A stretch of DNA of 61,000 nt, counting the filler, from Asterionella formosa (lineage: Eukaryota): NCBI GenBank assembly GCA_002256025.1. It is 5 parts of 5 records of this genome, joined end to end, with 100 filler letters (N's around TTAATTAATTAA, not from the genome) between each part and the next. Parts side by side here need not be neighbours in the genome. Positions count along the whole stretch, not along the records: positions 48,884 to 61,000 come from NKIB01007833.1; 4 more parts are not named here. The stretch is one strand, 5' to 3'. The notes below the pieces were generated by a model that did no database searches, was not told the DNA's origin, and saw nothing but the letters and a program-made list of their open reading frames with translations. Made by a program: the position numbers and the translations under genes. Positions 1-61,000 of the stretch are shown in pieces; within the stretch, counting starts at the first letter, position 1, and the number at the start of each line of letters is the position of its first letter.

Positions 1-898
1 TTTTGGTAGCCTCAAGTGCCGCATTTTCAAGCCAAAATGCCTTTGCTGGCATGCCATCACGAGTGTTTACTACTTCCAGGTGAGAAAGACCCATTCGCGA
101 GAAACGCCGACGCGCCACACTTTTGTTTCTCATTTCCATTGTTTCGTTTATAGTTCCACTTCCTTGAATGCGGAGATCGAAGCCATTCTGTTTGACTGCG
201 ATGGTGTTCTCGCCGATACTGAACGTGATGGCCACCGTCAGGCTTTCAATCAGGCCTTTGAGGAGAACAACTTGGGTCTCGTTTGGGATGTCGAGCGATA
301 CGGTGTTCTGTTGGAAGTCGGGGGCGGAAAGGAACGTATGACAGCTCACTGGAACGAAGTTGGCTGGCCTGAGAATATTCCCGAGGAAGGTCGAAAAGAA
401 AAAGTCTTGGGATTGCATTTGAGGAAGACTGATATCTTCATGGATTTGATCGATGCCGGAAAGATCCCCCTTCGCCCTGGTGTTCTGAGAGTTGTCGACG
501 ATGCCATTTCGGCTGGTATTCGATTGGCTGTCTGCTCAACAAGTAATGAAAAAGCTGTCAGTAACTTGGTGTCTACTTTGATGGGAAAGGAGCGTGCTTC
601 TAAGTTTCAGATCTTCGCTGGTGATATGGTCAAGGTCAAGAAGCCTGCTCCTGACATTTATAATATGGCAGTGGATGTGATGGGGCTGGATAAGTCCCGT
701 TGCGTGATCGTCGAAGATAGTCACATTGGTTTGGGTGCTGCTAAAGCGTCTGGTATAAGCTGCATCGTGACCAAGAGCTCGTACACTGGGAATGAAGACT
801 TCACAGGTGCTGACTTGGTCGTCGATGAGCTTGGTAACGATCCTGTCACTGGAGTCACATTGGAGACATTGACCCGCCTCTTGAAAGTAAATGCATGA
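1..898 (+). CDS. cbbY: CbbY-like HAD phosphatase (xylulose-1,5-bisphosphate phosphatase family), probably plastid-targeted; 5' partial, exons <1..79 and 154..898
   Basis: HAD motif I FDCDGVLADTERDGHR, GGGKERM, KKPAPDIY and VIVEDS. Removing GT-AG intron 80..153 joins in frame to LVASSAAFSSQNAFAG..., a signal end + Phe (ASAFAP-like) presequence. Confidence 0.88.
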   Translation, partial: FGSLKCRIFKPKCLCWHAITSVYYFQVRKTHSRETPTRHTFVSHFHCFVYSSTSLNAEIEAILFDCDGVLADTERDGHRQAFNQAFEENNLGLVWDVERYGVLLEVGGGKERMTAHWNEVGWPENIPEEGRKEKVLGLHLRKTDIFMDLIDAGKIPLRPGVLRVVDDAISAGIRLAVCSTSNEKAVSNLVSTLMGKERASKFQIFAGDMVKVKKPAPDIYNMAVDVMGLDKSRCVIVEDSHIGLGAAKASGISCIVTKSSYTGNEDFTGADLVVDELGNDPVTGVTLETLTRLLKVNA

Positions 899-2021
899 GA
901 ATCATCATCAGATTCGATTAACTGTAGTTAGGTTGGGTGATGGCACTATACAATCACTCGGCATGCGAAGTGGCATGTGCTGTAACCAGGTGGTGGCAGG
1001 GTTGGAGCCAAGTTGCTAGTTGGATTACCGATATAAATAGTCGAAATTTTAGCGAACCAAGTTGAGCTCCATTCAGTAGACTGAAGCTACCACATACTTG
1101 TAGACTCTACATCGTAACTGTCATATTGTTCGTTTTACTTCAGCATTATACTGGCATACCCTCAGTATAGCTTGTTTTGGCCACTTGAAGAAATAATGAG
1201 GCCACGACCTACCTATGTGGGCACGAATGGTGCCTTTCTTTGCTACGACATACCTGGTGCCAGGGTACCTGGTACCTCCATCTACCGGTAAGTATTGGGC
1301 GGAACCTCCAGGTAGGTACCTGGTACTGCTGCCCTGGAATAAGCAGGTACTGATACCGAGGGTTGCGGTAATTTTGCTGAGACTAAAAATGTAGCTTTCT
1401 TTTATCCCAGATTAAAATGTTTATTTAAGCAAAATGACCGCAACTTGCCGGTAAATGCAGTCGGCAATGATCATCTACTTACCTTTATGTCCCTGGTATC
1501 TACTGTACTGTTAGAGAAGCTGATTTCAAAGCAAGAAAAACAAGATGTCGTTTTCCGATGTGAGAAATGGCGGGCTGCGTTCTCCTTGCGTCGGCAAGCA
1601 GGGAGGTCGTTATTTTCACTTTGTGTGCTATGATGGACGCACGTCCTGCGTCTATATATGTATCTCCATACCGGTAGTTACTCAACGCGCACGTCGTCTT
1701 GCTTGGTCGTGTTGATGTCGTACTTAGCGGAACACCTGGACAATGGCCAGACCATGGGTTTGAACTTTGTAATATACATACGGTATCCGTGTTTGAAGTG
1801 CTACGAAACGTCCGCCCGTGTGCATCTCCAACGGAGGCGGCTGAGTTCAAAAAGGGTCAATAACATTTATATTATAACGATCCTTTTTTACGAATCACTC
1901 GTTTCACTTACAATTGTGTAACATACAGGAACTAGCACACTCCGTTCTTTACTGATTTTCCCTTCACAGAAGGCAAATCAACTGCTCCCAAATTGAACAA
2001 GTGCTGTAGAATTGTTTAACA

Positions 2022-5000
2022 ATGGAGTTGGGAGCGCACGTTTGGCTCCGACGGGAAAAGTCCCATTGGGGCTGGGTTCCTGCCATCATCACACACAAGA
2101 ATGAAGTTGTGGTACAACACGTAAAAATGATCAATTTGACGCTGAGAGACGATTCTAGCATTGAGGTTTCTAAGGACTTTCAGCGTCGGCGTAACAATGA
2201 TCGATCCGACTATTTTGCAAATGCCGAGCAGTTCGAAGTCATTGTTACAGTAGATCCTGAGCAACTCAAGACTGCCGACCATGCCGACATAAAGCTGCGA
2301 AACCTTCCTACTTCATACCAGCTATCGGGAGAGGACCCAGAAGCTGGCGTGATCACCAGTCCTTCCACGAAGCTGGACGAAAGAGTGGTCGGTGGTGTTG
2401 ATGATCTCATCGGATTGACACACTTGCACGAACCCGCGATTTTGCACGCACTTCGCCTCCGATACGATGCGAACATTATCTACACTGCTACCGGTCCCAT
2501 TCTCATTGCAGTTAACCCTTTCAAATCAATGGAACTCTATTCAGAAAATACTATGGAGCGCTACCGATCTCAAGGTGAACAAGGTCTTAGTTCTACGAAC
2601 AAGGCAGACGATAATTTCAGCACACCTTTCAAGCGTAGCCAGCAAAAGAATAACACTACGAATAAGCGACTTCCACCGCATGTATATCAAACTTCTGACG
2701 ACGCTTATCGAGCCATGATGCGTGGATTAGAGAACAAGGCCTTGATGGGGACTCCCAGGCGAGAACTGCACAGGGGGGAATCCATGATTCAAACAATGCA
2801 GTTCGGCACACCAACGAACCAAAGCATTCTTGTTTCCGGAGAATCGGGAGCTGGGAAGACTGTGACCACCAAGATCGTCTTGAATTATTTGGCTATGCTT
2901 TCCAAGAAGCGCGCAGATGCTGATCAAAGGAGTTCACCTATGAAGAACCCCCAGAAGTCACCTGTGTCCGAGACTGTAAGCATTGAGCAGCAAGTGCTGC
3001 AGAGCAATCCAATTCTCGAATCATTCGGAAATGCTCGAACTATTCGTAACGACAACTCCTCTCGTTTCGGGAAGTACATTGATATTAGATTCACCACGAC
3101 TGGAAAATTGTCGGGTGCCTCTATTGAAACATATTTATTGGAAAAGGTTCGCTTGATTCGTCCATCTACAGGGGAAAGAAACTATCACATCTTTTACCAA
3201 TTTTTGAGCAGTGCCACCAGAAAGGAGCGTGAAGTCTTCTACATCGATAACATGCATTATGGCGATTTTCGTCTGTTGTGCGAGAGTGGAACATTCGATC
3301 GCCGCGACGGGGTGAGCGACGACGTGAACCATCAAGAGATGCTTGATGCAATGGTAAGTTTGATCTCCTTTTGTTTCTTTCCATTCACTCAAATTTGTTC
3401 GCTGACTCCTCCTGATTCTGATAACAGATAACAATAGGCTTCTCTCCAGAGACCATTATGTCCTTAATGCGTCTTGTCACAGCGGTCCTTTTTGCTGGAA
3501 ATATGACTTTCACCCCGTCCGCTGACGGCGAATCCTGTCGTCTTGACAAGACGGAAGCTGCCCTGAAGGCTGCCGCGTTATTGGGAGTCTCTTTTGAAGG
3601 ACTGGCTTCCTCACTTACCGAGCGTGTTATCTACGCTGGTCTGGAGGTTGTCAACAAGCCACTCCACAAGGAAGAATCTACCAAGGCCTGCGAAGCCCTT
3701 ATCAAGGCTGTCTACGGTGCTGCTTTCGATTTCATCGTGGAAAAAGTCAATGCTAGTATTGTTGAAGACACCACAAGTCACGGAAGCTCTGCAGCTTCCA
3801 TTGGAGTTCTTGATATTTTTGGTTTCGAAACATTCAATATCAACAATTTTGAACAGATATGCATCAACTATACCAACGAAGCACTTCAACAACAGTTCAA
3901 CAAATATGTTTTCAAATTGGAACAGCAGGAGTATGAGAGGGAGGGCATTCTGTGGAAGTTTATTTCGTTCCCTGATAATCAAGATGTTCTTGATTTGATA
4001 GACATGAAGCACACTGGTATTCTCTCCCTTTTGGATGAACAGTGTATCCTCCCAAAGAGTACCGATCAAAAGTTTACTCGATATTTGTATGCCCGATGTG
4101 ACAAGCATCCGCGATTCAATGCAACATCTGCTCAACGTGTTGACTACAAGTTCAGTATTGAACACTATGCTGGATATGTTGAATACACGACCGATGCTTG
4201 GTTGGAAAAGAATATGGACCAGCTTCCTGCTGCTTCAGCTGCTCTACTTACTTCTTCAGATTTTCCTCTAATCGGAGAAATTCATAGGTTTGTTCGCTCG
4301 GAGGATCGTGGCGGGCGGGGTACTGTAGCCACTAAATCTGTGGGTGCTCAGTTTTCAACTCAGTTACGGTTACTAAGAGCTCGAATTGAAACAACTGTCC
4401 CTCACTACATTCGTTGTCTGAAACCCAACGATGACCTAATTCCAGACTACTTCGAGCCTAAAAATATTGTGGAGCAACTGAGGTGTGGCGGTGTTCTCGA
4501 GGCTGTCCGTGTCAGTCGCGCAGGCTATCCTACCAGATACCCCCATGACGTCTTCATGGCAAGATATTACATCCTTGGCGACAGGAAGAATGTATCACCT
4601 GTTTCTCCTGCTTTCACGCCAGATCGTCAAACTGACCGTGAATCCGATTTGAAGCGTCTCATTTCAAAAATTGCCCTAGAACTTTGGAAGACAGATATCC
4701 AGATCATGCAGGCGATGCTTGAAGCAGAAAACAATCGCCGTTTCTCTTTTGTTTCACCGAAGAAGTTCCAACAGCCTGACATTCCACGCAAGCGCGATGC
4801 TGGCCCTAAAATTAATATTGGGGATGCTGCTCCATATGTGCCTCCTTTTAATATGGTAGTCGAAAGTTCAGTTATGACACCTGAAGAGAAACAGAAGGGA
4901 AAGAATAGTCGCAACATATTTTCTACAAAAGAAAGTGTATCCATCGGGATTGCTCGACCAGAAACAGAGGCAGAATTTAAAGCGCTTGATTTTGCAGCAC

Positions 5001-8000
5001 GTTGTGCAGTTGCTGGTTTGCAGCTGGGTCGGAACAAGGTTTTTCTTCGTCGGGAAGCGTTTGACCGAATCGAAGCCATGCGATCTGAAAAATTCTTCAG
5101 CTCTGCTGCCTCAATTCAGAAAATTGTCCGTGGGAAGCGCTGCCGTCAGTATTTCATGGCCATGCGATTGGCAGCTGTTATCGTCCAGTCTGCCTTCCGC
5201 ATGAAGCTAGGCAATAGGCGTGTCGTCAGAATGAGATCTCAGAAAGCTGCCATTATTATCCAGAAAGCATGGAGAATGAAAGCTGCACAGGCGATTAGTC
5301 TCGAGATTTTAATGAAAAGAAAGGCAGCTGCCACAGCTATTCAGCGCTTCTTTCGAACCTCAATGTATAAAGCTTCTCAAATTCAGAAAGAACTCACTAT
5401 TTCAGAGGAGCAAGTAATTCAAAGTGTGATTCGTTTGCAGGCTATGCACCGTGGTGGACTGACTCGCACGGTTTTGCTGGCAGCTGCAACCAGCGAAGAA
5501 TCAACACCGTTGCCTCCTCCCAGACAAGCGCCTGCACTTTCTCCTTCACCTGTCCAGCAGAGAGCTCCTCTTGCAATTGTTCCTGTCACCACTACCGAAC
5601 TCGCACTTAATGACGATATTCAGACTGAATTATACCGACAGATTCAAGAAGAGAACTGGTCGATGGTGGAACACATCTTGGACCGACATCCCGATCTTGC
5701 CGAAGCTGTGGATGTCAACAGTGGAGAACTTCCATTGCATATGATTGCTAGGCACTCTGGTGCATGGACGCTCCTTATTGATATGGTTCTCGTGTTGTAT
5801 CCAAAAGCACTCATTCATCGTGACCAGATGGGAGCTCTCCCAATCCACCATGCGGCCGCCCACGATAATCTTGCAGCGTTGGAGATTATTTATAGTGCCT
5901 ATAAGGAAGGAATCAACGATACAGATAAGAAGGGTCGCCTCCCTATCCACGTGGCTGCAGAGTTTGACGCCGTCGACACTGTCAAATTCTTGCTCTCCAA
6001 GGCTCCAGAGGGCGCATACACCATGGTGTATCGCCCTCCCAATAATGATGGTGGTGGTTTGCCACTCCACATAGCATGTCGCAACTATGCGTCGATTGGT
6101 GTCATCACTGCTCTCTTAGCCGAGAATTTTTCTTCTGCTAAGCGAACAGATGAAAATGGGGATCTCCCGCTGCACTTGTTATTACGATGTGGAAAAGTTG
6201 TTGACCAAGTTGTTGTCAAAACTCTTTTGACTTGTTTTGCGAATGCTGTCTCTAGAACGGACATGCACGGCGACTCTCCGCTAACAATTGCCCTGAAACA
6301 CCAATGTAGAACGGCGGTCATCAGCATCATTCTCATGCAGTACCCTGAGGCTGCTGGTGTTTTGAACGGTGACGGGCATAGCGCCCTCTTTTTGGCTTTT
6401 CAGCACAGTGCAGACGACCGTACTATCATGGGGCTTTTGAACCACGCACCCGAGCTTGCCACTGCTGTTGATCGTAAGACTGGACTCTTGCCAATTCAGG
6501 TCGCCACGGAGAATGAACACTCTCACTTTATTGTTCATAATCTATTGAAACGAGATATGCCAATCGATTTGAAGGAGAAGGTTCGTGCGCAGCTACTCCC
6601 ACACCATTATTCCTGGAACCATGTTGTGTCGAATACCGATGATTTATACCATCAAGTTGTTACAAAAGTTCTTCAAACTTGCACACAGCCACAAGTTCTA
6701 GCTTTGGCACACGTTGAAGGCCCCGATGGAAAGATCGCATTGGCTGCTGCCACTCCTGTTTGCAAGCATGAAATCCGTGTCATGCTACGTTTGTTCAATA
6801 CTTTAGAAGTTGTGAACCAGCGTCCGGCGTACACTAATCCTGTAAGCGATACACAGATATTTTACGCTCTCCGCTATGAACCCCCAAAGGAAAGCAACGG
6901 ACAGTTTACCCTTCTCCACGAAGACAAGAACGACGGAGGCGACAATGATTATCTTGAGGACTGGGATGACGCTTCTCAAGCCTCACCTATGTCCAGGAAT
7001 AGTATGCGTTCGACTTTGACAAGCAGATCTCAACAAAGTATTGAAGACAAACTTCGTAAGATTCGCAAAGAGAAAGGGCAGCAAGTAATTGCTAAACTTA
7101 CTTCAAGAGCTGACATTGTCGAACGGGAACTGAAAATACGGAAGGATCATCACTTGTCTCGCCATTATGTCCCGGCCATTATATCTGTACACCATACTGT
7201 GCAGCATGCAGCGTACAGCGAGGCCATGGCTGAGCCTGGCTACTGTGTGACAATGGAAGGTGCCGACACAACTGCTGAAAACCTCATGCTTGACTTGAGA
7301 AAGAAAGGTATGGTTTTCCCTCCAAAAAGTTTGAAGCGCATCGGAATTTCTTTGCTTCACATGCACGAACACGGTATCGTACATGGCGACTTAGGAACGC
7401 ACAACATAGGAAAGTTTGGAAGCCGATGGAAGTTGCTCGGAGTTGGAGGAAGCATCCCTATTGGCGACCCAACAGATCCCAACCGAGGCTTCTATCATCC
7501 TCCCGAGTCCATTGTCGTTGAAAACAAACGGGTAGCCATCGGCAAGAAACATGTCTCTGCCTGCGTTGTCTCAATCCCAGCTCAAACAACATACGACATC
7601 TGGGCATACGGTGTTGTTGTCTATGAAGCCAATGCAGGATTGCCTCTTGGCCCTTACGCATGTCGTGGAAAGCGGGCAATGAGCGTGATTGAGGTTGGCA
7701 AAATCGGCCATTGGGACGAAAATAGCCTCATCAAAGCTCTCAAACACGTTGAAAACGGCATTGCAAGAAATCTTTTGGGAAAGCTTCTCCATCCTGATCC
7801 TTCGCAACGAGTGCGATCACTGAGAGATGTCTTGGATCATCCGTTTTTCGCGGAAGGCTCTCTGCAAAGGGGAAATCAAAGTGATGTAAGGACCGTGAGG
7901 AGCAGCAAAGAAATCAGTAGCTCAAGACCGGCCACATCTCGACAGGACACAACTTCAACCGATAACAGGCAAGCCGGATTGTCATCATTCGGGGTTTCCA

Positions 8001-8251
8001 CAAATCATGGCATCATGAAGTCATTAAGTTATCCATCTGAAGTGACTCAATCTTCGAGCAACAGTTCTGGTGATGTTGAGAACAGGCTCAATGGTGTGTC
8101 CCCCAAGAAAGGCCGTGGTCGTGCATCGGGCAATGTTTTATCTGTAGGCTCCAGTAATGCTGGGCCAGCATCACCTGATGCTTCCCTGCAGAGCACAAAT
8201 TCCAGAAATTTTCGAGCCTTAGGTGACAGATTCCGACGACAAAAAGTCTAG
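2022..8251 (+). CDS. Unconventional myosin (~2051 aa): motor, IQ neck, ankyrin repeats, C-terminal kinase-like domain; exons 2022..3353 and 3428..8251
   Basis: P-loop GESGAGKT, LESFGNARTIRNDNSSRFGK, switch II LDIFGFE and IRCLKPN. IQ motifs include IQKIVRGKRCR and IQKAWR; ankyrin motifs include LPLH/LPIH; kinase-like motifs HGDLGTHN, DIWAYG and HPFF. Phase-0 intron 3354..3427 (GTAAGT...CAG) joins the two track ORFs. Confidence 0.95.
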
Positions 8252-10359
8252 AGACTTCCCAAGAAAATGTTTGAGTTTAGCAGTAAATTAGGGCATGGTA
8301 ACTTGCTTTGAATTGAATTTCCTCCATTCTCCACATAAAACTGTATGATGTGTGTAACTTGGATCTTCAATGGTGACAAGTCAGCAACAAACAACTAAAT
8401 ATACTTGAGCAGGAATATACATATATATGTAACAGCTGGACAGGACTTCTTGGGAAGATGCAAATTGAATTTAGCAACCCCTGGTCACCTCATACATCTT
8501 GCAAACACAATGCCATGATAATGCCAGAGAAAATAAAACATGGAGTAAGCTCCTACAAGCAATTTCATATAAATGTTTGCAGAATGTATCATCAAGCTTC
8601 CATGCTCTCCGAAATAGCAATGTTGGATGACACAGGCATAAGGCCACAAATAATGGAATGCATCCAATCAGTCAATAGGCTAGTACTAATATATGTAACA
8701 GCTGGAAATAAAATAAGAAATTTACTGTGTATACATGCTACTTGGAGACTTGTCAACATTTTGACATCAATGGATTGACTGTATTTCTCCAATAAAAATT
8801 GGTCAGGGGTCCAAAACCTGTATCAGTGATACACCAGTGATCATTACAAAAAACTGTTAAAAGAAATGATTCCATTTTCGAAACAAAAACCAGCTATAAA
8901 ACAGATTATATTCCGCAGACTATAATCCAAAAGAAGTTGATACTTTTCTAGTATTAGATCCTTTCTGCTCGATCCACATCCTTCAAAGAGGCCCTCTGTA
9001 GAAGCAAAATGAATTTTCTACGCAAGACGATGCTGGAAACAGGTGCATTGGTTAGATTAGTATATTTTGGCAAGTAAAAGCACCGCTAAATACATACATG
9101 TTACTTGTTTGGGGCTATTGATTTTCGTTGGTAAGAAGTGAACTGGCCTGTATATGTATAAGTAATATTGGCTATTTCTACCAAAGAGATATAACTTGAT
9201 CACCTAACAAGCATGCATTTTTGGACAAAAATTATTATTTATTATACTCCTGACATCAACTAATAAAGCTATTTTTTGTGCATGTTTAAATGTTTGAAAA
9301 GCTGGCCATCTGTGTCAATGGTTGCATCAGCCTCCCTTTTAAAGGGTGCGAAACAAGCAATCAGTGAAAAGAAATGGTCAACAAAAAACGTAGAACACGG
9401 TTCGAAAGAAAAACGAGCAAAAAAATTAATCGAGGTCAGGTTCACCTAGTTCTAGACTAATACTAAGGACATATTTAATATACATCATTTGGTTTGATAT
9501 AATTTTTTGGTCTGTTAGCTGGAGAAATATTGGTAGAACATTTACTATACTATTGAGCTGGCATCTCCCGGAAATACACATATACACTTTTGTAGAAAAC
9601 TTAATATAAAATATATATTTAGTTGTGTTTAACCGCTATGAACCATGTACTATAGCAATAAATGAATCAAATAGTCACTAAAACACACCACAAACTGAAG
9701 TAAATTGAGGTCGTCTCATTAACAACAATGAAACCTATGGCAAAAAAATAACCTCAACCACCATTCAAAAAGTACAAGATGATACCTAATTCTTTGGATA
9801 AAACTGTAGTGTCACAATTTAAAAATATATGTATTTGTGGAATTAGAAAGTTGAAAGGCAACTAACAATGGCAAACTAGCATATGAAGCAATATCGAATA
9901 TTGTTGCATTCGAGGCGGCTGCACCCGCTTGAATAACAATATCTATGGTCTAGTACTACTATTTACAGAAGCTAAATCAGGCGGGAATGGCAACTAATTC
10001 ACAAGTAACATTGCCTGCTCCTATGAAACTAAATGATTCAAAGTCGTTGGAAGTGCATACCTCATCAAATTCTACCCTGATAACAAATTCAAGTTTAAAT
10101 AATCAACTCAGGATATGCAGGAGAGACTTAATCAACCAAAAGGAAAGGAGCCATCATGTTGTGTTTGCTGTTGTAAAGGGTGACATTGTTGTTCTGTTGT
10201 CGAAAGCTTGGGATGAATCCTTGGCCTATATCGCTACAAACCAAAAAGCTGTTGAAGGCGCCAGTGATGATGAAAACAGGGCTGATGACTCTGCTGGCTC
10301 TCTGATTGGTGTCTCTCATCTTTCATCAAGAAAATATGGCAGTAATTTGTTGCGTCACA

Positions 10360-12123
10360 ATGCAAGTGAAACCGTACAAAGAGTTACAAAAAGGAAAACT
10401 GTGGGTATCAATAGCAGGCGAGATCAACAACCAACATTTCCGAAGGCCCGCTGCAACCTGCAGAGTCGAGGACAGCAGTTTAGGTTGAACGAGGTCATGT
10501 CATTGTTGGACACTGTTCTGACACATCTCACAATTGGATCACATGAATGGTAATGTGTAGCATCCAAGCACAATGAAAAAATTTACAGACAAGCATCGGA
10601 CTTTAACTTCAATTTGGCGAAAGTTTTTGTTCAACTACATAAAGAGAAAATACCAACTGGTGACCCAAAATGTCCTGCTGTGCTCTGATATGCTAAGCAA
10701 GTATTCCGAAAAATAGAGGAATTAGCAGATGCTAGTGGTGAAGTTGATTCCAAAGACCTTGGGATAGAAGATGGCAACAATGTTGAGGAATAATTCATGG
10801 TACTTGAGGACAGTCAAGACAATGCTGAAGTGATAGTACTCCTGCTTGTTCCGCTCCTGAAACACTCCTTCTGTTTCCCCTGGAGCAACTGTTCTGCTAG
10901 TGCAAGATTTCCTCGTTCTATGGTAGCCTCTCAGCTCAGGGATAAACCTAAATCAAACAATCTCGACAAAATATTGGCTCTAGTTTCAACACAATTGCTT
11001 CAAAAAGTGGAAACAAAAGATAATATTCCAATGCAGATGCAGACGCAGCAACAAAAGCAACTGCAAATTCAACACCGAATTCAAAAGCAACAGCAACAGC
11101 AACAGAACATGATGAATATAATGATGATGTCAATCATGTCATCAAAGTTGAACCATGGGATATCACAAACAACTACCTCAACTATCATTGTCGAACCCAC
11201 TCAGGCAATGATGAACTCAATGATAGCTTCGAATGTACTATCAATGCAGCAATCATTGCAATCTCCAAGCACAACAACCCCATTGAAAGTGCTAAACCAT
11301 CTTCATCTGCATCTATAGAATTTCAAACCCCAAATGATAATGATGGTGACAACGAAAGCAGTAGTACTAGTGTTGATGAAAAAGTTAAATGAATATAGTA
11401 AATCTAATTCTTTTAAACATTACTCAAAGACTTAAAATGAATATATGTTAGCACTTCTATGCAAACAGGGCATGTAAACCAAAGCAATTTGATTCTGATT
11501 GACTTTACTGGCGCGAAAATTGAATAGTAAAACAATCATTTGGAGTATTAGTTTCCTTTCACCATTCTCTTCATAACGAAATTTATCTTTCATCCTGGGA
11601 AACGACCCCTGAAGACACCTCATTCCCCTTTCAGACAACTGACTGACTGAAGTTGCTTGACAATTTATGCCAAATTTTTGTCGAGGATTACCGTTTGCAT
11701 CCACATTATTTTGATGGGATTTTAGCATTGCATTTGATTTCTTATATGCAAATGCTGAATTCAAAACTACTTTTTTACCTGTATCCCTGTAAACCATTTC
11801 AATTTGATCATAGATCGAAGACCAAATTGCCATGGTGGATTCATGGAGAACATCAGGTGCATTTAAGTAAGAGCAACAAATTTTTCCATCAGGAGAAAAA
11901 GAAACAAGTTTGTCACAGAGTGTTCATGAGTCCACTCATTTTAGAAATTGTTTTGATGCCTTTCATTTTCAGGTCATTGCAGGGTGAGTTTCAGACCATC
12001 CATTGCTCCCCAATAATTTTTTATCAAAGGGTACTTCTTATAAACTATGGATGCAAATAAAATGTTTTCAGCTGTAGTAGGTAGTCGAACAATGGCATTT
12101 TCATTAGTCCGAAGCACTTCAAC
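10360..12123. mobile_element. Degenerate PIF/Harbinger DNA transposon: transposase remnant on - (11432..12123) convergent with an accessory ORF remnant on +
   Basis: The minus strand reads WGAMDGLKL, WTHEHSVTNLFLFSPDG, ATSVSQLSERGMRCLQGSFPRMKD and LLFNFR (DDE_Tnp_4-like) with stops and frameshifts. The plus strand has IPTGDPKCP near 10650, typical of Harbinger-associated Myb-like ORFs. Truncated by a gap; left boundary approximate. Confidence 0.75.
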
Positions 12124-12223
12124 NNNNNNNNNNNNNNNNNNNNNNNNNNNNNNNNNNNNNNNNNNNNTTAATTAATTAANNNNNNNNNNNNNNNNNNNNN
12201 NNNNNNNNNNNNNNNNNNNNNNN
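12124..12223. other. Scaffold gap: 44 N + TTAATTAATTAA + 44 N (same structure at 24346..24445, 36566..36665 and 48784..48883)
   Basis: Identical 100-nt structure four times; the linker has stops in all six frames, so it is an artificial contig joiner. Confidence 0.97.
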
Positions 12224-15200
12224 AGAACCATAACCCGTGTTCTGACGAAGAGTACGAATTGGAGACAGACAAAGGAGTCAGGGCTATCTACGAGGCCAAC
12301 GACAAGGCGTACCAGTTGCTCATCATGAGCTGCACCGGAATCGCCTTCGGCCTTGTAAACCAAGCCAAAACGAAAAAGTTTATCGATGGCGATGCATATA
12401 TGGCGTGGAAGAACCTCGAAGCGAGGTATGCCCCCCATTCTGTGTTGGACCTGATCCAGCTGGCAAGCGATTTCAACAAATGCAAGCTGAACAATAGCTC
12501 CTCTGATCCAGACGAATGGTTCATTGAGCTCGATCTAATACAAAGCAAGATGATGGAGATCGACCCATCATTTGAGAAGAAAGAAATGGAAGTGATTGCG
12601 AACGTAATCGACAAGCTTCCAGTGGAATACAGCGAGGTTGTTACAGTCGTCGAGGGCATGACAACAATCAGCCTCAACGAATTGAAAGGAAAGATCCGAG
12701 CATTCTACAAACGAAAGCTAAAGGGCACGAAGAGCACAAAGGAGATCGCCCTATTCACGCAGAAATACAAAGGTATCTGCAAGAACTGCGGCAAACAAGG
12801 GCACAAGGCCGACGTGTGCCGATCGAAAACGAACACAAGCGGAACGAATGCAAACGGTACGAACGAAAAAAATGAGACAAAGTGCTATAATTGCAATAAA
12901 TATGTCGGGCACATTGCAAGAGACTGCCCGGAACCAAAACGCGCACCACGCGGCGAGAAGAAAAAAGAAACCGGCATGTACGTCGGAATGTGCGAGGAGA
13001 TTACTGGTATGGAGGCGACGGACGATATCCCCGGTACCATGGACATGACGCAGAATAATACCAAGACTCCTACTGAAGAACTCCTACGCGTGTGTTTCGT
13101 CCCTACAATGGAAGACGAGTGGTACGAAGACCAATACTGCGCAGCAAGCAACGGAACGGAGCGCTGACTCGCGGACACTGGGGCTACCACGCACATCACT
13201 ATGACTGACGAATACATGACAAACGTCGAAAATGTCAAGGTCTCGGTCGTTGTCGGTGACAGTAAAGAGGTGGTATGCACGAAACGAGGTGACATTTTAA
13301 TTACCAACAAGACGTGCTCCATGTTACTACGCAAGGTACTCTACACTCCACACTTCCACAAGAATATCGTCAGCATCGGGCAATTTGTCAAGAACGGAGG
13401 GTGCGAGGCACGCATGAAGGGGTCTGAGTTGAGTCTACATAAGGAAGGGTACGACAACGAACTAACCTTTTCTTGTGAGGATCAAGGCGTCCTTTACTAC
13501 TTCAAGAGAAAACGTACCCTACAATCCGAAACGGTCTTGTCTATCCATGACTCGACAACAAACCGTAAACCTGATCCTACTCCAACGAATACCAAGACAG
13601 TGACACAACTTCCTACGGCAAAAACTACCAAGAAACCAACGCAAATTGACATCAACGAGGCCCACGACAAATACGGCCACATCAGCGAGGCATCCCTTCG
13701 CGCAACGCTAAAGTCCCTCGGTATTGAACCTACGGGCAAGATTCAGTCGTGTGAAGGCTGCGCACTAGCTAAGGCAAAGGCCAAAGCGGTACCTAAAGTC
13801 ACAACCCTCAAGGCCTCTACTCCTGCTGAACAATTGTACGTGGACATTTCAGGTCCCTACAAGCAAGAAATCTCTAATTGGAAGCAACTACTGGATTCTA
13901 TTTGTGGATCAGTACACAGGCAAGGCATGGAGTTATTTTGTTAACAAGAAGAGTCTTTTGGCGAGCGTCGCGGATGCCCTATTGACTACACTCAAGTCAG
14001 CGGGCTATGTAGTACGCTTCCTATGCTGCGACAACGTCGGTGAAAACATGACCAGTCTAAGTATCGTCTGCACCATGCAGGGTATTCAGATTGAGTATAC
14101 TGCCCCCCCCATACTCCTCAACAGAACGGAGTCTTGGAACGAAAATTTGTGACGATATGAGACCGAGCATGTGCCTCCATGTTCAGCGCAAAATTGTCAG
14201 ACGAATACCAGTGGCTACTGTGGGCTGAGAGTGTCCACATGCACACGCGACTAACGAACTCTGTCGCTAACTCGAATACGGGAAAATGCCCCAATTGGCT
14301 TTTCTACGGCTTTCAGCCTAAGATTTATCCTCACCTGATTCAGTTTGGCAGGGTGGGGTGGGCCACGATTTGGACGCCAAGGCAGAAACTAACCCCAAAA
14401 AGTGTCAAATGTGTCATGCTTGGATACAGCCATGACCACGCCGGTGATACCTACTGCATGTACAACGTTAAAACGAAAAAGGTCTTCAACACAAGAGACC
14501 TTAAATGGGCCGACTGGCATGGAAATGCCAAACCCACAGCGGACATGGACAAATTCACCACAGACGGATCCGGTATAGACGAGGACTTCGACACTCCTAC
14601 TAAACCTACCAACGTAATGCCTCCTGACAAGCAAGGGGCTACTACACTACTACCAACGAAACAAGACGATCCCAGTACTCCCAAGGGAGTGAGCTTTGCA
14701 GATTCCGTCGCAGGTGGTATGAATACGAACGAGCCTCATACGAATAATGCTACGAAATCTACAAAGCTCGATCGAGAAATGAATAGGCTATCTACAGGCT
14801 TTGTGACCTCACCTACTCCTACTCGTGCAGGCACACGTCAGCAATCATCCGCAGCACGCACGCTAATATTGGATGATGACACCATCGAAGATACCAACGA
14901 AGAGCACCAACCTAGTGAGGAAGCACACTCAACCAGCCTAGCTTCTGACCCACTGGAACCCAAGAGCTACAAGCAGGCACTATTAAGTAACGAAAAAGAC
15001 GAATGGACCAAGGCAATCAAAGCAGAGATTGAAAACTTCTACTCCCGCAAAGTGTGGAAACTACATTCTCGTAAGAATCTAAATGGATAAAAGCCACTTG
15101 GAGCAAAATGGGTATTTAAAAAAAAGAACGAGCACAACAACACTACGCGCTACAAGGGCCGTATTGTGGTAAAAGGCTACGTGCAGATACCAGGTGTCGA

Positions 15201-16980
15201 TTTCACAGATTCATTCGCACCTGTTGTTACGGATACTGGCCTACGTATTGTGTTTACAATTACCCTACACAGGAAAGATTTTGTATGTGAAATTGTGGAC
15301 ATCGAAGCGGCATTCCTCAAAGCTGACCTCGACGAAGAAATTTACATAGAATGGCCAGATGGAATCGCTGACTTCCACTACGAAAATGAAACGACTATGA
15401 CTGACAACTGTATCCGACTGGATAAGGCAATGTACGGCACGGTACAAGCTGCACGGCAATGGCTCAAGAAACTCCGAGACTGCCTACTTGATATGGGACT
15501 CAAGCAAAGCCGTGTCGACCCCAGCGTATTCTACGAAAAACGAGAAGGCATCCTTACCCTACTGCTATGCACCTACGTCGATGACCTCGCAGTAACCGGC
15601 AGCCAAGCCGACGTCAACAAGTTCAAGTTGCACTGAAAAAATTCTTCAACGTTAAAGAGCTTCGCCAGCTACGCAAGCATCTAGGAGTATGGTACGAATG
15701 GGGCGAAGACGAGAAAGGACGCTATCTACAGTCCGAAATGGAGGACTTTGTCAAAGATATGATTAATGACTACATGACTATATTTGGAAAGGAACCAAAG
15801 AAAGCCTCAACGCCGGGATTCCCGGGAACGGTCCTAAGTAAGAACCGAGGAGAGACGATCAAGAATAAGGAATATCGCTCCCTCGTTGGAAAAATACTTT
15901 ACTTCGTGAAGAAAATATCGCCAGTATGCGCCAACGCATGTCGTGAACTGTCACAGCACCTCAACAACCCAGGCGAAACGCACTGGCAAGCATTGGAACG
16001 CCTACTCGGGTATTTGTGTCTACATGGGGACATTGCATGCAGAATGAAACTACGTGCTCCCAACGAGCTACGTATTCAAGATGTCGTGGACAGCGCCTGC
16101 GCCTCTAATCCTGATACACGAAAAAGGGCCAGCGGTTATTTAGGAACGATCGGAGGGTGCGCCCTAATTCACTGGATATCAAAAGGACAGGATATCGTAA
16201 CGCAATCAAGCACTGAGTGTGAATACGTCGCACTCAGTAACGGCTCAAAGGAAACTGTCTTCGCAACGAATCTACTGGGCGAAATAACCACTATCGTGAT
16301 GCCTAGTCTAATGGGTGAGGAAAATACCGGCGCGATTTATTTAACGAAAAATCATCAGGTCAGGGCACGTACAAAACACATCGACGTAAGATACCACTAT
16401 GTACGAGAACAAGTCGAAAACGGAATGATTAAGGTTGAGTACGTCAATACGGAAAGGAATCCTGCAGATGTCCTAGCTAAAAATGTCATGGACAAGATTA
16501 TGAACATGCACGGATACGCGATCCAAAACGGGATGATGGATTGTTGGAACAAGGAGAGTGTTAAAGTGAGCTCATCTACGTAGTTAGGACTCGGACTCAA
16601 ACGAGTCAAACGATTCGAATGAGTCAACTTTGATGTACCAAGCTCTCATCAACCACACATTATACCTTGTTACTCCGACTATAATGAGCCGGACAATATA
16701 AGCTATTTCGGAAGACTGATAGTTTGAAAATGAATGATCATGGTTAAATACCTATGATCAGTAAGTGTGAGATAGACATGGGTCTATCTATGATTGTATG
16801 TTTCTAGAAATGCAAACAGCATCTGGAGAATAGTTTGTTTGTTTGTTCAAACAGAACAACCTAAACTAGATTAGTAAACTCACAATAAGAATATAGAAAT
16901 GGAAAGAGAAACGAACATCTCTATCTATAGTCTTCTTTGTCTAACGATATAGATCTATACAAAAAGGTAATACTTTAACA
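12224..16980 (+). mobile_element. Ty1/Copia LTR retrotransposon with pseudogenised gag-pol; 5' end lost in the gap
   Basis: Copia domain order: gag with two zinc knuckles (CKNCGKQGHKADVC, CYNCNKYVGHIARDC), protease LADTGATTH, GAG-pre-integrase H..YGH...CEGC, integrase YVDISGP/CDNVGEN, RT YVDD, RNase H SSTECEY/KHIDVRYH. Contains several stops and frameshifts. Confidence 0.95.
16559..16980 (+). repeat. 3' LTR of the Copia element (422 bp)
   Basis: Follows polypurine tract AAGGAGAG (16551..16558). Starts TGTTAAAGT and ends ACTTTAACA, a perfect 9-bp terminal inverted repeat with TG...CA ends. Confidence 0.85.
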
Positions 16981-17599
16981 TGTACATACATACATTGTTT
17001 CCAAGTAGACTACTCCTTTTTAGTTATACTCACTACAAACATAGCATTTTTATCAAAACCTCAAATTACATTGCACTTCACATGTGCGGGCACTGCAAAT
17101 ATGTACTCCTTAGCTTTTACTGAGCACAATGCATACCGGTATACGTATATAGTAGGGTTATTGGCAGTTAAAAGCAGTGTGCATCAGACCAGTTAGAGAA
17201 GTTAATCATATCCACGTCGATCTGTTATGTCATTTCAGCTGAATTTTATTTAGCTGAAATGATATGAGCACTCAAAATCTGGTGAGTAACTTTGTTCTTT
17301 AAAATAAATTAGCCAAGTAAATATATTTCTGACGCAGGCCTTATGATTCCTCCTACTATCTAATTTTCGGGTAATTTTTATTTCACCCAAAACCTCTTTT
17401 CTCTATCAAAACTTAGATTTATTTATATAGCAGCAGGATGAGTGAGTGATAGCAATCTCTCCTGTCAAATGCTTACCTGTAGCCACGTGTACCTACCTAC
17501 TTACAGTTAATCTTCAATAGAAGTCAATGCACAACTAAATCTATTAATTGCTCACAGCCCTTCATCTTGTACTTGTATACCGGAAAAGCTCCACTGATT

Positions 17600-20300
17600 T
17601 GAGATGAATTCTTCAAAGAAGAAGAATCGCAATGAAGACAGAAGTGATGAAGAGTATGTGGTGAGTGAATTCTCATACGTTTCTACGTCTTCATCCAATG
17701 ACCATGGCAAGCAATGCCACTGTCAGTATTGGTGATGCACAGAGAATGAGAGAATCCTTTCGCACGCATTTAAACGCTGTAGCTTTTGGTTTTTTCAATG
17801 AAAACGCGGCATCAGGCACAACTCCAGTCAATACAGAAACCGGAGCAACGACAGCAACAAAGAATGAAAAGGCGTGCACAAGTACAACTCCAGTCGTTGC
17901 GGAAACCGGAACAACTGGAGCAACAAGGAATGAAAAGGCTGCACAGGTACAACTCCAGTTGATGCCAAAACCGGAACAACGACAACAACAAGGAATGAAA
18001 AGGCGGGCACAGGTACAACTCCTGTTGATGCGGAAACTGGAGCAACAACAACAACAACAACAAGGAATGAAAAGTCGGGCACAGGTACAACTCAAGTCGA
18101 TGCGGAAACTGGAGCAACGGCTGCAACAAGGAATGAAAAGGCATCAGTAGCAGGAAAAACTCCAAAAGTGGAAGCCGGAACAACGACTGCAACATGGGCT
18201 GCAAAGAAAATCGAAAATGCTAAATCAAGAACAAAGAAAAAGACTGCAAGAATTACAGCAGGAACAAAGGAAAAGAACACATCAGGAACACAGGAAAAGC
18301 AGGGTCATGTGACATGGCTGATGAGAAATACAATGAAATTGCGTATAAGACAACAGGAACAGGAAAAACTAGATCATGTGACATGACAGATGAGAAATAC
18401 AATGAAGTTGTGCATATTATTGAAAACTGGGATAATCCAGAGATTTGGCAACAACATCGAATTGGTTATTCACTTGTACAAAAGTATATAGTGAGATCAA
18501 AGAAAGATGTGGAAGAAAATCTAATAAAAAGCCTCTATGTTATCAAGAGAGACAGTGTGAAAGAAGGAGATAATGTGGCGAGAAAGCTTTCTTTTATGCA
18601 AGGAAATGTTTGATGCCATATATGATGCTCACTACAGTCTTGGTCACTTGAAATCATCTGTTACATAGAGAGAGGTTAATTGTCATGTTAATATCACAAT
18701 ACAACACGTGAATGCATTTATAAGTGTGTGTCCTGTGTGTATTCATGCGCATCCTCAAATTCCGAAATCTAAGGGAGCCCGATGTCCTATACATGATTCT
18801 GGTGAATTCCGTGATAGCATGCAAATTGACTTAATTGATTATCGTGCCAATGGGTTAGGGTTAGGGTTATGGATTATGGTTGTGAAGGATCACTTCACTG
18901 GCTTATGCTACTATTTAAGAGCTATTTCAAACAAAAATGCAAAGTATGTCTGCTTTGAATTATACTCTCTCTTTGGATTGATTAGATATCAGCATATCTT
19001 CATTCACACAGATAATGGTTCTGAGTTCACAGCTGAACAAGTTGTGGGTATCAACAGACTTGTGAAACGTGTAATGAACAGTGTACTTGCAACTGAAGTT
19101 CAAAAGGGGAAACTCCGTCCAAACTGGACCAAATACATTGGAGAAGTTAATTCAATTCTGAACCGACAATGTGGTCAGGCCAAAAATGATGTTTCTGCAT
19201 ATGAAACCGTTTTTGGGATTAACTTTGATCCCATTATGCCAGATACCAGCGACAGCATCTGCAGATGCACAATTATCCAAGAGCGCATGGATGTGGCAGC
19301 TAGCAGTAGATTCCGTGCTGTTGTGGAATCCATGTATGACTTGTCGCTTAATCCCCCCAGTGACACCAATGACTCTGTCTCCATGGAGTTGACATTGCCA
19401 CAGGTTGGCAATGTCTGTGACACCACTTTCAGTGGCTGTGACTTTTCACAACGTTTTGCTGAAATTTTGGAAGGACCTGAAGTTAGAAACAGTGTTCAAG
19501 CTCAATCAACAAATGATTATGAGGAAACCAGTGGCTATGATATCAGCAGCAGCGATGATGAAAAACCTGAGAGAAAAGAGCAGTCTTTCCACGTCTACTG
19601 CCACAGTAAAGATGAAATTCTGCATCACAACGATAATCAGGGTAATCAGTTGTTTCAACAGCTACAGCTAGATTTTGGCACAGACAACTTGCTACCGTCT
19701 TCTTCCACAGGCAACTCAGTCAAAGGCATTGACAATGTGCTGCAATCTTCTGCCAATTGCAAAACAGAAGAAAAGGAGCCGGATGGGGATTGTATAAGTT
19801 ATGAAATCATTGCAGCTCCTCCACAAACAAAAAAGGAAAATGAAAACAAGAAGAAGAAATGCCTTATCAGTTCAAGAAGCATTGGAATAAGATGAGGGGT
19901 CAATTCATACTTGGGGAGGAAAAAAATTCAAAAGGTTATATCCCACACTCAATTGCATTTCATGCTGCTTTTCAGGATACCATTTAATCACAGTTTGCAA
20001 TGAAGCATGCCACTCTAAATGTGAAAATACCAATGCCTGGTATGCAACTGATTTTATATTGAGTTTTGAAGCACTGATTGCTCACAAGAACCATGTTGGT
20101 TCCATTCAATTTGTTCATGGCAGGATGGAAAAGTTAATGGGATCTACCCCTAGCAATTTTTTCAGAAGAGGAAGCACTATCATCTGACAAACTATCTCCT
20201 GAACTCTGCAAGATGCTATCATCCTCCTCAGAGGAGGAATTGTGAGATGAGTTGGAAGAACTAGACATTTCGTATTTGTGGACTTTTGCCGAAAAGTAAT
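17600..20300 (+). mobile_element. Degenerate Ginger-like (integrase-type DDE) DNA transposon
   Basis: H2C2 zinc motif AHYSLGH...CPVC followed by rve core MQIDLID, WIMVVKDHFT and HTDNGSEF; no RT nearby in the element. Possible Ulp1-like fragment WYATDFI near 20040. Contains stops and frameshifts; boundaries approximate. Confidence 0.65.
17810..18200 (+). repeat. ~60-bp coding minisatellite, about 6 copies (20-aa unit GTTPVDAETGATTATRNEKA)
   Basis: Recurrent ACAACTCCAGT...GAAAC(C/T)GGA(G/A)CAAC...GAATGAAAAG units, with a frameshift near 17940. Confidence 0.8.
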
Positions 20301-21179
20301 GCATGAATACATATGATGACAATTCCAAGTAGAATGCCGATAGTATATATGATGTGGACTTGCTTTGATTGTCAAGTAGTAATGACAGACCTACACGGTT
20401 ACATGTGAATTCCAGCTGCTGGTACAACACATATATATAGTGATGTTATCACTATATACATGTTATACTACATACTACTGGGTACTACCAGTACTTGCAT
20501 GTGTGTTTGTACAGGTGCCTGTGCGTGGTATGGGGTCGATGAGACAGCAACTCCATCTTGACCATGACGAAATTATGGATTTGAATATCTTCAAGAATAT
20601 TAACAATGAACAATTTCAATTTCGCACGTTTATGTAGACTAACATAGACGAGATTATCGTTCAATAATGAAAATATTTGCACTATTATTGACAACAAAAA
20701 GTTGAAATCGGTGCTGGAATTTGTTTTTGGTCGTCATTTGCTCAGTTTTGAAGATATGACCAAAAACGAGACAGTGTTGAGTCCGTGGTGATTAGCTTGA
20801 TAACTTTGACTAGATAAGGTTTTCTATATTTATATTTTGTAGAAATAGATGAGAAAACCTGGGCGACAGTATTCTCGGAGAGGGTACAACATTTGAAGAT
20901 GCATCAAATTCCTCTACGTCAATTTTGTAGTGAGTTTCATGTAAGCAATAATTGTCGTGGTTCATAGTTCTATGGAATCTTGATAAGGTCATTTAACAGT
21001 TTAATATAGACATACTTTCAGCCATTAAACAATACACTGCTTGTCCTTTACATGAATAAAAACTTCGCATTGCGGAAATGATCACGAACACCACTGACTG
21101 ACGGTTTATGCATTTTCGGACACTTTTATGCAAAAATTGTATTCTTTCCAGTATTTATCATTTAACTCGAATACAAACT

Positions 21180-23058
21180 AGTCTCACTCAACGTGCTGAA
21201 TATGGATTTTTCACCAAATTTGATGTGTCTATGCAATATTATTCATTTGCATTAGATGTGGAGAGTCAAAATTTGTGTGCTATTTCCACTCTGTTTGGTT
21301 TATATAAATATTTACGTCTCTCTATGGGGGTAAAACAATCATCTGACATTGCCCAAGGAACCACCATGGAACAGGTTTTTGGTGATTTAGATGACATGGA
21401 CATTTATATTTATGATGCGGCTTGTATTTCTATGAATTTTAAAGATCACCTACATTCGTTGGATACTATTTTACATCGCTTGCAGGCAAATGGTTTCACA
21501 ATTAATCCATCCAAGAGTAAATGGGAAGTCCAATAGACAGATTGGTTAGGCTCTTGGCTAAATCCTAAAGGACTGAAACCTTGGTCTAAAAAGGTCCGAG
21601 CATTGAAAAATATGTCTTCACCTACCAATCTCAAACAAATCAGATCTTTTCTAGGTGCGGTTACCTACTATCGAGACATGTTTCTTCGACGTTCTGATGT
21701 TCTCGGAAAATTCACGGATTTAATTGGAACTGTTCCATTTGTCTGATAACCTATACATAAACAAGCTTTTGCAGAAATGAAAACATTATGACTTGCAGAT
21801 ACGCTCATGCGCTATCCTGATCATAATTTTTCTTTCCATCTTTTTACTGATGCTTCTGATTATCAATTAGGGTCGGTCATGATGTGAAATGATCTCTCGG
21901 TTGCTTATTATTCTCGAAAATTATCTGCAGCTCAGAAAAATTATTCCCACTATTGAAAAAGAATTACTTTCTGTCGTAGAAAATTTCAAAGAATTTCGCT
22001 CTATGTTATTGGGTGCAGCTCTACATGTTCACAATCTTATTTATAATACCTATCACACTCAACGTGTTCTACGGTGGTGACTTCATATTGAAGAATATCA
22101 TACTACTATTCACTATGTGAAAGGGACTGACAATCCTATTGCAGATTCCATCTCTGGCCTCCTCCCGAGGCTTGAGTTTTTGGTGGGGGATGATATTGGG
22201 CCGACATCTTCAGCATCAACATCCACTTCTACTTTCTCATTTTAATTAGATGATGAACCTACCTCTGCTTACCGGTATCCTCAATCATCCAATCTTGGCA
22301 GACAATATTGAATATCCTCTGGATTATAATTCAATACATGATAGACAATTTCTGGATATACAATTGATTCTCAATCAACAAACAAATCCGATAACATTTC
22401 CTTCAATCAATTTTCATGATTTACATTTAATATGTTTTGTGAAGAATCCAGGGGATACTTGGCGTATTGCTGTTCCTACATCATTATTGGATCCTATTTT
22501 TAATTGGTATCATCAGATGTTAGCTCATGTGGGTATGACAAGATCAAATGCTACAATTTCTACACATTTTTATCATCCCACATTAAAAGGAAGAGAGGAA
22601 CTTATTGTAAGCATATGTGAAGCACATCAACGTACAAAATTTTTACCTGGTGCTGTTTATGGTGAACTTCCACCTCCTAGGAATGCATTGTCATAACCAT
22701 GGTAAGAAGTCGCAGTGGATTTAATTGGTTCATGGAAGATAACAGTGGCTGCACAAGCGATTGAATTTCGTGCTTTAACTTGTGTTGACATAGTCACCAA
22801 TTTACCAGAATTTCACGTATCAATAATAAAAAATCAGAATATATTGCAATTAAATTTGAAAATGATTGGTTAGTCAGATATTCCCGTCCAGAACTTTGCA
22901 TACATGACAATGGAGTTGAATTTACTGATATTCCTTTTCTACACATGTTAGTGTTGAAAGGAGTTAAAGATGTTACTACCGCAGTCAAGAATCCACAAGC
23001 TGATGCTATCTGTGAACGTTTACATCAATCTATCAGTAAAAGTCTACGAGTTATGTTA
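21180..23058 (+). mobile_element. Heavily decayed Ty3/Gypsy pol fragment (RT-RNase H-integrase)
   Basis: RT FFTKFDVSMQYY, YKYLRLSMG, YIYDA; RNase [19 protein letters not shown]; integrase WYHQMLAHVG, VAVDLIG, HDNGVEF, NPQADAICERLH. Gypsy domain order with many stops. Confidence 0.85.
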
Positions 23059-25000
23059 AGGTTCCTGCATTTGAACCCCTAGGCAAAAATTAAAATATTG
23101 CATAGGGTTGCCGAAATTCCCTGGAACTAAGAACTTTTATGTGCTAATTTTGAATATCAATGATTCCGATTGAAATATTCAAATGAGTGGAAATTTGCGC
23201 GTATGTGTATAGATTCCATTTCAAATGCATTAAATATGTATGAATAGATTCTACATCGCTGGATGTATATATAGCTACTCTACCGAATGTATACCTACTG
23301 GGATCAACAAATATGTGTCATATGCACGACCCGGTGGCTCCGAAAAGTATTTGAATGTGCATCCTGTGCTTGTAAGCGTACACTTCCTGGTATCCTGGTA
23401 CCAGGTACCAGCAAGTTGCGGTAAAATTGCCGAAATGACGAATAGGACATCTCGGATTCACACGCCTGTAGATCCAATACTAAAATACATAATCTGGCTA
23501 TCTCGGAAAACGGTTATCATTCATTCGTGGCATGATCGTTTTGAATTCTATTATGCTAGAATTTGATTTGGCAGGAACTATTTTAGGGTCAAACTCATTT
23601 CCCAATCGAAAACCCCCCAATCAAAAAAACTTGGGTTTTTTTACCGGAGAGCTAGATTCCGTCGGGGTCAGATGCGGGCACATGAGAGGGATCAAAGAAC
23701 ATGATAGCCGACCCCCGCCAATGAGTGCACCTGTCCGGGAATACATATAGCGGTAAGATAGCGTTAGATACATACGGTTGTATGTATAAATTGGATGCTC
23801 TCTGCCTACATAACGGGTATAAGAATTGTACAATCGCTCATGAATCGAACATGAGAAATTTCCCATTACCATGATTACAAACCATGATTAAATGATTATT
23901 AATTTTCGATTTTGTACAATTGCTTAACGTTTTTATTAGTTGCTTAGATAGAATACATGTGTCGCTAGCAAGTGGTGAAATAAACGAACACGTAGCTTTG
24001 ATATTCATTGCAAAAGAGCTAAAATAGAAAATCGGCGGAAGCAACATGGCGTTCGACCGCAACGACAATATCTCCATGATTTCTTGCCGAATCAAAACCC
24101 GAGTAGTTCGTACATAACCGTCGTACATCAAGTTGACATATTCTATAATATCAGAAGCTGAAAACAACAATTGGTTTATAATTCGTGATTTATCTGTTTA
24201 CAATAGGCGTGTCATCTTTGTTACCATGATACTACTACCAAACCGGCAATCATCATGTTCCAAGAACATACCGGTACATGCTTGTAGCTATTTGCTAAAA
24301 ACCATATACTGACATGAAGTCAATTGTACCAGGGTGGTACATGGTNNNNNNNNNNNNNNNNNNNNNNNNNNNNNNNNNNNNNNNNNNNNTTAATTAATTA
24401 ANNNNNNNNNNNNNNNNNNNNNNNNNNNNNNNNNNNNNNNNNNNNCATCTGTTTTCTACTAGGCGGAGTACCAGGTACCAGAGTTTACGTGGACATTCCT
24501 CTTTGTTTCATGATTTTCACGCAAGAAGACGACATGCACCATCGGAGAAATATACTGGTATACCACTTCTTATACTCAGCACCGGTCCTCCGAGTATCAT
24601 TCAAGGAGGAGACTATGATCGACTAATATTTTCGAAGCGTTATTTACTTTCAATTTATTGTCGATCACTTTTATTGAGCATGTAAATAATATATCGTACA
24701 GTAAGTATACTGGCACATCTGTGGGCAGCCATTGCCAACATGATACATGCACTACATCAAACTTTGACCGTTGGCATATTTTTACCGTTCCATCATTCCT
24801 CACCTCAAAACAGACACAGACGAAAATCTTGGCTGTCCGCACCATTCTATTTTGACTCTCTCATATTGCTTGTTGCCTCAAATCATCAAAACTGGCGATA
24901 TATTGCCTCCCTCTAGCTTCGTTGAAAATTCAGTAAAGGGAAGGATTGCCGTCTACAGTATACAGGAAGCATTCAAGGTTCGACGGGTGAAACTCTCGAC

Positions 25001-27470
25001 ATGAGCTCTCCAACTTCTTTTTGCTCGTCCACTTCCAGCACAAGGCATTCTTCGACTCGAGCTCGTCATGTCTTTGGCGATCTTATATTAGATGTAGCTG
25101 AAAGTCCTGTCGGTAGTCTCAGCTATTCTCCATCTCCTTCTTTAGCACGTGTCAGCCCAGTAAATACAGCGAGCAAAGACAGCGCCGATGTCAGTGAAAA
25201 TCATCCGAAGGTCATCGATTTTAACAATAAGGAAAATGTGCCCACCAAGCGCCGCATTAATGAAAAGAAAGTTTCCTTTGCAGAACAATCAGATAACACT
25301 TTCGATAGCAAGGATGAACTCTATCGATTTCGCACGCAATCTCAGAGGTGGGATCTGGTCAAAAAAACGCAGGACGCAATTAATACTGCTAGCATTAGCG
25401 TCAACCAGACTCTCAATGCTGCACGTCACGCTAAAATCAATTTAAATCAAAAGCGGGCCACAGCGACAGCGAAGCTTCGCGATCAATGGAAGGAAGAAAA
25501 GGAGGAAGCACACTTATTTCACGCCGAAACAGCAAAGCAACGCCAAGAATTGCTAGCTCTCCAGAAGCAGTTGTCGACAAAGTTTCGCACGAACAAGAAT
25601 GCTCGCGATTTATTGGAGAAGCAAAAGCAACTTGACGCGATTGTTCGAGAGTCCGAGTTCAAGTCGGAGGTCTTTCGTCAACACCAAAGCAAACTCAAGG
25701 AGGAACGCTATCTCCGTCGACGAGAGTCAACTGAGAAGCGCGCAGCACTTCGAAGAGTGCACCGTGATGGGGAAGAGAAGCTGCGTATGATTCAAATCGA
25801 GGAAGACGAAGCAGTTCATGAAGAGCGATATGCAACAAGCATAGCAACGCGTGAATACAAGAAACGATGTGCTGACCATCGACGAACGAGTTTCCAATTC
25901 CGCACCGGAGATGCTCGGCGGATTCGTGAACTTCACGCCAAAATCGAATCTGACCGTAAAGTACAGTCTCAAGCGAACTACGAACTCCAATTTGCCGCCG
26001 ACCGAGATACTGATACCTATCGGAAGAAGCAAGAAGAGGAACGTCGTTATAGTTTGGCGTTCCGAAATGAGGAAGGGAGAAAGCATCGCGAGAAGGAACT
26101 ATTGCTGAGGTCAGAAAATCTGGTTGCACAACATGCAAGCTATGAACTGAAGCTGGCTGGTGAACGTGATTCTGATAAATACAAGAAATTTATGGCAGAT
26201 GAAAAACGAAAGAGTCTTGCTTTCCGCAATCAGGAAGGTCACCTGCATAAGGAATTGCGAAATCAGCAGGTACAGGAAGAGATGGTGAATATGCACCAAA
26301 ACTATGAACTCAAATGGGCCGGAGAGAAGGATGTCGAAGCGTATGAACAAAAAATGGAAGAGAACCGCAGAAACAGTCTAGCTTGGCGGAACTTAAAGGG
26401 GAAAAGAGAACGCGACAAGGAAAGGGAAAGACAATTAGAGGCACAAGCGGATGCTCATTCCAGCTTTGAACTAAAATGCGCCAGTTTGCGAGATGTTGAC
26501 GCACACCATAAAAAGATGGCAGAGCAGCGTAGAGACAGCGTTGCTGCACGCAACAAGGAAAGCCGCAAGCAACGAAACGAAACAATCAGTCGAGAGAACA
26601 ATCAAACCGAATTGGTCCATCAGGAATACGAACTCAAATGGAAAAGCGAAAACGATGTAGCGGCCTACAATCGCCACATGGAGAAAGAACGTCGAGAGAG
26701 TTTGCGCGTTCGCAATGAAGAACGAGTCAGTCATGCCAAAGTCATGGACGAGCTACGGTCTCTTGCAATTGAGCAGCAAACGGAGTCTTTGATGCTCAAA
26801 TGGGCTGGGGAGAATGATGCCAAGAATTACTTGGGCGCTGTTGAGGACGAACGGAGAAAGTCACTGAAGTTCCGTAACAAAGAAGGCAAACGACTCCGTG
26901 ACCTTGACAAAGCGGCTTATAATGCCGCTGTTTCACAAGCGCACGAAGAGGAGGTGTTGCAAGCAGCCGGTAAGCTCCACATTGGACCACATCTCATTAG
27001 CTCCACTCATACTAACCCACAGTTCTTCTCTAGCTCACAACGACGTAGAAAACTACAAGAAAGAATGCGCTAAAAGAGATCGACTTTCAATTCAATTCCG
27101 ACTTAAAGAGGCAAACATCCAACGCCTGGAGGAAGTAGCTGAACGGGAAAAACACCAGGAAATTGAGGAATTCAACAAATTACTTGAAGAACATGCATGG
27201 AGCGATGTTCAGGAGTACTTTAACGACTGCCAACAGCGCAAACGGCAGTCACTTGCTTTCCGAGCCAAGGAAAAGCGAAAGCACTTTCAGTGGGCACAAC
27301 TTGAAGCAGAAAGGGAGATTGAACGACAAAGCAAGGACTCTCGTTATCGAAGTCTTGATCGCCGGCATCAAGAAATGGCGAAAAGCAAAGAACGCGCTCG
27401 AATAGTATTGGATGCTATTCAGCATGCCGGCTGTACATTTTCGTCTAATCCAGTCGGGCATCTTGTTTGA
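25001..27470 (+). CDS. Charged alpha-helical protein (~801 aa) with ten exact 54-aa repeats; exons 25001..26969 and 27034..27470; function unknown
   Basis: Intron 26970..27033 (GTAAG...CTAAC...TAG) joins the two track ORFs and preserves the 162-nt repeat phase. Unit is roughly RRxSLxFRNxEG...YELKWAGExD. Confidence 0.85.
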
Positions 27471-28299
27471 AGCAAATTGTTATAACTCTGTCAGTATTAT
27501 AGGGAATATACTCAAAATTTTGGGACTTCAGATGAGTAATGATATGATGGGTTAGCAGCAGTTCGGAATCGACAAACAACTTCTAATATATGGTATTTCT
27601 TTTCTAGGCTGTTATTAGTCTAGAAATGAAAACGAGGTTCTGGCATGACAATTTGACCACATTTCGGGGATACTTAAGTAGACTAATAATATGAAATGGA
27701 CAAATCATAAATTACTTAAAAAATTTGGAAGGTGAGTCAAAAGCTAGAGCCAAGTCATGTTTCACCTATTGGCAAGGGAGTCCAGAACGATATTAAGGAA
27801 TAGCGCTATGTAGTGAATGAAATAAGACTGGGGTTGGGATCTGACAACATGGCATGGAGCTAAGGTCTTGAAGGAATTGACAAGGGAGAGCAACAATGCA
27901 TATTTTCGTGCACAACGTCTATCACAATATTGCGTAAAGATTCCGTATTTGAAGCCCTCACTTTAACAGCGGAATCAATTTTTTTGCCCGTTGTGCGGTC
28001 GTGGAGAGCAGCTTCAAAGGAAAAAATCAAGATAGGCATGAAACAGGTTACAAACCAAAGAAAATATTCTGTGTTATTGTTGTGAACACCACACCAGTTC
28101 ATGATAAGAAAACCGATGGCCTCAATAAAGGTCAAAAGCGTCTACGTATCTGCGATAGCCTACATGACGCTGAACTCAATCCTTGAAATCAGTGTATGTA
28201 ATTCTCATCACACGCAGTCAATATGAACATGTAAGCGAAATTCTGGTCGACATCAGAACCTTGTGACTCACATGTTTATGTATATTCGAAACATGTACG

Positions 28300-29520
28300 A
28301 GCAATTCCCGCTCCAGCAATCGTCTTCCCATTCGGGATTTTTAAGTAATTTTTATGCTTTTAAGTAATTTTTATTTAGGGGCAATATGGGGCAATAAAAA
28401 TTTTCGGAATAAAAAAAAATTCACGATTTTAGCATGACAGCTAGAATAACGGTAAATACATAGAAAGGGTACAACACAACAGGCGTAAAACAGACGAGAA
28501 GGATTGTAACATGCAACATCAATGAAAATTGAACATGATGTTTGGAGCAACCAAATTATGAAATGCGATTTAATAAGTAGCATCAAATGAGAAATATTGT
28601 TTTGGGTTAGAAATGAAGTAAAAAATAAGAGTTCCAATGGAGACGTATTCATTGTGACGTTGTAGTACTTACACAGGCAATTGAATTTCCATCACCACAC
28701 AATTAAAGACCAAAATAAGAAGGGAAAAAGCTGAACCCAATTTAGAACTGTATCATTATTTAGCATAGATGATCTGGTTGCTGCAACAATGTACATTGCT
28801 GTAGTAGCCTGCTGACACAAGTTGCAGTCCTTCCGCCCACAGTTGTTCCTCCCACCACCAAACAACCCTGATCATCATTCCATTCCATTCCACTCTGATG
28901 GAGAAAAGTCGTCAGGCTGCTCCAGCAATTCCCGCTTCAGCTATCATCTTGCCATTCGGGTACTTCTAAGTAATCTTTAGGCTCTAAGTAGTTATTATTG
29001 TGGGGCAATATGGGGCACATCGAATTTTTCGGCATCAAAATTGCCGATTTTTAGCATGACAACCAGAATAATGGTAAAATGCATGGAGATGGTACAACAA
29101 GCGTAAAACACACGAGAATGATTGTAACAACATGCAACATCAATGAAAATTGAACATGATGTTTGGAGGAACCAAAGTATGAAATGCGATGTAATAAGTT
29201 GCATCAAATGAGAAATAGAAAAAATTGTTTTGGGTTAGAAATGAAGGAAAAAGCAGGAGTTTCAATGGAGATGTATGCATTATGACATTTTAGTACTTAC
29301 ACAGGCAACATTGCTTGACTTTCCATCACCACGCAATCGAAGACTGAAAGAAGAAGAAAAAATGCTGAACCAAATTTAGACCTGCATCGTTATGTAGCGT
29401 AAATGGTCTGGTTGCTGCAACCATGCGCATCGCTGTAGTAGCCTGACACCAGTAGCAGTATTTTCGCCACAGTCGTCATTCCTCCAGCCACCAAACAAGC
29501 AACCCTGATCATTCCATTCT
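28300..29520. repeat. Diverged tandem duplication of a ~620-bp non-coding unit
   Basis: AGCAATTCCCGCT...GGGGCAATATGGGGCA...ACATGCAACATCAATGAAAATTGAACATGATGTTTGGAG...CAACCCTGATCAT occurs at about 28300-28890 and again at about 28924-29520. Confidence 0.8.
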
Positions 29521-30919
29521 GAGCAAACGTGATTGCCACGCTGCACCAGCACTATTGACTCTCCCTAGCTGAGTATTTATGTAGCTTGTGATATTAACTC
29601 GTAGTAGAAATGTAGCAAAGTGCATTAGTACAAGAAAAGCATGATTGCTTGGCGGCAATATTGACATCATGGTAAAGGACTATACACATCAACAAATACA
29701 ATCAACAACAATATGTCGTCAAAGAGTAGTCATCGATAAATACATTGGCTCTTATGTAGATACATACAATCGAAACAAAACGACAGTGTGGAACGGCAAA
29801 CGACGATGGAAGCGATCAAAATGGACTATGGAAGCAATCAAATCGGAACTTCGCTCACCAATTTTGTATCTATGATCACATTCAGTGTTTCACTGTTGTA
29901 CTCACCAATCCGCTCTAACAAGCGTCACACACAGGACACAATGGGCTCATAAGAAAGTCGAAAGTTCCTGTTGCAAGCCTTAATTGAGCAACAGCAGGCA
30001 GGATAGAGTGAGAATTATAATTGTGAGGACGAAATCGGGCATTCGGTATGTAACATCAATCAATATGTGAACGATACAATTTAACATTCTGGTCTTGTAA
30101 AGATAATACCGAGTCTACAGCTATAATTTTTTAACGTGTTCAAAGTAAGCATTAAAGTTTAGCTTAAACCATGCATGGTTGTTTTCAGTACCACGTACGT
30201 ATGTAGGGTAGATGCCTACTGGTAGAATATCCGTTAAGCATCATCACATGCATGACCGGAGCAAAAACTTGCCACCAACATCAGATGTATCGCTATCATC
30301 GCTTGTCCGACGAAATATGGATGATGCGACTACATGAATCCCTCGAGAAGACAAGCAATCCAACAACCAACTGCATCCGTTAGACAACGAATTGGTACTG
30401 GCGTCATCACTGAACTGATTTCGCTTCAAACCGGTAATGATGGACGACGATCGGCATGGTGAAAGGTGAATTGCCGGAGTCCACTTTTCAGGAGACAAAA
30501 AAACGAGGTGAATTCTAGTTATAAATTATTAAAATCTGAATAGTATATAAAATGGTTTCCTTAAGTAGACCCCTTGTCAATTTCGGCAATCCCGGGGCTG
30601 GACAACCGAGGGGCGATTGCTACAAATTGTAATGCCAAAATGCGAAGATCGGAAATATACAAAATATATTGTAATGATGGGCAATATCGGACCTTTGGCA
30701 TTTTCGATGTAAAGATAGGAAATATACAAAATATATTTTATATGATGGGCTAAAGCGAGCTAAAATTGACATTTACACTCGATGAGTGGGCAGTAGGTAA
30801 GCAAATGGCGCAAGAATAGCTAGTCTGTGAATTGCCTGTCTCAGTGGCTACATGCCTTCTCGTAAACATGTGTACTCGCAGTCATGAGACCACCTCGGGC
30901 GTGTAATGCTTTCAGCAAT

Positions 30920-32500
30920 ATCTAGTCCCTCTAGCTGAATATATGTAGCTTGTGATACAAGCTAATATTAGAAATGTAGAAAAGCGCATGCCCAAACAAA
31001 TTCTTCCATACAGTAGTACAAGCAAGGGGACCTGTCTTTCTGTCAGCCGCACCCTCGCAACTTTATGGCTGGTTGCAACCTGAAGATCAATGAAGTAGGA
31101 TACGTAGGCCTTAGTACAGACTTTCTTTTGCATTAAATAATTAAGAGTAAAAAATTGTGACGGATACAAAAATTGATGCAAATTCTTTGATAAATCTCCC
31201 CTCAAAAGGTATGTAACATCGATCTGTTGTCGTCGTTCATGAATTTGATTTTGCTGCTTGCTTCTTGTTTGCTTCGTTGCTCTGTTGTTCTTCGCTATGT
31301 TAGATCGTTGACATGGGTTGCCTTGCAGAAAGTTGTGTCGAAATTGAGGGCACAGCAGTGTGTTTTGAATCGTTTGACAAGCTTCTCAACGCTGATGGGT
31401 CCGCTTCATGTGCTGTTGTGTCAACTTCGGCGTCCATCCTGTCATGTTTTTGTTTATCCAGATCGTTCCAAATCTTGAAGTATGCACATGTATTTTTTGT
31501 CTTCCTTGCCTTGAAAAGTGTCTTGTATTTTTCGATGTTAACACTTTGTCTGTTGACATGCTCTCTTGCACCACAGACATGAAGTTCTCTTTAAACTTTT
31601 TCCTCTTCGTCAGAGAAACCCGACGGTAAAAATTCTTGACGCAACCCCAAGAATACTCGATTCCCTCTCCTGCAACTTGAACCCCTTGTTACCTCACCTT
31701 TCTGTTCCATGAAAGCTGCTTCCTCGGCTGATATCTGCATCCATCTGTGCATCCTTTGTTCATAGCCCAGATATGATCATTTGCAGAAATCCCATTGGTA
31801 TTGAATCATTGCAGGTTTTTCATGTCCATGAACATAGTATCCTTTCTTCCTTGTTGCATATCGGAATCCCAGACGAGCCATTCAGCGATAGACGGTAGAG
31901 GGTGGGCTAATGAAGGAAGTCCATGTGTGATTAGAATTTGTTTCAACTTTGACTTGACCTCCTCAGAGTCCAAGTCAAGTGCAACACTAACACTCTGCTC
32001 CTCATCTTCCTCAACAGGTTCATTGAATGTCAAATGGAACAGTGCTGGTAGGACCTTGTCATGTATATATTCCGAAAGCATTTCGATGGAAAGGTTATCC
32101 AAGTTTTCTTTGCCAAATCGTTGAAGCAATGTTCATGCAGATGTTGGGGTTGGCATGCAGGAAGGGAGGCAGATCCTTGGATTTTACTCTCAGTTGGAAT
32201 TTGCGGTGTTTTCGGAAATTGCGGTACCACTTGCTTGGACACCTTGTGTGGCAAGTGTGAGTCCTTGGTTGATTAATCTTTTAACAGCAGGTTGAAAAGT
32301 TTCTTGGCTTTATGGGAGTCCCAATATGTTGTTTTTTTTGTTTCTGGATGTCGTTCTTTTCGCTGCTAGGAGCAGACAACTGCAGGGAAGATGATGACTC
32401 AAAGGATGAGTTTAGTAGCTGGATGTCGTTTCTCAGTAATTGGGACAATGGAGCAGTTGCTGGTTCTGATGAAACATCAGTCCCCCCTTTAGCATGATAA
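30920..32500 (-). mobile_element. Degenerate IS630/Tc1-like transposase remnant
   Basis: The minus strand near 31680-31600 reads VAGEGIEYSWGCVKNFYRR, resembling the C-terminal catalytic (E...IE..W) segment of DDE_3-type transposases; fragmented. Its 3' end (~30927-30990) matches ~29563-29643. Confidence 0.55.
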
Positions 32501-34177
32501 ATTTACTAGTACTAGTAGTAATTGCTTCTTTCCCTTCTCCTTTGTCTTGAATTCAATTCTTCTCCTACTAGACTAGTCATAATAGCTTTACTATTGGAAT
32601 CAAAACTAGTATATAGAGAACATTCTTTCTCAAAAAGTCGAGGTGAATTACTACTACCACTAGATGATATCACATGACAATCACAAAATTTTTGACCACC
32701 ATGACCCCGATTTCCACTTCTTAGCAGCTTCTTCAATGGAAAAAATTTATCTTCCCACTCAGATAATATACATATTTAGGAAGCTTAGATACCGCTGATC
32801 CTGTAATATAAACAAGTCATTGCTTACTTTTTTCCTTTGTTTGATGCTTATGTCGAAATATCATCACCTTCTTGCCTGTTGAAATATCGACCTCATTCCC
32901 CCGAATGAACAAGATATAATTTGAGCTCTCAAAATGTTCGTCTAACTCAATCTGCTCCTTTGGCTCTGCCTCAATTAAGTTTTCATTGAGGAAATGTAGA
33001 CAATCAAATAACTTGATTAGCCTCTCCTTTATGTTGTGCGCAGCAAAAGCACGCACATCTATCCATTCCTACTGAAAGCGAGAACGCCATAATGACATGA
33101 GCTCTTGCATATATACTGGCAATTGCTCGTGATCCCTCGTCCCAAAATTCTTTGCTTTTGTAGCCGTTAGAGATAAAAATGGTGTCTTTGTTGATTAATT
33201 TAATTTCATGACATCAACAAAATTTATAAAATTAGTGTTGCTTAACGCTGTATCTGCAGCGATACACATTCGGAGCAACAAAAAATGTGTTGCTGGAAGC
33301 AACATATCACCCGGATATGTGAGATACTAAAAATTGGGCCAAGCAACATTTTTTTTATTTTATCTCTGTTAAGAACGGCCCTTACATGTTAAATCGTTAT
33401 AAGTATGATCATACAATCATATTCATAATACCTATATGTATGATCATGATCATACTACAATCATACTTATATTACCATTGTTTTCTGTAACTTGTCAAAT
33501 TTGATAACAATGCACAAAATAAGCATCATGATTATTGAAGCATAGTAATAGCCTTCCTTGAATGATTGGTTGTGGGAGTTTTTAGATCACTCATGTAAAT
33601 ATTGCTGTCAGTACCAAGTCGTGTTTGCAATTTTATTTTGCATTTTGAATGGCACCCATCATTGTTGGATGGTTACTAAACTTCTTATATACAATGTTGA
33701 TGGCTACAATCTTTCAATGAAACAGTGGACTTGAAATTGTTGTAAAGTATAGAAGTGGGAGAAGAAGTAGCAATTTGCTGATGACTAATTCTAAAAATTG
33801 TGAGGAAAGTCTAAGAACAAGTGATTGCAGGATGTTTGATACGATCATAACAAGGTTAAACTCGAACATATCCCTGGTTCAAAACTCAAAAGTTGATGAA
33901 TATCCTGTCAGTCAATTTGATTTCCATCATACTTGACAATACTTCCAATACTACCTGGTCTTATTCCTCATTTCAAAAGCAAACAATCTCTAAACATATT
34001 GATCATTTTCATTGCAGACATGGATAATAACAACGTATCCATTTCATTCAGACCAATCTACTAAAATGAATGCCTGAGTCGTCACTGCAAAGGACAACAA
34101 AAATTGTTGCCCATTGTTGTACGATATTTGCTGTCGTTGCAACATGCGCTTCATCCAAATGTGCAACTACATATGAG

Positions 34178-34969
34178 TTATCCCGTTCCAGTGTCATAAC
34201 TGTCCACACTGTTCCATTCGTCTAGTCCAAAAATATTACGAAACGCCTTCTTAGCTGTTCGCCTTCCTAATGGAATGTAACTTAACGTGTACCAAACCTG
34301 CGCGCAAATTTGAATGAAAATAAACAACAGCAGGAGTGTCAATTTGATCACTTGCTCAATCGGAAGGAACACCACGATAATTGTCAATAGCAGACAAGAT
34401 ACATAAACAATGGCCGTAGTTTTCCTCTTTTCGTCCATCATATATTTAAATTGTCGTCGTGGACCGCAGAGAAACATGGACGCTAGCAAGGCAAGGATGT
34501 TCCCGACCGTGTAATTGAGAACAAAGGGAACTGGCGAGCCTTCGATTAGCTTGATAAAAAATTTGAAGCTCATGAATGTAATCATGTCTGTTGGGTAGAT
34601 TTTTCAAAGTTTGAAAACCCACGTGAGCGCGATGCGCCAAAAGGTCGGTAATACGATTTATCAATCAGCTTGCTACTTACATGCGACGCTGAGACATACT
34701 GCGAATCCGACGAGTCTCTACCGGAACAAATCCAACAAAGTGAGCAGACCTCTACAACATACGCGGTTCATTCATAAAGTATTCCGCTATTAATGGATTA
34801 CATCTCGTCCTCACGACACATTCCGAGCACTCACCTGCTGAAAGGTCATCTTAGGACACAGATTATCAAATAGCTCTGGTTCTGGCGGCGGCTCTGGTTT
34901 CTTCGTTATTCCAAAAGAGAGCGCCGAGGCCGATAGAGAGCTGTGGGCTCGCTCTAGTAAGCTAGCCAT
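34178..34969 (-). CDS. SFT2: SFT2/Got1-family vesicle transport protein; exons 34969..34835, 34717..34681, 34587..34178
   Basis: Spliced product MASLLERAHS...CPKMTFQQ-RLVGFAVCLSVA-YMITFMSF...YTVGNILALLASMFLCGPRRQFKYM...WYTLSYIPLG. Both introns are GT-AG and preserve frame. Confidence 0.9.
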
Positions 34970-35454
34970 GGTTGAATGTTGAAGCGGTATGTCTTAACAT
35001 TTCGGTTTTTCAAAAATCATCAGGCAGCGAGGTGAACACAGCCATCAGCCATGAATCTTCGTTCTTGCAATGCATGAGGAGGTCATGCATGCCGGAAATG
35101 GCCAAGCGAGCAGGGACATAGTCAGGCACCTGGTACCGCTTAAAATTTAAAAACTGTAAGCCACCGCTATTTTACTCTATCTTTCGACTAAAAATATTTA
35201 TGTAATTCAACGATCAAAACTTGACGCAAGTACAAAGCTTATGTTAGACAATGCTCTCTGCTATACTATTAAGGAATCAGTTTTGATTCAGTGTATCTAG
35301 CCATGAAGAAATAATTTTTACAAAGTCACTAAGATTATTGCATAGCGGTGGCTTACAGTGCATATTTTTCTATCTGTACATGTATATATTTTCCCCCCAA
35401 ACCGTGTTTATTTTTACTCCGTTAATACTACAAAAATTATTTGCTTGCGGAGTC

Positions 35455-36565
35455 TCAAACTTCATCACGGAATGGTGGATCGGCAGTAGCAGTTGTAGAG
35501 GGAGAGGGAATAGCAACAGGAGGAGGTGCAGTTACAACAACCACAGCAATAGGAGGTGCATGGAGAGGGAATGGCGGCTGCTGGTCACCACGGTGATTGG
35601 TGTCATCGAATCTTGTAATCAGAGCTTGCCTTGTTTGTGGAACCGGCAAATCACCTGATTGTTTGTACCAACGCACCATTAATTTCAATTCTGGCACAGA
35701 CATCTGTTCTTTTGTTTTGTTCTGTTCTATTCCTTCAATGTAAGTGTTTTTCCGCGAAGTGTATTGAATTCTTGTTGCCTTTTGCTTGGTTTCTTTTGTA
35801 CTAATGACAATATCTGAAATTCGCTTCCGTTCCAGTGTAACAGCAAGAATATTTGGCCCAAGGGTAAAGGTTTGTGCAGAGGCCAGAAGTCCTGCTGTTA
35901 TCCTCTTCTTGTGTCCCTCAATGTGTGAATCCGCTGTCTCCCTTCTCTGTCTACTAGCTTGGGCGGCGTCCCGGTCGATTCCATTTCGCACATCCTCGCA
36001 TTTGCAAAACTTGTTAGCCAGTTTGGAGGTTTAACTCATCAGGAGGAAGAGTGGCAGTCCTCTCTGTGGGCGCATTGATGTTCTGTTGTGTCGTGGTTGG
36101 GTTACTAGTTGAATCTCAGGGTGAAGCAAGACATTATAGTTCAGGGGATACCATCCTTGTTCATAAATTGCTTTCTTGTTTGGTGTGGCAGAATTTGCAG
36201 GTATTCCATTCCTTTCCTTGGCAGCATCAATGATCAAAGAAATTATTCCTTTGGAGGTACGTTTGTTGTTATTTTTGCTGTCTAGCATTTTATTCATGTA
36301 CTCATCTGTTGCTTCAATCAATGCATTTTGCATCTGGGGTTTGTTGCTAATGGTGGTAGCAATGGTGGCACCTTTGGGCCATCCACCAACAGTTGTATAG
36401 TTGTACTACTCATGTCCTCCTTGTTTGTTTTCGTTGTTTTTGTATTTGCCTCCAAACTTCCCCAGGTAAGCACACCATTGTTTCCAGTTTCATATGCCAA
36501 AGTGCCCATCATTGTAAACTGACTATCATAATGCTCACTCACACCTTCATTGTTGTCATCTTCTT
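35455..36565 (-). mobile_element. Internally deleted pogo/Tc5-like (DDE_1) transposase remnant
   Basis: NKKAIYEQGWYPLNYNVLLHPEI and C-terminal ELKLMVRWYKQSGDLPVP resemble the tail of diatom DDE_1 transposases. Catalytic core absent; ends at a gap. Confidence 0.5.
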
Positions 36566-37669
36566 NNNNNNNNNNNNNNNNNNNNNNNNNNNNNNNNNNN
36601 NNNNNNNNNTTAATTAATTAANNNNNNNNNNNNNNNNNNNNNNNNNNNNNNNNNNNNNNNNNNNNTTTGACAATAAGTGAGCATCTGATTCACTTGTCAA
36701 TAAGTAAACATCTCCAGTCATTTGTCAATAAATGTCGCATGTTTTGGGTCTTGGTTTCTAATCACTGCCTACTAAGAATATTGATTCTCGATTCGTTGGA
36801 TTCCATATATTTTATCACCATATCACCATGTTCCTTGAACACAATTTATATGTAAGTATATGATAGAAATAATAAATAATAAATATTATTTATGATGTCG
36901 TTCTGTTGATTTTGACATCAAGTATGGCATACGAACGGATTCTGGATTCCGTCCTGTGGTACACTCGTGTCCGGAATATATTGCATGTAGCCTGTTCATA
37001 TCTGACCTACGTAAATGTCGAAGTGTCCGGTAAAACTGAAACGCAACATTGGTGTGGCCACACAAGAAGTTTGGTCGTTTGTTCTGTCTTATAGTATTGG
37101 ATAAGGTGACGCACAGCACCCAATAAAATTTGATGCACAGACACACAAAAAGCATGTATGTGTCAGTATTTGTGTTAAGCTAAGAAATAGCCTGAGCAAA
37201 AAAGTAAAACGCCTACATATGATATTGTACATGATGTCAGCTTGTCCACATAGTCAATGCGCTAACTGAATGTCAATGCCATATTATTTTCCGGATGTCG
37301 GAGTGGATATTGTACTCGTACTCTGCATTGATTGCAATCGTCCCTTCAATTTTTAGTGTCAGCCACTGTGAGCTAGCTATAGCTACCAGGGAACTTCTAC
37401 TTATAGCTATTCTTACAGTATTTAGGAGCTGTGTATTCTGTGGCACTTGCGATGGCTTCTGGCTTCGATATCCGGTACCTTGTTTATTACATCGAGATAT
37501 GACTGCAAGAAACAATCAGTGAATATTATGGGAATTTAAATAGTACTAGAGTAGAGCGTAAATACTATCAGAATTATTATCGCTCAGCACTTGTTTGGGG
37601 GGAAACATGGCAAAGGCAGGCTTATAAAACAACCAAAGCGTACCCCTAATCGATCGAAGGGCATTGTTT

Positions 37670-37996
37670 TTACACCCCGAAGCAGATGGTGCAGTCGGCC
37701 AGAATAGTGCTGCAATCAAGAGGAGCGACCGTACCTCCCTTTCCACCTTTTCCTCCACTCTTTCCCGTCAACTGACGTCTTGGAGGAACGCAAGCGAGGC
37801 AAAGGGTTTGAAATGCAAGATCAGTGCAATCGGGACCAGTGGTGCCACCCTTTCCACCTTTACCTCCACCCTGTCCGCCTTTACCACCACTCAACTTACG
37901 ACTAGCCGAGACAGAATCATGCTCGTATTTACCATGTAGGATTTCAGTAGCAGCAATGCAAGGCAAGATGAGAACGAAAACAAACGAAATCTTCAT
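37670..37996 (-). CDS. Small secreted 108-aa precursor with two RXL-flanked Gly/Lys + Cys modules (silaffin/cingulin-like processing signature)
   Basis: Signal peptide MKISFVFVLILPCIAA, then RKL-SGGKGGQGGGKGGKGG-...C-x8-C-x2-C and RQL-TGKSGGKGGKGG-...C-x6-C-x2-C. Confidence 0.75.
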   Translation of the reverse strand: MKISFVFVLILPCIAATEILHGKYEHDSVSASRKLSGGKGGQGGGKGGKGGTTGPDCTDLAFQTLCLACVPPRRQLTGKSGGKGGKGGTVAPLDCSTILADCTICFGV

Positions 37997-39841
37997 CTTG
38001 ATTCTGAAAGGGTTTTTGAAATGTCAGAATGAGTGAGAAGCTTGTCACAGAAATAAGCAGGCACACCCCAGCAAGAGGCAAGGTATTTTGACGTCCTGAA
38101 AGGTCACTCACAGTGATTAATAAATTCTTAGTCTTTTGGTTCAACAGTTTCTTGAAATGTGAGAATGTTTGGAAATAAAAGTGAATGAAGCGAGTCGTTG
38201 GATCTTGCGGGTGTTCAAAATGATGTCTTGGTCATTGTTTGCTCAGCATCTCAGACATTTGTCTTCATCTTGGTGACTGGTGAAGTCGCGAGGGATGAAG
38301 GAGACAGCGAATCGAAAGAAAGATAGCTATATGCAATCGGAGGGATTGTATGAAGCAATTTGCTTCATGCCTGTATTAGGCGTAGAAAGAATATGGTATT
38401 TGCCTTGGTGTGAGGTGTTATAAATTGACAATATGTATGAAGTATTTATGTGGAAAATCTTATTGGCAGAACGAATGACCGCGAACCTCACCTAGTCATA
38501 GTTTATTGTTTCATGAACTGCTGCGGACTATGCAATAATATATGGTGATTACCGTACCGGTATCTGTGATGGTGATTGTACGTAGTACCTGGTACCAGGG
38601 GTACCAGTAGATATGATTCGAGGGGGGGGGGTCTCATGTTTGGCTACCGGTATGCCGGCACTCATTATATTGCCTTTTGCTATTCATATCTTCATTACTG
38701 TATCTAAATAGACTTTCACCTTGAAGAGTACCTGGAGTTTACCTGGCGTTCATGTCACAATGCGACAAAAAAGCAGCAATGGAAGGTGAAACAAGCGAGA
38801 GAGATTGCGATCTGAATCATGATCACGCTGACTGATGTGGTGTTGAGGCACTGATGATCAACTTAAGTATTTACAAGAGCAACCACGTAACGTGCAAGTT
38901 TGGATATTACTTGGCTACCTTTACATACGAGCAAGGAGAGGCGTATATATTGACGATTACGATGCCGGTAGCGGTACAATGTCCATTTATTTACCGGTAT
39001 GCTGACGTACACATATTGGCTGGAATTGGTCGAAAATGCCTATCGTAGCTACAGAACATACCAGTTCATACCAGTACCAGAAGTATAGGAAAAATAAAAT
39101 ACTGATAGTGGACTTCAATTCTTGCCCTCAAGTTGTATTATATATTATATACTCGATACAAAACTGGCAATGAGGAAGTATAGTATTTGGCTAACAAAAG
39201 CCATATGACACTAAGAGAGGCATGCAATAGTGGCCTTATTGGCATGAACGCAACAAATTCACCCCCTTCGCGGTCTTTGTGAACCTTTGTACACGTAGTC
39301 TCCATATGTAGTTCATAACTTCTTAGCCCAGCAAGGTTTTGCAATTTATACCACCTTTGATATAGCCTGGTACTACCAGGTAAGGCCTTGACTACCATCA
39401 GCTAGGTTTATCACTCGAGTTCATTACTTTTATTTCTACAGCCATGTGATATTAGAGTGACAGCAAAAGTTTATACAGACTGTTTGGTCACATGTATTAT
39501 ATCCCTCTTTTTTGGTCCAACATAATCATTTATGTGATCTGTATGATATAGCTAGACAAGATGATATATGAACAGAAACTATCAAAATCATCTATGTGAT
39601 ATGTATGATATACAGCTATAGAGACAATGTGATGCATGTACAGAAATGTCTATCCAGTCCAATACCAGTAGTAAGTCATTATCACTAGCTAGTAGGTACT
39701 CTGTACCAGCCAGGACCAGTACCATTCATAAGAAAGCTAAGTCACACATGTGTGCATTCATTTATTTATTACTCATAGCTTTGTCATCATGTAATCCTTT
39801 TGGGACATAGACATTATGTTGTATATACAGAGGTGTATTTA

Positions 39842-39906
39842 GGGGAATGGCTTAATGGTTAGCACACCTTCTGAGGTGGCAGGTTCAATTCCTGCATTCT
39901 TCACCA
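39842..39906 (+). other. tRNA-like element (tRNA pseudogene or SINE head), not a canonical tRNA
   Basis: A-box TGGCTTAATGG and B-box GGTTCAATTCC; acceptor stem GGGGAAT/ATTCTTC, T-stem GCAGG/CCTGC, 3' ACCA. The anticodon arm is only CACCT-TCTG-AGGTG (4-nt loop) and there is no variable loop. Confidence 0.7.
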
Positions 39907-40268
39907 GCTTTGTTTGTGTAGTCCATTGGGTTCCGGTTTGTGAGACAGACAGCAAGTACGGTAGGTCTTGGGCCCTCTGGGAGGCCACATGATGCGACTT
40001 CAAATCATCCACTTTTGTCAAGTTCTTGAGGTTGCGGCCCCAGATTAACCCTAGTTTAGAGTAAGACATTGCTAGGGTTGTAAAATTTGCATGGTATGCA
40101 GCTGTAGGCATATGGGGTGGTGTGAATATCTTTTGCGTTTTGACTAATGGCAGGAGGGATCTCTGTTTCCCAATAGATACAAACTATCATTCACATTTTG
40201 CATAGCTAATACTGGTATTTTGCCGAGGACAAAAGAACTTCTTTAAAGTAGCTAAATAGATTATTGTC

Positions 40269-41047
40269 NNNNNNNNNNNNNNNNNNNNNNNNNNNNNNNN
40301 NNNNNNNNNNNNNNNNNNNNNNNNNNNNNNNNNNNNNNNNNNNNNNNNNNNNNNNNNNNNNNNNNNNNNNNNNNNNNNNNNNNNNNNNNNNNNNNNNNNN
40401 NNNNNNNNNNNNNNNNNNNNNNNNNNNNNNNNNNNNNNNNNNNNNNNNNNNNNNNNNNNNNNNNNNNNNNNNNNNNNNNNNNNNNNNNNNNNNNNNNNNN
40501 NNNNNNNNNNNNNNNNNNNNNNNNNNNNNNNNNNNNNNNNNNNNNNNNNNNNNNNNNNNNNNNNNNNNNNNNNNNNNNNNNNNNNNNNNNNNNNNNNNNN
40601 NNNNNNNNNNNNNNNNNNNNNNNNNNNNNNNNNNNNNNNNNNNNNNNNNNNNNNNNNNNNNNNNNNNNNNNNNNNNNNNNNNNNNNNNNNNNNNNNNNNN
40701 NNNNNNNNNNNNNNNNNNNNNNNNNNNNNNNNNNNNNNNNNNNNNNNNNNNNNNNNNNNNNNNNNNNNNNNNNNNNNNNNNNNNNNNNNNNNNNNNNNNN
40801 NNNNNNNNNNNNNNNNNNNNNNNNNNNNNNNNNNNNNNNNNNNNNNNNNNNNNNNNNNNNNNNNNNNNNNNNNNNNNNNNNNNNNNNNNNNNNNNNNNNN
40901 NNNNNNNNNNNNNNNNNNNNNNNNNNNNNNNNNNNNNNNNNNNNNNNNNNNNNNNNNNNNNNNNNNNNNNNNNNNNNNNNNNNNNNNNNNNNNNNNNNNN
41001 NNNNNNNNNNNNNNNNNNNNNNNNNNNNNNNNNNNNNNNNNNNNNNN
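40269..41047. other. Assembly gap (779 N)
   Basis: Run of N. Confidence 0.99.
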
Positions 41048-41053
41048 ATCATA

Positions 41054-42430
41054 ATGATGCCCGGTCCACATCCCACGAAACAGAGTCATCATCATCATCA
41101 CTATCAACTCTATTCACAAAGATGGCTTGTTTTGGTTGCTTTTTCGACACTGTCCATCAACAGCGCTTGGATTTGGATAACGTGGTCCCCAATGGCTGAC
41201 GAGGTTTCTCGCTTTTGGGGCGTGACTGAAGGCGAAGTGGATGCATTATCCGCTGTGTACATGTTCATTTACGTTCTCGGTAGTTTTCCTTCCATTTGGC
41301 TTGTCGTCAACGTTATTGGTTTGGCCCGTGGCCTCTGGGTAGCCTCTATTTTAAATGTGATTGGCGCGTTGATTCGATTCATTGGGATGAATCACTACAA
41401 ATCAGTGTATTGGGGTACGTTATTTTGTGCCTTAGCACAGACATTCACATTGGCAACGCCACCATTAATTGCTGGGAACTGGTTTGGAGCCTATGAACGG
41501 GCTACAGCAACAGCCTTGGGAGTCCTTGCTAATCAGTTTGGGACTGCATTGGGTTTGGGCTCAACAATTATTTTTGATTTAATTGTCGTCCCAAGTGAGG
41601 AAAATGGCAAAGAAAAATCATTCCTAAATTTGAATTGTGTTCATTCCTATCTTGGCACTCAGCTCCTTTTCGCCTGCATTGCGCTTTGCATGGTCTTCAT
41701 TTTTGTCACTGCTGATGGACCATTGACTCCTCCAAGTTCTGCAGCAGCCTCCAAAATAGTTTCAATTGAAGAAGAGAGGGAAATGATAATCCAATTCGCT
41801 AACAAGAGTTCTGCTCATCCTCGGAAAGTGACATCACTATCCTATTTGGAATCTGTACATGTCACTGTAAATCAGACACCATGTTTTGTTTTACTTTACG
41901 GAATAGCGGTAGGAGTATTTTATACCATTCCAGCCTTCCTCAGTCAGCTTGTACCAAGTTGGTCACCAGGAAGCCGCGGTTGGTTGGGCGTCTCGTATCA
42001 GCTTGCTGGAGTCATGGGATCATACATCTCAGGACGTGTTGTTGATGTATATCAGCATCATCAACAAGTGAGTACCATTTTGCTAGCTGGTAGTGTTGCA
42101 TTGCTTGCTGCATTCACCTGGGCACTTATTTTTGAAGGTGGGTTACCAACCTGGACCTTTGTTGCAAGCAGTGGAGTAGGCTTCTGTCTAGCAGCCTTCA
42201 ACACTGTGGGCTTTGAGCTAGGTACAGCGATGACATATCCTGCAGATGAAGCTGCTGTAGCTGGTATCTTGGAGTGTGCTGCAGAGCTTGCCGGTTTTGT
42301 TCTTGTCACACTAGGGGGACAATTGAAGACAATGGATTACAACTTTATCTTGTTTCAGTTGTTGGCTGTGTTTTCCTCTCTGTCACTAATGATGGTCATG
42401 AAGGCAAAATCCACAAGACCAACAGATTGA
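41054..42430 (+). CDS. MFS transporter, FLVCR/SLC49-like (458 aa); start lies next to a gap
   Basis: YSQRWLVL...WITWSP and AQTFTLATPPLIAGNWFGAYERATATALGVLANQFG, plus GFELGTAMTYPADE; about 12 hydrophobic segments. Confidence 0.88.
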   Translation: MMPGPHPTKQSHHHHHYQLYSQRWLVLVAFSTLSINSAWIWITWSPMADEVSRFWGVTEGEVDALSAVYMFIYVLGSFPSIWLVVNVIGLARGLWVASILNVIGALIRFIGMNHYKSVYWGTLFCALAQTFTLATPPLIAGNWFGAYERATATALGVLANQFGTALGLGSTIIFDLIVVPSEENGKEKSFLNLNCVHSYLGTQLLFACIALCMVFIFVTADGPLTPPSSAAASKIVSIEEEREMIIQFANKSSAHPRKVTSLSYLESVHVTVNQTPCFVLLYGIAVGVFYTIPAFLSQLVPSWSPGSRGWLGVSYQLAGVMGSYISGRVVDVYQHHQQVSTILLAGSVALLAAFTWALIFEGGLPTWTFVASSGVGFCLAAFNTVGFELGTAMTYPADEAAVAGILECAAELAGFVLVTLGGQLKTMDYNFILFQLLAVFSSLSLMMVMKAKSTRPTD

Positions 42431-42502
42431 ACTCAGAGATTGGGTGCCATCAACTAATGATAGTTCAGCTTTTTGTTGACAATTCTTTTCTGCGCTATTC
42501 AG

Positions 42503-42503
<1 letters not shown>

Positions 42504-42587
<84 letters not shown>
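42504..42587. other. 84-nt poly-G run, probably a sequencing/assembly artefact
   Basis: Pure G homopolymer, typical of no-signal calls in two-colour chemistry. Confidence 0.7.
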
Positions 42588-42588
<1 letters not shown>

Positions 42589-43092
42589 GGGGTGGCTCCT
42601 TATTAGTAGAATGTCTTCTCATACTATATCATCCTTCTGTCCTTCTGTGAAGTGACATCTTCTCTCCTGGAAACAGCCACTGACTTTCAAACCTTCTGGA
42701 TGGAGTCTCAAATAGGGAAAACACCATGTAAGTCAATACTTTAACTGTGACGTTGCAAACTGTGCTAATTTGAAGACAATTTCAAACAAGGTAAGAGTAA
42801 TACTTAGACATAAATTTTTATTGATGTACATAGTATATCAACGGCTATAGTACGATACCAGGTTCAGTATTCTTATATATATCATTACAATACTGTATTT
42901 AATTACTCGTATATTCCGTGATTAAGTACAAGCATTCCGCCAACACCTTGTACGCATGCACCGAACTGAAATCCAGAAGGACACTGCGAATCATAAATTG
43001 TAGCACAGGCTGTTCGTGTAGTTCGAAATGGTTGTCCCCTGTTAACATACATATATATATTCTAGTTCTAATACCACCTCTGCTTCCTCGCA

Positions 43093-45114
43093 ATGTTAAT
43101 GATGTCAGAGGAGTCTTCGAGCGGGGAATGCAAAGAGGAGGAGAAAGATCCGAGCATTGCTGCGGATGAAAACATCGTGGGGGACTTTGCAATTGCAGAA
43201 AATTCCATCCCGAAAGGCTTAAAAGTGCAAGATGCAGGACGTCCCTCGACAGAGGTGATCCGCACGTCGCTACCGACGGTTGATCCGTCCCGTTTAGATA
43301 AGCTTTTGGATCTAGAAGACGATGGTGCGGTGAATCAAAGGTCACTTTCTGCTCTTGGAAATACCTATGGAGTAAGTTTTGATATGTGGACTTCACATTA
43401 TCCATCGTGGCGATAGCTTCTAATTCCCCGCTCTTTCTAGGGCCAACTTCGCGATTCAGAAGATGGACAGGCCATGTCTGGAATATCACGAGTATGGAAA
43501 CGAATAAAGCGCTTTGCACTTTGTCAAAAACACGATAAGTACGAAGCCACCTCAAACCAATATCGTATTCCACCGAAACAAGAAGCCAGCTGGAAATGTC
43601 TTCGTCGCTGTCGCCCTTCTGAAAATTCCTTCGAGCTTTGGACTCTCTGGCTCTACCGTACCACCTTTACGAATACCATATTGGTGTTTTTGCTCCTTTA
43701 CTTTTTCATGATTGCCATCTTTTGTTTGCTTATCCGTCTGTCGGTGATAATGAATTACAGAAGGAGTGGAATGGAGTGTGTTATTGGATTTGACTTCTCA
43801 GATTTTTCAGCTCCTCACAACCATGAAGTTCTCTTTGAATTAAGCTGGATCACCTTTGCAACGGTAGGTTATGGAGACACCAGTGCTCCAGGAGACGAGA
43901 ATTGCCAAGGAACTCGATATCTGCTCTCAACGGAAGCCTTTGTTGGCGTTCTCTTTACTGCTTTTTGTGGCTCTGTCTTCTACACCAAAATTTCGAGGCA
44001 GCATACACGAGCTCATGTTACATTCAGCAGTGCCATGTGTTTGCGATTTGTGCGATTTGGGGAAGGAGAGCGTGCTGCAGATTTGAAAACTGTAAGTGAT
44101 GAAGTGTCAAGTGTTTCCCGCTTTGAGTGATTTGAACTCAAACGTTTGCGTGAAAACACAGTCTGTATCGATTGAATACGACAACTCTACTACTAATTGT
44201 CAAAATTCCAAAAATTTTCCAGTACTTGAGATGCGCCTGGTGAATGATGTACGTATTTTGACATTTTGCTTTTTTAAAGTTCACCCTTGCTTGTCCAAAG
44301 ACTGACCCATTCCGTGCAGTGGCCAAGAAGCTTGGGAGGTGAAGTCATTGCCGCCGAGATTGTCTGCGTAGTGTCCTTGATGGCCCGCTTCGAAAATGGT
44401 TTGCCAGACTACGATCCTGGTTACTCCGTTGACGGGATACTCCATGGGGAGCTGCACACGGTCACCAAACCAAAAAGCAACGGAAAGCATGAAAAGGTAG
44501 TGATCAGTAAGCGCACATTCAGAAATCTGGCCGTGACTCCTTCCAAGCACCCTTACTTCTCCAAGGGTGTTTGGCATTTCCGACATGTAAGTGACCGCCG
44601 AGCTAATGTGCTGACCTACCTTCCGACCTGTTGCTAATGATATTTCTGGTAGGTCATCGATGGCGAGTCACCTCTGCTCTCTAACGAGGCGCGTGAAAGA
44701 ATAATTAGAATAGGAGGCTGGCCTCCTGATTTTGACACACATGAGAAGATACGAGAATGCATTACCGAAAATTTTCAGGAAATCGTACGTATCAAACGTG
44801 GAACGAGCTACATTGAATTTTCATGCTTGTTGCAATGGATTCCATCTCACAATTCTTCGATGCTCTCGATGCAACTATAGCAAGTAACTTTCACTGGAAC
44901 ATCGAGTTTGACAGCAGCTTCTGTGTTCAAAACACAGACATATCAATTGAATGACTTGTATATTGGCTGGAAATTTGCGAGTATGGTCTACATTTCTCAC
45001 GCGTCTAAACAAAATGAGTATGGCGTTGACGTTGACTTGAACTTGCTTCATGACATTGTTCCACAGGAAGGAGGCGGTGGAGAGCCTATGGGAGAAAGAG
45101 CTGATCTTACATAA
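43093..45114 (+). CDS. Inward-rectifier K+ channel (Kir/KirBac-like, ~549 aa); exons 43093..43371, 43441..44091, 44162..44248, 44320..44586, 44653..44784, 44881..45114
   Basis: TM1, pore helix and filter TFATVGYGD, TM2, then VTFSSAMC, PVLEMRLVN and WHFRH/VIDGESPL (Kir cytoplasmic domain). Five phase-0 GT-AG introns link the track fragments into one frame. Confidence 0.85.
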
Positions 45115-46248
45115 GATACTTCGTTGTGTTTCTGTGCCCAAAGTATGTGAACCGTCGGAGGCAAATATCAGGAGGGGTACCACGGGACGAAAACAAGCAA
45201 TAACACTGACAGCGGTATGGTTTCACAAGCTCCTTCGTTAGGATGCATCACTTTAGAACTGTTAACAAGTGCCATGTGAAATTGTAGCTTTTTAAAGTGA
45301 ATAAATCTATTGACACCGTACCTACTGTCAAGGGTCTCATCCAATTCATCTCATACATACTTCCTGTTCTCATTTAGTCATTTCCAAATATTTCTTTGGC
45401 CAATGTTACGTAATTAAGCAAGCTTGATCGTTAGGCGGAAAACAGGTAAAATTTGAAAGCCAACCAGATATGGGAGTGCATCTTGCTGCTCACCGTTGTC
45501 GGAATCGCCTTCATCATCATTGCAATACTGGATACTTCTTTGTTTTTGCTCTATTCTCGAAGGGCGAGTTGCCGCAATCTTTCAGGTTCATGAGCTTGCC
45601 TTGTTTCATCTACATCCATTTTGGTGGTCATAGTTCTGAGAAAATCAAATTTCGAGTTTATTTTTTCCTGATGTTGCCGATTTTGAAGTCACCTCGCCAA
45701 CGATCTTTGATATATCTGCTGCTGCGTCTGATGAGAAGCGCAGACGTCCTATCTTGCGTGTCTCTCCAAATAGCTTCCATCTCACAAGCATCCACATTAC
45801 TGATCTTCGTTTTCAATTTGTTCTCACAATCATTCACATTACTTCTTTTTCAATCTGGATTGTGCCAATATCAAGTTCGATCCTGTGCCGGCTTAGCACC
45901 TCAGTCATTAAGTGCTGCCTGCCTTACCTCGCAAGTGTTTGACTGCCCTGTCACAGAAGTCATTCATTGGGTGCAATCCGGGTGCAATCCCCCCCCCCTC
46001 CCCCTCCCAAACAGATAACATTGAATTTCACTATCGTACTGTAGAGTCTAGAGTTAGTCAAACTGTGGTTAGAGCCGGAGTACAGTTCCAGCAATTTTAA
46101 CTGATTCATAGACCATTTGCGAGCCTGTACTTTTTGAGTTGGTGGGGGCTGCAACAGTATAGCTACGAGCAATGAAGGTATCAGTGAAAAAAGTCTGCTT
46201 CTGCCAGCGGGATATGTCATTATCTCACTAATAAAAGGCATGATACAT

Positions 46249-47616
46249 CTAACGACTTATCGATTCAAAAGTGCCCCCACGAAGTGCAGAGTCGAAAGCA
46301 GAGTTACCTGTATTGATTTGGACAGTTGGGACAGCAAATTTCATTGCATTCTTCGCTGCCGCCCTCGCGATGGCCAAAAGAACAGCCTGGCGATTATTGT
46401 AGTATTCCACACCACTAGGTTTGATATTGTGATGGGTATCGACGACAATTTCCAAATGATCACTGGCGAAGTCGCGCCAGTGAACATAAAATGGACGAGT
46501 CCCATCATCAATAAGTTGTGGACAACTAGACTTGATCTCTGCCTTGACATCCTCAATAAACTGTGGAATCTTGTTGATATCGTTGTAGCCAATCCACAAG
46601 AATTGTTTGACTTGTGATTTTCTCATTCTGGACACATTGGACACCCTTTGAAAAGCCAACTGACTGTTGGGAATCTTGGTAATTATTTCGTCAAAGCCAC
46701 GAATCTCAGTATTCATCCAACCAACTCGACTAACAATACCAACTGTTGAGTCGCCGAGCCTGATTTGTTCTCCTTCATAGAATTTATTGCTGGCAGAGAG
46801 AGCCAAGCCTCCTATAAATTGAGACACAACATCCTTACTCGCAAGACTAAAGACCAAGGTACCCACGCTACCGAGTGCAAAGATGGAGCTGAATGCGCGA
46901 CCCGTTTCCAAGGCGAGAACATCCGAAAGGACAAGGGCCGTGGTTAGACCAATGAACAAATTTCCCACGCGATCATATATGTTGCCGATGCCAAGCTTCT
47001 CCGTTGTGGTGACTTGGAATTTCCTCAAAATAAACTGTGTCTTCAACTTGACTAATTTCGTTGCGAACCAAACTAAATACGCAACCTTTGCAACTACCGA
47101 ACCGAGATTCATGTGATAAGGAAAAGCGACACCCACAGTTTTCATCGTGATGGCAATCAAGTCGGAAAGAAAAACCAGCCCCGCAATTCTTGCAACTTCA
47201 GAAACTATGGTACAGAACTGAAAAGATTTGCAAGTTGTAAAGAGCTCCGATCCTTCATCAAATCTCTTTTTGTTGAAAAGATGGCAAATTGGTACTAGTA
47301 TCCAACCAAAGAAGCCGATCAGGAGAATATCTCCTGGATGCGAAGCTTGGACGACAGCGGAAAAAATAGCGCTTGCCTTTTCTGGTCCAATCATAAGTTT
47401 GGAAAAAGTAGAAAAGAGCTTGCCAGAAATGGCTAGACTAGCAGCTTTCTTCGTCACTGGTGCTGGCGTTGACAGTGGAACGGGCACGGACTTGGCGAAC
47501 AAAAATGTGCGCAAAGATACAAGGCGCTTGTTGGCCCCATTCCTCTGGAAGCTTGCCACTGAATGACTCAGGAGCAGGATGACAATCACCAGAAAGTTAT
47601 TGTGCTTTCTAACCAT
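46249..47616 (-). CDS. MscS-family mechanosensitive channel, probably plastid-targeted
   Basis: GTLVFSLASKDVVSQFIGG, FYEGEQI, VGWMNTEIRG and IPNSQL...VSNVSR. ATG at 47616 gives the signal peptide ...LLLSHSVAS followed by Phe. Confidence 0.9.
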   Translation of the reverse strand: MVRKHNNFLVIVILLLSHSVASFQRNGANKRLVSLRTFLFAKSVPVPLSTPAPVTKKAASLAISGKLFSTFSKLMIGPEKASAIFSAVVQASHPGDILLIGFFGWILVPICHLFNKKRFDEGSELFTTCKSFQFCTIVSEVARIAGLVFLSDLIAITMKTVGVAFPYHMNLGSVVAKVAYLVWFATKLVKLKTQFILRKFQVTTTEKLGIGNIYDRVGNLFIGLTTALVLSDVLALETGRAFSSIFALGSVGTLVFSLASKDVVSQFIGGLALSASNKFYEGEQIRLGDSTVGIVSRVGWMNTEIRGFDEIITKIPNSQLAFQRVSNVSRMRKSQVKQFLWIGYNDINKIPQFIEDVKAEIKSSCPQLIDDGTRPFYVHWRDFASDHLEIVVDTHHNIKPSGVEYYNNRQAVLLAIARAAAKNAMKFAVPTVQINTGNSAFDSALRGGTFESISR

Positions 47617-48199
47617 GGCGCTGCTATCTTTTCTGAATAAGGCAACCGACCCTAAGGGCGCACTTCGAAATACCAAATTTCAAAATTATTGTATCACAAA
47701 TATTCCTTCGTGAGTTGATGTACAATAATATCGTCGTTGCTCTCTGATATTCGAATTATTTTAGATTACTTATCTGAGATTAAAGAAAAGTTTAACCATA
47801 ACTTAACCATAACTTTTAATAGTTAAATTTTCTTAGCAATGTATCCTCCCGTTTGTTATGCCTCCTTTTCTTCGTTTTCATTATATGTATATAATAATAT
47901 CATTGATTTTGAGTGCATAGTCTCGCTATCGTTGGTCACTGACCATGTTGGCTTTAATCGGATCAAATATGAAAACAGCTTGTGCCACTGGCTGGCAGTT
48001 TGATTATGAAATGAAATCGGAATCTGTGCCTTGCATGATGAGAGAGTTGTCATGACAAAACAACTGTAACCGAGTTTATTTCCACAGTGCATGAGCTTGC
48101 ATAATTTTATTGTCTTCATGTATTTAGTTTATTTCTCATTTACATTTAGAAACAGAACTATTTTGGCTGTTTCCCAATGTGTTGGAATCGAAATAGGAA

Positions 48200-48720
48200 G
48201 GAGGGTTGTTTGATACACTGCAAACAATACTCCACGGAATCCAGGTATAGTAGCACATCCATAGCCCCAGCTCACCAGCCATGTCAACAAAAAATATCAC
48301 TTGAAAAATCATTTCCAGAAAGAATCAGTGGCCCACCAGAGTCATCTTGGCAGCTGTCTTTATCTTGACGGGTGGCGCATACCATATCGCTATATATTTG
48401 GCCTTGGCTGGTATGAGTCAAGAGGAAGTGGTGTACCTTTTTGAATTCAAACAAGCGTCGTTCGAAATGACTTCTATCGAAACCTGGAGTAATCAACTGC
48501 TCTGCGACTGCTGGTTGTTTCCATCTGTAAGTCCCCAACCCATTAAAAACTTCAGCTCCTGTAGCTGTTGCACTCGAATCAAAGTTCAATCGGACAGGGG
48601 GCGCAGTTGTTTGTCCAGCCAGCCGTTGTATAATCATTTTTCATGCCTTAAAGTGGACAGTTCAACAAAAAAAGATGAAGGTATCCCTTTGAGTTAAATA
48701 CCTTTTGGAAGATTGACATG
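48200..48720 (-). pseudogene. Trypsin-like (S1) serine protease pseudogene fragment
   Basis: DMVCA...KDSCQDDSGGPLI (GDSGGP altered), with MGWGLT and VSWGYGCA in other frames; frameshifted. Confidence 0.7.
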
Positions 48721-49808
48721 TACTGTATTGTAATTATGCATACCTTTTTTGCTGAGAGCAGGCCATTTTGGGTATGAGCAAGCNNNNNNNNNNNNNNNNN
48801 NNNNNNNNNNNNNNNNNNNNNNNNNNNTTAATTAATTAANNNNNNNNNNNNNNNNNNNNNNNNNNNNNNNNNNNNNNNNNNNNTAAAGACTGTCAGAGGA
48901 ACTTGCATCATTTGTTTGTTGCCGTATGCAGTGAACCTTTGTTCATAATCATTCAATTAAGAGTTCACTGAGAAGAAATCATTCGAACTCATAATGGTTC
49001 CGCACACAGCGCACATTGTAAATCCGTTTATCCGTTTCGTCAACCACCAGCATTACAATTTCGCCAATCAACCCGTAAACAAACACATTCTACTTGTTCT
49101 TGTTGACATTTACAATTCTCACATGATACTACATCTACAATTGAGATTCAGCATAGGGGAAAGTGAAACTGACTGCTGTCCACATAGCTATAGTTATAGA
49201 ATGATTCTGATTACAATTTCTTTTTCATATCGCTTGTTTCAGCATTTGGCATGCTGTACTTGTTGAGGAGGATAATTCTGTTTGCGAACGCATTCGATAT
49301 TGGATAGGCGGTCCCTTTCAAGTGCACATGCTTCGATTGCATCAAGGGAAGAGAAGATATTTCGTGATATAACTGAAGAGTTTTTTTGAATTCTGGATGA
49401 AGACCTTGAGGATGATATGTGCAATACTGTCTTATAACCTCAACTGCAACATGCATGGGTGTCCAAGGATAAATCGAGCATGACTGGCGATACCTTGTGG
49501 AGAAAGTGACAGGAGATTAGTAACAAGCTTTGCAACAGTGGTATCATTTCTAGTTCAAACATCGCCAAGTATTTGCACAAACTTCCAAGTAGACAAGGTT
49601 TTGTAGGATGCATATTTCAAATTAGTCTGCTATATTTACAAACAAAGTTTCCAAAAGAAGAAACAAATGTGTCAAATCATAATTTATGTTGTAGATCTCC
49701 TACCTGCTCAATCAGCCAACAGACTCAAAATCATGGTTGTTCCAAGCCCACCTAATCATCGGGAATACAAGGACCCAACTTTGTACTTTTTGCTTGCTTT
49801 AAAGATTT

Positions 49809-49944
49809 TTCAGAAAAATTTACAATTGGTTACAGATGTGAAAGTGAGTGATGTGCATTGTAAGTATAAGTCAATGTTCAGAAAAATTTACAATTGGTTA
49901 CAGATGTGAAAGTGAGTGATGTGCATTGTAAGTATAAGTCAATG
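49809..49944. repeat. Exact 68-bp tandem duplication
   Basis: TTCAGAAAAATTTACAATTGG...GTATAAGTCAATG at 49809..49876 and 49877..49944. Confidence 0.9.
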
Positions 49945-50619
49945 AGAGAAACTGCTGGCAGATCGCAAAGAGAAGAAGCATACTAAGTAGCATGGAAGGA
50001 GTAGCAAATGAAAGCATCATCATGATAATGACTATACATCACCAAGCAAACCCAACAGATAACCACAACCATGATGGATGTTGATGCTCAATTTTCAAGC
50101 AGTGCAAACTCGAAAGGGAAAAACTGACAAGATTGTTGCTAATTTTGATTGACATGAGAGATTCTAGCACAAACTCCCTGAAAACAGCAGATATCATGCA
50201 GTTGTTTAGAATTGTTTTGATAATCTACCTTCCCTACAAAACTTATGATGTTGAGAATACAAGTGTTATGACTGATAAAAGTGTTGTCAGTTCAACAACA
50301 AGTGTCTTTGGAAATGAGCTCAATCCAACAAATACTACGCCAATTCCCTCTTTTGTTCATAATGATGAGCAAGATAAAGATCAAGGTCCAGGACTAGGTG
50401 GGATTTTTATTGACTGCCAAGTCGTTAACAGTGAACACCTTGCATTGATTGCAACAAATTTGTCTGCTCCATTTGCTGTGATGGTTTTCGAAATCTCCAG
50501 AATATTTGTTTTTGTGGTGCATGGTTTTCAATGCACAGCTCCAATGTTCAGGAACAAATTAGGCAACTTATATACACATGAAAATGGTTTACTATATAGT
50601 TACATAATGTATATAGTTT

Positions 50620-51862
50620 CAGAAATGCAGCGAACTCCCCTCCGGGTTCCATACATAGACATATCATTACCTCCTAGTACCAAGTCTACTGGCGGACTAA
50701 CCTACACGCTGCTTCTGATCCTCCTCCTATGCACCATGCCCGTTTTGGGTTCCTTTGCTGCCGCTCTTCCACTTAATTTACCTCCACCACCAGTGTTTCA
50801 TCATCCCAACACTGCTTTTAGAATTCAAAGAATACAGAATCATCGAGAACCCCTCTCTCTACACTGCACAAGAAACCCAAAGCCACAGAACCATTTGTTG
50901 GCGCACATTTCACGCACCACTCTCCAATCCCTGCATTTTCCACCACTGTCACTTCTCCTCCCCCTCGACAGACCCCTAACTCTCCTGCTTATCATGTCCT
51001 GATAAACCATTTTGATGGTCCGCACAGCTATTCGAAAAGAGTCATCTACCACAGCCAGCCCCAAACCCTCTATTTTTCCGGCCACCAAAAAGGCACCTTA
51101 CCCAGCGCTACATCTGACAGAGTCTCCTCCCCCTATCAAAACCTCCCCAAACCCAAAAACACAGCGCCTTTTGACCGCTCTTACCACTCTGTAAGGCTCC
51201 ATTTCAGCTTAGCATTCAATTATTTGATTCCTACTCAGCAAACTATTCCTCCGCCCAAGATTGTAGATCCAATTAACTCCAATATCACTGCATTATTCTT
51301 TCATTCCAGGCCTCCTTTCAAAAATATTTTGCTTCCACATCTCTGCGCCAGTGATTGTCCCATTCTTTTGAATAGCACCAGCTAGCTCAATACTCTGCCT
51401 TCACTAGCTTCCAACATGCCTTCAGCTATCAGCCAAGCAACTCAATCATTTCACTCATCTGAACTTTGCTAGCTACCTCTTAATGTCGTCATTCTTACTA
51501 GCATCCAATATATTCTCACAACTCTCTCTCTGTCTTCCAGTAGGACCATGCATCCATTCTTTTCCTCTCTTTCTCACCATGCTTCAAAGATGATTTGTCA
51601 TGAACATTTGTTTCTCTCACTTTCTCCACCAAAATCTAAGTGCTACATGGGCTCCTTGCCTGAGTCACGCCCAATAACAAAACCTCCTCATCTTACTCTA
51701 AGAGCCGCATGGGCTCCTTGCCTGGCTCCCCTGTCCTAAATTTACAATCCTGGCCCTCTGGGCCACAGTGCAACCCAAAGAACTCCACCATAGTCAATGC
51801 TCTATAATGCATACTTAAATATTTTCTTTGCAACTAGTTACATAATATATATATATATATAT
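50620..51862 (+). mobile_element. Possible 5'-truncated, decayed non-LTR retroelement 3' end
   Basis: Abrupt C/T-rich, G-poor segment with broken frames ending in a (TA)n tract at ~51845-51860; no diagnostic RT motif seen. Confidence 0.25.
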
Positions 51863-52910
51863 TAAGCTATCTTAATAACTTACTGATTTTACTAAGCAAC
51901 TTCCTGCTTTTACGAAATTAGAAGATTGGTGTAATCTTTCCTGTGTGGATCATCATACCAACCACCATTTGATATTGTCATGTCATACAGTTTCAAGAAT
52001 ATGTTGGATGGAAGACAAGGAAATTTTTTGCAAAAGAGTCTTGTTTCCCATGATGTGTTCATGTCTGTCCAATTGTAAGATGCGCTTTTTGCTTGTTGCT
52101 TTGGAACTTGCTTTCTTCCAACAACACAAGCAACCCTTGTCTTCTTAACACCAGAGGTTGTTTCATTCTTATTATTTGCTTATCAGATGTTGTTGGATGG
52201 AGATTGCTGCAGATTGAACTTCCAAATGGAACTGAGAAACCGGTTCATTTTGCAACACACCAGCTGGCAAGCAAGGCTGCTGGTAGTTGCCAGCCATGGC
52301 AACCATTGTTGCTTCCATTCTGGCTGCACACATTGTTGATAATGCACCACCAGGAAGGTTGACGATGATAGTATTGGTGAATTATTATTATTTATCAATA
52401 AAAATATTAAAAGTAATGATAATTATATTAATAATGATATGCAATATAAAGGACAACAATACTACTAATACTTAAAGAAGGATCGACTATCGTAGTACGG
52501 TACTACCGGTATATGTGATGACGATTTTATGTTGTTTCCGCTACCGGTAAATTTTGATTGGTGGAGACATTTTAGGGTTACGAAGATTGGGTCAGAAGTA
52601 TCGAGGATGACCCCCAAAATATTCTAGCGAACGAAGATTAATCTTGGTAAACAATCATGGGGGATTTGCAAGTTATTTATAGCCCGAAAGGGACGAATAT
52701 AAGAAGATGAAACGCCCAACAGGTATCTGGGCTACTCAACAAATCATCGTAATTCGGGCACCGTAATACGGGGCCTATGTAATGTAGTAAATATCGATTT
52801 TACACATGAATGTTCAGTATAGTTAGTACCAGGTACCAGGTACTAGGTACTACTGCCTGGTAGGTCGTTACCAGGTACCGTATCTGGTACCGTACCTGTA
52901 TGCATTACGG

Positions 52911-55186
52911 ATGCTATTTTGGATCTTTTCTAACCAAGACATGACAAAGCCAGTCACAGTCACAGACACACTCACCTCCTCTCAACCTGTGTATTACAAT
53001 CCTACCGGGTATTCATTCAATTCTACAATCATGCCTGCTGTTTCCATGGTGCGGAATAGTAGAAGCGACCGCAGTGAAAGCTATCAAGGCGGCTGGTCGA
53101 CTTCCCTTTCAGCGCTGTTCCAAGATCCGTCGTCCAAATCTGACTGCTGCGCCTTGGCATGTTGTGGCTTACTCCTGAGCGATCGCAATTACTACTTGGC
53201 TCTGGACGAACCTCCTCCTCCCTGGTGGAAGCGTCTGGGCATATACATTGGATTGCCCATTCTGGTCGTGACCGTGTACGTTGTGTGCAGCACGTTCCTA
53301 GCCACACCAGACACGAAGAAATATTGGACAGCAATGCTGGTGTGGACTCTGTTTTTGTTGCTGGTGGCATTGTTGTGCAAGGCCAAGTATGAACGTATCC
53401 GAGTTCGGAAAGCAGTCATGACTAAACTTCACTGTGCCAAGTATGGTGCTACTACTAACAACCCTAGTCGGAATACTATCGGTACTACTAACAATCCGGA
53501 GGATCAAGATGAAAATGAACATGATGCTGTCGATGCAATTGTTGGTTCGTCAGTCTCACATATTTCAGTCGACAGCTACCTTCAACTTCATGCGCATGAT
53601 ATTAGAGCAGCTCATGCCTTGTGTACATGCTTTAACACCGATGTTGTTTACGTACATAACAACAACGATACTTTGGACGATGGTATGGATGAACCCGTCA
53701 ATAATAACATCATGGTCCTTCAGGAACGACCTCCGGCGGATTTATGTCGCTGTTTGTGGAACACATTATTAGCTTCCTGTTGTGGATACTTATGTGGAGC
53801 GTGGTGGTTGTGCTGTGGAATGTGTGCCATTTCACAAGAAGACAGAGAATTGAGGAGATTGTTACCCAAGAAGGACCTACAAGTCGACTACATTACATTT
53901 GAACCATACGTTGATTATTTGAATAAGTTTCAAAATTTGAGACTTCATCAGGTCAAATCGCTCTGGATGCATGTCAAAGCCATGTCGCAACTTTCACGCA
54001 AGTTGGTGACGATTTTAGGACTCACCTTGATATGGTTGACTTTTGTTGCCCTATTGAATATTGATCCAGAGTTTCATGTTTTGAATTTAGTAGTGGTAAG
54101 TAGGGAATGAAATGTATGATTAAACAATCGTCATGTATCAATATCATATACCTAACTCATCTACCTAAACCTGCCAATCACCAGGTCGTGGCAACATTCT
54201 CACAAGCATTTATCATCATTTACTTTGTCCATTGGAACCGAAATCGATTTGACTTGTCCCTAGATGCTGTCATTAAATACTTTTCTTCTGGTTTTGTTTT
54301 GTGCACCTTTATAGCAATGGCTTACGAAATGATGGTATCATCAGTCCTGCAATTCTTTATATTCATTATTCTTATTTGCGGAGTCATGGGAGAAGTCACA
54401 CCAGGAATGACAAATCAACAAATGAATGACTTAGGGAAACAATTTGCCAAGGATCATGTTGGGATCTTTGTTGTTTTTGTATTCTTGAATGCATACCTCG
54501 TTGCAGCCCTAGTTGAAGAGCTTTCAAAGTATTTTGGGTTCTGGATGTTGGAACATCCAGATTTGATGGATGCCAAGGATATTGTCGTCCCGACAGAAGA
54601 TGGACAAGAAATCAATACCAACAACTGTACACTGCAATCACGAGGAGCTGCTATAACCATTGCCATGGTAGCAGTTGCCACAGGCTTTGCATGCTCGGAA
54701 AATTTGCTCTATGTCTTTGTGTATACCCCACCAAGTGTTACCAATGAACTTGCTACACTTGTAGCACGATCACTCTTTCCTGTACATCCACTCTGTGCCG
54801 CAATTCAATCCATTGGTGTTGTCCAGAGGGATTTGGAAGGTGACAGGAAGAGTCAGTTGGGACGAATTGTGTTTCCAGCAGTACTGTTGCATGGATCATT
54901 TGATTTTGTGCTCATGATTATGGCACTCTTGGATGGAGCCAACCAGCCAGCAGCAACTACTGGCACCAACTCAACTACTGGAACTTACTCAAACACAGAT
55001 GACAAGGATGACACCATACATGTAGATGATGGCATTCCCATGACCGAAACTATTTTTTCTGTGGCCATGAGTGTTGGTTTCATGGTGGCAGGCTTTTTCT
55101 ATTATTATTGTGCATCTAAATCGCAAAGGCTGAGATTAATAGAACTTGAACAAGGAAATCAAGGTGGAAGTGAGATGTTGGTGTAA
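52911..55186 (+). CDS. PLAC8-like Cys-rich domain fused to a PrsW-family intramembrane metalloprotease; exons 52911..54095 and 54185..55186 (start may be 52941 or 53031)
   Basis: PrsW motifs VEELSK, GFACSEN, PVHP and LHGSFD. PLAC8-like motifs WSTSL..DCCALACC and CCGMCAISQEDRE. Phase-0 intron 54096..54184. Confidence 0.82.
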
Positions 55187-55751
55187 AACTGGGGATTGGA
55201 ATGTGAACCCATTTATTAGAATGAACATGTCGAAGTCCTTGAGGGACGATTCATTTGTTGCACTCTATTATTCATATTAAATGAAACACATATTCAAATA
55301 GGAAAACGATATTTTGTCCCCCTTTTGTGATGATGCGAAATATTTATTTCCTTTACTGTACGGTATGTACCAGTATAATAAAAGATTATTAACAAGGAGG
55401 TTTTGTTGTAGCAAACGAAATTTCTATGTATCATGTATACACGTGTATTTACGGTAGTCATCACGTCATCACATCGACTTGTAAACCTTAGTATATACAT
55501 ATATATATACCGGTATGTAGTATGAAGTACCTAGGTCTTCAGGTAAGGAAGGAACAAGGAATCCCCTTCGGTCTGTCTGTGGCTCCTGCCTTGTTCACTC
55601 CTTTTACTCCTTACGCGTTACTCGATACATGATTGCGTGATGAGGCGCCGACTCAACAATGGCAGCCCTGACTTTACAAGTTGCTTCTCACAACCCTTTT
55701 TTTGTTGGACAAAGTTTTCGTGTCTCTTTTCAAAAATACGACCTTACGACC

Positions 55752-56156
55752 ATGTTCATCCCAAAGCAGAACCGCATTGCCACCTTCAGCTACCTCTTCA
55801 AGGAGGGCGTGCTGGTGGTCAAGAAGGACACTCGTTCTCCAACCCACCCGGCCATTGAAGGACCTTCCAACTTGGAGGTTTTGTGCCTCATGAAGTCCTT
55901 GAAATCCAGAGGATTCGTCCGCATCACCTTCAACTGGCAGTACAACTATTGCTACTTGACCACGGAAGGGATCGAGTACCTGCGCAACTACTTGGCCTTG
56001 CCAGCTGAAATTGTGCCAGCGACTCACAAAAAGACGGCCGCCCGCCCAGGTGGACGTGATCAAGAGGACGAAAAGCCAGAGCGTGGAGGAGACCGTCCTC
56101 CAGCCTTTCGTGGTGGAGAACGCAGTGGGGGATTCGGACGTGGAGGTGGTATGTAA
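55752..56156 (+). CDS. RPS10: 40S ribosomal protein S10 (eS10)
   Basis: MFIPKQNR...YLFKEGVLVVKKD...NLEVLCLMKSLKSRGFV..FNWQYNY..LT.EGIEYLRNYLALPAEIVPATHKK and an RGG tail. The true start is ATG 55752. Confidence 0.97.
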   Translation: MFIPKQNRIATFSYLFKEGVLVVKKDTRSPTHPAIEGPSNLEVLCLMKSLKSRGFVRITFNWQYNYCYLTTEGIEYLRNYLALPAEIVPATHKKTAARPGGRDQEDEKPERGGDRPPAFRGGERSGGFGRGGGM

Positions 56157-56413
56157 CATGTAATACTCTTGGATTGTCACACCCTACCAAAACGCCTTGT
56201 TTCGTATATTTATTTACCAATTTATTGTACCGGTAGTCTACTTTACTTTTCGCGCGCTAGGTAGACGTTGATATGCCAATGAATAGTAAATCATTGGATA
56301 GTCTACTTGTTTGATTGATGTTCATGTGTTTTGTTGAAACAAATATCAATTTCCATTGCACCACCTTTCAACATGGCAATTATTACAGAATTTATAAAAA
56401 ATAAAACATGGTT

Positions 56414-57127
56414 CTATACATTTGTTTGTCTTGCAGCGCCTCCTCCAACGGCAGACGTTGCAGCTGCGCCAGCAAGCATGCCAAATAAATTGTGTCGAAT
56501 GGCAGCCATGGCCCCCTGCTGTGCCCCTTCTTGGACCATTTGAGTGAACTTCGCCTTTTGGTCTGACGAGCACTTGTAGTATCCATACACATTGGCCACT
56601 GACAAGGACCCGCCCATACAAACTGTCAACAACCAGCCCAACTGAAATTTCAGTAACCCAACCATAAAGAGACACATCCACACCAGGGGTGTAACATACA
56701 GGACAGTCCAGAACACTGACGTGTCAAACTTGTTCGACGCCCGCTCGTTGGCAGATTCGAATATCCAACGAGTGGTTTCCCCGTCCACTTGGTTCCACCA
56801 TCGCAGTCCCACCAACAAGCGGCCAGTGATGTTCTTGACGACCCAAAAGTCCGCTGCGAGCAGCAAAATGCAACACACTGTGACGGTAATGAACTGAGCC
56901 CCACTGACTCCTCCTCGTCCGTCCGAGACGAACCACCCCCCAAGGATGTACAAGGACAGGGCAAGTAGTTTAAAGAGACAGTGAAAGATGCACGCGACGG
57001 GGTGCGAACTGTTCTTCAAGGAGAGGCTGCTGCCTTCTGTTGCGCCCCCGCCGCCAGCGTTTCGGTTTCCTTCCCAGCTGGACTGGTCCGGCTCTCCTTC
57101 GATGCTGAATTGAAGGTCGTGCGACAT
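56414..57127 (-). CDS. TVP23: Golgi membrane protein TVP23 (FAM18)
   Basis: HPVACIFHCLFK, LLAADFWVVKNITGRLLVGLRWWN, WIFES and NVYGYYKC. Confidence 0.95.
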   Translation of the reverse strand: MSHDLQFSIEGEPDQSSWEGNRNAGGGGATEGSSLSLKNSSHPVACIFHCLFKLLALSLYILGGWFVSDGRGGVSGAQFITVTVCCILLLAADFWVVKNITGRLLVGLRWWNQVDGETTRWIFESANERASNKFDTSVFWTVLYVTPLVWMCLFMVGLLKFQLGWLLTVCMGGSLSVANVYGYYKCSSDQKAKFTQMVQEGAQQGAMAAIRHNLFGMLAGAAATSAVGGGAARQTNV

Positions 57128-58495
57128 GGAAAGAAAGGACTATACAAGAGGGACTTGACAGGATGTGATTAAAGAATACACTGTTGTTGCAGGATGTGAA
57201 AACGGAATACACTGTTGTTGCAATATACCGGTACATATGTACAACCTGAAGTGGCAACGAGTACCGGTACCCGTGCAGTAGTAGCAAATCCGCAGAAGCG
57301 ACAACTGTCGTGCCGTGCCTAGCAACAAGAATACCATATCCAAGTCCTGCTTCTGCTAATACATACTACTGGTCCAATGTACTACTAGGTTCTCCACTAC
57401 CACGTAGAATAACACGTTTTGTCACGAATTTCTGATACCAGTACTAGTTCAAAAATCTGAAACAATCCATCAGTAGCTGAGCAAGTAGCTAGCGCTTCTC
57501 TATGTATTAACGAGCTACACTGAACATTCATTTGTATAATCGATATGGTTGTTTAGTCATACTAATAGATCGAATGTAATGAAATAGAGGAGGTTCAAAG
57601 CAGTTTTTAGGAGGTAGTACCAGGAACTTCACTTGGTTGTTGTGGTTGCCTCTTGTGTGTCATCAAAAAGCAGTCTTGATTTTGATTTCATGGATGTCAT
57701 TGCTGTTGTGGCGCTTGTGATAGCATTTGATGCTTTGGGTAACATTTCCATTATTCTGGCACTTCTTGGTTGCTGGATGAAGTGGGTCCTTTGAACCTGG
57801 TGTTGAGATTCGCAATTTTTTTCATTTTCCAATCATGCCTGCATTCAATAACAGACAACCCCTAGTACTAGATTTATTTCCGAAAACTATTGGCAGCATT
57901 CATGGCATGATGTTAATGTACTTTGAGGTCACCAATGCTGTGGAAATTCAGAGTAAAACATCCCTCTTATCAGTGCTAGAGTAGTTGTCATCATCAGCCA
58001 TTCTTGTGACAATCCTTTGTATAAATTATGTTTAGTTTCATTGTGATGAAACTACTTCTACATGTGATTTCTATGTCAAATCATACAAGATCTAAAAGTC
58101 TGAAAATATATATCTTTCTTACTTCACACGATTTTCAACTTCTTCATATCTCAACCAATCCTGGTCACATTTCTGACTTAAGCTCCTCACCATCATACTA
58201 AATACATTAGCTTTAGTTTGAAATGTGTCAAGGATTAGCAGGGAAATGAAGAAAATTGATTTCCAATCAACCCCTCATTTGTTTAGCCCCATTGTAGAAA
58301 TCATACCAAGTGCATGATGTAGTAATGGTACCTGGTAGTAATTGATGGCAAATATGCATTACTACTATGAAACGTAGTACAGAGAACCACCGGTATTTTA
58401 CATAAAACATGTATTGTAACAGTATTTTACACCTCCTTTTTCATTTTCAGCGCTATGATTGTCGTCTCATGGGATCATAATAGCCACTAAAGCAG

Positions 58496-61000
58496 ATGGC
58501 ATACCCTTCCTTCCTTCCACTATTTGGATGCTTTCTCTGCCTATGGTTACTAACTTCCTGTCAGGGATTCATCTCATGCGAGCAACATTACTCAAAGCTC
58601 CGCCTCAATCAAGAATTATTCACAACAAGCAAAAATACTGAAAGTTATCAGAAAACAGAACAGCAAGCTGTTGATACATTTATACAAGCTAGGCCATCCA
58701 AACGATTAGCCCCGAGGGAGCTCCATGAAAATTACCTTCCAGAGCTGGAGGTTCATCTGCTGGAACAGAACCAAAAACTATCGGTAAACGCATCGAAATG
58801 GGCAATTGGGATCAGGCTCGGACGAACCAAGTTTTTGGCTGAGTATGCCACAAGATTGCAGCGACTTGGTCTGTTGACGGAGAAGTCAATTCGACGCCTC
58901 CAGTCGCCTGAAGGTGTATTGAGCCCGAAGGAACTTCATGAAAAGTATCTTCTGGAGCTGGAGATTCATTATCAGGATGGGAACCAAAAACTATCGGTAA
59001 ACGCATCGATATGGGCCAGTAAGATCAGGCGCGGCAGAACCAAAATTTTGGCTGAGTATGCCACAAGATTGCAGCAGCTTGGTCTGTTGACGGAGGAAAC
59101 AATTCAAACAAATGTTACGGATAACATTCATTTTGAGAGCCGAAATCATCGCCATATATTGCCTGAAGGAGTCAAACAATCGTCCCCGACAACAAGCTTT
59201 GAAAAGTACCTTCTGGAGCTGGAGGATCATCTTCAGGATAGGAAACAAAAGCCATCTAAGAACGCATGGAGATGGGCCGGTAGGATCAGGCACGGCCAGA
59301 ATAAGTATTCATCTGAGTATGCCACAAGATTGCGGCGACTTTTTCTGTTGACAGAGAAGTCAATTCAACGCGATATTATTGAGAATCGCCCAAATTTGCC
59401 AAAAGAAGTCAAACGATTGACCCCGAAGGAACTTCATGAAAAGTACCTTCCGGAGCTGGAAGTTCATCACCTGGATAACACTAAAAAACCATCGAAAGCC
59501 GCTTCAATATGGGCCAATAGAATCCGGTGCGGACAAACCAAAATTTTGTCTGAGTATTTCACGAGATTACAGCAGCTTGGTCTGTTCACGGAGAAGTCAA
59601 TTCAACGCCGTCAATCGCCTGAAGGTAGATTAACCCCTGCGAAACTTGATAAAAAGTACCTTCTAGAGCTGGAGCTTCATCATCAGGATAGAAACCAAAA
59701 ACTATCGGTAAACGCATCGATATGGGCCAGTAAGATCAGGCGCGGCAGAACCAAAATTTTGGCTGAGTATGCCACAAGATTGCATCAGCTTGGTCTGTTG
59801 TCGGAGGAGACAATTCAAACAAATGTTACGGATAACATTCATTTTGAGAGCCGAAATCATCGCCATAAATTGCCTGAAGGAGTCAAACAATCGTCCCCGA
59901 CAACAAGCTTTGAAAAGTACCTTCTGGAGCTGGAGGATCATCATCAGGATGGAAAACGAATGGCATCTGAAAACGCATGGAGATGGGCCGGTAGGATCAG
60001 GCACGGACGAATCAAGTATTCGGCTGAGTACGCCACGAGATTGCAGCGACTTTTTCTGTTGACAGAGAAGTCAATTCAACGCGATATTATTGAGAATCGC
60101 CCAAATTTGCCAAAAGAAGTCAAACGATTGACCCCGAAGGAACTTCATGAAAAGTACCTTCCGGAGCTGGAAGTTCATCATCTGGATAACACTAAAAAAC
60201 CATCGAAAGCCGCTTCAATATGGGCCAATAGAATCCGGCGCAGACAAACCAAAATTTTGTCTGAGTATTTCACGAGATTACAGCAGCTTGGTTTGTTCAC
60301 GGAGAAGTCAATTCAACGCCGTCAATCGCCTGAAGGTGTATTTACCTTGAAGAAACTTGATGAAAAGTATCTTCTGGAGCTGGAGATTCATTATCAGGAT
60401 GAGAATCAAAAACTATCGGTAAACGCATCGATATGGGCCAGTAAGATCAGGCGCGGCAGAACCAAAATTTTGGCTGAGTATGCCACAAGATTGCATCAGC
60501 TTGGTCTGTTGTCGGAGGAGACAATTCAAACAAATGTTACGGATAATATTGATTTTGAGAGCCGAAATCATCGCCATAAATTGCCTGAAGGAGTCAAACA
60601 ATCGTCCCCGACAACAAGCTTTGAAAAGCACCTTCTGGAGCTGGAGGATCATCATCAGGATGGAAAACGAATGCCATCTGAGAACGCATTGAAATGGGCC
60701 AGTGGGATCAGGCACGGCCAGAATAAGTATTCATCTGAGTATGCCACAAGATTGCGGCGACTGTTTCTGTTGACAGAGAAGTCAATTCAACGCGATATTA
60801 TTGAGAATCGCCCAAATTTGCCAAAAGAAGTCAAACGATTGTCCCCGAAGGAACTTCATGAAAATTTTCTTCGGGAGCTGGAAGTTCATCACCTGGATAA
60901 CACTAAAAAACCATCGAAAGCCGCTTCAATATGGGCCAATAGAATCCGGTGCGGACAAACCAAAATTTTGTCTGAGTATTTCACGAGATTACAGCAGCTT
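58496..61000 (+). CDS. Tandem helical-repeat protein (at least 835 aa, 3' partial) with a signal + Phe presequence and at least 10 HA-domain-like modules; absent from the ORF track
   Basis: Manual translation from ATG 58496 (in-frame stops just upstream) has no stop through 61000. It begins MAYPSFLPLFGCFLCLWLLTSCQG-F; modules are roughly EKYLxELExH...SxNAxxWAxxIRxGxxKxxxEYxTRLxxLxL. Confidence 0.88.
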   Translation, partial: MAYPSFLPLFGCFLCLWLLTSCQGFISCEQHYSKLRLNQELFTTSKNTESYQKTEQQAVDTFIQARPSKRLAPRELHENYLPELEVHLLEQNQKLSVNASKWAIGIRLGRTKFLAEYATRLQRLGLLTEKSIRRLQSPEGVLSPKELHEKYLLELEIHYQDGNQKLSVNASIWASKIRRGRTKILAEYATRLQQLGLLTEETIQTNVTDNIHFESRNHRHILPEGVKQSSPTTSFEKYLLELEDHLQDRKQKPSKNAWRWAGRIRHGQNKYSSEYATRLRRLFLLTEKSIQRDIIENRPNLPKEVKRLTPKELHEKYLPELEVHHLDNTKKPSKAASIWANRIRCGQTKILSEYFTRLQQLGLFTEKSIQRRQSPEGRLTPAKLDKKYLLELELHHQDRNQKLSVNASIWASKIRRGRTKILAEYATRLHQLGLLSEETIQTNVTDNIHFESRNHRHKLPEGVKQSSPTTSFEKYLLELEDHHQDGKRMASENAWRWAGRIRHGRIKYSAEYATRLQRLFLLTEKSIQRDIIENRPNLPKEVKRLTPKELHEKYLPELEVHHLDNTKKPSKAASIWANRIRRRQTKILSEYFTRLQQLGLFTEKSIQRRQSPEGVFTLKKLDEKYLLELEIHYQDENQKLSVNASIWASKIRRGRTKILAEYATRLHQLGLLSEETIQTNVTDNIDFESRNHRHKLPEGVKQSSPTTSFEKHLLELEDHHQDGKRMPSENALKWASGIRHGQNKYSSEYATRLRRLFLLTEKSIQRDIIENRPNLPKEVKRLSPKELHENFLRELEVHHLDNTKKPSKAASIWANRIRCGQTKILSEYFTRLQQL
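58721..61000 (+). repeat. Coding higher-order tandem repeat: 711-bp unit made of 261+237+213-bp monomers
   Basis: Anchor AAAAGTA(C/T)C at 58941, 59202, 59439, 59652 and onward; CTATCGGTAAACGCATCGATATGG at 58991, 59702 and 60413. Confidence 0.95.

Follow-up and report, generated by a model that had tools for sequence, protein, structure and literature searches.

The window analysed here is the whole 61,000-nucleotide stretch of Asterionella formosa DNA. On its plus strand, an ORF scan and translation delineate a frame of 835 codons that starts with an ATG at 58496 and runs without a stop to the window end, which cuts the gene and leaves its 3' end open (58496..61000). An in-frame stop codon lies five codons 5' of the start (58481..58483), and 58496 is therefore the first possible start, while the opposite strand of 58496-61000 carries ORFs of 100 amino acids only. 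The public protein P0006 (1043 residues, 12 modules) shares this start and is 93% identical to the window ORF across all 835 residues. The encoded protein is basic, with a pI of 9.8 and 144 Lys and Arg versus 101 Asp and Glu. A hidden 835-codon frame beginning with a hydrophobic signal and CQG/F (the slash marks the putative cleavage site) had been described in the first-pass annotation, and both are present. A C-terminal effector domain, which that annotation had suggested looking for, is absent from P0006, which stops after its 12 modules and over its full length contains no other domain.

Residues 1-24 (58496..58567) form a signal-peptide-like N-terminus, delimited by hydrophobicity and the ASAFind matrix, which ends in CQG and is followed by F25. 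Its sequence is MAYPSFLPLFGCFLCLWLLTSCQG/F, and the hydrophobic core LFGCFLCLWLLT reaches a top 12-residue Kyte-Doolittle value of 2.3, versus 2.67 in a control signal from the same window. Next comes a unique region of residues 25-70 (58568..58705), recognized by its composition, with Phe as its first residue and rich in Ser and Thr.

The remainder of the frame consists of modules. Ten EL[ED].H anchors, at residues 83, 154, 241, 320, 391, 478, 557, 628, 715 and 794, mark the ten copies of a ~57-residue core noticed earlier, the last of them incomplete where the window end cuts through it, and the ten nine-residue strings quoted for them (SKWAIGIRL to SIWANRIRC) all occur exactly as given. Module 1 (SKWAIGIRL, 58706..58894) is also found, with nine changes, in a shorter paralogue, P0007, which has five modules and the same N-terminus as the long gene. 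The fixed scaffold is borne out as well: 18 of the 63 columns (L11, E13, L14, E15, H17, S26, A29, W32, A33, I36, R37, K42, E46, Y47, T49, R50, L51 and L54) are invariant in all ten modules, and G55, next to the fixed L54, is kept in six of nine. Since distant relatives with 29–38% identity retain the same module, this conservation goes beyond chance.

Spacing between modules follows the order 71, 87 and 79 residues (213, 261 and 237 nt) three times over, and the array is a 711-bp three-module higher-order repeat in about three copies, with 94–95% DNA identity between units. As defined by repeat spacing and unit alignment, unit 1 (58919..59629, 711 bp) holds modules 2-4 (SIWASKIRR, WRWAGRIRH and SIWANRIRC; 58919-59107, 59180-59368 and 59417-59605), unit 2 (59630..60340) holds modules 5-7 (59630-59818, 59891-60079 and 60128-60316), and unit 3, truncated where the window stops (60341..61000), holds modules 8-10 (60341-60529, 60602-60790 and 60839-61000). 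In pairwise comparison the units differ at 42 of 711 bases in one pair and at 31 and 43 of 660 in the other two. Tandem Repeats Finder reported the 213-nt period alone because its maximum period was 500. The repeat number varies between assemblies, and the window copy diverges from P0006 at module 10, as is expected if at least one extra unit is present. P0002 was considered as the exact continuation of the window copy and rejected (ENFLRE versus EKYLPE). In the DNA run the summed contig depth, which is a measure of neither copy number nor expression level, is 20,000–34,000 over the modules and ~775 over the flanks, and X17 (an RNA library) also gives high figures. The 711-bp block probably multiplied recently through unequal crossing-over.

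Evidence for expression comes from the contigs of three runs out of three studies, two of them poly-A RNA libraries (X17 and X9) and the third (X12) guessed to be RNA, with the DNA run X1 as the comparison. Contigs of X17, X9 and X12 span the ORF from 58569 on, as well as the neighbouring S10 and DUF846 genes, and none covers any of the five bins of the upstream spacer (57858-58512), where the DNA run has a depth of 1337–7266. No splice-like joint was found in the RNA-run contigs within 58569-59420. The contigs of X9 and X12 both start at 58569, 73 nt past the ATG, without a loose end, which hints weakly that the mRNA might not include the signal-coding part. In X17, X9 and X12 alike, a loose end at 58892 leads into P0007-type sequence, and the short paralogue is also expressed. 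The stretch occurs in runs from freshwater, lake or algal material. The window ORF is a real gene and is expressed, and it probably belongs to the nuclear genome of a freshwater alga whose plastid is complex.

A single module is modelled by AlphaFold with a pLDDT of 83 and a pTM of 0.66 as three helices (residues 3-20, 27-37 and 45-53). For the three-module unit 1 the values are 70 and 0.34, with a pLDDT below 50 in both linkers (62-90 and 157-165). The predicted architecture is thus that of separate three-helix beads on disordered linkers and not of a packed solenoid.

The reading preferred here, which we regard as evenly poised, is that of a basic, signal-led string of divergent helicase-associated (HA, PF03457) modules, recently expanded, probably routed to the plastid, and holding nucleic acid by avidity. 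The protein consists of at least ten modules, predicted to be three-helix units on disordered linkers of 8–30 residues. It would first enter the ER co-translationally, and the Phe at +1 would then route it on to the plastid, where many weakly binding basic HA-like modules might together hold DNA, possibly RNA. Such an action would fit a nucleoid or RNA-coating role rather than sequence reading.

Routing to the plastid was assessed with the ASAFind matrix (Table S2 of PMC4329603). The G24/F25 junction obtains a cleavage score of 5.2, the highest over positions 11-60, and a transit score of 4.31; the Phe at +1 by itself contributes 3.25 to the matrix score. The rule, as worded in an excerpt of PMC4329603, asks for F, W, Y or L in position +1 together with a transit score above 2; F25 is such a residue and 4.31 lies above this threshold. 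The earlier claim of a signal with Phe at +1 is upheld as far as a signal-type N-terminus goes, with scores like those of a plastid pre-protein. A control is provided by the MscS-like ORF at 46249-47616 on the minus strand of the same window, which starts with MVRKHNNFLVIVILLLSHSVAS/F and has a textbook SVAS/F signal; it scores 5.39 for cleavage and 4.29 for transit, and its next 50 residues contain no acidic residue (K+R to D+E 5:0 over 20, 25 and 30 residues alike). The relative P0008, with GAS/F, scores 4.69 and 4.16 and has a basic to acidic ratio of 3:0 in 25 residues. A net-positive, acid-poor transit region is not seen in the window ORF, where K+R and D+E after F25 balance at 2:2 over 20 residues and at 3:3 over 25, with 4:3 over 30.

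The absence of net positive charge across the 20–25 residues after F25 would suit a protein of the secretory pathway that stays outside the stroma, in the ER, the periplastid compartment or at the surface, with an incidental Phe at +1 and modules that bind protein or a non-nucleic polyanion. We consider this unlikely. In its favour, fast-growing tandem repeat arrays are frequent in secreted proteins. In a diatom reporter, as described in an excerpt of PMC3017844, a neutral transit region led to the periplastid compartment and an acidic one to the ER, and the specificity quoted for the broader ASAFind class in an excerpt of PMC4329603 is only 0.82. Against this stand the weight of the Phe at +1, a transit score on par with that of the in-window control, and the relative P0008, in which no acidic residue occurs among the 25 that follow GAS/F. 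In addition, HA domains otherwise occur, according to their Pfam description, in cytoplasmic nucleic-acid enzymes. Judged by its N-terminus, the protein is probably sent towards the plastid.

The assignment of the modules to the HA domain draws on several methods. Pfam returns no PF03457 row for the window ORF or for five module and unit pieces even at E ≤ 10, and finds nothing in six of seven family proteins. The relative P0009 matches PF03457 with an E-value of 2.7e-4 and 21.6 bits over profile positions 7-63 of 64, below the Pfam gathering cut-off of 28.4 bits. A further sub-threshold match of P0009, to Neuralized (E 3.6e-4), was dismissed as chance; it falls on a helical module, and Neuralized is a beta-rich domain. 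In a tblastn search of 72,556 plasmids, the best of six records is a Streptomyces “Helicase associated domain protein” with an E-value of 0.7. For P0008, the three best named ESM Atlas clusters are all 100% PF03457, with a score of 0.82, and a query with the window ORF gave no usable match there.

Profile–profile comparison with hhalign of 15 ancestral-type modules against nine above-threshold Streptomyces HA domains gives a score of 21.3 (P 0.0011), at a probability of only 20%, over 59 columns. Collinearity extends over the whole domain, and the alignment pairs Trp with Trp and RLxxLG with LxaLG. None of 200 column shuffles reached this score (mean 8.2, sd 1.7, maximum 12.9), and reversed controls scored 9.0 and 7.4. 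No significance was reached with the modules of the window itself (P 0.093 for A1, 0.14 for A7 and 0.069 for all modules). The HA-type Trp that opens helix 2 and the C-terminal L..LG do occur in these modules, the HA motif being described from alignment A8 of HA domains. By structure alignment, 2KTA, the only solved HA structure, ranks 14th of 48,161 chains, and Foldseek against the PDB found no match at E ≤ 0.001 for either the three-module or the single-module model. A sequence search of the PDB gave one chance row at E 1 with family profile A5 and none with A4.

Individually, each of these HA results remains under the usual threshold, and Pfam is silent on the window ORF, its modules and most family proteins, as would be the case if this lineage had invented the three-helix module on its own, the HA likeness being a convergence of a simple helical pattern. 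This is rather improbable: five different methods (HMM, tblastn, profile–profile, structure and language-model) give HA as the first or only named family, the alignment, collinear along the entire domain, preserves the Trp as well as the LG motif at the C-terminal end, and the reversed controls, in which helical periodicity is preserved, score less than half the value of the true alignment. The five results are weak but concordant. The HA likeness suggested at first stands as a resemblance based on five weak results, each sub-threshold, and does not extend to a Pfam match within the window.

The family itself is small. Searched without a length limit, 1,835,955,588 representative proteins (clusters at 50% identity) contain seven relatives at E ≤ 0.001; in two other searches, one of 7999 scored candidates and five of 8000 passed, and two scans each of metagenome contigs and of prokaryote genome contigs yielded no confirmed relative. 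The modules are best described as a putative divergent, lineage-restricted branch of PF03457, which is supported but sub-threshold, and the earlier statement that they belong to no described family was too strong. Literature searches on HA domains returned one structural study, known by its title, and no work on HA arrays in algae with complex plastids; for 2KTA (BVU_0683) unrelated texts alone were retrieved. The title of an article by Mills et al. from 2013, listed among the references of PMC12191111, reportedly ties the HA domain to DNA binding.

The expanded array might also be young and almost neutral, arising as a side effect of unstable repeats in a paralogue, with the five-module P0007 as the functional gene, which we hold to be improbable. 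Of the three unit pairs, one has a dN/dS of 1.05, copy number is not constant across assemblies, the short form is expressed too, and the expanded modules are devoid of ~6 residues of the loop between helices 1 and 2 that ancestral-type modules keep. Against neutrality, the other two pairs have values of 0.44 and 0.45, the frame has stayed open over the window's 835 codons and over 1043 in P0006, the 18 scaffold columns do not vary throughout the ten modules, and the RNA-library contigs include expanded modules. With its short paralogue retained, the locus is a clean case of very recent gene growth by higher-order tandem duplication.

The first-pass annotation had proposed that the residues around the Trp vary from module to module and set specificity one module at a time, as in PPR, OPR or TALE proteins. 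In a mean-entropy comparison, the nine residues around the Trp reach 0.86 and the whole module 0.75, and this stretch ranks 17th of 54 windows in variability, which is highest where helix 1 ends and in loop 1. Variable columns (40 of 62) are spread over the module, helix 1 occurs in nine distinct versions and helix 2 in seven, and the module types, 57–87% identical to module 2, differ along their whole length. The residues singled out thus vary no more than the remainder of the module. Given the strict 213/261/237-nt rhythm and the 711-bp copying, the “variable residues” are three module types in order; as far as the sequence tells, the differences between modules stem from the recently copied three-module block and represent no recognition code.

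Certain features are compatible with a code in which each module reads a base or a short word through its Trp helix. Variable positions 30, 31, 34, 35 and 38 are interspersed with the invariant residues A29, W32, A33, I36 and R37 and are therefore predicted to occupy the exposed helix 2 face, the third WRWAGR-type copy has four changes on that face (to LKWASG), and the protein is basic. This reading is nevertheless hardly credible and is unsupported, since an array of three types in fixed rotation would read a target with a three-unit period and no specific site, no packing of repeat on repeat is predicted, Pfam found no PPR, TPR, TAL or mTERF match in the window ORF, the modules or the family proteins, and a pattern of exposed variable and buried conserved residues is typical of any small helical domain. 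Equally far-fetched is the idea that HA-like beads are a third, non-solenoid type of modular organelle reader, in which every bead would recognise a short word with the exposed side of its Trp helix, the three-module block having been amplified because its target in the plastid genome or transcriptome is itself periodic.

The locus therefore opens no new recognition code. Its interest lies in the HA domain, which is annotated in many bacteria and protists and whose function is almost wholly obscure. A signal-led, HA-only, strongly basic array expressed in natural lake communities would offer a tractable entry point, and what may be at stake is whether eukaryotic HA arrays act as organelle nucleoid or RNA-binding proteins.

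The resemblance to PPR, OPR and TALE proteins is one of concept only: these too are built from helical modules in tandem, and those sent to organelles are encoded in the nucleus. However, their repeats stack into a continuous superhelix with few defined code positions, while the window array has predicted disordered linkers and diffuse variability with a three-module period.

The bipartite plastid signals of algae with red complex plastids (ASAFAP motif; ASAFind, PMC4329603) share with the window protein a hydrophobic signal-type N-terminus, a small residue at −1 and Phe at +1, and its matrix scores match those of the in-window control. The window protein differs in having CQG/F instead of AS(A)/F and as many acidic as basic residues in the transit-like part.

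Similarity to the HA domain (PF03457; 2KTA from Bacteroides vulgatus) comprises a unit of ~60–65 residues with three predicted helices, in which Phe or Trp opens helix 1, Trp followed by a basic residue opens helix 2 and RLxxLG ends helix 3, as well as tandem copies in one protein, two, three or four in Streptomyces open frames. Unlike HA domains at large, the window modules fall below all Pfam thresholds and are without the ~6 loop residues (the “hG.l” stretch), their protein has a putative signal peptide and no attached helicase or nuclease domain, and the family amounts to only seven clusters (50% identity) among 1.84 billion representatives.

Alike in layout are eukaryotic multi-HA proteins, such as those of the oomycete and green-algal Atlas clusters named “Helicase associated domain-containing protein”. 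Their similarity to the window family is too low for HMMER and they are absent from the family-search matches, but they are the nearest named language-model clusters to the relative P0008 and, like the window protein, are made of HA units alone over a few hundred residues.

The reading frame at 58496-61000 (+) begins with an ATG at 58496, five codons after an in-frame stop at 58481, and runs for 835 stop-free codons to the window end, as described in the first-pass annotation; the opposite strand contains ORFs of 100 aa only. The product starts with MAYPSFLPLFGCFLCLWLLTSCQG followed by F and contains ten modules, with EL[ED].H anchors at residues 83, 154, 241, 320, 391, 478, 557, 628, 715 and 794. 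The ten nine-residue strings listed earlier for these modules are all found exactly, and the scaffold is indeed fixed, with 18 of 63 columns invariant. The module spacing cycles three times through 213, 261 and 237 nt, an order that had gone unnoticed, so what repeats is a 711-bp block made up of three distinct modules. The blocks differ from one another at 42/711, 31/660 and 43/660 bases, with dN/dS of 0.44, 1.05 and 0.45. Tandem Repeats Finder reported the 213-nt period alone, because its longest period is 500. Outside the ORF, no further module copies are present within the whole window.

A word-indexed protein search returned a single cluster, one of 7999 scored candidates, whose members include P0006, a 1043-aa protein encoded on a 3396-bp contig. 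P0006 has the same N-terminus as the window ORF and 93% identity across all 835 window residues, and ends with ...FSFTPAAVRSSV after 12 modules; the C-terminal effector domain that had been suggested as a thing to look for is absent beyond module 12 of this full-length protein. The window copy diverges from P0006 at module 10, where it has a rotating-type module instead of a terminal-type one, so it has at least one more block, and repeat number therefore varies between assemblies. Module 9 (60602-60790) is the third WRWAGR-type copy, in which four changes that fall together on the outward-facing side of helix 2 give LKWASG. The terminal-type module of P0006 has a similar WASG, and module 9 may thus have arisen through gene conversion between modules.

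The module profile, searched without a length limit, matched seven proteins at E<=0.001 among 1,835,955,588 representatives, and a second profile search gave the same five proteins among 8000 scored candidates. P0007 (418 aa, five modules) is identical to the window ORF over its first 78 residues and continues after module 1 into ...IQYLEQGESPV...; P0008 has 395 aa and an N-terminal signal ending in GAS before F, while P0009 and P0010 contain three modules apiece. In the modules of these relatives and in the last two of P0006, here called the ancestral type, the gap between helices 1 and 2 is about 6 residues longer ('HGVLRxxS') than in the rotating modules of the window. Judged by sequence, the two types are related beyond doubt, since both occur in one protein and the same profile matched five multi-module proteins at E 1e-31 or better.

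Contigs of two poly-A RNA-Seq libraries (X17 and X9), a run only guessed to be RNA (X12) and a DNA run (X1) were aligned to 55500-59420. The three RNA-type runs cover the ribosomal protein S10e and DUF846 genes, and the window ORF from 58569 (X9, X12) or 58768 (X17) onward, so that the RNA-seq coverage proposed as a check is present. Over five bins at 57858-58512, none of the three has a contig, while X1 depth there is 1337-7266; this gap favours RNA over contaminating DNA as the source of the ORF cover. The four contig sets contain no splice-like joints inside the ORF in the aligned stretch to 59420, and two joints that go back, at 59415 and 59419, have the appearance expected of contigs entering module 4 where that stretch stops. 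The X9 and X12 contigs share a start at 58569, 73 nt 3' of the ATG and without a loose end, which hints weakly that an RNA may end there. No further in-frame ATG occurs until about codon 487, so an RNA starting at 58569 would lack an initiator for the frame. Alternatively, this common start may stem from a variant at 58557 in X1 and the breaks in the contigs that result from it. All three RNA-type runs also have a loose end at 58892, up to which the contigs are identical to the window and after which they encode the IQYLEQGESPV linker of P0007. The short five-module form is therefore present in the same libraries, which suggests that a short paralogue or allele with a common 5' end is expressed.

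The genes around the window ORF are ordinary eukaryotic nuclear genes. By domain annotation, a myosin head is divided between two neighbouring ORFs, 2022-3431 (+) and 3458-8251 (+), and in the latter it is followed by ankyrin repeats and a kinase domain of the protein-kinase type. The combination is unusual, and the two ORFs at 2022-8251 (+) may be a single gene with an intron or frameshift. Pieces of a copia-type LTR retrotransposon (gag with a zinc knuckle, retroviral polymerase SH3-like domain) lie at 12325-15090 (+) and an MscS-like channel ORF (PF00924) at 46249-47616 (-), and the other neighbours are an MFS transporter, a PrsW-like protease and the S10e and DUF846 proteins. GC content drops to 0.264 in 40001-42000, a segment with two overlapping ORFs on the minus strand (40187-41098), and GC skew is -0.314 in 50001-52000. 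In the spacer 57334-57726, 5' of the window ORF, the summed contig depth of X1 is 12,000-17,000 versus ~775 on the flanks, and several contigs have loose ends there in DNA and RNA-type runs alike, so this spacer looks like a dispersed repeat or a mobile-element fragment. Part of the stretch is present in 20 of 24 public runs listed, from 13 studies and with 8 on record as RNA; the sample labels of the runs containing it are algae, freshwater or lake-water.

For the proposed plastid signal, the ASAFind matrix (Table S2, PMC4329603) was applied by itself; in ASAFind a SignalP step comes first, and the decision rule of that paper has a transit score threshold of 2. Between G24 and F25 of the window ORF the cleavage score is 5.2, the highest of positions 11-60, and the transit score is 4.31, of which F itself gives 3.25. 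The MscS-like ORF, the sequence of which suggests a plastid-envelope mechanosensitive channel, starts with MVRKHNNFLVIVILLLSHSVAS (...LLLSHSVAS) followed by F and 50 residues without an acidic one. This is a textbook bipartite plastid signal of red complex-plastid algae, and the ORF was therefore used as an in-window control. Its cleavage and transit scores are 5.39 and 4.29, and those of P0008 are 4.69 and 4.16. The transit score of the window ORF is thus above the threshold and near that of the control, which speaks against the alternatives of a product in the periplastid space, in the ER or secreted. In their favour, the first 25 residues after F25 contain 3 basic and 3 acidic residues, versus 5 and 0 in the control, and in a diatom reporter study (PMC3017844) import with a neutral transit region was halted in the periplastid compartment and with an acidic one in the ER. 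Matrix scores, charge and reporter results together therefore make the plastid a somewhat likelier destination, with the other compartments as live alternatives. The best cleavage score of the family, 7.13, belongs to P0010 at ...LLTKA before FAS (aa 54-63), 58 residues in. The sequence N-terminal to this site is more like a presequence than a signal peptide, and the gene model or targeting route of P0010 may differ.

The first-pass annotation placed module-specific recognition in the residues around the Trp. Mean entropy per column over the ten window modules is 0.78 in helix 1, 1.22 in loop 1, 0.75 in helix 2, 0.95 in loop 2, 0.47 in helix 3 and 0.48 in the tail. The nine-residue stretch around the Trp has an entropy of 0.86, versus 0.75 for the module as a whole, which places it 17th of 54 windows; variability peaks in 16-24. 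Helix 2 has 7 distinct strings over the ten modules versus 9 for helix 1. Variable positions 30, 31, 34, 35 and 38 of helix 2 interleave with invariant 29, 32, 33, 36 and 37, as exposed and buried residues usually do in small helical domains. The Trp region is therefore no more variable than background, an outcome that the first-pass annotation itself had named as refuting its reading. The AlphaFold model of a single module (17-row alignment; pLDDT 83, pTM 0.66) contains helices 3-20, 27-37 (with Trp32) and 45-53, and that of a three-module block (pLDDT 70, pTM 0.34) has the same three helices in each module, with linkers 62-90 and 157-165 at pLDDT under 50. The modules are thus predicted to be strung like beads rather than packed into a solenoid. 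With Foldseek, neither model had a match in the PDB at E<=0.001.

The suggested likeness to the helicase-associated (HA) domain, PF03457, gains support from the ancestral-type modules and was not found directly for those of the window. A Pfam scan of the window ORF and its pieces gave no PF03457 row, even at E<=10. Among seven family proteins only P0009 matched (E 2.7e-4, 21.6 bits with a cut-off of 28.4, profile positions 7-63 of 64), and it matches Neuralized equally well, which was taken as chance, so the PF03457 match alone proves little. A tblastn search of P0009 against 72,556 plasmids gave six records, all weak, the best (E 0.7) being a Streptomyces 'Helicase associated domain protein' gene. 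The same plasmid encodes nine HA domains above the Pfam cut-off, from which an alignment was built. With hhalign this alignment showed no significant similarity to the window modules (P 0.093; 0.14 with a gappy alignment), but with 15 ancestral-type modules it scored 21.3 (P 0.0011, probability 20%) over 59 collinear columns, pairing Trp with Trp and RLxxLG with LxaLG. Reversed profiles scored 9.0 and 7.4, and 200 column shuffles had a mean of 8.2 (sd 1.7, maximum 12.9), none reaching 21.3. The best match of the HA profile in the PDB is 2kta_A (E 7.7e-5), presumably the Bacteroides vulgatus HA domain, whose structure, by a title in the reference list of PMC12191111, reportedly covers PF03457 for the first time and points to binding of DNA. 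As a lead only, the three best named ESM-Atlas clusters for P0008 are 100% PF03457 (score 0.82). These five results are each weak, each come from a different method and name the same family, and the modules very probably belong to the HA superfamily.

The window part of the protein is basic (pI 9.8; 144 K+R versus 101 D+E), with module net charges of +1 to +6, and carries many HA-like units on linkers predicted to be flexible, with no catalytic domain. From family likeness and charge, the simplest reading would be that the units together bind DNA or RNA multivalently, through avidity and with low specificity, in whichever compartment the signal leads to. A literature search on HA arrays in such algae, covering few subscription journals, found nothing relevant. 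The array is not a new class; it is probably a divergent, lineage-restricted branch of the known HA family, in an unusual form that is signal-led, HA-only and recently amplified.

What the first reader, a model, noticed from the sequence alone, without database searches (positions are those of the whole stretch)
58721..61000. Higher-order (ABC)n architecture, linkers in 8-aa steps and chimeric modules suggest recent repeat shuffling
Seen: monomer periods are 87, 79 and 71 aa, all frame-preserving and differing by exactly 24 nt, repeated as a near-identical 237-aa trimer three times. Module 9 looks mosaic: GKRM.SEN as in module 6, KWA.GIR as in module 1, and HGQNKYSSEY..RLRR as in module 3. Many differences between trimer copies change amino acids. 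Inference: unequal crossover and gene conversion are generating new module combinations, as in PRDM9-type or TALE arrays, and the linker steps may set binding-site spacing.
Basis: partly seen in the sequence, partly recalled or inferred. Interest (0 to 1): 0.7.

Follow-up and report, generated by a model that had tools for sequence, protein, structure and literature searches.

The report
Shuffled three-module repeat array, diatom protein
A gene of a freshwater alga encodes a basic, signal-peptide-bearing protein whose small three-helix modules have recently been multiplied as a block of three and visibly reshuffled by recombination; this is a good example of repeat evolution, but nothing shows a TALE- or PRDM9-like recognition code.

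Summary
An intron-free ORF (58496 to the window end, 835 codons, still open) encodes a hydrophobic leader and ten modules with periods 71-87-79 aa repeated three times, plus the start of a fourth unit. Units are 88-94% identical in DNA.

Modules 8 and 9 are statistically supported mosaics of their sister copies (runs test p=0.0004). Module 1 has a B-like core with an A-type linker. Environmental alleles carry other combinations and possibly another copy number.

Recombination is supported; the PRDM9/TALE analogy is not. pN/pS stays below 1 everywhere (0.23-0.94). Variation spreads over 14-29 positions per class. The longest linker is predicted disordered. The 24-nt steps are sums of several indels.

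The family is tiny: 6 hits among 1.84 billion representatives. It includes a probable neighbouring paralog without the array. The module is probably a very divergent helicase-associated (HA) three-helix domain, on weak but convergent evidence. The gene appears in poly(A) RNA. Function is inferred: multivalent nucleic-acid binding, possibly in the plastid.

The parts
58424..58495 (+). probable 5' untranslated region
   Evidence: Poly(A) metatranscriptome contig X8 record 26 starts at 58424. X8 depth is 0 at 57900-58211 and over 100 from 58420.
58496..58567 (+). start codon and hydrophobic leader (residues 1-24), probable signal peptide; the next residue is F
   Evidence: ORF; hydropathy. The cleavage site is inferred, since no signal-peptide predictor was available.
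58568..58708 (+). N-terminal spacer (residues 25-71), a possible weak transit-peptide-like stretch
   Evidence: Composition of the first 20 residues: K+R 2, D+E 2, S+T 4.
58709..58921 (+). module 1 (71 aa): B-like core with an A-type linker, a chimera
   Evidence: Core identity is 80-83% to B modules and 75-76% to A modules.
58922..59182 (+). module 2 (B, 87 aa)
59183..59419 (+). module 3 (C, 79 aa)
59420..59632 (+). module 4 (A, 71 aa); modelled as three helices plus a short linker helix
   Evidence: pLDDT 77.7, pTM 0.61
59633..59893 (+). module 5 (B, 87 aa); its linker insertion is predicted disordered
59894..60130 (+). module 6 (C, 79 aa)
60131..60343 (+). module 7 (A, 71 aa)
60344..60604 (+). 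module 8 (B, 87 aa), a mosaic: module-2-like at about 60349-60403, module-5-like at about 60496-60579
   Evidence: runs test on the B class p=0.025
60605..60841 (+). module 9 (C, 79 aa), a mosaic: module-6-like at 60654-60680, four private changes at 60690-60704, module-3-like at 60682 and 60718-60756
   Evidence: runs test on the C class p=0.007
60842..61000 (+). module 10 (A type, first 53 aa), the start of a fourth unit; the gene runs off the window
   Evidence: The junction 60764-60864 is covered by an RNA contig with 0 differences (record 32).

Best explanation
This is a real, expressed, lineage-restricted gene of a freshwater microalga; earlier notes of this scan call it a diatom. It encodes a strongly basic protein that enters the secretory route through an N-terminal hydrophobic leader.

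The protein consists of small three-helix modules joined by short, partly disordered linkers. The modules are most likely very divergent relatives of the helicase-associated (HA) domain.

The ancestral layout is kept in a probably adjacent paralog and in relatives from other organisms. It is a leader plus 3-6 modules of about 85-88 aa. In this gene a shortened module type, lacking 7 residues of the loop after helix 1, was duplicated into three linker classes: A 71, B 87 and C 79 aa. The three-module block was then amplified head to tail, giving at least 3.2 units here.

Because the units are 88-94% identical, they mispair. Unequal crossover changes unit number. Short gene-conversion tracts move patches between sister modules, between module classes and between the two paralogs. 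That produces the mosaics seen in modules 1, 8 and 9.

Selection on the modules is relaxed purifying, strongest on helix 3, and not diversifying.

Inferred function: a multivalent, beads-on-a-string binder of nucleic acid, possibly in the plastid. More modules would add avidity or reach rather than spell a code.

Shown: the repeat anatomy, the mosaicism, presence in RNA contigs, the rarity of the family and the paralog. Inferred: HA ancestry (about 0.6), nucleic-acid binding (about 0.4) and plastid location (about 0.3).
For: Anatomy.

Higher-order structure: core identity is 89-98% within a class (modules 4-9) and 64-79% between classes.

Mosaics: none of 20000 shuffles reaches the observed excursion. 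Runs tests give p=0.0004 (B+C), 0.025 (B) and 0.007 (C). Four-gamete incompatibilities across alleles are 2 of 6, 11 of 36 and 58 of 171.

Homogenised linkers: synonymous difference is 0.021 in linkers and about 0.10 in the rest of the module.

Alleles and copy number: P0005 (1043 aa) is leader + (ABC)x3 + D-E-F. P0001 is A-B-C-D-E-F. Window module 10 shares its first residue S with the first A of P0001.

Paralog without the array: P0016 and P0022 (614 aa) have nearly the same leader and module 1, then six modules in all. Their longest contigs (19342 and 12791 nt) have the same lengths as those of P0004 and P0001. Module 1 of P0016 equals the window's, while that of P0022 is the other type. 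A DNA contig of run X7 leaves the window at 58892 into the paralog's linker.

Expression: the poly(A) metatranscriptome X8 has depth 0 at 57900-58211 and at least 69.8 in 23 of 24 bins between 58420 and 60915. No joints were seen.

Rarity: 6 hits at E<=0.001 among 1.84 billion representatives. A profile search gave only 5 proteins, all from clusters already found.

HA link:
- Pfam HA is sub-threshold in P0008 (E 2.7e-4, 21.6 bits, cut-off 28.4) and P0032 (E 6.1e-4).
- The Atlas top three clusters for P0006 are all HA, with scores 0.77-0.79.
- The best tblastn hit among 72556 plasmids is an annotated HA protein (E 0.7), confirmed by Pfam at 131.7 bits.
- hhalign of the family against nine bona fide HA copies gives P 0.0013, and P 0.0035 and 0.0039 over 59 collinear columns. 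No column shuffle reaches the score, 0 of 200 in each of two runs.

Fold: three helices plus a linker helix.

Charge: pI 9.8, net +43 in 835 aa.

Targeting: hydrophobic leader followed by F. Relative P0007 has a leader ending GAS followed by F and 20 residues with no acidic residue. The F at +1 rule comes from passages of PMC4329603.
Against: The window's own protein has no Pfam HA hit at E<=10 and no usable Atlas hit.

The solved HA domain 2kta ranks only 44th of 48161 chains, with Z 3.3, rmsd 6.2 and 57 residues aligned. That lies inside a tie of generic helical matches whose best Z is 4.8. Foldseek found nothing. HH probabilities are low, 8.5-18%.

No helicase or other catalytic domain is present. 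No binding of any ligand has been shown.

The stretch after the presumed cleavage site has as many acidic as basic residues (2 and 2), which is poor for a transit peptide.

All public runs were available only as short contigs, and none spans even one unit. Unit order and number therefore rest on the window's assembly, whose method I do not know. Exact repeats of up to 140 nt link neighbouring units. The switch point in module 8 lies in a 92-93-nt stretch that is identical in all three units.

The allele proteins come from metagenome assemblies and could themselves be chimeric or collapsed.

That the paralog is adjacent rests only on equal contig lengths.
Confidence: 0.6

Rival explanations
1. 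The array order, copy number and some mosaics are products of assembling a 711-nt repeat from short reads. The true locus would have fewer or differently ordered modules.
For: Logan contigs of all four runs break inside the array, and no piece spans a unit. Two environmental contigs seem to begin inside or just after the array: P0001 starts in a C linker and P0004 starts at module D. Exact shared stretches reach 140 nt. The switch point in module 8 lies in a 92-93-nt stretch that is identical in all three units.
Against: The A-B-C order recurs in two independent environmental proteins, P0005 and P0001. The diagnostic sites of module 9 lie 8-14 nt apart, so single reads must link them. No differing letters were listed at 60605-60841 in any of the 4 runs, although X2, X7 and X8 have depth there. 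An RNA contig crosses the module 9/10 junction with 0 differences. The longest exact repeats, 140 nt, are shorter than ordinary paired-read spans.
Confidence: 0.12
2. It is a secreted or cell-surface structural repeat protein, for example one associated with the cell wall. It would not bind nucleic acid, and the repeat number would tune length or valency outside the cell.
For: It has a hydrophobic leader and tandem repeats with variable copy number. No nucleic-acid-binding family reaches threshold. The post-leader stretch is a poor transit peptide.
Against: Every HA lead points to a domain that is annotated only beside helicases. The protein has high positive charge, with a basic helix 2. Relative P0007 has a leader followed by F and an acid-free, basic, hydroxyl-rich stretch, as plastid pre-sequences do. 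The composition shows nothing that I recall as typical of diatom silica-associated proteins; this is recalled, not tested.
Confidence: 0.2
3. It is a programmable reader in the sense of TALE or PRDM9. Each module would read one unit of a target through a few hypervariable residues, diversifying selection would drive shuffling, and the 8-aa linker steps would set the register.
For: The scaffold is conserved while variation is concentrated around the end of helix 1, the loop and helix 2. There is recombination between modules and allelic diversity.
Against: pN/pS in the variable patch is 0.59, and no region exceeds 0.94. Between 14 and 29 positions vary per class. Synonymous sites vary as much as non-synonymous ones in the cores. 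Inter-module geometry is uncertain (pTM 0.42) and the B linker is disordered. The linker steps are composite indels.
Confidence: 0.07

Closest known systems
HA, helicase-associated domain (Pfam PF03457; solved example PDB 2kta)
   Same: Both are modules of about 60-65 residues with three predicted helices. Aromatic or hydrophobic positions in helix 1, a Gly after helix 1, a Trp at the start of helix 2 and a Leu-x-x-Leu-Gly at the end align collinearly. Both occur as tandem arrays, and both are basic.
   Different: The Pfam match is below threshold or absent. There is no helicase in the protein. The array modules lack 7 loop residues. This protein has a secretory or plastid-type leader. The structural match to 2kta is weak, at Z 3.3.
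Higher-order tandem repeats evolving in concert by unequal crossover and gene conversion (recalled examples: alpha-satellite arrays, TALE repeat arrays, PRDM9 zinc-finger arrays)
   Same: A multi-monomer unit is repeated with higher identity between units than between monomers inside a unit. There are mosaic copies, probable copy-number differences between alleles and exchange with a paralog.
   Different: The unit is coding and consists of three modules that differ mainly in linker length. There is no sign of diversifying selection and no small set of specificity residues.
Organelle-targeted helical-repeat nucleic-acid binders such as PPR and OPR proteins (recalled)
   Same: Both are arrays of short helical modules that are basic, nuclear-encoded, carry an N-terminal targeting leader and belong to lineage-specific, fast-evolving families.
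   Different: No sequence or fold match to these families stands out. The modules here have three helices and flexible linkers rather than a packed solenoid. Both the location and RNA binding are untested.

Membership tests
HA domain (PF03457) | Match to the Pfam HA model at or above the gathering score (28.4 bits) | tested here: not met
   The window ORF, P0001, P0004, P0006, P0007, P0009 and P0016 have no HA row at E<=10. P0008 scores 21.6 bits and P0032 20.5 bits, both below the cut-off.
HA domain (PF03457) | Profile-profile similarity to bona fide HA copies | tested here: inconclusive
   hhalign P-values are 0.0013, 0.0035 and 0.0039. The alignments are collinear. No column shuffle reaches the score, 0 of 200 in each of two runs. 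HH probability is only 8.5-18%.
HA domain (PF03457) | Three-helix fold like the solved HA domain 2kta | tested here: inconclusive
   The model has three helices plus a linker helix. 2kta is confirmed as HA by profile A4 at E 2.6e-4. It aligns at Z 3.3, rmsd 6.2, 57 residues, rank 44 of 48161, tied with generic helical hits.
HA domain (PF03457) | Attachment to an SF2 helicase or nuclease motor, as the family name implies | tested here: not met
   Neither the window ORF nor any relative has a helicase domain. The bacterial comparison protein has ResIII, DEAD and Helicase_C.
TALE / PRDM9-type recognition arrays | Near-identical repeats whose differences are confined to a few specificity residues | tested here: not met
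   Variable positions per class number 29 (A), 14 (B) and 22 (C) across window and allele modules.
TALE / PRDM9-type recognition arrays | Excess of non-synonymous change at the variable sites | tested here: not met
   pN/pS is 0.59 in the variable patch, and the maximum is 0.94 (linker, 9 differences). dN/dS between units is 0.42-0.59. Counts are small, and the pairs were pooled and are not independent.
TALE / PRDM9-type recognition arrays | Repeat shuffling by unequal crossover or gene conversion | tested here: met
Higher-order repeat array under concerted evolution | Units are more alike than the monomers within a unit | tested here: met
   Core identity is 89-98% within a class (modules 4-9) and 64-79% between classes.
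Higher-order repeat array under concerted evolution | Copy-number variation among alleles | tested here: inconclusive
   P0005 has three units before D-E-F, while the window has at least 3.2. P0005 comes from a 3396-nt metagenome contig that may be collapsed.
Bipartite plastid pre-sequence of diatoms (ASAFAP type) | Signal peptide with F, W, Y or L at +1 of the cleavage site | tested here: inconclusive
   A hydrophobic leader is followed by F at residue 25. The rule comes from passages of PMC4329603. No SignalP or ASAFind was available, so the cleavage site is my guess.
Bipartite plastid pre-sequence of diatoms (ASAFAP type) | [quoted passage not shown] | tested here: inconclusive
   Window: K+R 2 and D+E 2 in 20 residues. 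Relative P0007: K+R 3 and D+E 0.

The most novel reading that the evidence does not exclude
Diatoms may own a previously unrecognised class of organelle-targeted nucleic-acid readers built from degenerate HA modules. In that class a three-module block would act as the unit of amplification and exchange, so that strains differ in the number and make-up of reading modules. That would be a natural, recombining, modular binder comparable in principle to PPR, OPR or TALE arrays.
Probability: 0.1. Interest if true: 0.7.

Novelty: new variant of a known kind. Interest (0 to 1): 0.4.

Why it matters
It shows how a protein repeat array grows. A shortened module acquires three linker lengths, the triplet becomes the amplified unit, and conversion then mixes patches between copies, alleles and a paralog.

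It also points to an unannotated, very rare protein family of freshwater microalgae that is probably derived from the HA domain, whose own function is still untested. If the protein binds nucleic acid in the plastid, the family would add a new type of helical-repeat factor to organelle gene expression in algae with secondary plastids.

As it stands the locus is mainly a tidy case of concerted evolution. It is also a practical warning that this region needs long reads.

Tried and rejected
Own genome: none is held, so the part of the gene beyond 61000 could not be read.

Metagenome DNA for the alleles: 90 pattern matches, none a relative. Allele comparisons are therefore at protein level only. 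I did not use the second scan, because the first had used patterns taken from P0005 itself.

Earlier notes of this scan: nothing near the place or by sequence.

PDB by sequence: no relative, best E 0.069.

Fold searches: the three-module model had best Foldseek E 0.66. The single module had best Foldseek E 5.9 and best VIA Z 4.8.

Atlas with the window ORF: no usable hit.

Window ORFs: 30 of the 82 ORFs found were scanned against Pfam. None carries HA.

Literature:
- 'helicase associated domain' + 'diatom' gave 1 paper, which concerns a different HA2 protein.
- 'PF03457' gave 3 papers, unrelated judging by the listing.
- A five-term search found nothing relevant in the 12 papers listed.
I found no description of this family. 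These searches are narrow, and no supplements were read.

Rejected ideas:
- A 24-nt insertion unit behind the linker steps. Nucleotide alignments need 2-3 gaps per step.
- Module 1 of the window as donor of the private patch in module 9.
- The repeated 100-aa ORFs on the minus strand as genes. They recur with the repeat period and are by-products of it.

Read laying: run X2 has no cover at 59564-59771 and X8 none at 59564-59667. With contigs this says nothing.
Full report
SETTING. The window is eukaryotic nuclear DNA. Pfam finds a myosin head, an ankyrin-kinase protein, copia- and gypsy-type retroelement pieces, an MFS transporter, an MscS channel, a PrsW protease, ribosomal protein S10e (55659-56153) and a DUF846 protein (56417-57127, minus strand). 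Earlier notes of this scan call the genome that of a freshwater diatom or alga. I did not verify this. It does fit the labels of the public runs that hold the stretch: algae, freshwater and lake-water metagenomes. No whole genome is held.

THE OBSERVATION. One ORF starts at ATG 58496 and is still open at 61000, after 835 codons. After a hydrophobic leader and a 47-residue spacer, a helix-1 motif recurs with steps of 71, 87 and 79 aa, three times over. That defines modules 1-9 and a truncated module 10.
- The three 711-nt units are 88.3%, 89.9% and 94.2% identical.
- Over the first 168 nt of each module, copies of one class are 89-98% identical (modules 4-9). Different classes are 64-79% identical. 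This is a true higher-order repeat.

MOSAICS. I treated unit 3 as a possible recombinant of units 1 and 2. Its 81 informative sites fall into four blocks: like 2, like 1, like 2, like 1.
- None of 20000 shuffles reaches the observed excursion.
- The long first block partly reflects the divergence of module 1, so I repeated the test without class A. That gives 35 sites in 8 runs, p=0.0004. Class B alone gives p=0.025 and class C alone p=0.007.
- In module 9 the switch from module-6-like to module-3-like letters includes synonymous sites.
- That switch surrounds four private changes spaced 8-14 nt from the flanking diagnostic sites. Single sequencing reads must have linked them.
- The switch in module 8 lies inside a 92-93-nt stretch that is identical in all three units. 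It is more exposed to assembly error.
- The private patch of module 9 has no donor in the window; the longest exact match is 10 nt. The same peptide occurs in module 1 of paralog alleles, and partly in module D.

ALLELES, PARALOG, RELATIVES. A word-indexed search found a single cluster. Its members include three informative proteins:
- P0005 (1043 aa): leader, (ABC)x3, then three longer modules D, E and F.
- P0001: A-B-C-D-E-F.
- P0004: D-E-F.

The last C before D has its own linker ending. Window module 9 has the internal ending and is followed by another A. The window allele therefore has at least one unit more than P0005, unless P0005, from a 3396-nt contig, is collapsed.

Across window, P0005 and P0001 modules, many site pairs show all four combinations: 2 of 6 (A), 11 of 36 (B) and 58 of 171 (C).

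An exhaustive search of 1.84 billion representatives gave only 6 hits, and a profile search added none. Cluster members reveal a 614-aa paralog, P0016/P0022.
- It has almost the same leader and module 1, followed by three ancestral-type and two more divergent modules.
- Its contigs have the same lengths as those of P0004 and P0001. It is therefore probably the next gene downstream; this is an inference.
- Module 1 of P0016 equals the window's, while that of P0022 carries the other patch type. This indicates exchange between the paralogs.
- The paralog also explains the half-depth 'other letters' in run X1 at 58557 and 58692, and the contig of run X7 that leaves the window at 58892 into the paralog's linker.
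- Modules 1, A, B, C and D lack 7 residues of the loop after helix 1 that the ancestral-type modules have.

I read this as follows. One short module was duplicated and given three linker lengths, and the triplet was then amplified between the N-terminus and module D.

SELECTION AND LINKERS. dN/dS between units is 0.42-0.59. I pooled nine same-class pairs, which are not independent. The results are in the table.

| Region | pN/pS |
|---|---|
| N-cap and helix 1 | 0.87 |
| End of helix 1, loop, helix 2 | 0.59 |
| Helix 3 | 0.23 |
| Linker | 0.94 (only 9 differences) |

Synonymous difference is about 0.10 in the cores but 0.021 in the linkers. The class-specific linkers are thus the most recently homogenised part, and the cores receive patches from other classes.

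The equal 24-nt steps are real as arithmetic. In nucleotide alignment, however, A vs C needs gaps of 8, 13 and 3, and C vs B needs gaps of 15 and 9. I take the equality as unexplained and possibly coincidental.

WHAT THE MODULE IS. Pfam gives nothing for the window protein. Several weak lines converge on the helicase-associated (HA) domain:
- Sub-threshold Pfam HA hits in P0008 and P0032.
- The three nearest Atlas clusters to P0006 are all HA, with scores 0.77-0.79. This is a lead only.
- The best tblastn hit in the plasmid collection, at E 0.7, is an annotated HA protein. It carries HA at 131.7 bits.
- Profile-profile alignments of the family to nine bona fide HA copies from that plasmid give P 0.0013-0.0039 and are collinear. 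None of 200 column shuffles reaches the score in either of two runs, and a reversed control scores 8.1.

AlphaFold models give three helices plus a short linker helix per module (pLDDT 77.7 and pTM 0.61 for one module). Packing between modules is uncertain (pTM 0.42), and the B linker is disordered.

A lead from earlier notes named the solved HA domain 2kta. I confirmed it as HA by profile, at E 2.6e-4. It aligns to the module model only at Z 3.3, rank 44 of 48161, within a tie of generic helical hits. I therefore say the module works like, and probably descends from, HA. I do not file it as a member.

EXPRESSION AND TARGETING. A poly(A) metatranscriptome (run X8) has no cover over the upstream spacer (57900-58211). 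It has depth of at least 69.8 in 23 of 24 bins between 58420 and 60915. No joints were seen, so no introns. These are contigs, so levels and transcript ends are not shown.

The protein is basic, with pI 9.8 and net charge +43. The leader is followed by F. [quoted passage not shown] The next 20 residues are a mediocre transit peptide here, with K+R 2 and D+E 2. In relative P0007 they are a good one, with K+R 3 and D+E 0.

VERDICT. The anatomy and the recombination reading stand. The code-like reading does not. The gene is best seen as a lineage-specific HA-like repeat protein. A three-module block has recently been amplified in it and is being reshuffled, under relaxed purifying selection. Its likely role is multivalent nucleic-acid binding, possibly in the plastid, and that role is unproven. 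Long-range order and copy number still need long reads.

Noticed in passing
window 42504-42592: A run of 89 bases that is 97% G lies just after the MFS-transporter ORF (41054-42427). It may be a real homopolymer or a sequencing or assembly artefact.
   Followed up: partly
window 12124-12223, 24346-24445, 36566-36665, 48784-48883 and 40269-41047: Paired 44-N runs recur about every 12.2 kb, and there is one 779-N run. The long ORFs on both strands at 40190-41196 are only translated Ns. I cannot tell whether these runs are masks or gaps.
   Followed up: partly
window 17797-18184: A 66-nt (or 131-nt) tandem repeat with about 5 copies at 77-81% matches, lying between retroelement-derived ORFs.
   Followed up: no
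window 49809-49944: A perfect 68-nt direct duplication (2.0 copies, 100% matches).
   Followed up: no
window 12325-16580 and 18819-22693: Fragmented copia-type (gag, RVT_2) and other retroelement ORFs (integrase, RVT_1), split over several frames and probably decayed.
   Followed up: no
window 25001-27070: A 690-aa ORF on the plus strand with no Pfam family at E<=0.001.
   Followed up: no
window 2022-8248: A myosin head is split over two adjacent ORFs (2022-3428 and 3458-8248). The second continues into IQ, ankyrin repeats and a protein-kinase domain. This is probably one gene with an intron and an unusual myosin-ankyrin-kinase fusion.
   Followed up: no
proteins P0016/P0022 (not in the window): A 614-aa paralog shares the leader and module 1 with the window gene and seems to lie on the same environmental contigs as the 3' end of the array gene. 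Its two C-terminal modules are much more divergent.
   Followed up: partly
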